A stretch of 32,812 nucleotides of DNA from Nitrososphaeraceae archaeon (GCA_035297365.1 DATGZA010000047.1:1-32812); one strand, 5' to 3'; positions 1 to 32,812 are shown, numbered from the stretch's first letter. Made by a program: numbers and translations. The notes: generated by a model not told the origin, from the letters alone.

Positions 1-111
1 ATCTATTGGAATACTTCTGCAAATGAATATTTTGAAGTTCTAACACAAAAAAACATATCTGTACTAACAAGCCATGTACTACCAGTACCAGACAATCAGC
101 AACAAGTATGA
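1..111 (+). CDS. 3' end of a hypothetical protein (partial, starts before the window)
   Basis: Frame 1 is open from base 1 (IYWNTSANEYFEVLTQKNISVLTSHVLPVPDNQQQV) to TGA at 109-111, which overlaps the next ATG (ATGA). Confidence 0.45.
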   Translation: MYWNTSANEYFEVLTQKNISVLTSHVLPVPDNQQQV

Positions 112-449
112 CGACTACTAATACTTAACCAACTTTTTACAGTAAAAAACTGAGTATTAAACCAAAAAAGCCTAATTCCTTTGAGTTATTGCAGGGTTCA
201 ATATTACAGGTTCAAAAACAATATGAGATATTATCTGACATTGTAATAGACATAGGAGGTAAAGTTCATGATTTACAGAGGGATAGAGATACAAGAACCG
301 GATTGTTTGACTTACTCGTTTATTATGAAGTTCCAGAAGGTAAAAGAGACGAACTAAAAAGCAAATTTGAGTTTATCAGAAACAAACCTTCTTCATCTAC
401 TAATGCTGTTGGTACCTATACTCCAAGCGGTAGCAGTATCGTGGCCTAA
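108..449 (+). pseudogene. Hypothetical protein with a premature TAA at codon 7 (ORF track shows only 189..449)
   Basis: ATG108 overlaps the upstream stop and is in frame with ORF 189..449. It reads MTTTNT*PTFYSKKLSIKPKKPNSFELLQGS..., with a single TAA at 126-128. Confidence 0.55.
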
Positions 450-698
450 TTGTATACAATCAAGACAAAAAATCTTCTGTGACTTCTGTGACTTATGTTA
501 TTGCTGGGAGTAGTAATGTCTCTAGAGTAATGAATTAATTAACAAAAAAAAAGAATGGTAGATAAATTTAGTCCTATCCTATGGAATCAAAAGGTACTCT
601 TTCTTGGTTGTTATGGTTGAAGTTGAGGCATATATTTACTAGATTCTTTTCGAAGTTTATTCTATCCAGTCCATTACCATTTTGTGTATTTGCAGTAA

Positions 699-889
699 TT
701 GGGAAATTTCAAAGTAAGAGAAAATGAGATATTACTGCACTAGTAGGAGATTTCGTGAACTATAGATTTACTGAAAAGGAAGTATTATTTTATATCAAAA
801 CAAGGTTAGGAGGTAAAGAGACATCACCAGAAACATATTATCGTCGTAAGAAAAATATTGACTCTAGAAATTATCCAAATGAGAATTGA
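699..889 (+). pseudogene. Frameshifted small mobile-element protein (MGNFKVRENEIL / TALVGDFVNYRFTEKEVLFYIKTRLGGKETSPETYYRRKK...), possibly helix-turn-helix
   Basis: Two overlapping frames join into a plausible basic helical protein. The N-terminus is paralogous to the ORF at 1149. Confidence 0.45.
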
Positions 890-1148
890 GAAGATATGGT
901 GGTGGCAATCTATAAAAAATTGTTAATTTTAGTTAGTGCGTTAGTATGGAAGGAAAAAGAGCAAAATAACAAAAATAATTGCAGCAAGTGTTGACAAAAT
1001 TACAAGAGTAGTTGACTTCATAATAGTATATTATACATTGTATTATTTTTGTTTTTTTATATTAAAGTTTTTGTATGATGATGACGAATAAGAATTACAG
1101 AGAGAAGAGAATAAAAGTGTCTTTATACATGAGGTGAATAGCAAGTAA

Positions 1149-1250
1149 ATGGGAAATTTTACAGATAAAGAAAATCAGATACTAATGTCCTTAGTTTTAG
1201 AGTTGAAAAACCAGAATATAAATTCGATGTCAAATTTTAGGTGGTCCTAG
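1149..1250 (+). pseudogene. Truncated paralog of the 699..889 gene (MGNFTDKENQILMSLVLELK...)
   Basis: SD-like GAGGTGA at 1131-1137. DNA and protein similarity to 699-735 is lost after about 16 codons. Confidence 0.4.
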
Positions 1251-1286
1251 AGCATTCCCAGCCAAAAAATCAACAGATACATGATT

Positions 1287-1373
1287 TTAGTTACATAGAG
1301 AAATGTTATTTATCGACTTTGGAACTTCCCTCTGGCTGTAGCCCTCCGATGAAAGCTCCAATATCTGAGAATT
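1287..1373 (-). pseudogene. Fragment of an HTH protein (SQILELSSEGYSQREV)
   Basis: Matches the recalled 'VLELSSxGYSxREIA' HTH start common in thaumarchaeal mobile-element proteins. No start codon, short. Confidence 0.3.
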
Positions 1374-1410
1374 TTATTCTCTAGTCTAGTCGCAATCTGT
1401 TCATGTCACT

Positions 1411-1851
1411 TCATTCTTTTCCTTCAAAAATCCAGTGCTGTGTGTTGTTGCCCGGGTTGCCCGACTTTTCCGGCCGGGTGACGACCTGGAAGTCCTTTGT
1501 CTTAGAGAGGTATGCGTCGAGGAACCGACCGTTGCTGGCCTGTCGAAGGGTGAACCCACCAGTGCTGAGGATATCGAAATGCCACAACTGCGTATTGTTC
1601 TCCTGTCGCGGGCGGGTGACCACGCGGAAGTCCTGACCTGGGATCTCGTGTGCATCGAGGAAGCGGCCACTGGATACCTAATGGAAGCGACACAGGTTTC
1701 CATGCTCCCGCGTCATAATCCAGAGCTGCGTATTGTTCTCCTGTCGCGGGCGGGTGACCACGCGGAAGTCGAGACTCGGGATCTCGTGTGCATCGAGGAA
1801 GCGGCCACTGGCCTGCTGTATAAAAGCTACGACTCTCTTTGAATTTGTCAT
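1411..1851 (-). pseudogene. Ricin-B-like beta-trefoil (QxW) lectin, 146 codons, with an in-frame TAG at 1678-1680
   Basis: Manual translation from ATG1851: MTNSKRVVAFIQQASGRFLDAHEIPSLDFRVVTRPRQENNTQLWIMTREHGNLCRFH*VSSGRFLDAHEIPGQDFRVVTRPRQENNTQLWHFDILSTGGFTLRQASNGRFLDAYLSKTKDFQVVTRPEKSGNPGNNTQHWIFEGKE. Three repeats of about 46 aa, each with GRFLDA...NNTQxW. Confidence 0.8.
1588..1811. repeat. 86-bp direct repeat (1588-1673 and 1726-1811), 82/86 identical, period 138 bp
   Basis: Direct comparison. Corresponds to two of the three lectin subdomains. Confidence 0.95.
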
Positions 1852-1871
1852 GCTTGTATTATAGGAAAGAA

Positions 1872-1890
1872 AATATTAAAAATATCGGTT
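1872..1890 (-). promoter_or_regulatory. Putative archaeal BRE/TATA promoter of the lectin gene (leaderless)
   Basis: Minus strand AACCGATATTTTTAATATT, with the TATA-like core about 27 bp upstream of ATG1851. Confidence 0.4.
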
Positions 1891-1955
1891 TCAATACTCA
1901 CAATCGATTGCAAGTTAAGGATCTGAATACAGAATCCTTCACGTTGAATTCTAGT

Positions 1956-2312
1956 CTAGAATACTCCGTATGTATTTGCCTCATCTTCTTCTGCTCCCGC
2001 TTCTGGTTTTCTAATATTGTTGAGATATTCTAGTATATCGTCTTTAGTGATATGGTAAAAGGTTTTTTTATGTTCAAAGAATTTGGATAAATGTACAGGT
2101 CTTTTTATTTTGGTTTCTTTTGTTGAATCTTTTATATTCAATTCGTTCTGTTCTGCAGTTATATAATCACAGATTATTTTAACATTAATAGGATTGGTTT
2201 GAACAAGTTCATTTAATGTCTTTGAAATATAAGGTTTTAGATATATTGTAAGAGATTTTATTTTTCTTGTCAGTTTTTCTCGTTCTTCTATTTCTATGAC
2301 TTTTGGGCCCAT
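1956..2312 (-). pseudogene. Tyrosine integrase N-terminal (core-binding/SAM-like) fragment, catalytic domain missing
   Basis: IICDYITAEQNELNIKDSTKETKIKR...FYHITKDDILEYLNNIRKP resembles the N-termini of tRNA-adjacent thaumarchaeal integrases. Likely start ATG2312. Sequence diverges near 2000 and has no R-H-R-Y catalytic region. Confidence 0.7.
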
Positions 2313-2382
2313 TTTTCTTGTAACTATAAGAGGGGTTTGACGTCTTAAAATAAAAACATATGCTATAAACCCGTGAATTGAG

Positions 2383-2457
2383 TGGAGGGGATGGGATTCG
2401 AACCCATGACCACCTGCGTGTAAGGCAGGTATCCTAACCAGTCTAGACAACCCCTCC
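2383..2457 (-). tRNA. tRNA-Val (anticodon TAC), intronless, CCA not encoded
   Basis: GGAGGGG/CCCCTCC acceptor stem, anticodon arm CCTGC-CTTACAC-GCAGG, T arm ATGGG-TTCGAAT-CCCAT. Confidence 0.97.
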
Positions 2458-3514
2458 ACATTATTATAATCTTAATAGTTGAACTGTTTGATACATCGAT
2501 ATTAATAGTTTTTATCAGAAATTTATTGAATATATAAATTTAATAAATGATTTTATGAAATTTTGTTTTATATATTCAGTTTTTAAATCATTTAAGAGTT
2601 AAAATTGTAAATACAACTTATTTGATCATATCTGATATAACAATCAAAAAAATAAAACTAAAAAATTCTATTTTAGTTTTATTACAGCATATTAGAAAAT
2701 TTTGATTCATTCTATTGTATAATATTAATTTTAAGTTGTGGAAAGTTCTTTTTATCAAACAAGATAATTTATTTTAAATTGATTTAGAAACAAAACACTA
2801 GTTATATATCTGATATTAAATTAAAAGCTGTTTTCAGAGTGATGATTAATTAAAAAGATTATTTTTTGCAAATATATAATAAAATGACAAGCTATTTTAA
2901 TAAATATAGATGTATTTCATTGGCATTTTATATAAAAATAAAATATAGTATTAAGCACCAAGTTTAAATGAAATAAGATATATTCACTAAAAATTGATGA
3001 ATTATCAATAAACAAATGATTGTTAAATTAAGTCTACATAATATTTCAGCGAATATTACAAATTAAATTATGATGACGCAAACAAAAAAATTTGAATGAG
3101 ATATCAATCATGGAAAATCATAATTTTTTTCGATATACAGTTATGATATGTTTACAATCGATTTCATTATTTGACTCCAATTTCTGTTTTTCTATTAAAA
3201 TTTTGCTATTTGGTAGAATAGATGTTTAATAAAACAAAATAAAACTTTTCTCTTTTTGCTTCAACAGTAATATATTATTAAAATTGTGATATGAATATTA
3301 TATCTAAATAACATTCAAGCTTATTATAAAAGTCTTAAATTTATTGAATAGCAAATATTGTAACAAAGTATTAAATTGGATATTTTGTTCTATCACTCAA
3401 TTTTGAAATAAAAGATTTCTAAATTTATTATAATATTCCATATGTTAGAGCTATTCTTGAGTATTTATAATACAATATTTTTAAATTGGGAAACGGAATC
3501 CACAGAATATAATA

Positions 3515-4846
3515 ATGACTGCAAAAGAATCATACGAAAAAATCTTTGAATTAATGAAAAGTCATCACGATTGGTTTAATAATTCTATTCCACTAATTGC
3601 TAGTGAGAATGTTCCCAGTACTGCCGTAAGAGAGGCTATAATATCCGATTTTGGAAATAGGTATGCAGAAGGATGGCCTGGAGAAAGGGTGTATGCCGGT
3701 TGTATTTTCATAGATCAAGTAGAGATTATTTGTAATGATCTAGCAAGAAAGGTGTTCAAAGCAGAATTTGCAGATTGTAGAGCTACTTCAGGGGTAGTAG
3801 CAAATCTTGCAATCTATTCTGGATTTACATATCCTGGTGATTACATGCTAGCAACGTCTATTCCTAATGGTGGACATATTTCTCATGGAAAGAAGGAACA
3901 TTATGGTACTGCAGGTCATGTATGTGGATTAAATATCGAATATTTTCCATTTTCAAGAGATGAAATGACGATTGATATAGATGCTACAAAAAAGAAGATT
4001 TTGGATATGGATAAAGATGGTAAGTCTCCAAAAATGGTAATGTTTGGTGGCAGTTTATTTCTTTTTCCTCATCCAGTAAAGGAATTATCTGAATTTATGC
4101 ACGAGCGTAAGATGTATGTAAATTATGATGGAGCTCATGTCGCTGGACTTATAGCAGGTGGCCAGTTCCAAGATCCATTAAGAGAAGGCGTTGATTCTAT
4201 GACAATGAGTTCGCACAAAACTTTATGGGGACCACAGGGGGGAATAATAGTATCACTAGAAAAACATTCTGAGATCATTAAAAAATCGATATTTCCAGGA
4301 AATACTAGCAGTCATCATTTGCATCATGTTGCAGGTAAGGCGATAGCATTAGCAGAAGTTATGGAATTTGGTGAAGACTATGCTAAACAAGTCATAAAAA
4401 ATGCTAAAAAATTGGCTGAAACTCTTGTTGAATGTGGATTTACTGTTTTGGGTGAAAAAAAAGGATATACACAATCACATCAAATTGCAGTTGATGTTTC
4501 AAAATATGGAGATGGAGGAACAATTGAAAAAGAACTTGAAAAATCGAATATCATTTTGAATAGACAATTACTTCCTGGAGATATTAAAGCAGGCAGACAT
4601 TATATGCATCCAAGCGGCGTTAGAATTGGAGCTAATGAGGTCACAAGATTAGGAATGAAGGAAAGTGAAATGATAGAAATTGCTACTTTTATAAAAAGAG
4701 TAGTAATCGATAAAGAAGATGCTATTAGCGTAAAGAAGGATGTTACTGAATTCAAGAAACAATATCAACAATTGCATTATGTTTTTGATGGACAGCTAGA
4801 TGCATATAAATATATTAGTTTAGTAAAACAAAACCAAAAAGATTAA
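3515..4846 (+). CDS. glyA: Serine hydroxymethyltransferase
   Basis: Motifs LIASEN, RYAEG, GGHISHG, DGAH, PLP-lysine SSHKTLWGPQGG, SGVRIG. Confidence 0.97.
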   Translation: MTAKESYEKIFELMKSHHDWFNNSIPLIASENVPSTAVREAIISDFGNRYAEGWPGERVYAGCIFIDQVEIICNDLARKVFKAEFADCRATSGVVANLAIYSGFTYPGDYMLATSIPNGGHISHGKKEHYGTAGHVCGLNIEYFPFSRDEMTIDIDATKKKILDMDKDGKSPKMVMFGGSLFLFPHPVKELSEFMHERKMYVNYDGAHVAGLIAGGQFQDPLREGVDSMTMSSHKTLWGPQGGIIVSLEKHSEIIKKSIFPGNTSSHHLHHVAGKAIALAEVMEFGEDYAKQVIKNAKKLAETLVECGFTVLGEKKGYTQSHQIAVDVSKYGDGGTIEKELEKSNIILNRQLLPGDIKAGRHYMHPSGVRIGANEVTRLGMKESEMIEIATFIKRVVIDKEDAISVKKDVTEFKKQYQQLHYVFDGQLDAYKYISLVKQNQKD

Positions 4847-5051
4847 AAAATTATTTCTTTTTTATTCTATATGAAAATAATAAACTTTCATAAATTAATT
4901 ATAAAATGAAAAAATTTCGTGTATTCTGTAAACGATTATTGTATATTTTTAAATTTATACAATTAAGTATTTCCTTAATATTTAAAAGTTATTATTTATC
5001 CATTACAGAGGTAGCTTATTTTGAGTACAGTATTTCCATTAAAATACTAGA

Positions 5052-8000
5052 TTACTCAATAAAGTCAAAAAGTGAAGATTGTGAATTTTTGACTATTTCT
5101 TTTTCTTTGAAAACATAGCCTAGCTCGATGACAAGTGATTCTATTCTGCTTGAAAGATAATCACTCATTTTAAACCTTTTATTTATATCCAATGCGATAT
5201 GAACATATTTTTCAACAGAATTTCTTGTTACAGTTTGTATTAGATTGTTTCCACATCCTAGACATTTACCCATTAAAGGAATTCTTCTATACTTTTCTCC
5301 GCACCTAGTACATCTAAATGATTGTGATGAATATGAACGCATATTCCCCATAATATCTGGTATTATATGAGTAGTTAAAACCATGGATGCAACTTCGTCT
5401 GGATCTACAGCATTGATTATCTTGGCAGTAGAAATTTGCATTTCCAATTTTTCGTTCATTGTAGTTAATGTAGAATATGCACTATGCTGTATCTCAGTGG
5501 TCAATGTATTAGTATAGTGAGTAAATGAATAATTATAGAATTGTAATTCGGAATCAATTCTGTTTTTAATAATTTCTATTTCATTGACTAGACTTTCTGC
5601 CTTACTATGTTTAAATGATTTTTCGTATAATTGCAGTGGATAATTTGATACAATATCAATATTTAGTGCTTGTCTTTGTACTTCATGGGGTAAAACTATT
5701 GGTTGAATTAATAACGGAGCATCCATTAATCCCCCTATCTTATCCGGAAGGAATTCTTTTGAGAAGTTCAAACATACATCCATTAATAACATGATAGAAT
5801 CAGCATCTCCATCACAATCTCTGCGTTTTGCAGAATGCCATATAGGTGATGCTAAACATACTTGCGAATTTGTGTATCCTATAATTCTACCAATAATCCC
5901 TACAGAAGTATGAGGTGCCAAGCCCACTATGATATGTCCTATCAAATCATCTACAGAGGATGCATTATAAAATGGAGAGAGTCCGTATAGTTTTACAAGC
6001 TCGTTATCTATATATTTAGATACATCAAGTAAATGTTTTGCAGTATCTAATGGTATAACAACATCTTGACTAAATATTTCAATCAACTGATCTTCAGAAT
6101 TTAGATCTTTGCCAAGATGATCTATTTCATATCCTAATTCTTTTAACTTTTCTGGATTACTCATTATACACTTAGGAATAATATGAGTTAATGGTTCGTT
6201 GGTTGCATCATAACGTATTGTGCCATCTTTGAAAGCATAAAGATTGAATGTTTGTCTTAAGATCCCTTTTTCAATTGGCTCAGCAGATCTATTTTTACCC
6301 ATTAAAAGTTTTACTCCTTTCAATGGTTCTTTAGCTTGAATTTGCAATTTTGTTTGTGCTTCTTCTAAAATTTTTCTAAGAGGGTATTTCATTGGGGAAT
6401 ATGTTTTCCCTTCTTTCTTACATTTACTGCATTTATTGTTGGAATATTTATGGTCTTTGGAAGTTAAATGAGATATAGGTTCTCTACAGATTTTACAAAG
6501 AGTTTTTATTATAGTATCAGAAAAACATATTCTGCATCTAGCACCAAGTGACGGTCTTTTACATTTATCACAATAACGATTTGCAATTTCTGTATAGAGA
6601 ATTTCTTCTTTTGATGCTTTAATAAGATCTCTAGTAGCTCCTCCTTTATTTCCAACTGGAAATAAAACATGAACTGGAGGTTTCATTTTCCTCTCTGCTG
6701 CTTTTTCTGGACGTCCTACTCGTACGGCAATGGATGAAGCAAATTTTTGTTTAACAGTTATCCCAGATATTTCAAATACATAATCATGTGTTGATATTTT
6801 AGTTGGTAATTGTTGTACATCTATATTGTTTTTATCTTGGTAAAGTAGTTTATACAGAGAATTTACTTGATTTATATCATTCAGAACAATCAATTGTCCA
6901 TCATTTTTCAATGAATGAACTACCCCTAAACGTTCAAGTATATCCTTTAATTTGTGTTGATAATCAAGTTCAAGTGATTCAAAGTGTTGAATTGCTTGGC
7001 CGATATCAGCAGTGTTGAATAGTTTAACAAGTTCTTTTTGTAAGAGTAAAAGTTCATCTATTGATATTGACTCCCAATAAAATGAATATTTTGGATGCAG
7101 AGCAAGTTTCAAGGATTTACTAAGTTGAAATGCTTCTTTTATTGTAGGAATTTCTTTAAAAGGATTATATGCTAGATCTATTAATCTCTGTTTGGTAGGT
7201 AACTTATTATTAACAAAATTATCTTCATTTTCAAAGATTTTATTCAAATGGGATTTTAATTCTAACGTCCATAATTCCTCTACATAAGAGGCTGGAAGTA
7301 ATTTTGCATTATTTTCTAAAAAGTCACCATAACTAATTAGAATATCGCCTAAATACAAAATTTTTTCTACTCTTTTTTGGAGTTCTAATGCTTGTTCTAT
7401 TGTAGAAACATATGTAACAGTTCCATCATCTAGTTTAACCAATGGAGGCTCTAATGAATCTACGAGAGCTATTGTAGATGCCTTTCCAGGTGTATCAATT
7501 TTAATCTGAGTTCCAACAACTACTGCATAATTTAATAAAACTGGAATAACAGGATGAATTCCGATGGTTGAAAAACCAGTATTATAACAACGACCATATC
7601 TTAATCTGAAGCCACCGATCTTCTTTGACATTGACAACACAGGTCTTCCGGTTATTACTTCAGACATTCTGTGGTGGACTGTATCATCTTCAGTAACACC
7701 TTCTTTTTGTATAGCTCCTTTTAGATCTTTTAGCCAATCCCATCCCTCCAATCCTAAACTATCTATTAATTTTAATAATTTTCTACTTCTTCCTATCAGA
7801 CCATCATTCATTACTCTGAGCGCTCCTCCTCGTACTCGATCTGTGTTTATTCTTTTCATACTTCTATGTCCAATTATTTCTACTGGATCGGTATCTACAC
7901 CATCTAATTCAACTGGTAAATTGGCTATACATTTAATGACGTCTTCATCTAATGTTTTAAATTGAAAATTCCCAACTTCACGTTCATATATACGTAATTC

Positions 8001-8606
8001 TTCCACAAATCTTCCTGTTTCATCATCAAATGAATTTGCTTGATATTTTTCTAGACCTACTACTTTTCTAACATGATCGGCAATTAGCATTGTCAATGCT
8101 GCTTCTGTACCACCTGCTGATCTAATAGGTCCTGCAAATGATACAGAAAGATATTGACTACCATCAGCATTCGTTTTAATTTGAACATCGGAAATTCCTT
8201 GTATTGGTGCAACTGTCACTGCTTCAGTAACAATTGCAAGACTTACACGTACAGCATTATCCAATCTGGTTCTGAGATCATCAGTACCATATTCTCCTAG
8301 CGCAATTTGTTCTGAAATCTTTAAAGCAGCTTTTTCCTTTGTTGTTTGTGATAATAAGATACGTAATCGTTCCGTGATATCAATGTCATGCATCTTTGCA
8401 ACCCTATCTGCTAAATCATAAACTATTTGTGATTCTATAGTTGTTGTTACATCTATTCCTTGATTACGAGCCTGACCTGCTATATTATAAATATTATAGA
8501 CTGATTCTAGAATAGATGTATGATATCTTTCATAAAATAATGGTCTTTTTAACTTTTTTAATTCATGGATGGAGTTCTCATCTAAAAATGAAAAGGTATT
8601 ATTCAT
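5052..8606 (-). CDS. polC: DNA polymerase D large subunit DP2
   Basis: FAGPIRSAGGT, RLRYGR, RVGRPEKA, catalytic KRRDCDGDAD, GGLMDAPL, C-terminal FRCxxC...CxxC zinc finger. 1184 aa, no intein evident. Confidence 0.97.
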   Translation of the reverse strand: MNNTFSFLDENSIHELKKLKRPLFYERYHTSILESVYNIYNIAGQARNQGIDVTTTIESQIVYDLADRVAKMHDIDITERLRILLSQTTKEKAALKISEQIALGEYGTDDLRTRLDNAVRVSLAIVTEAVTVAPIQGISDVQIKTNADGSQYLSVSFAGPIRSAGGTEAALTMLIADHVRKVVGLEKYQANSFDDETGRFVEELRIYEREVGNFQFKTLDEDVIKCIANLPVELDGVDTDPVEIIGHRSMKRINTDRVRGGALRVMNDGLIGRSRKLLKLIDSLGLEGWDWLKDLKGAIQKEGVTEDDTVHHRMSEVITGRPVLSMSKKIGGFRLRYGRCYNTGFSTIGIHPVIPVLLNYAVVVGTQIKIDTPGKASTIALVDSLEPPLVKLDDGTVTYVSTIEQALELQKRVEKILYLGDILISYGDFLENNAKLLPASYVEELWTLELKSHLNKIFENEDNFVNNKLPTKQRLIDLAYNPFKEIPTIKEAFQLSKSLKLALHPKYSFYWESISIDELLLLQKELVKLFNTADIGQAIQHFESLELDYQHKLKDILERLGVVHSLKNDGQLIVLNDINQVNSLYKLLYQDKNNIDVQQLPTKISTHDYVFEISGITVKQKFASSIAVRVGRPEKAAERKMKPPVHVLFPVGNKGGATRDLIKASKEEILYTEIANRYCDKCKRPSLGARCRICFSDTIIKTLCKICREPISHLTSKDHKYSNNKCSKCKKEGKTYSPMKYPLRKILEEAQTKLQIQAKEPLKGVKLLMGKNRSAEPIEKGILRQTFNLYAFKDGTIRYDATNEPLTHIIPKCIMSNPEKLKELGYEIDHLGKDLNSEDQLIEIFSQDVVIPLDTAKHLLDVSKYIDNELVKLYGLSPFYNASSVDDLIGHIIVGLAPHTSVGIIGRIIGYTNSQVCLASPIWHSAKRRDCDGDADSIMLLMDVCLNFSKEFLPDKIGGLMDAPLLIQPIVLPHEVQRQALNIDIVSNYPLQLYEKSFKHSKAESLVNEIEIIKNRIDSELQFYNYSFTHYTNTLTTEIQHSAYSTLTTMNEKLEMQISTAKIINAVDPDEVASMVLTTHIIPDIMGNMRSYSSQSFRCTRCGEKYRRIPLMGKCLGCGNNLIQTVTRNSVEKYVHIALDINKRFKMSDYLSSRIESLVIELGYVFKEKEIVKNSQSSLFDFIE

Positions 8607-9340
8607 TTCGTGATTGCTTGAATAATTTTGAATAGTTTTTTCTCCCAGTTATCGTCATCTTCAATCATTGTTCCAACTACGATAATATCAGCACCAGCAT
8701 CTGCGATCTTTTTTGCAATTTCTGGACTGCGGATACCACCTCCTACTATTAGGATTCCTTCATAGTATTTTTTAACTGCTGATACCATTTCAGGAGAAAC
8801 ATTCTGATTTGCACCTGAACCTGCTTCAAGATATAGAAATCTCATACCAAGATATTGAGCGGCTAGTGAATACATGACAGCTAGATTTAATTTATTAAAT
8901 GGGATACCTTTAGCCTGCCCGATGAACCATGCAGTAGTTCCTTCTCCGATGATTAAATAACCTGTTGGCAAAGCTTCCAATCCAGATTTTTTCACTCCAA
9001 TTGCACCTAATGCCTGTGCTCCAGTTATAAAATAGGGGTTTTCTGAATTTAAAAGTGACATGAATAATATTGCATCAGCATATGGTGATATTCCTGTGAT
9101 GTTACCAGGAAATAATATCACAGGGATTTTAATTGACGATTTTAATTTTGATATCACTTCAGATAACTCAATTTGATCACTAACTGATGAACCGCCAACT
9201 AAAATGGCTGAAGCGCCTAATTGTTCAGCTTTTTTGGCTACAGTTAGCGAATCAAGTGTATTTTCTGAATCGATCAAAGGAAAACAAAGAGTTCCCTTTT
9301 TTTTCCTTTCACTTAAAATATATTTTTCAATTTTATTCAA
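8603..9340 (-). CDS. Geranylgeranylglyceryl phosphate (GGGP) synthase, PcrB family
   Basis: ILVGGS, ILFPG, SLLNS, YLEAGSGA, VGGGIR, IVVGT motifs. 4-bp ATGA overlap with polC. Confidence 0.95.
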   Translation of the reverse strand: MNKIEKYILSERKKKGTLCFPLIDSENTLDSLTVAKKAEQLGASAILVGGSSVSDQIELSEVISKLKSSIKIPVILFPGNITGISPYADAILFMSLLNSENPYFITGAQALGAIGVKKSGLEALPTGYLIIGEGTTAWFIGQAKGIPFNKLNLAVMYSLAAQYLGMRFLYLEAGSGANQNVSPEMVSAVKKYYEGILIVGGGIRSPEIAKKIADAGADIIVVGTMIEDDDNWEKKLFKIIQAITK

Positions 9341-9526
9341 GATTATAATGGGATCGTATAAAGATATTTGCTGACGTAAAATATGTTTTCGGTTTTGAAA
9401 TTAGTAGAATTTGATTAATAGTATTGACTTGAGTAATTCAAATCATTAAATGCAAAAGAATTCATAAAATTGATATTTTTAATAGGAAAATTATTATGAT
9501 AACTAGTTTTTATTTACTATACAGAT

Positions 9527-9910
9527 ATGTATAGTACTAATGATGATAATAGAAACAAAAATTCTTATCTTTTTGATAAAATTATTGAGAAATCCTTATT
9601 TACAAATAGACAAATTTCAATAATTTATAATAAATCAACTGGCGGTAAAATCCATGAAAGAATCAGTTCAGGAGCATATTACCGACAAATCAAACAGTGT
9701 AGAGTTAAAATTGAATCTTTGTTATACAGTATGTTGCTATTAAGATCGTTAAATATTATCGATAATAAAACAATGAATGTTATTGAATCTATAGTTATCC
9801 AACTAAATTCACTGTCGGAAAATACCGAGAATCACATCACATCCAATAATATACAAAGTGATGTGATTGATGTGATTGACAAAATAATTAAAAAGTCAAT
9901 ATCAATATGA
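9527..9910 (+). CDS. Small origin-proximal protein with a Tfx-like/HTH-like signature
   Basis: 127 aa. LFTNRQISII...ISSGAYYRQIKQCRVKIE resembles the 'LTxRQ...S.....R.KIE' pattern of Tfx-type HTH proteins. Function is inferred. Confidence 0.7.
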   Translation: MYSTNDDNRNKNSYLFDKIIEKSLFTNRQISIIYNKSTGGKIHERISSGAYYRQIKQCRVKIESLLYSMLLLRSLNIIDNKTMNVIESIVIQLNSLSENTENHITSNNIQSDVIDVIDKIIKKSISI

Positions 9911-10330
9911 CAGTTATGGTAGATGTATCACATACCAAGTCTACGTTTTATATTAATCACGTTAGCATTATATAATAGCGTGATATATGTGACATAAATT
10001 GGAATTTGATCTCTTAATATTAGTGATTGGAATATTTTTCGTTGTTGGTTTCGTTATTTCTCTTTTAGCTAGAACACAGAAAAGAGAATATAGCATTGAG
10101 AAAGAAAAGAGAAACGAATTCAATCATTACGATATTTTGGAGGCATTAGAAACACGTAAGCAGAATCAAATAGACTATCTTAATAATAAACTTGTGGATG
10201 TTTATACAAAACTTGATAATATAGAATCACAATTATTATTATTGTCACAATCTATTCTAAAAAATCAGTTTATTTCTGATAAGATAGAAGATGTAAAAAA
10301 ACAAGATGTGATATATCACAATAAATCACA
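9831..10330. repeat. Cluster of TGTGAT/ATCACA hexamers, including the perfect palindrome TGTGATATATCACA (10307-10320)
   Basis: Nine exact copies (9831, 9836, 9862, 9871, 9927, 10226, 10307, 10315, 10325) and six single-mismatch copies (9857, 9956, 9979, 9988, 10022, 10244) within 500 bp. Confidence 0.8.
9956..9984 (+). promoter_or_regulatory. TATA box (TTATATAA, 9968-9975) enclosed by the inverted repeat ATCACGTTA / TAGCGTGAT
   Basis: TATA lies about 27 bp before TTG9999. The inverted arms match 8/9 and look operator-like. Confidence 0.55.
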
Positions 10331-10637
10331 TAATCAAGATAGTCCAAAAAAATTATTTGATATTGCTGAAAATCAGAATTCCACAATTCAGTATATTTTA
10401 AAACTTTTGCACAATGAACCAAAGACATCTAATGAGATAAAGAATGCAATTGGTAGAACCCGAGAGCACACATCAAGACTAATGAAAAAATTGTATGAAA
10501 TGAATCTTGTTGAAAGGGATGTTAAGAACAGACCATTTAGATATAGACTTACGGAAGGAGGAAATAAATATCTTCATGAAGAGTATCACAATGATGCTAA
10601 AAATAATGAATCCGAGTCTGTGGTAAGAACTAATTAA
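9999..10637 (+). CDS. Membrane-anchored coiled-coil protein with a C-terminal winged-helix (MarR/ArsR-like) DNA-binding domain
   Basis: N-terminal TM segment LLILVIGIFFVVGFVISLLA, heptad region about aa 45-90, and wHTH YILKLL..PKTSNEIKNAIGRTREHTSRLMKKLYEMNLVER...YRLTEGG. Confidence 0.85.
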   Translation: MEFDLLILVIGIFFVVGFVISLLARTQKREYSIEKEKRNEFNHYDILEALETRKQNQIDYLNNKLVDVYTKLDNIESQLLLLSQSILKNQFISDKIEDVKKQDVIYHNKSHNQDSPKKLFDIAENQNSTIQYILKLLHNEPKTSNEIKNAIGRTREHTSRLMKKLYEMNLVERDVKNRPFRYRLTEGGNKYLHEEYHNDAKNNESESVVRTN

Positions 10638-11714
10638 ATTTTTCATATAACATCCTGAAGTTAATCTACTACGTCAATAAACAATATGTTAGCTGATTGA
10701 GTAGTCATAGCCAAACTAGTAGCTATAAACAATATTATAGTCTTAGTAGAAGTTCTGTACTTGACTATGCGATAGGTTAGTATTACTTTTGATGATTATG
10801 TACATGAACCACTTTTTATGAAACTGCTTAGCAACAAGAGAAAAAAACGGTTTTATCATCATTATTACATGAATTTTGTTGTTTATATCAGATTTTTTTG
10901 TTTATATCGGTAAATCAGGTTCTATTAGTAATTTTTAACAAGATATCCCTCCTATTAATCCATCAGTCAAAAGTCATGCTAAAAGCAGTTCTGACCTCAC
11001 ATTTTATTTCAAAATGTGATATGTGTGTGAGGATGTAATCGTGAATAGCTGTATTTATGCTATTTGTATTAAAAACCATTAATTGAATAAATGAATACAA
11101 AAGACAACATTAATCTATCAACTATTTCTTTTAATAAGATTGATTCAATGGTTACGTAAAATTTATTATTTTATCTTGAAAACAAATTTGAGAATAACAT
11201 ACATTCAATGTTTTTATCTAAAAAATAGAGTAACTAGGCCATAATATTTCTAAATCTGCTGGTAACAATGGTAAGGTGATAGAGGGGTAGAGCTTTTGGT
11301 ATATATACGGTTCTTAATTGGTGTTTCATGGAAAATACCATTGAAAATGAGTAGATATAAACAAAACCTATTGTATGTGGCATAACAACAAAATAACACT
11401 ATAACGATAATGAAACCCTTTTTTCTGTTGTTGGATAAAGTGAAATGTTATTATTAAAGAATGTTGTTACAATGCACTTCTAAAATAGTACTAAGGTCAG
11501 TATTGTTCTATGACATTGTAGTATATTTAGCTGTAAAGAAAGAAATTAACAATCCTCTTATTATAGCATAACAACCTCTTAACTGATTATGACCTTTACA
11601 CAAATTAGTTAACAAGAGTTTGATATATTATTTTATGAAGAAAAACACGTTCAAATTTACTTTTGTTAATAATGTGTTAATTATTAAAAAATAAAAATAC
11701 CGTCTACTTCATTC

Positions 11715-11740
11715 TCCAGTGGAAATAAAGGGGTTGAAAA
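11715..11740 (+). promoter_or_regulatory. Origin recognition box ORB1, TCCAGTGGAAATAAAGGGGTTGAAAA
   Basis: Matches the archaeal ORB consensus TCCAgTGGAAAyaaAGGGGt with G-string. Confidence 0.93.
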
Positions 11741-11774
11741 TAGACCATTAACTAAATTAACATAAATTCAACTT

Positions 11775-11800
11775 TCCAGTGGAAATAAAGGGGTTGAAAA
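11775..11800 (+). promoter_or_regulatory. Origin recognition box ORB2, identical to ORB1 and 60 bp downstream
   Basis: Exact 26-bp direct repeat. Confidence 0.93.
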
Positions 11801-11876
11801 ATACATTTTCTCAATCTAATAATGAATATCTGTGATCTCTGTTAATAAAAAGTTTAATACGGGACTTTTGATGTCT

Positions 11877-11897
11877 CCCCCTATATTTCTATTCCAC
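11877..11897 (-). promoter_or_regulatory. Degenerate inverted ORB (GTGGAATAGAAATATAGGGGG)
   Basis: GAAATAxAGGGG core with G-string, facing ORB1/2. Weaker ORB-like sites at 11413-11435 (-) and 12034-12046 (+). Confidence 0.55.
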
Positions 11898-12078
11898 GAT
11901 ATAATAGAAAATAAGATTAATAAAACTATATTTGTTTAATAAATTTGTTAATATTATTAGATTTAGCGGTTTAAATTTATTTGTTAATAACAAGTTATCA
12001 GCAATATTCAATATGTTAAAATAATTTGGAAAAGAAAAACAGGGGTGTGCGTTATATTTTAAATGGTGAGAAAATATA

Positions 12079-13302
12079 TTGAGTGACGATTTACTTAATA
12101 ATATCTTTGATGATGCAGTAAAAGGTAAATCATTAATTAAAAATCGTAAAATTTTGACAATAGATTATGTACCTGAAAAACTTCAATTTCGTGATGAAGA
12201 AACGATGACTATTGCACAAACATTGTCAGTAGCTCTAAAAGGTTCTAGACCATCAAATCTATTGTTATTTGGAAAACCGGGTACGGGAAAGACTGCTGTT
12301 ATAAAAAATGTTATTAAAAAATTCACGGAAAAATCTTCCTCACTCGGAATTGAAGTAATAGTGCCATTTGTTAATGCGAAACTAGCGAATACTGCATACA
12401 AGGTATTATATGAAATTGCTGAAGAGATGTGTATTAACAAGATCGAAAAAAGAAACCAAGTTTATTTTACTGGTTTGTCTTTAGGTGAAGCAACCAATAG
12501 AATTCTTGATTTCATCCAAAAAAGAAAATTACATGTCATTTTTGTTATTGATGAAATTGATTCACTAGTTGATAAAAATGGAGATGATATTCTTTATAAT
12601 TTTACCAGGGCAAATGAACAGTTTCAAGATTCTGGATTTATTACATTAATCGGAATTTCAAACAGTCTTACATTCAAAGATAAATTAGATCCTCGTGTCC
12701 GTAGCAGTTTAAGTGAAGAAGAAATTGTATTCAATCCATATAAAATTATTCAGCTGCAAAAAATATTATCAGAGAGAGTAAAGTTAGCATTTTCTGATGA
12801 TGTTGTCACAGACGGAGCTATAAATCTATGCGCAGCTATTGCAGGAAAAGATAATGGTGATGCTAGAAAAGCGATAGATTTACTTAGGGTAGCAGCAGAA
12901 ATAGCAGAACGAGAAAAAGATTCTAAAATTGATGAAAAATATATTCGATTGGCTCAACATAAAATAGAGAAAGATACAAATTTCGAAGTGATAAAAAACT
13001 CAACTACTCATACAAAAATAGTACTACTGGCAATTACTAAATCCAAAAATGGAAATACTGGTGAGGTTTATGAGATATATTCGAACTATTGTAAAACAAT
13101 TGATAACGAACCTCTCAGTCAACGTAGAATAACTCAAATTATAAGTGAACTTGATCAATTAGGGTTAATCAATACTAATATAGTAAATCAAGGTAGATAT
13201 GGTCGTTCACAGAAAATAAAAATTTCTATTTCTACAGATACACTAAAAGAAGCCCTAAAAGAAGATCCATTATTTCTTACATTGATGCATATTCTTGATT
13301 AA
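12079..13302 (+). CDS. cdc6: Orc1/Cdc6 replication initiator
   Basis: Walker A GKPGTGKT, Walker B VIDEID, LDPRVRSSL, GDARKAIDLLR, C-terminal winged helix with GRYGRS. Confidence 0.97.
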   Translation: MSDDLLNNIFDDAVKGKSLIKNRKILTIDYVPEKLQFRDEETMTIAQTLSVALKGSRPSNLLLFGKPGTGKTAVIKNVIKKFTEKSSSLGIEVIVPFVNAKLANTAYKVLYEIAEEMCINKIEKRNQVYFTGLSLGEATNRILDFIQKRKLHVIFVIDEIDSLVDKNGDDILYNFTRANEQFQDSGFITLIGISNSLTFKDKLDPRVRSSLSEEEIVFNPYKIIQLQKILSERVKLAFSDDVVTDGAINLCAAIAGKDNGDARKAIDLLRVAAEIAEREKDSKIDEKYIRLAQHKIEKDTNFEVIKNSTTHTKIVLLAITKSKNGNTGEVYEIYSNYCKTIDNEPLSQRRITQIISELDQLGLINTNIVNQGRYGRSQKIKISISTDTLKEALKEDPLFLTLMHILD

Positions 13303-14899
13303 AATTGATCTGAAAAGGACGAAGAGTAGCAAGATTAACTAAAATTGCGATCGCAGATGTAGGTATTATTCCCATAGTTTGTTGAAAAGGAGTTTGACCC
13401 TGCCATGTACCAGAATTAATAATTAATGTACCATGATAATTTTGTACATCCATGACATGAACATGTCCTGAATGGAATACATCAGGTATCTCATTTATTA
13501 CCATCATATCTTCTAATTCAGGAGAAATTGGTGTTCTTTGTCCATAAATTGGAGATAAATGTCTTGCCTTTAATAATATTTTCATTGCCTCAGCAGGATT
13601 TGCATAGCTTAAACCAGGTATTGTAGCGATGATATCATCTAATCCCTGTCCATGATACATTAAAATTTTAACTCCCTCAAGTTCAATAAAACTAGGATTT
13701 CCCAGCATCGTAAAATTTTCAAATGAATACAATTTTGGACAATCTTTTTTAGGAACTGCAGGTTGTGGTAACGCTCTTCGTCCAAGATCATGGTTTCCAG
13801 GGATAATAAAAACTTGAATTCTCTTAGGAATTTGTTCTAATAATTTTGTTAATTGACTCATTTGTCTAAATGTATTATTATACTTTAATTCTTTGTCTTG
13901 ATTAGGAAATATTCCTACACCATCTATTAAATCACCACCAATACATAAAAAATTTATTTTAGATACTATTTCATCATCAGACGAATTCAGCCAATTTAAA
14001 AATCGTAAAAAATCTGTTTCTTTGAAATACTTACTTCCAACATGAAGATCTGAAATTAAAACCGCATATGATTCTCTTTTTCCTTTATTTGGGATGTGAT
14101 CTGGGATATCTGGAGAAACAACATTTTTTATAATATGATTATTTCCCTTGTTTTCAATTTCTATCATTACCATTTGATCAAGGGTCAATTTAGAAACAAG
14201 TTTTATTGTCTCATCAGTTACTGCTAATGTATTAATAATTCCAGTTTGATCGTCTATTGTTAATTCTGTGCTATTTCTTTTTGATCTCTTTGACATTACC
14301 AAACCTGCAATAACTGAAGAATATCCACCCAAAGAGGCATTATTATTTTCTATCTTTTTATCATTATATTCTATGTTTAAATTATTATTTTGTTTTTTTT
14401 GATTATTACTTTTTTTTACAAATGCTATCTTATTAATGCGTTTACTATCTGGCCTGGTTGATAAGATTTTTAACGATTTCGTAAAACGACTTTTAAAAAG
14501 TGAAGTGTAACCGTTTATTCCTTCACCTGAGTTAATATAGTCAGTAGAATCAAAAATTATTTTATAGGAATCCTTTAAATCAATATTCTCAGTTGATGAA
14601 TTTGTAGATTGATATACTGATGAGCTAGAAACCACATGGTGGGTATGAAATTTTTCTATAATCTCTTGATCATTTTTAACAAAATTATTCTGATCAACAG
14701 TAATACAACAAATTTTGATATCATCTGTACCAATAATAGTATCACTACCATTTTTTTTCTTGTATTTTACTACCTGTTGAATAACATTCATTTTATTTGA
14801 ATCAATATCTTTTAAAAGCGTAAATGCATCAGGATGTATTTGGTATCCATTAGCAGTAATAAAAGATAATACATTAGAAATTTCTTTTTGTAATGACAA
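13277..14899 (-). CDS. polB: DNA polymerase D small subunit DP1 (proofreading exonuclease)
   Basis: Calcineurin-like phosphoesterase motifs SDLHVGS, GDLIDG, PGNHD, YHG, HSGHVH, plus an OB-fold region. Convergent 26-bp overlap with cdc6. Confidence 0.96.
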   Translation of the reverse strand: MSLQKEISNVLSFITANGYQIHPDAFTLLKDIDSNKMNVIQQVVKYKKKNGSDTIIGTDDIKICCITVDQNNFVKNDQEIIEKFHTHHVVSSSSVYQSTNSSTENIDLKDSYKIIFDSTDYINSGEGINGYTSLFKSRFTKSLKILSTRPDSKRINKIAFVKKSNNQKKQNNNLNIEYNDKKIENNNASLGGYSSVIAGLVMSKRSKRNSTELTIDDQTGIINTLAVTDETIKLVSKLTLDQMVMIEIENKGNNHIIKNVVSPDIPDHIPNKGKRESYAVLISDLHVGSKYFKETDFLRFLNWLNSSDDEIVSKINFLCIGGDLIDGVGIFPNQDKELKYNNTFRQMSQLTKLLEQIPKRIQVFIIPGNHDLGRRALPQPAVPKKDCPKLYSFENFTMLGNPSFIELEGVKILMYHGQGLDDIIATIPGLSYANPAEAMKILLKARHLSPIYGQRTPISPELEDMMVINEIPDVFHSGHVHVMDVQNYHGTLIINSGTWQGQTPFQQTMGIIPTSAIAILVNLATLRPFQINFNQEYASM

Positions 14900-14995
14900 T
14901 TGTAAGACTTAGGATGTACCAAAGTTATTTAATTATATTTCTATTTTTTTAACAAAAAGGTATTATTACCATAAAAATTTCTTCATAAATAGACA

Positions 14996-15514
14996 TTGAA
15001 ACAACGCCTATTGTATCTCGTGATTGGAATGATAGTTTTTCTCATTTCATATACTTCTGGTGCCTACTCACATATTGGTTCACAACAATCTAAAATATTA
15101 AAAGAACAATTTGAATCAAAAATACAAGGCATTGATGAATTTGGAATATTTTTCAACAATGTAGTTATAGCCTTGGGCATGTTTATTCCTGGACTTGGAA
15201 TAGGGCTTGGAATATTCTCTGGTTTTGGTACTGGACTGGTTTTTAGTGCACTAGCAGAGAGTAATATAGCATTACAAAATATTTCGCCTCTTTCGATACT
15301 TCTTACACCATTTGGTATCTTGGAAATATTTTCATATGGATTGGCTATATCTAGAAGCGGAATGATAATTCACGATTACTTTATAAAAAAAATTTCATGG
15401 AAAAAATTTCTTAAGCCAACTATAATAGAGATTATAATCGTTGTATCTCTTTTAATAATAGGTGCTTTTATAGAATGGAATATGATCAAACAATTTACAG
15501 AAACTCCAATTTAG
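14996..15514 (+). CDS. SpoIIM-family (DUF95-like) integral membrane protein
   Basis: IFFNN...G pattern, PFGILE motif, GAFIE near the C-terminus, several TM helices. Confidence 0.8.
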   Translation: MKQRLLYLVIGMIVFLISYTSGAYSHIGSQQSKILKEQFESKIQGIDEFGIFFNNVVIALGMFIPGLGIGLGIFSGFGTGLVFSALAESNIALQNISPLSILLTPFGILEIFSYGLAISRSGMIIHDYFIKKISWKKFLKPTIIEIIIVVSLLIIGAFIEWNMIKQFTETPI

Positions 15515-15742
15515 ATATGATCCATTTATTGTCGAAAGAGGTAAATAAATTATTAAAAATATCATATTATTTTATAGAATATGTAAGATCTCAGATATAT
15601 TTAGAATTTATTTCAAAAATTATAGATAAACAATTTAAAATTATACAACTACTCTTTTTTTATTACTATAATTAGTAAATCAAATAACCAGTCAAAAATA
15701 TCTTATAAAATAGCTATTTTCAATCTTACACATTTTTATTAA

Positions 15743-16519
15743 TTGATTTATAAGTTCAAAAAGATAATGATAAAACTAATATTGCAAGGAATAAAAATTC
15801 ACTATAAACCTAAATTTAAAGAGAATCCAATTATTATTGCAGCACTTCCAGATATGGGTAATGTAGCTGGATTATGTCAAAAATTATTATTGAATAAAAT
15901 AGAGACAAAGCTTTTTGCAGAAATATTTGCATTTTGGCCTCCTTATGTTACCTATAACAAAGGAATTATTAACTATTCTCAGTCCAGCTATAAGTTTTAT
16001 GCAAGTATAAAATATAATGTTATCATATTTACAGGTGATTTTAATCCTTCTGATCCACGAAGATTATATGAATTATGTTATGAAGTTTTGAAAATTGCTC
16101 AGGAATTTCATGTAAAAACGTTATATTCTTTGGGTGCATCATTAAAACCAATAAATACAATTGAGAAACTTGTGTATGCTGCTGTCAATAAAATAGATCT
16201 TGTTAAATTCTTGCAAAATCTAAACATACAAATATTACCAGACGATGGACAAATAACAGGTTTTAATGGTTTAATTTTAGGAATATCTAAAGAATACAAC
16301 TTGGATGCAATTTGCATCCTAGGAGAAATAGATAATCCAGATGTAATTCAACCAAAAACCGCCCAAGAAATCCTGAAAGTATTATTAGAAATATTAAACC
16401 TTTCTTTTATTGATCTTTCGGAGTTAGATGAAGAAGAAAAAAGGAAAAAGTTTATGGAACAGCAAATGAATTATTTCAATAGTGCAATTCAAAAAAGTGA
16501 TCTTCCTGGAATATCATAA
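15743..16519 (+). CDS. PAC2-family proteasome assembly chaperone (start may be ATG15767)
   Basis: ALPDMGNVAG, YSLGA, GQITGFNGLILG, ICILGE motifs. Confidence 0.88.
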   Translation: MIYKFKKIMIKLILQGIKIHYKPKFKENPIIIAALPDMGNVAGLCQKLLLNKIETKLFAEIFAFWPPYVTYNKGIINYSQSSYKFYASIKYNVIIFTGDFNPSDPRRLYELCYEVLKIAQEFHVKTLYSLGASLKPINTIEKLVYAAVNKIDLVKFLQNLNIQILPDDGQITGFNGLILGISKEYNLDAICILGEIDNPDVIQPKTAQEILKVLLEILNLSFIDLSELDEEEKRKKFMEQQMNYFNSAIQKSDLPGIS

Positions 16520-16585
16520 GCATATGTCTAACAAATAGATATTTAAAATTCGGACCATTAATTATTCGCTTATCTGAGCTTATTT

Positions 16586-17323
16586 TCATATCTTGTTATG
16601 CTTCAAAATATTCAAATATGTCTGTCTTTTATTCTGATCGATTACCATAACTGAAAGATCACTAAATTGCTTATTTTCCAAATCAGAAATTTTTCCTCTG
16701 AAAATACTCTCCTTATCACAATCAGTCAAATATTCAAAAACCCAAACATCTATTTCTGAAGTATCGATTCCTTTTTCCTTCAAAAAGAAAGCAATATCCG
16801 ATTCCATAAAATTTTTTAATGGATCTTTTGGCCAAGGTCTAGGTACTAAAATAACACTCTTTTTATCCAATATTGCTTTTACCATTTCAATTTTTTTTTG
16901 TTCTATATCAGAAGTTACATGAAAACTCACGATGTACGATTTATCCAATGGTATTCTTGATTTTGAAGATGCAATTTGAATGGAGCTTATACCAGGAATA
17001 ATTTCAACGTTTTTGTCCCCAAAAATCTCTAATAAACGATCTACTACCTCTGATTCAGAAAAATTTACATCTCCTGTAAACGGAACCAAACAAAATTCTC
17101 CATCTTTCATATTTTCATATACATACTGGTATGTTGATTCTTGATTTTTCATAGTTATCTCATAAATAATCTGTTTTTCTTGATCAATAAGTTTTTCAAT
17201 AGTTTTTAATGTATATTTATAACCTATAATATAGTTAGATAATTCAATTTTCTCTTTTGCCACTTCAGTAATATATTTTTGATTACCAGGACCTACTCCA
17301 ATCACAAATAATTTTTTAGGCAT
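16586..17323 (-). CDS. cbiE: Cobalt-precorrin-7 C5-methyltransferase (tetrapyrrole methylase, cobalamin pathway)
   Basis: VIGVGPG, TGD, IIPGISSIQ, SFH and 'VFEYLT...E.I..G' typical of CbiE. Confidence 0.8.
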   Translation of the reverse strand: MPKKLFVIGVGPGNQKYITEVAKEKIELSNYIIGYKYTLKTIEKLIDQEKQIIYEITMKNQESTYQYVYENMKDGEFCLVPFTGDVNFSESEVVDRLLEIFGDKNVEIIPGISSIQIASSKSRIPLDKSYIVSFHVTSDIEQKKIEMVKAILDKKSVILVPRPWPKDPLKNFMESDIAFFLKEKGIDTSEIDVWVFEYLTDCDKESIFRGKISDLENKQFSDLSVMVIDQNKRQTYLNILKHNKI

Positions 17324-17516
17324 AGAAGATTAATTAAATGATAAAAATCCCTAATAATATCATATTGTAGATAATAAATAAATAATCATATTTTTGTAAA
17401 AAGTATTTAGTGCTCAAAACAAAAATTGTTAGAATTTACATGAAAAAAATAATATGACTAAATAATACAATTATTTTGACATTCTTGTCATTATATGCAT
17501 TTCTTGACGATTTGTA

Positions 17517-18461
17517 ATGAGCGAACTAAAGCTCGAATTTGTGGGTAAACAAGTTAAGGATATGTATGGAACACTTATGGGAACAGTTATTGGAATAATT
17601 ACCGATACTGACGGTTCTATAGAATCTGTTAGTGTAGATTGTGGTGATTCTGGTTTAAAACAATTAGCTTATGAACAATTACTAGTTCAAGGAGACTATG
17701 TCATATTCATTCCAAGATGGAGATTAGATGCACAAAAATTATTTAGGCAAAAGAATCTTACACTAAAGAGGATTAAAGCACTTCAAAAATTAGTTGAAGA
17801 AGATGATGCAATGAAAGAAGATGTTGAAATAGTTTATGCAAGATATGAAAAAAAATTACAAGATTTAGAAGATAAAGAAAAATCAATTAATGACAAATTA
17901 ATAGAAAGACTTGATGAACTAAATAAATCAACGAAAAGTATTAAATCAATTCTATTTGACGCCAAATTGCAATACCGAAGTAATGAAATTAGTGAAGAAA
18001 CCTATCTTCAGGTTACACGATATACAAAAGAATTAATGGATCATATTAATTTGGAAAAAGAGGAAATTAATAGTATAAAAATTCGACTTGAAGAACAAAA
18101 TTTAGAAAACACATTACCACTACCTCATTCTATACCACAACAACATGAAACAGAAGAACAAAAAGAAAAGTTAATAGAAAATACTTCCTATACTAGTACA
18201 AATTTGATCACCAATTCTGCTGACACTACAACAACGACAACAACGACAACAACTATTGATACCACTGGTACAGTTTCTACTACTTCTAATATTCCTACAA
18301 CAGACCCAAGTACAGATACAAAAGAACCTGAACAATTTAAACAAGTTTCAACTAATACTCAACCAGAATCATATACAAAACAAAACAAAGAAAGATACTA
18401 TTCTACAACCAATGACACTGATAATGAAACCAACTGGCTAGATCAAGTAATTAATAGTTAG
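17517..18461 (+). CDS. cdvA: Cell division protein CdvA
   Basis: N-terminal PRC barrel (FVGKQVKDMYG..G.V...), IPxWR motif, long coiled coil, low-complexity linker and short C-terminal peptide. Confidence 0.88.
   Translation: MSELKLEFVGKQVKDMYGTLMGTVIGIITDTDGSIESVSVDCGDSGLKQLAYEQLLVQGDYVIFIPRWRLDAQKLFRQKNLTLKRIKALQKLVEEDDAMKEDVEIVYARYEKKLQDLEDKEKSINDKLIERLDELNKSTKSIKSILFDAKLQYRSNEISEETYLQVTRYTKELMDHINLEKEEINSIKIRLEEQNLENTLPLPHSIPQQHETEEQKEKLIENTSYTSTNLITNSADTTTTTTTTTTIDTTGTVSTTSNIPTTDPSTDTKEPEQFKQVSTNTQPESYTKQNKERYYSTTNDTDNETNWLDQVINS
18225..18256 (+). repeat. (ACN)n poly-Thr microsatellite inside cdvA
   Basis: ACTACAACAACGACAACAACGACAACAACT run encodes a long poly-Thr tract. Confidence 0.8.
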
Positions 18462-18737
18462 AAAAAAATAAAAAAATAAATTTCTTTTTATAATTACTCT
18501 TTTTATAACCAATAGCTTTTATTAGAAATCTAATTAGATAGATCAATGATGTTTCATAGTATATCAAAATTTTGCTACCTTAAAATATAACATACAAAGT
18601 CACTAGTAATTATTATCCAGACGAATTAGATAAATAGAAATTTAGTAGAATGATATATCTTAATTATTGTTAATTCGATGTTTTATAAAAAATAATAAAA
18701 AAAGAGTAATTCTTCTGTCTTTTTTTATTGCAACTTC

Positions 18738-19010
18738 TTAGAATTTTACTGGAGTCTGTAATAGTTCTCCAATTTCATTATGCATCTTGAGGAAATTTAG
18801 TCCTTTTTCTGTTGTCTTGTATGTTTGAGATCCATCAAGATATTCCAAGAGGTTGTTTTCAATCAAAACAGAAAGATACTCCCTTAATTGTGCATAACTT
18901 AGAAAAGCTTTGTACATAATTTTTGTCTTGGTTGCTCCTCCATTAGCTGCCTCTAGTATCATTGCTACTATTTCTGTTCTACTTCTGTATTTCACGATCA
19001 TCATACACAA
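18738..19010 (-). CDS. Small winged helix-turn-helix transcriptional regulator
   Basis: YRSRTEIVAMILEAANGGATKTKIMYKAFLSYAQLREYL...YKTTEKG, a family expanded in thaumarchaea. Exact start uncertain. Confidence 0.88.
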   Translation of the reverse strand: MCMMIVKYRSRTEIVAMILEAANGGATKTKIMYKAFLSYAQLREYLSVLIENNLLEYLDGSQTYKTTEKGLNFLKMHNEIGELLQTPVKF

Positions 19011-19238
19011 TAATTATTTATTTTAATATATTGCCAGAATGTAGTATAACATTATTCTATTTCAAGAATGAATTGATAATAAAAGACAAATATTTTGTTT
19101 ATAATATAAATTTGATGTATTAGTTACACAACCTCTGTATTTTAAGTATATAAAAAAAACGGGTTAAAATCATTAAAGTAACTAGTCTTGCAATTGATAA
19201 TAATTAATTAACCAGATATAATTTTAATACATATATAA

Positions 19239-21200
19239 ATGTCCGGAAAACATTCTATGGAAAAATCTTCTGATACATTCTATATAAATACCAATTTAAA
19301 AATTACATTAAAAAATGGAAAATTTCAAGAAAAAAGAAACAAATCATTAGAAGATATAGAAAAATTTTGGGGAGAAGAAGCTAAAAAGTTACTATGGTTT
19401 AAGTATTGGGATAAGATACTTAGATGGAATCCTCCATTTGCAAAATGGTTTGATGGCGGATCGTTGAATGCTTCCGTCAATTGTTTAGATAAACATGTAG
19501 AATCTGATAATAAAAATAAAGTTGCATTAATTTGGGAAGGAGAAAACGGGGAAAGTAAAATACTAACATATTATCAATTATATTGTTATGTTAACCAGTT
19601 CTCAAATGCATTAAAGAGTCTGAATGTTACAAAGGGAGATCGCGTAACTATTTATCTTCCAATGATTCCAGAAATTCTAATAGCCATCTTAGCATGTTCA
19701 AGAATTGGTGCTATACATAATGTGGTTTTTTCTGGTTTTAGTGAGCAAGCCTTAGCTGACAGAATTAATGATGCAGAATCAAAAATAATTATTACTGCAG
19801 ATGGTGGATTTAGAAGAGGAAAGCTACTAGAATTAAAAAATATAGTTGATCAAACGATTCCTAATACTCCATCTGTAAAAAATGTAGTTGTATTTAAAAG
19901 AGCTTCGAATACTGTCAATATGACAGACAAAGATGTATGGTGGCATGATATTATTAAAAATCAATCATCTTATTGTCAGCCAGAACAAGTAGAAAGTACA
20001 CATCCCCTCTTTATTCTTTACACCTCTGGAACTACTGCAAAACCTAAAGGGGTTGTACATGGAACTGCTGGGTACTTGACACATACTTATTCAACAGCAA
20101 AATGGGTCTTCAACTTTAATAAACAAGACATCTTCTTCTGTACAGCTGATATCGGATGGATTACCGGACATAGTTACATAGTTTACGCTCCTTTAATGCA
20201 TGGGGTGACAGAATTAATTTATGAAGGAACACCTGACTATCCTCATTCCGACAGGTACTGGGCACTTGTGGAGAAGTATGGTGTAACTATTTTGTATACA
20301 ACACCGACAGCTCTTAGAACGTACATGCGATATGGAAATGACATTCCTAACTCATTTAATTTGTCCTCCTTAAGATTACTAGGAACAGTAGGCGAACCAA
20401 TAAATCCACAAGTGTGGATGTGGTATTTCACGAACATTGGAAAAGAAAGATGTCCTATTGTTGATACCTGGTGGCAAACAGAAACTGGGGGAATAATGAT
20501 TAGTCATTGTACCGAAATAGAAACCATGCCCATGAAGCCAGGTTCTGCTATGTTTCCCATCCCTGGAATCGATATAGATGTTGTGGATGAAGAAAATAAT
20601 CATTTGTCAGAAAATCAAAAAGGATATCTTGTAGTTAAAAAACCCTGGCCTGGAATGTTTATGACGTTGTGGAAAGATGATGATAAATATAAAAAGAATT
20701 ATTGGAAAAAATTTCAAAAAAATCTTTACTATTTTACAGGAGATTATGCAATAATCGATAATGAATCCTATTTTTGGCTTTTAGGAAGGACAGATGATGT
20801 AATAAAAGTATCTGGTCATAGATTGAGTACCATTGAACTAGAAAGTACTTTTATATCTCATAAATCTGTAAGTGAAGCTGCTGTAACAAGTAAATCTGAT
20901 AATACAAAAGGACAATCCATAGTAGCATTTGTAGTTCTAAAAACAGGTTTTGTTGGATCAAAGGAACTACATCAAGAATTAGAAAAACATCTAAGGAAAA
21001 GTATTGGACCAATTGCTACTCCTGAACAAATATACTTTGTGAATAAGCTTCCAAAAACAAGAAGTGGAAAGATTATGAGAAGGTTACTAAAATCCATAGT
21101 AAGTGATTTGAAAATAAGTGATACAACAACACTAGAAGATGGAACATCTATTGAAGAAATACAAAAGATGCATAATGAATTAAATAAAATTGTTCGATAG
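19239..21200 (+). CDS. acs: Acetyl-CoA synthetase (AMP-forming)
   Basis: [45 protein letters not shown]. Confidence 0.94.
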
Positions 21201-21317
21201 TTTATTAAATTGACGTTAGTTTAAAAATATACAGTTAAAAAAAAATAAAACTGCTAATGTGATAGATATAAAGACAGAAAGAAAAATTCAAATCAAAGAG
21301 ATTTTTTATATGATTTA

Positions 21318-21809
21318 TTGGTTCGAAAGGCAGCTGTATTAATACCGGCTGCTGTTGTATCTTTTTTTATTGGAATAATTGGAATTATTTTCATACCAGA
21401 TGAAATTAGAGATAAATCAGTAGATTTTGACAAGGGAACAATCAAAATAGATAATTCAATAATAAATGTGGAAATAGCTGAATCTGATGCTGAAAGACAA
21501 AGATGGTTAATGTTTAGAGAAGATAAATTTCCATCTAATGCTGGAATAATTCTTGTATATCCACTATTAGACTTACATTCATTATGGTTGTTGAATATAC
21601 AATATAATTTAGATATTATGTGGTTTGATGACCAGGGAAATCTTGTATATATGATAAAAGATGCAAAACCTTGTCCAAATATTCTAGATCCTCAAAAATG
21701 TACTTTTAAAACCACTATTCCATCTAAATATATATTCGTATCATCATCAGGATTTATCAATAAAAATAATATTACAAATACATCCAAAATGACTACAATT
21801 TCTATTTGA
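21318..21809 (+). CDS. DUF192-family membrane-anchored protein
   Basis: N-terminal TM, VEIAE...R..LMFRE, LDIMWFD..G, PC motif. Confidence 0.85.
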   Translation: MVRKAAVLIPAAVVSFFIGIIGIIFIPDEIRDKSVDFDKGTIKIDNSIINVEIAESDAERQRWLMFREDKFPSNAGIILVYPLLDLHSLWLLNIQYNLDIMWFDDQGNLVYMIKDAKPCPNILDPQKCTFKTTIPSKYIFVSSSGFINKNNITNTSKMTTISI

Positions 21810-21953
21810 ATCCTACATCTCAATTTTTTTGGTTATCAAATGGTTATGGAGATTAATCTCTCTTCTAATGACAAAAGTTGATATTATATCGCTGTTATAC
21901 GTACAACATAGGGTTTAAATAGTTTCAGCAAGAACCGAACAGCAGTGAATTAA

Positions 21954-22247
21954 ATGCCAGTAGCAATACTTCCAGATATTAGTGAACAACATTGTATTGG
22001 ATGTGCACTTTGTGTAGAAATTTGTACTGCTCTTGGTCCAGATGTTCTTAGAGTAAAACCAGTAGAAGGCTGGAAGAGAGGTAAAGCCTTTGTATTTTAT
22101 CCAGAAAGATGCATCTCTGATGGTGCATGTATAGGCGTTTGTCCAACAAAGGCAATATTCTGGATGAGACCAATGGATTACACACCAGGACAACCAATTC
22201 CATTAAAGAAGCACGGATTATTCAAAACAGGTTGGGAAGAAGGTTAA
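21954..22247 (+). CDS. Dicluster 4Fe-4S ferredoxin
   Basis: CIGCALCVEIC and CISDGACIGVCP cluster motifs. Confidence 0.93.
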   Translation: MPVAILPDISEQHCIGCALCVEICTALGPDVLRVKPVEGWKRGKAFVFYPERCISDGACIGVCPTKAIFWMRPMDYTPGQPIPLKKHGLFKTGWEEG

Positions 22248-22360
22248 AAATCACCACTAATTTTATTTTATTTTTTTGTAGTTATTTCTAAAAATTATCA
22301 AGTTAATTTTCAGTTAAGAATTGGTTTAATTTATTATACTCAAATTATATTTCTTAATAG

Positions 22361-23995
22361 TTGGATAATTTGGTTGATTCATTTTCAGAAGATGAAAAAA
22401 GAGTTCTTTTATCACATTTTTCCAATATAGACAAAACTATTTTTGTGATAACAACACCCAGACAAGTAGACCGTGGCGCATTAATGTCCAGATATTCAAG
22501 ATCTGATAAAACAATGCGTAGAATCTTTCTAGATGAATTTGTAAAAAATCCATATCGTGGAGAAGAGTTTTACAAGAAAGTGCTATTAGAATATGGTGAT
22601 GACTCTGTTGCAGAATTAGGAGAAATGCAATTAGCTATTGAATCAATATCTAATATAGCCGCTAAAAATATCGAAGATCATAGAATAGGGTTGTCATATC
22701 TAGAAAAATCATCACGTTATGTTTCTTTTAACAAGAAAATTAATGGCAAGTATAAGTATCTAAGAGAAAACAAAATCATGGATTCTTCTTATGCTGATAT
22801 GTATATTGAAGCTTGTGATTTTGCATTTGACACATATTCAGAAAATATTGAACCAATGCAAAAATTTTTATCAGAAATTGAACCGATAGAAAATTTTCAT
22901 TTCTTTGATTCATATTCTAATCATGAAACATTTTTCAATAATTTGAAGGATCCTGAGGATATTAAATCTGCACAACGTATATACAATAGTACAATAAAAG
23001 CCAAATCACTAGATATTTTACGTGGAATTTTACCTGCTTCTACATTAACCAATCTGGGAATCACTGGAAACGGAAGAGCATTTGAATATTTACTTACAAA
23101 AATGTATTCTTCATCTTTACATGAAATGAATAATTTGGCCGATCAACTTTACGAAGAACTTGATTTAACAATATCATCATTTATCCATAGAGTAAAAAGC
23201 AATCACGGGATATCAATGCAAAATTATCTTAAAGAAACAAAGAATATGATTATTGAACTAGCATTTACACATCTGTCTAAGATTATTCCAGATAATAATC
23301 CTGATTATATTACTCTATTATATTATGAAAATAATTTCGATGCAGAAATTAAAGTAGCATCTGCCATTTTATATCAACAAGCTTTAGGTCATTCTCTAGC
23401 AACAATTATCAATTATGTAAAGTCATTACCTAAAGAAGAAAGACACAAAATAATTAATACCTATACAAGTCTACGAACAAATAGAAGACAACGTCCAGGT
23501 AGAGCCTTCGAAATGATAGAGTATACATTTGAAATGTTTACTAATTTTGGCATGTTTCGTGATCTTCACAGACATCGAATACTAACCCTAGAAAGACAAT
23601 TGCTCTCAACCAGACACGGATATGATATTCCTAATGAAATTATTGAATTGGGGATAACCAAAAATTTCAAGGATTCTATGTATAAATGTGACGAAGTCTT
23701 CAAAATCATTGCTAAAGATAATCCAGAAGAAGCACAATATGTTGTAAATTTTGCCTATAAATATCCATATTTTATCAAACTAAATCTAAGGGAAGCAACA
23801 CATATGATTGAATTAAGGACACTACCACAAGGACATCCTGATTATCGTTACATTTGTCAGGAAATGTACAAGAAAATAAGAAATGTACATCCACTATTGT
23901 GCCAAGGAATAAAATTTGTCGATCTCAATACTTACAAATTAGAAAGATTGTCTAGCGAAAAAAAAATAGAAAAGAAAAAAAGGGATATAAACTAA
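22361..23995 (+). CDS. thyX: Flavin-dependent thymidylate synthase, long tandem-domain form
   Basis: Two ThyX-like halves ([16 protein letters not shown] and RDLHRHR), LRGILP, NLRE..H.IELR. 544 aa. Confidence 0.9.
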
Positions 23996-24079
23996 AGATA
24001 AATTGTAAATTCTTTTACCATTTTTATTTTTATATTATTGATACAAAAAATGTATATGTCTTAAAAAAATGGTTAATAC

Positions 24080-25105
24080 TCAAACAAACCATTTTTCTAA
24101 AGATTGAGTACGTCTTTCTCGAATTTTTTTTAATCTATCTAAAGCCATCTCAACTCTTTCTTTTGAAAAATCCATTTTTTCACACAAAAAACTCGTAATT
24201 TGATTAGAATCAGGCTCCTTAAATTCTATGTTTTCAATTGATATGTCGTCAGGATGGAGAAAAATTTCTCTTATTTCTTGATAAGGAACATTTTCCAAAC
24301 TTTCTTTTATCTTGTTAATTTTTTCCAATCTGCCATTTTCCTTAATTAATTTTAATGCAGTTTTTGGACCAATACCTGGAAAACCACCAGGATTAAAATC
24401 CGTACCTATTAAAATTCCTACATCCACCAATTGTTCTAATGTCAATTTCGTTGATTCCAAAATTAATGATTGATAAATAATCTCTGGTTCTATACTTACA
24501 TATTTATTTTTATTGGGAATCTTTCTTCTACCACTTATTGTTAAATTACGGATCAATTTTTTAGCACCAAAAAGCAAGGAATCATAGTCTTGACTTCCAC
24601 AAGCGAAAACAACCCCATTTCTTGTTAAATATGATGCTGCTGCCTCTCCTTCTGATGTTGCTTGAAGAATAGGAATTCCTAAAAGTTCTAAAATTTTTTT
24701 CGATTGTTCTATTATTTTACCAGTTAAAATTACTGTACCCTGACTATATTTCCGTGCGTCTTCCAGTCTGCCTTCGGCTAATGCCACTTGATATTTTTCA
24801 ACCGCTTCTTGTTTCAATTTCTTTCGCTTTTCAATTTCTTTAGATTTTAGCTGATGAGGTTTACCATCAAATATGTATATCAATTTTATATTTTCTGATA
24901 AAAAATTGATATTTCTATAGAATAATCCACTTAGATGACTTGTTATATCTCCATTATTGTTCGTAAGAGATTCACCCGTTAGACCACGAATGGTGGCAAG
25001 AAATTGATATATTGTATTGTATGCATCAACAGCTATTATTTTATCTGACAGGTCAGAAAGTTTTATCGGAGAAGAAGTTATGATAGGTTTAAGATCTATT
25101 CCCAT
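24080..25105 (-). CDS. fen: Flap endonuclease 1
   Basis: DAYNTIYQFLATIR, SHLSGLFYR, SEGEA, SQDYDSLLFG, GTDFN..G..GIGPKTA, C-terminal PIP box QSLEKWF. Confidence 0.97.
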   Translation of the reverse strand: MGIDLKPIITSSPIKLSDLSDKIIAVDAYNTIYQFLATIRGLTGESLTNNNGDITSHLSGLFYRNINFLSENIKLIYIFDGKPHQLKSKEIEKRKKLKQEAVEKYQVALAEGRLEDARKYSQGTVILTGKIIEQSKKILELLGIPILQATSEGEAAASYLTRNGVVFACGSQDYDSLLFGAKKLIRNLTISGRRKIPNKNKYVSIEPEIIYQSLILESTKLTLEQLVDVGILIGTDFNPGGFPGIGPKTALKLIKENGRLEKINKIKESLENVPYQEIREIFLHPDDISIENIEFKEPDSNQITSFLCEKMDFSKERVEMALDRLKKIRERRTQSLEKWFV

Positions 25106-25969
25106 TGTTCATTCAATAATAATATTTCATCTCTTTTATTTTTTAATTTGATGATGATAGATATTAGCTATTGAAAGTAATGTAGTATAAATACTCTTTT
25201 TTAAAATAATTGGAATGAAACTCATTTCAACAATAGAAATAAACTTTCCTGTTGTTATAACTAATGGCATAAAAATAGAAGAATTACATCAATTAAGAAA
25301 AGACTAAAAAAACGAAATACATGTTCGAATTATTTACCTGAAGAAAATAGAGATAAAATCGAATTAAAAGTTTTTTAAAAAATTTAGGATTATATTCAGG
25401 ATTATCTTGGCTCTCCGCGTTTTTTAAATATCTATCAATTATTTACAATCATCACATTCAAATAAAGAAATTCAAGAAATGATAAATAGTGAGACAGAAA
25501 AAGGAGATTGGAATATAAAGAATTTTTGAAACTTTTGTAAAAGACGTTTATATCTAACGAGGGATCCCTTCTTCTTCATAAGAATTAAAAGCTTTATTTT
25601 ATGAAATAGCTTTGATGGAAATAATTACATTATTTTCGTAAGGTTAGTGATTATTTAATTACATCTAGATAGATTATAAAATAATATTGTAGATTACTAC
25701 TCTAACTATCGTTTTTTCCTTTATTGTTCAGAAACTAATAGAAATGTCTCTTTATCACTCACATCTACTATTCCCAGTTGTCTATAATTTTTGATTAATG
25801 ACGAAAAATAAATCCTTGTTAAAAAGTTTAAAAAAATTTTAGTTCTATGATTATTATTCATAAAATTTATCAATATATAAAAATAATGTTTTTATTTAGG
25901 AAACTTAACCTTTTCAAAATATTAAATTAATTGTAAATCTTTTAACAAAACGATTGTATTGTTCATATC

Positions 25970-26434
25970 TCAAACATGCCAAATAAATTCATGTTCCTTT
26001 TTCTCTTCCTCATTAGCAAATTTTTTATTACAATAGGTACATTTATGGAAAGATATCAATTTGATATGATACAAATGTTTATCGTCTCTAAAATTTTGTT
26101 GATACAATTTTTCCTTATAATTTTCAATCAATTCTCTTAGTGTATAATCCCAACCATGTCTTAGATCCTCAATATCATCAGATTCCGCAACTGGATATAT
26201 GTACTTCTCATTAGGATTGGTTGATGTAATAAATTCTTGTTTGTCGGAATTGATATCTCCATCTAGTAACAATCGAAGAGCATATTCATTCCCATCATCA
26301 TTAGTCCATAACTGAATTTTTTGATGAATAATATTATCCGTATTTGCAAGTTTTTCAATATCATAATCTTCAATCTTACCAGTCTCCATCATTTCATCTT
26401 TCTCATCATTATCATCTTTAATTGACAAGTACAT
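25970..26434 (-). CDS. Acidic hypothetical protein with a C-terminal C2H2-type zinc finger
   Basis: CTYCNKKF...EHEFIWH (C-x2-C-x12-H-x4-H). Confidence 0.7.
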   Translation of the reverse strand: MYLSIKDDNDEKDEMMETGKIEDYDIEKLANTDNIIHQKIQLWTNDDGNEYALRLLLDGDINSDKQEFITSTNPNEKYIYPVAESDDIEDLRHGWDYTLRELIENYKEKLYQQNFRDDKHLYHIKLISFHKCTYCNKKFANEEEKKEHEFIWHV

Positions 26435-26734
26435 TTTAACAATACTATCAAGATTTTAAATATTTCATATTCACAAAATCATTTTAAAATAATTTTTAAT
26501 GAAAATTACCTCCAAATTTCAAGTCGTATATAGATAGGACTACATAGAGGTCTTGTTCATTATTTATATACTATTATTACTCATGAAATAAATATTTGGA
26601 GAATCTGACGTTCTACTCTTTTTATAAATGTCATAAAAGTTTCTACCAATATTTGTAAATATTTATGTTCTAAATCCAATTATAAAAAAATATTTATAAT
26701 AAATAATACTATTCTAATTACTTTTTAGTAGAAT

Positions 26735-27286
26735 TCAATTTGGAAGATACCTTGCTGCAACATAAATTGGTACATATATAGAGAGTTTATCTTTTTCTGG
26801 ATCATAAATTACATATGTAGAACTCATATCTACATTATCAAAAGCTAGATTGATCATGGTATTATTCACTCTTACATTACTAGCATTCATAATCGGAAAG
26901 TCAAATCTAGTTTTGTTTTTACCTTCGATATTAATTTGTTTAGGATCTGTTACTACTTTGATATTAGTAGCAAAGATGTCGAATCCTAATAAGTTATATT
27001 TCATAATAGGTATAATATATTCTAACGGTTCTTTTTTGTCTAAAATAAACGTTTTAATAGTTTCATTGGGAAACACCTGGTTAGAATCAATTTCTATATT
27101 ATACTCTAATGATTTTGTTAAATTAAATACATTTTTTTTGAAAGTATTGAATAAGTCTCTAAAAGTATTTAATGGATTATTATCATTACTATTTGCTAGA
27201 CTATATACAAAAAATGGAACAATTGCAGTCATTATTAATAATAACATTATCAATAAATAAATTACAATAATAGATTTATTAGACAT
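26735..27286 (-). CDS. Hypothetical secreted or membrane-anchored protein
   Basis: 183 aa, hydrophobic N-terminal helix followed by a beta-rich domain. Confidence 0.7.
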   Translation of the reverse strand: MSNKSIIVIYLLIMLLLIMTAIVPFFVYSLANSNDNNPLNTFRDLFNTFKKNVFNLTKSLEYNIEIDSNQVFPNETIKTFILDKKEPLEYIIPIMKYNLLGFDIFATNIKVVTDPKQINIEGKNKTRFDFPIMNASNVRVNNTMINLAFDNVDMSSTYVIYDPEKDKLSIYVPIYVAARYLPN

Positions 27287-27453
27287 ATTTAATGGTAAAT
27301 AATTTTTTAATATAATACCTTATTTAAATTAGAAAACCAAATCAAGTTCAAATAAATATTTATCAATATATTTCATTCACAGATATTATAACTCATGTGT
27401 CAAAAATGGTTCTACTTTCTAATAATTTCAAATTTTATATAAATCAATTATTA

Positions 27454-27657
27454 CTAGCCTTGATCCAATTTTAATTTTGATTTGTATTTCTTATTTCTTG
27501 GTCTTGTTCTCAATCTATAACCACAACATGGACACCAGAAACCTTCCCATTTGATAAAGAGCTGACATACTTGACAACGTTTTTGTCCTGCTAGATAACG
27601 ACCAATATTACCAGGTTTTAATGCCTTATGACGTAAGCATATTCCTTTACATACCAT
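27454..27657 (-). CDS. Small basic Cys-rich zinc-binding protein (thaumarchaeal family)
   Basis: CKGIC, KRCQVC, WCPCCGYRLRTRPR. Confidence 0.85.
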   Translation of the reverse strand: MVCKGICLRHKALKPGNIGRYLAGQKRCQVCQLFIKWEGFWCPCCGYRLRTRPRNKKYKSKLKLDQG

Positions 27658-27744
27658 TAGTACTCACTTTCCTTATCGTTATAAAAAGAACCAATTTTAC
27701 TTGGATCAAAGAAAAATGTTTAGAAAAAATTGTATAAATTTTGA

Positions 27745-28023
27745 TTAGATAAAATATGATTCAATCTCTCCTAATCTATCTAAGGATCCCTCACATTCAC
27801 GAAGATCTGAAAATTCTGTCGAAGTTCTCACCTTTTGCAAAAACAAAATAACCTCTTCGTTGTTTACTCCATGTTTGATGTCATATTTTATTTTCCTTTG
27901 TACTTTATTTATTCCACCATAACGTTTATGAATTCTTCGTTCAAACCTACTGGCATCAGGTGAAAGACCTTTAACATGTTTTATTATCGTTTTTTCCATG
28001 TTTTTTACATGCCATTCTCTCAT
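27745..28023 (-). CDS. Basic hypothetical protein (likely start ATG28023, MREWHVKNMEK; ORF track extends to 28065)
   Basis: Intact ORF on the same strand as its neighbours. Confidence 0.7.
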   Translation of the reverse strand: MREWHVKNMEKTIIKHVKGLSPDASRFERRIHKRYGGINKVQRKIKYDIKHGVNNEEVILFLQKVRTSTEFSDLRECEGSLDRLGEIESYFI

Positions 28024-28172
28024 AGGAAAAATATTTTGAGTCAAAAAAATCAATATATTATACAAAACAGTGGAATATAATGCAACCTATTAATCAAACC
28101 TTATTTTTATACTCTAGTCTATAACTATTTACATATCTTGACTATCAAAATAGAATTTATAGGATAATATGA

Positions 28173-28560
28173 CTAAGATCCTATTTTACTACCATCCCAC
28201 ATAGAAAAATACGATGGAGTAATTTCAAAAACTATTGAATGCCCTTTCCTTGGACTATCAATCAACATTTTAGCTATTTGATCTTATAATTATCTAGATG
28301 TTTTATAGCATTTTTCTCACACTTAGAAACTACAAAATTCACATTCTCATGTATCTTGATTTTTGTTTTTCCTCACACTTACTCCTATATATAACGCATT
28401 ACTTTCAACTACACAAAAATATATTTTATTATTTTAAACTATTTTTCCTAGGATATTTGAAGTTTTAACATAGAATTTTAGTTGAGATGAATGAAAGTAA
28501 TACCAAACAGGATAAATATTTGGTTCATTCTTTTTATCTAACAATATAATTAAAAGCTCA
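28173..28560 (-). pseudogene. Pyridoxamine 5'-phosphate oxidase-like (split-barrel FMN/F420-binding) pseudogene
   Basis: Fragments in changing frames: LDKKNEPNIYPVWYYF..KFYVKTS..*NNKIYFCV...YIGV / KIHENVNF..CEK / IAKMLIDSPRKGHSIVFEITPSYFSMWDGSK. At least two frameshifts and a stop. Confidence 0.65.
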
Positions 28561-28630
28561 ATATTTACAGTAAAAGAAGTTCACAAAGTTTACAAAATCA
28601 AAAGTATAAAATTCCTTCGTAGCATTCTAA

Positions 28631-28885
28631 GCTCTATTTATTATTCTCCAAATCCTGTTATAATCTGGAATTGATGGCAATGTGTTAGAAGCATATTCTC
28701 ATACTACACCTTCTGTCTGTTTATCTGTATTGTAAATGAAAATATGCTCTCACGTACCCCAATAACTTAAATAAACGAATCAATACACAAACTTGCTTCC
28801 CTTTTTTTATTCATTTTTTCTAATTTAATATCAGGTAATAGCTCGCCTCTTTTTACTTAAGATTGATTGAAATTCTCTAGTTCAT
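28631..28885 (-). mobile_element. Degraded IS5-family (IS903-like) transposase N-terminal remnant
   Basis: Fragments FNQS*VKRGELL..LEKMNK / GSKFVY / DSFI / KLLGYVRAYFHLQYR / QTEGVV*EYASNTLPSIPDYNRIWRIINR match the recalled NWxxYNxSLVxRG...LPYRQTEG...PDYS signature. No DDE domain or terminal inverted repeats seen. Confidence 0.7.
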
Positions 28886-29019
28886 ATAATGGTATTAGAA
28901 TAGGTAAGTACAATTTTATCACAAATCCAATACAAAAAAGTAATAGATTAAAAATAATCTTCTTTTAGTATTAATTATATCTTATATATCCACTCTGTTA
29001 ATTTGAAATGTTTTAACAA

Positions 29020-30210
29020 ATGAGACGATATCAGGGTTTAAAAAATGTATTGTACATGGGTTTAGTTAGTTTCTTTACAGATATTTCTACTGAAATGGTT
29101 ACCTCCGTTTTACCTTTGTATATTATTAAAGATTTAGATTTATCAAGAACCATTTTAGGCGCTATCGAAGGATCTGGAGAATTTGTAAATTATATATTTA
29201 GAATACCTTCGGGATATATTTCTGACAAAATTGGAAAAAGAAAAATTCTCATTATAATTGGCTATGGAATATCAGCTATCAGTAAACCCTTTTTTATATT
29301 TGTTACCTCTTTTCTAGATACTATTATCGTCAGAATTTCTGATAGAATAGGAAAAGGTATTAGAACCGCACCCCGCGATGCATTAATTGCTGATTCTATA
29401 GATCAATCCATCTCCGGAAAAGCATTTGGTATCCATAGAACATTAGATCAAATAGGTGCTATAATAGGTCCGTTGTTTGCATTTTTAATATTAGAATTGT
29501 TTCAAAATATTCAGTACATCTTTTTACTTTCAATAATACCTGGAATAATATCACTTTTTATATTGATATATTTTGTAAAAGATAAACTTTATACAAATAG
29601 TAAAAAAGGACTTACTAATGTTACCTTTTTTTCAAATTTACAAATTTTATTCATAGAAAATAAAACATTTGTTTATATAATTGTAATATTGGGAATTTTT
29701 AGTCTAGGCGCATTCAACTATTCCTTTGTACTTTTAAAATCCTCTGATTTAGGAGTTGAACAGAGTTTCATACCTATCATATACATAATAATTAATGTCA
29801 CCCATACTATAATTGGTATTCCTTCCGGAATATTATCAGATCAGATAGGAAAAGAAAGAGTATTAATAATTGGATTTCTGTTGTTTATAATTTCTACAAT
29901 TTTTATGTATTTTTCAGATAAAAATAATATCATTTACATCATTTCAATTCCTTTAATATATGGTCTATATGTTGGTATATCTGAGACTATTCAGAGAGCG
30001 TTAATTTCTAAATATGTGTCACAACAAAATAGAGGAACTGCATTTGGATTCTATGGTCTGATAGTAGGGGTGTGTCTCTTAATAGGAAATATCACTTTTG
30101 GTTTCTTGTGGGATAATTATGATATTAACATAGCATTGCTTTATAGTATAAGTCTGTCAACTTTAGCAATTATTTTTATGTTGGGTTTTATAAAAATTAA
30201 GAAATATTAA
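29020..30210 (+). CDS. Major facilitator superfamily transporter
   Basis: About 12 hydrophobic helices, motif A GYISDKIGKRK, DRIGKGIRTAPRDALIA, second-half GILSDQIGK. Confidence 0.93.
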   Translation: MRRYQGLKNVLYMGLVSFFTDISTEMVTSVLPLYIIKDLDLSRTILGAIEGSGEFVNYIFRIPSGYISDKIGKRKILIIIGYGISAISKPFFIFVTSFLDTIIVRISDRIGKGIRTAPRDALIADSIDQSISGKAFGIHRTLDQIGAIIGPLFAFLILELFQNIQYIFLLSIIPGIISLFILIYFVKDKLYTNSKKGLTNVTFFSNLQILFIENKTFVYIIVILGIFSLGAFNYSFVLLKSSDLGVEQSFIPIIYIIINVTHTIIGIPSGILSDQIGKERVLIIGFLLFIISTIFMYFSDKNNIIYIISIPLIYGLYVGISETIQRALISKYVSQQNRGTAFGFYGLIVGVCLLIGNITFGFLWDNYDINIALLYSISLSTLAIIFMLGFIKIKKY

Positions 30211-30750
30211 CTTAAATTATTTTTCTATTGACATATTAATGATAATAAATCATATAACATGAGTTGGATGTAAAGTAAAATCTAAATGTGATAACAGAAA
30301 TAACTTTATTTTTAGCTACAGATTTTCTAATGATTTTGACAATACTATCTTATAAAAAGAGTAGAAACTTTGAAAAAATATTAATATTATTTGAAGAAAG
30401 TTACAATCATCGTTCAAACATTAATGTTAGATAGATGCTAAAGTAAGAAGTAAAGGAGAATTTTTAACAGTATAAATAATTATTTCATAGCTCCTGAATA
30501 AATACAAGAATTTGCAAAATCTAGTGACAAATTTGATTTTCTCAGTTTAAAAGAATTTTATTCTCTATATTTGTATATTTACATTCGCAAAGACAGCATC
30601 TTTAAAATTGACTCATAGAAGTTGATTTTTATTTACAAAATTTATAGGTTATATAGAGTAATTTAAGAATTGTACCTATTATCAAGATATTTCATAATTT
30701 TAAAAAATAACAATATCTTAAAAATATAGATTAACTATATATATTTAGAG

Positions 30751-31332
30751 TTGAATAAAAAAATAACAATAAACTTTCTTATTAAAAACTCTGTATCTAT
30801 AATAATAGTAGTTGTAATTTTCATTATATCAATTGTTGGTACTTGCGGTGTTTTATTGATAAATGGTCAAGCACCTTCCTCATCAAATATTGATATTTCC
30901 CAATGTGATAAAGTGATAAATGCCACTTCCTCAACAGGGATGATACATGGAAGTATAACTAATGATTGTATAAACGGAGGAAAAAGTAATGATATTTTGT
31001 ACGGCGGATTGGGTTATGATATTTTAAATGGAAACGAAGGTGATGATGAACTAATAGGTGATTCTGGGAACGATAAATTGTATGGTGGACTAGGAGATGA
31101 TGATTTAGTTGGCAATTTAGGAGACGATCTACTTGACGGTGGAGATGGAAATGATGTACTTAAAGGAAATAAAGGTAATGATAAATTGATAGGAGGAAAT
31201 GGTGATGATACGTTGATAGGTAATTCGGGTGCTGATTTTTACATATGTGGATCAGGAAATGATATCATAGTACAGTTTAACAATTTGAACGGAGATAGAA
31301 AAACTGCAGATTGTGAAACAGTAACAAGATAA
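30751..31332 (+). CDS. Secreted/anchored RTX (hemolysin-type) calcium-binding repeat protein
   Basis: N-terminal hydrophobic segment followed by 12 consecutive GGxGxDxLx-like nonapeptides. Confidence 0.9.
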   Translation: MNKKITINFLIKNSVSIIIVVVIFIISIVGTCGVLLINGQAPSSSNIDISQCDKVINATSSTGMIHGSITNDCINGGKSNDILYGGLGYDILNGNEGDDELIGDSGNDKLYGGLGDDDLVGNLGDDLLDGGDGNDVLKGNKGNDKLIGGNGDDTLIGNSGADFYICGSGNDIIVQFNNLNGDRKTADCETVTR

Positions 31333-32019
31333 AAATGAAATAATGAATATTATTTTAGTTTCTATTATTATTACTATTATTGTTGTTGTTATTGGTCTAC
31401 CCTAAAATAATATTTTTTTCAGATTTTAATTAATAAATTTTCAAAAATATTTTATTTAAATATAACAACTATTATTATCTTCTAAACATCTTATTAATTT
31501 AAAAATCTCTTTTCATTCATTTGCCATAATCTAAATTCTGATTAAGAAATTCATCTAACGCAATCAAAAATAGATCTCATTAATTAACTTTTTAATTTGA
31601 AGGTTATTTTTATTTTTAGATTATTATTGACAATATGAAAATTGTATAAACTTATGATAGTAAGAGGGATTCAAATTTCATTCCATGATTGATTATAACA
31701 AAAAGAAGATCAATCACGAGTTAAAAACCGTGCTGGAACGATTTCATTCTCATGAAGTTGAGGTCCTATGTTGAATTGTAAAAAGACTTGATTTAATTCT
31801 TTTATTAATATTATCAAGTTTTATTTTCAAATAGTCAACCGTAAAATAGATCAAAAATATTATTTCCTGGATTTTATTTAGTCTTGCATCATTTCTTGTG
31901 TCATTTATTTTATTTATTATTTATAATTTTATGTTCTTCTTTCTTTAATTATTTTTATTCTTCAATTCTATATGATAATCTATATTATTTTAAGGTTATT
32001 TTTCATTTTAAATTATTAC

Positions 32020-32812
32020 CTATGTGCCTATTTGTTCTGTATATGTTAATAAAGTAAATCCAAATGTGGCTCCACCAATTTTTTTATCGTTATTCATACC
32101 CCATATCTTACCACCATGAGCCTCAACGATATTTTTTGAAATATACAATCCTAAACCTGTACCTTTATCTGATTTCGTTGCAAATTTTTGAAATAATCTT
32201 GATAAGATCTCTGGATCTATTCCCCTACCATCGTCCTCTATACTTATTTTTACTACCTTATCATCTGATTTTATTATTTTAATCATTATTTGTCCATTTT
32301 CTGTAAATTTGTAGGCATTAGATAACAAATTAAGTAGCACTTGTTGTATCCTATTTTTATCTGCATAAACGAACATTTTGTCACTTTCGTTATTTATAAT
32401 TTTATCTGTATACATTTCATTATTGTATACTATTTTGAAACTATTATTTTTTGTATTTTGAGATCGATTTATAAAATCTTTTATTGTGTCATAAACTAAT
32501 TGAGTGATATCAAATTTTTCTTTGACTAGTTTTAGAGTATTACTCTCTATTCTTGAAACATCCAAAATATCCTCTGTTAATCTGTAAAGTCTTTCTGAAT
32601 TTCTTTCTAAAGGTTCTAGATATTTTTGAAAATTTTCTGGAAATCTTTTTACCATTTCTATATAACCAATTATAGATTGAGTTGGTGTTCTTAATTCATG
32701 TGCAGCTACGTTGATAAATTCTTTTTGCATCATATCATTCTTTTGCAAATCTTCATTTGCTGATAAAAGCCTTTTATTAGATTCTTCTAGCTGTATTGTT
32801 CTATGTTTTACT
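32020..32812 (-). CDS. Sensor histidine kinase, C-terminal HisKA + HATPase part (5' end outside the window)
   Basis: H box AAHELRTP, N box NLLSNAYKFT, G1 DDGRGI, G2 GTGLGL. The frame stays open from 32748 to the window edge (VKHRTIQLEESNKRLLSANEDL). Confidence 0.93.
   Translation of the reverse strand, partial: VKHRTIQLEESNKRLLSANEDLQKNDMMQKEFINVAAHELRTPTQSIIGYIEMVKRFPENFQKYLEPLERNSERLYRLTEDILDVSRIESNTLKLVKEKFDITQLVYDTIKDFINRSQNTKNNSFKIVYNNEMYTDKIINNESDKMFVYADKNRIQQVLLNLLSNAYKFTENGQIMIKIIKSDDKVVKISIEDDGRGIDPEILSRLFQKFATKSDKGTGLGLYISKNIVEAHGGKIWGMNNDKKIGGATFGFTLLTYTEQIGT

Follow-up and report, generated by a model that had tools for sequence, protein, structure and literature searches.

Probable multi-site autorepression by a membrane-anchored winged-helix protein beside the replication origin of a soil ammonia-oxidising archaeon

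A cluster of the hexamer TGTGAT and its complement ATCACA, unique in its genome and conserved in relatives, spans two genes, g127 and g212, that adjoin the replication origin of a soil ammonia-oxidising archaeon. With moderate confidence we propose that the membrane-bound product of g212 represses its own gene through these multiple sites, thereby pinning origin-flanking DNA to the membrane. The DNA analyzed was a stretch of 32,812 nucleotides (the window), and its relevant features are as follows.

8603-9340, minus strand: GGGPS/PcrB (Pfam PcrB 1.7e-55)
9516-9535: palindrome ACTATACA-GATA-TGTATAGT over the g127 start codon, a candidate g127 operator or 5' hairpin
9527-9910, plus strand: g127, open reading frame of 127 aa
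9831-9841 and 9862-9876: array part 1, ATCACATCACA and TGTGATTGATGTGAT, within the last 26 codons of g127
9927-9993: array part 2, over the g212 core promoter, with ATCACA (9927-9932), ATCACG (9956-9961), CGTGAT (9979-9984) and TGTGAC (9988-9993)
9967-9976: g212 TATA box ATTATATAAT, followed by the TTG start at 9999
9999-10637, plus strand: g212, open reading frame of 212 aa with a TTG start
10226-10330: array part 3, inside g212, with ATCACA at 10226, palindrome TGTGATATATCACA (10307-10320) and ATCACA (10325-10330)
10585-10590: outlying ATCACA near the g212 3' end, of uncertain array membership and at a position unconserved in relatives
11712-11800, plus strand: two origin recognition boxes of the ORB type, TCCAGTGGAAATAAAGGGGTTGAAAA, spaced by 60 bp and forming the oriC core upstream of cdc6 (direct-repeat family D1)
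12079-13302, plus strand: orc1/cdc6 initiator gene (Pfam Cdc6_C 6.5e-25, Cdc6_lid 2.5e-23, AAA 1.2e-12)
17517-18461: CdvA gene, 7 kb away

The initial annotation had described two co-oriented genes abutting oriC. Both open reading frames were confirmed, lying between GGGPS/PcrB and Cdc6, and they are adjacent to oriC with no gene intervening. They do not touch it, however, as the first ORB lies 1.08 kb beyond the g212 stop codon. The ORB-type repeats begin near 11713 and 11773, which places the array (9831-10330) 1.4-1.9 kb from the pair. The oriC is therefore genuine. Rfam searches gave no match at E up to 1 within 9300-12100 and only tRNA-Val in the whole window.

The hexamers overlie both genes and their spacer, as first described: they are found at the 3' end of g127, over the core promoter of g212 and in the linker codons of g212. 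Nine are present in the 500 bp from 9831 to 10330, and the genome, which has 1466 sites in 2.52 Mb (0.58 per kb), contains no denser 500-bp cluster, the runner-up having four. When hexamers were ranked against genome frequencies, ATCACA was first of the 361 distinct hexamers in 9800-10350 (nine seen versus 0.32 expected, Poisson 7e-11). Four of the hexamers lie in the g127 3' end, where the first pair coincides with the low-confidence loop 102-105 of the g127 model and the second pair encodes the conserved DVIDVID helix. Inside g212, TGTGATATATCACA is a 14-bp perfect palindrome, and the last three sites of array part 3 lie where the disordered linker is encoded. Every reading frame is represented among the sites, and half-site spacing and orientation are irregular. 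Such irregularity is unusual for a rigid dimeric repressor, and a flexible linker must account for it.

The motif cluster was sought in relatives and recurs there. In 10 of 10 same-genus loci the hexamer density was 3.3-5.2 per kb versus 0.5-0.9 per kb in the flanks, and in seven of these loci g212 is only 38-50% identical. By enrichment, ATCACA was one of the top three hexamers in 19 of 41 order- and class-level loci and one of the top two in 6 of 20 phylum-level loci. It was first in L091, L092, L094, L096 and L108, which belong to other classes of the phylum, and second in L101. The exact hexamer fell short of rank 3 in the other 22 order- and class-level loci and short of rank 2 in the other 14 phylum-level loci. 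Some of these low-ranking loci have variant words (CGTGAT in L076; AGTGAT in L070 and L079; GTGAC-type words in L093, L098 and L103), and the remaining ones of the order-, class- and phylum-level sets gave no clear motif. The array comprises 6-12 sites per locus and is kept among relatives having proteins only 25-50% identical, including those of other classes, where it also lies in intergenic DNA. Orthologs retain three or four ATCACA at residues 92-116 of g212 despite an unconserved peptide there. Conservation over linker codons in all three frames therefore indicates that selection acts on the hexamer array as DNA. Moreover, the array goes with g212 also at loci that lack cdc6, g127 and the anchor. 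Locus L101 has eight sites versus 0.74 expected and no g127, cdc6 or membrane anchor nearby, and L097 has an array with no anchor, no cdc6 within 8 kb and no g127 found.

These data bear on the possibility that there is no cis-element and that the hexamers derive from peptide repeats, codon usage or AT-rich composition. The two sites that encode the DVIDVID helix fit this explanation, as does the unremarkable count over the whole window (33 versus 26.8 expected). Synonymous shuffles of g127 also often match the observed count: 46 of 2000 reached it in the window, with weaker results for orthologs, and over the loci 11 to 1002 of 2000 did so, mostly not significant in orthologs. The hexamers inside g127 are largely explained by the g127 amino-acid sequence. 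For the array as a whole, we consider the explanation extremely improbable. The best 500-bp count in 1000 dinucleotide-preserving shuffles was six and none reached nine, the cluster has no equal in the genome, sites lie in non-coding promoter DNA as well as in the intergenic DNA of other classes, and the array outlasts divergence of the proteins, in every frame and over an unconserved linker. In g212 itself the hexamer count exceeded the synonymous-shuffle mean in 16 of 16 orthologs.

The g212 protein has the architecture first read from its sequence, a transmembrane segment, coiled coil and winged helix; anchor, heptad helix, disordered linker and winged helix were all found. The anchor comprises residues 4-24 (19-residue Kyte-Doolittle mean 3.19) and is followed by RTQKR. 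The AlphaFold2 model consists of one helix (2-99), a disordered segment (95-124), a winged helix (122-195) and a helix after the wing (186-209). Only that helix and a disordered tail lie past the winged helix-turn-helix (wHTH), and about three residues precede the anchor, with no outside sensor domain. Heptad a/d positions are 70% hydrophobic versus 28% elsewhere, by a crude measure for which the best register was picked, and g212 probably dimerizes through this helix. The architecture is conserved: an N-terminal 19-residue window with a Kyte-Doolittle mean of at least 1.78 was present in 40 of 41 orthologs, with Lys/Arg after the anchor in 39 of them (L048 and L070 lack either residue over the following 12 positions). 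Relatives lacking the anchor (L097, L099, L101, L102 and L105) have the same recognition helix and arrays of their own. Contigs from RNA libraries (four runs, two studies) map to g212 at 10014-10629, which is weak evidence as such libraries can hold DNA. They leave 9798-10013 and 10710-11963 uncovered and none bridges g127 and g212, although lack of cover shows nothing.

Two Pfam families passed their cut-offs on g212, TrmB (26.7 bits, cut-off 25.6) and HTH_27 (26.8, cut-off 22.2), whereas HTH_Crp_2 (17.1 versus 27) and Crp (13.2 versus 21) remained below theirs. Foldseek matched the wHTH to the MarR-type proteins ZitR and AdcR (E 9e-5 to 1e-3), and the g212 profile matched AdcR at 6.3e-5. The recognition helix is T-R-E-H-T-S-R (R155, E156, H157 and R160), of which R-E-H-x-x-R is invariant in 36 of 36 orthologs. 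Profile searches aligned this helix to that of Vfr/CRP, SREMVGRVLKSL (E 2.8e-4 to 2e-3); the wHTH profile 'SREHtaRllKkLyekglv' aligns with Vfr 'SREMVGRVLKSLEEQGLV' at E 2.8e-4 and also matches about 20 CRP sequences at E of about 1.5e-3 to 2.4e-3. The CRP analogy is an HMM alignment of 32 residues (CRP/Vfr residues 167-198) at E of about 1e-3 to 1e-4, and it was reached by profile only, as single-sequence phmmer of the wHTH gave nothing at E below 0.3. CRP residues R180, E181 and R185 are described as reading the half-site TGTGA (PMC11253593), and a study of the CRP family holds that this triad sets specificity across the family (PMC2677863). Because the g212 helix aligns with the triad that reads TGTGA, g212 is the probable binder of the array, protein and enriched word having been matched from two independent sides. 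The His at the third helix position of g212 is absent from CRP. Within the genome g212 is the sole strong match to its own wHTH profile, and none of seven weak matches to CRP-family proteins passes the Pfam cut-off. A WhiP/Cdt1-like initiator was rejected for g212, which has a single wHTH plus the anchor and no initiator match in Pfam.

The g127 protein was correctly described as Tfx/HTH-like, in that the HTH of EnfR, a member of the Tfx family, superposes on its residues 22-68. Its AlphaFold2 model (pLDDT 80) has five helices and no strands, with the HTH at about 22-68 and a helical C-terminal part. VIA-align against EnfR (8hno_A) gave Z 6.0 and rmsd 1.1 Å over 47 residues at 30% identity, with Z 6.5 for the LuxR-type EsrB and 5.2-5.3 for sigma region 4 chains, values within the range common for helical models. 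Pfam gave no match on g127 at E up to 1, Foldseek against the PDB none at E of 0.001 or better, and PDB sequence searches only chance-level rows. The Atlas returned 'hypothetical protein' clusters plus a Sigma70_r4 lead whose score, 0.83, falls short of the trust level. A sigma/anti-sigma pair for g127-g212 was rejected, as the layout does not fit.

The palindrome over the g127 start codon is the only TATACA-N4-TGTATA in the 2.52-Mb genome. When the 10 same-genus loci were aligned, ATACA and TGTATA were invariant at this position; the exact core is present in nine of them (L042 reads AATACA), and in 20 of 53 loci, other families and classes included, this core is seen again where the g127 frame begins. 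In our model g127 would be a separate Tfx-like regulator having its own palindromic site at its own start codon. A different reading has g127, or an unlinked factor, bind the array, with g212 there by coincidence. The g127 HTH has invariant residues (G49, Y51, R53, Q57 and K61), a g127-family profile found g127 beside g212 in 39 of 40 loci, and its own 3' end bears hexamers. We nevertheless regard this reading as improbable. Arrays persist in L101 and L097 where no g127 was found, the g127 promoter of the window (9341-9526) has no TGTGAT/ATCACA, the conserved palindrome at its start codon is a different sequence and the CRP-type triad is on g212, not g127. The initial proposal that both proteins bind the array is likewise unsupported, since the array tracks g212 alone (L101) and g127 has its different palindrome.

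The mechanism that we favor, repression by g212 from the membrane, is as follows. The protein would cross the membrane once and expose only a very short N-terminus outside, its remainder in the cytoplasm consisting of the heptad helix, a flexible linker of about 30 residues and the winged helix, which would read TGTGA through a CRP-type Arg-Glu-x-x-x-Arg triad. This topology is inferred. The hexamers would be its binding half-sites, about ten of them in mixed orientation and spacing around the g212 promoter; two separate the TATA box from the start codon, and another immediately precedes the TATA box. With half-sites so placed, their occupancy would silence g212 (negative autoregulation), and flanking half-sites would raise local avidity. 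In the aligned promoters of the 10 same-genus loci, the interval from the TATA box to an invariant TTG contains two GTGA(T) boxes, both invariant, and six of these promoters have an ATCAC(G/A) box just upstream of the g212 TATA box. In this compact lineage the sites may have been written into the least constrained codons, those of the g127 tail loop and the g212 linker. Since g212 is fixed in the membrane, the bound array would hold the locus there and bring along the oriC core, 1.1-1.9 kb away. We infer that g212 binds the array and represses its own gene, and any benefit would come from a membrane-held origin flank. The initial annotation had set tethering against plain autoregulation from a single promoter operator; the boxes indeed have the anatomy of autorepression, but the 6-12 sites per locus are not a single operator.

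A search for other targets of g212 found no regulon in the genome, although the 1466 single hexamers cannot be judged. Secondary clusters of three to five hexamers within 100-500 bp (on contigs C7, C48, C15, C62, C60 and C27) lie mostly in unrelated open reading frames and show no pattern, nor does a close pair on C106. Outside the locus, close pairs number about six versus roughly eight expected, by a rough estimate, and direct pairs in five related genomes number 3-22 versus 1-27 for a reversed-pattern control. Inspection by eye of helix variants (REHT, REHI, REHA and REHV) against motif variants (TGTGAT, CGTGAT, AGTGAT and GTGAC) gave no clean rule of co-variation. It counts against autorepression that no purpose is evident for a protein with only its own gene as a visible target. 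Another reading is that g212 is a transcription factor stored in the membrane as an inactive precursor and freed by proteolysis or another signal, the array serving as a strong auto-operator. Boxes overlapping the promoter are classic repressor anatomy, the disordered 30-residue linker could be a cleavage site and single hexamers at other promoters might be targets. Furthermore, the five anchor-less relatives with their own arrays indicate that the DNA-binding module works without the membrane. However, no second cluster or paired site above chance was seen in the genome, direct pairs in the related genomes stayed near the control level, no conserved protease gene lies beside the pair in the relatives' loci or the window, and the number of sites far exceeds the need of autoregulation. 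We therefore judge storage to be quite unlikely.

The initial annotation had instead inferred a dedicated origin-tethering or segregation system, in which g212, perhaps together with g127, uses the array as a centromere-like element to anchor new origins, possibly in step with Cdv. On this reading autoregulation would be a by-product, as where plasmid centromeres overlap par promoters. The synteny check suggested by that annotation bore out origin linkage. Cdc6 lies no more than 3.4 kb from the g127-g212 pair in every one of 20 order-level loci. The distance is at most 1.3 kb in 16 of 20 additional class-level loci and in 9 of 20 loci representing other classes of the phylum, with three more of the latter at 3.7-3.9 kb. 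The order g127-g212-oriC-cdc6 is retained in most relatives, as is an ORB element between g212 and cdc6. In addition, g212 occurs in single copy almost throughout the class (129 of 151 genomes, and 105 of the 111 of high quality), its single genome-unique cluster has more sites than ordinary operators, no other target is visible, CdvA is encoded 7 kb away, and an anchor without an outside sensor means that anchoring cannot serve signal sensing.

Several observations weigh against this system, which we regard as unlikely. The array follows g212 rather than the origin, persisting in L101 and L097 without an anchor and with cdc6 more than 8 kb away or absent. In family f23, where the block is broken, the pair remains with GGGPS and the ORBs with cdc6, 4.4-7.1 kb off or outside the locus, and in three anchor-bearing loci (L098, L104 and L107) no cdc6 lies within 8 kb. 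Synteny extends over the whole block PolD-GGGPS-g127-g212-oriC-Cdc6-PolD and holds for GGGPS and PolD as much as for the pair; adjacency, which may be inherited gene order, is therefore alone no proof of origin function. No partner NTPase is encoded in the window. It had been noted that the window lacks a ParA/SegA ATPase, and in a genome-wide Pfam search all ParA/MinD-type matches (PF13614, n=5; PF01656, n=9) fell on other contigs (C14, C44, C56, C61, C65, C75, C91 and C94), with none on C47, the contig of the window. Pfam and sequence or profile searches found no homology of g212 to ParB, SegB, RacA or Noc; the ParB HTH appeared only at E 0.016-0.038 over 29 residues. Finally, there is one cluster on one side of oriC, in contrast to the dispersed ram, NBS and parS sets.

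A bolder form, which we likewise think doubtful, is an anchoring device without a motor, in which integral membrane g212 grips a centromere-like cluster of half-sites next to oriC and so fixes each origin copy to the envelope. If true, growth and Cdv constriction would partition chromosomes without ParA, in a manner common to ammonia-oxidising archaea and several other Thermoproteota classes, and autorepression would titrate the anchor to one set per origin.

No mechanism is known to position and separate the chromosomes of Nitrososphaeria. For Sulfolobus a 2024 review gives SegAB, and for Asgard archaea homologs of ParA/ParB; for Thaumarchaeota the portions of it consulted name no segregation mechanism (PMC7617429). 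The g127-g212 locus makes the matter accessible to direct testing, combining two near-universal, single-copy genes next to oriC with a DNA word and contact residues (R155, E156 and R160 of g212) that are both predicted, and with a target unique in the genome. Even if only autoregulation is involved, there would be an archaeal membrane protein that reads TGTGA with a CRP-type head, regulatory sites placed phylum-wide and in varying frames within codons of disordered segments, and a family of about 800 sequence clusters labeled so far only 'hypothetical' or 'helix-turn-helix domain-containing'. No paper on the g212 family or locus was found in the open-access literature or bioRxiv.

Among known systems, g212 resembles CRP and Vfr in its recognition helix with the invariant Arg-Glu-x-x-x-Arg, and the enriched word (A)TGTGAT contains the CRP half-site TGTGA (PMC11253593). 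Unlike CRP and FNR, it has no cyclic-nucleotide or effector-binding domain (no Pfam match, and a long helix before the wHTH in the model); it is archaeal, membrane-anchored and has the third-position His, and its half-sites lack the fixed TGTGA-N6-TCACA geometry. The above-cut-off TrmB and HTH_27 matches ally it with MarR/TrmB-type regulators (ZitR, AdcR and ST1710), which are typically autoregulated repressors. The anchor, long heptad helix and disordered linker of g212 may stand in for the MarR dimer interface of N- and C-terminal helices; g212 also lacks a ligand pocket and faces 6-12 half-sites rather than one palindrome.

The likeness of g127 is to the Tfx family (EnfR of Thermococcus onnurineus and MTH0916), with which it shares a sigma-70 region 4-like HTH and a long 'stem' helix. 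EnfR is reported to be a dimer that binds a pseudo-palindrome at a promoter (PMC10570040), and g127 likewise has its conserved palindrome. Unlike Tfx, g127 lacks the alpha+beta C-terminal 'note-head' (TFX_C) domain, its model being all-helical and without a Pfam family. The fold of g212 resembles AspA, the centromere-binding wHTH protein of the archaeal plasmid pNOB8 (5k5q_C, E 2e-3, TM 0.72 by target), a general wHTH similarity that ranked below many MarR proteins; 4rs8_A superposed with rmsd 2.4 Å over 80 columns. AspA is soluble and works with ParB and ParA, unlike g212.

In plasmid R1 parC-ParR and in parS inside spo0J/parB, iterated sites lie at the promoter of the binder's operon or in its coding sequence. 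Such arrays double as autoregulatory operator and positioning site, and chromosomal examples are origin-proximal. The g212 array similarly lies around the promoter and inside the gene of its putative binder. The g212 protein is homologous neither to ParR, which is of the ribbon-helix-helix type, nor to ParB, a CTPase that contains an HTH; no ParM or ParA motor is encoded next to it, and it would position DNA by being inserted in the membrane directly. A sequence-specific DNA binder that links chromosomal sites to the envelope or a segregation machine is also employed by Noc-NBS and RacA-ram-DivIVA of Bacillus and by SegAB of Sulfolobus (SegB is described in PMC7617429). These systems have many dispersed sites and peripheral membrane binding or an adaptor, and SegAB has a ParA-type ATPase, whereas the g212 locus has one cluster, an integral anchor and no nearby partner ATPase. 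With ParABS and SegAB it shares clustered specific sites close to a replication origin, unlike them having a binder without a ParB-type Pfam match and no Walker ATPase encoded alongside. ToxR and CadC are single-pass membrane proteins that bind DNA directly and bring the target promoter to the membrane, ToxR having an N-terminal cytoplasmic OmpR-type wHTH and a C-terminal periplasmic sensor. The layout of g212 is the opposite, with the anchor at the N-terminus, the wHTH toward the C-terminus and essentially nothing outside.

The TGTGAT/ATCACA hexamer is ordinary across the window as a whole (33 copies versus 26.8 expected), and 9 copies fall within 9831-10330. In dinucleotide-preserving shuffles the 500-bp maximum was 6, and 9 copies were reached in 0 of 1000. 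The genome (2.52 Mb, 97% complete), of which the window is a single contig, contains 1466 copies (0.58 per kb); no other 500-bp stretch of it is as dense as the array, the next reaching 4. Near-identical proteins in the databases carry names that assign it to Nitrososphaeraceae. To guard against post hoc choice of a word, every hexamer in 9800-10350 was ranked against genome frequencies. ATCACA was first of 361 (9 seen versus 0.32 expected, Poisson 7e-11), the overlapping ATGTGA and AATCAC ranked next, and the longer consensus approximates ATGTGAT. No second TGTGAT/ATCACA target is visible in the genome. A close relative has a possible second target distant from the origin locus (G017:C10:1107390-1107496), consisting of two direct TGTGAT pairs on opposite strands and separated by 90 bp. 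The initial annotation placed a hexamer cluster over the gene pair and its spacer, beside an oriC. The cluster is real by these counts, and the oriC is likewise real: two origin recognition box (ORB)-type boxes place it between g212 and cdc6.

Features of the locus
5052-8606, minus strand: PolD large subunit
8603-9340, minus strand: GGGPS/PcrB
9516-9535: perfect 8+8 palindrome ACTATACA-GATA-TGTATAGT, straddling the g127 ATG
9527-9910, plus strand: g127, encoding the 127-residue Tfx/HTH-like protein
9967-9976: TATA box ATTATATAAT, from the g212 promoter alignment
9979-9984 and 9988-9993: two invariant GTGA(T) boxes, 3' of the TATA box
9999-10001: invariant TTG start of g212, ~25-30 bp from the TATA box in 10/10 same-genus loci
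9999-10637, plus strand: g212, encoding the 212-residue winged-helix protein with a predicted membrane anchor
10307-10320: perfect 14-bp palindrome TGTGATATATCACA, made by one site pair
10638-12078: g212-Cdc6 spacer, 1.44 kb
near 11713 and 11773: two ORB-type boxes, TCCAGTGGAAATAAAGGGGTTGAAAA, 60 bp apart, inside the g212-Cdc6 spacer
12079-13302, plus strand: Cdc6
13277-14899, minus strand: PolD small subunit

The window also encodes CdvA (17517-18461, plus strand, Pfam CdvA 7e-26, 5.4 kb from cdc6), FEN1 (24080-25105), ThyX (22361-23995) and PAC2 (15743-16519), which make the surroundings of oriC a replication and division gene neighbourhood. Immediately after the PolD small subunit lies a gene for a SpoIIM-family membrane protein (14996-15514, plus strand; PF01944, 1.2e-6), which is conserved along with the oriC block in most loci of the genus, and also in several further families. 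The g212-cdc6 spacer is also ~1.4 kb long in the two closest relatives (L041 and L042) and merely 0.48-0.55 kb in the remaining seven same-genus loci. In the window ~0.9 kb of additional AT-rich DNA separates g212 from the ORB boxes, and this stretch gave no ORF, Rfam match or RNA-library contig. ACCCCT/AGGGGT occurs 4 times in 9341-12078 versus 0.31 expected, and inspection by eye added two AGGGGT-type words to those in both ORBs, one near 11278-11283 and one near 12042-12047. Elsewhere, a tRNA-Val gene (2382-2457) adjoins a very AT-rich stretch (2501-3500, GC 0.16-0.20), and a 193-residue ORF (30751-31332, plus strand) has RTX calcium-binding nonapeptide repeats (PF00353, 1.1e-23), which is unexpected for an archaeon.

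The strongest evidence that the array is real is its conservation. In 10/10 same-genus loci (window included) the GGGPS-to-Cdc6 interval contains 3.3-5.2 sites per kb versus 0.5-0.9 in the flanks, and in seven of these loci g212 identity is just 38-50%. Three site positions are kept: the last ~30 codons of g127, a box pair 17-41 bp before the g212 start, and g212 codons 92-116, which carry 3-4 ATCACA. Those codons specify a disordered linker (AlphaFold2 pLDDT below 50 over 95-124) of which the peptide is not conserved; depending on the ortholog the hexamer is translated as I-T, x-H-x or S-H/S-Q, and all three frames are used. Upon synonymous-codon shuffling the g212 hexamer count exceeded the shuffle mean in 16/16 orthologs, the observed count being reached in 0 to 148 shuffles out of 2000. 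The same comparison is weak for g127 (11 to 1002 out of 2000), as a conserved DVIDVID helix is encoded by two of the sites there. When hexamers across the gene pair were ranked in an unbiased way, ATCACA ranked 1-3 in 19/41 order and class loci, with one-letter variants topping some others (CGTGAT in L076, AGTGAT in L070 and L079), and it ranked 1-2 in 6/20 loci of the phylum's other classes. In the latter the hexamers lie mainly inside a longer g127-g212 spacer. As this spacer is only 88 bp in the window's lineage, the sites seem to have been displaced there into the least constrained codons.

The g212 protein begins with a hydrophobic helix followed by Lys/Arg, and 40/41 orthologs (the exception is L052) pass an N-terminal 19-residue Kyte-Doolittle mean of 1.6, from which only a few N-terminal residues are predicted to lie outside, with the body of the protein in the cytoplasm. 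The AlphaFold2 model has a single helix (residues 2-99), disorder (95-124) and a winged helix (122-195). By a crude measure, heptad a/d positions are 70% hydrophobic versus 28% elsewhere. Pfam TrmB and HTH_27 scored above their cut-offs, and Foldseek detected MarR-family proteins (E 9e-5 and weaker). The family is single-copy in 129/151 genomes of the class (105/111 of the high-quality ones), a tally that takes in one genome flagged unpublished (G170) although the claim is independent of it, and is present in 58/104 genomes from the phylum's other classes. Among 1.84 billion proteins it forms 827 representative clusters at 50% identity, with lengths of 113-272 residues among the 150 clusters listed. 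A sister subfamily from those other classes (L097, L099, L101, L102 and L105) shares the REH recognition helix and has an N-terminal part resembling a coiled coil, but lacks the membrane anchor, the g127 neighbour and a nearby cdc6. At least L101 has its own TGTGAT array, flanking the gene on both sides.

The array tracks g212 rather than g127 or oriC. Around the g212-like gene of L101, which has neither anchor, g127 nor nearby cdc6, there are 8 sites versus 0.74 expected, and L097 is similar at the 5-mer level. The proposal that both proteins bind the array is therefore not supported for g127, which has a palindrome of its own. The palindrome region is conserved in the 10 same-genus loci (exact core in 9/10). 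Its core, TATACA-N4-TGTATA, recurs at this position in 20/53 loci across the phylum, other classes included, and has a single occurrence in the genome; the palindrome could act as an operator for g127 itself or form a 5' hairpin. A Pfam search of g127 gave no match. Its residues 22-68 superpose on the HTH plus stem helix of EnfR (Z 6.0, rmsd 1.1 A, 30% identity), described as a Tfx-family repressor in PMC10570040, and also on LuxR-type and sigma region 4 HTHs. In contrast to the Tfx family, g127 lacks the C-terminal domain. A g127 profile detects the gene adjoining g212 in 39/40 loci.

The promoter elements listed come from aligning the regions upstream of g212 in the 10 same-genus loci, and the alignment also shows an inverted ATCAC box directly upstream of the TATA box in 6/10 of them. 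The distance from TATA box to TTG suggests a leaderless g212 mRNA beginning, unusually, with UUG. Archaeal repressors that bind downstream of the TATA box prevent polymerase recruitment. Occupancy of the GTGA(T) boxes would likewise stop recruitment, and because the boxes are so positioned autorepression is the best-supported of the predicted activities. RNA libraries of two studies (four soil runs) yielded contigs on g212 (10014-10629), on g127 (9549-9697, one run), on GGGPS and on cdc6; as such libraries can contain DNA, these are a mere hint of expression.

Two of the checks suggested in the initial annotation, for a motif cluster in relatives and for synteny with cdc6, came out in its favor. 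Cdc6 lies ≤3.4 kb from g212 in 20/20 order-level loci (the link spans the numbering origin in two complete genomes), within 1.3 kb in 16/20 class-level loci, and at the phylum level within 1.3 kb in 9/20, with 3 others at up to 3.9 kb. In most related loci ORB boxes are positioned between the two genes. There are three counter-observations to origin linkage. In family f23 the gene pair remains with GGGPS whereas the ORBs remain with cdc6, 4.4-7.1 kb off or outside the locus; cdc6 is absent within 8 kb at eight of the phylum-level loci; and the neighbours GGGPS and PolD are as syntenic as the gene pair.

A membrane-bound g212 dimer would hang its winged helices on flexible 30-residue linkers, an arrangement that fits half-sites so irregularly spaced and oriented. 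Were the array occupied, the membrane would hold DNA that lies 1-2 kb away from the ORB boxes. Such anchoring of the origin may be the selected function of the array and g212, or a side effect of g212 being an autoregulated factor. The former reading is possible given that the anchor lacks a sensor domain and that the genome shows no further target. However, relatives having neither anchor nor origin link bear arrays of their own, which argues that self-binding came first and needs no origin. The array is real and ancient, a predicted self-directed landing pad for a membrane-fixed DNA binder. We found no publications on the gene pair or the array in open-access papers and bioRxiv.

A g212 winged-helix profile built from 36 sequences, in all of which R-E-H-x-x-R is invariant, detected Vfr (E 2.8e-4) and about 20 CRP sequences (about 1.5e-3 to 2.4e-3), with the recognition helices aligned ('SREHtaRllKkLyekglv' versus 'SREMVGRVLKSLEEQGLV'). 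According to passages of PMC11253593, CRP reads the half-site TGTGA by R180-E-T-V-G-R185, Arg180 contacting G2 and Glu181 plus Arg185 the G4:C4 pair, and a passage of PMC2677863 holds that the triad determines specificity family-wide. Given this alignment with a TGTGA-reading helix, TGTGA is predicted from the protein, and the DNA independently gives TGTGAT. We predict that g212 reads DNA in the CRP manner. Membership of the CRP family was ruled out, as g212 lacks an effector domain and its Pfam HTH_Crp_2 score is below cut-off. A true CRP-family protein is absent from the genome, where 0/7 weak matches passed the cut-off, and apart from g212 itself nothing in it strongly matches the winged-helix profile.
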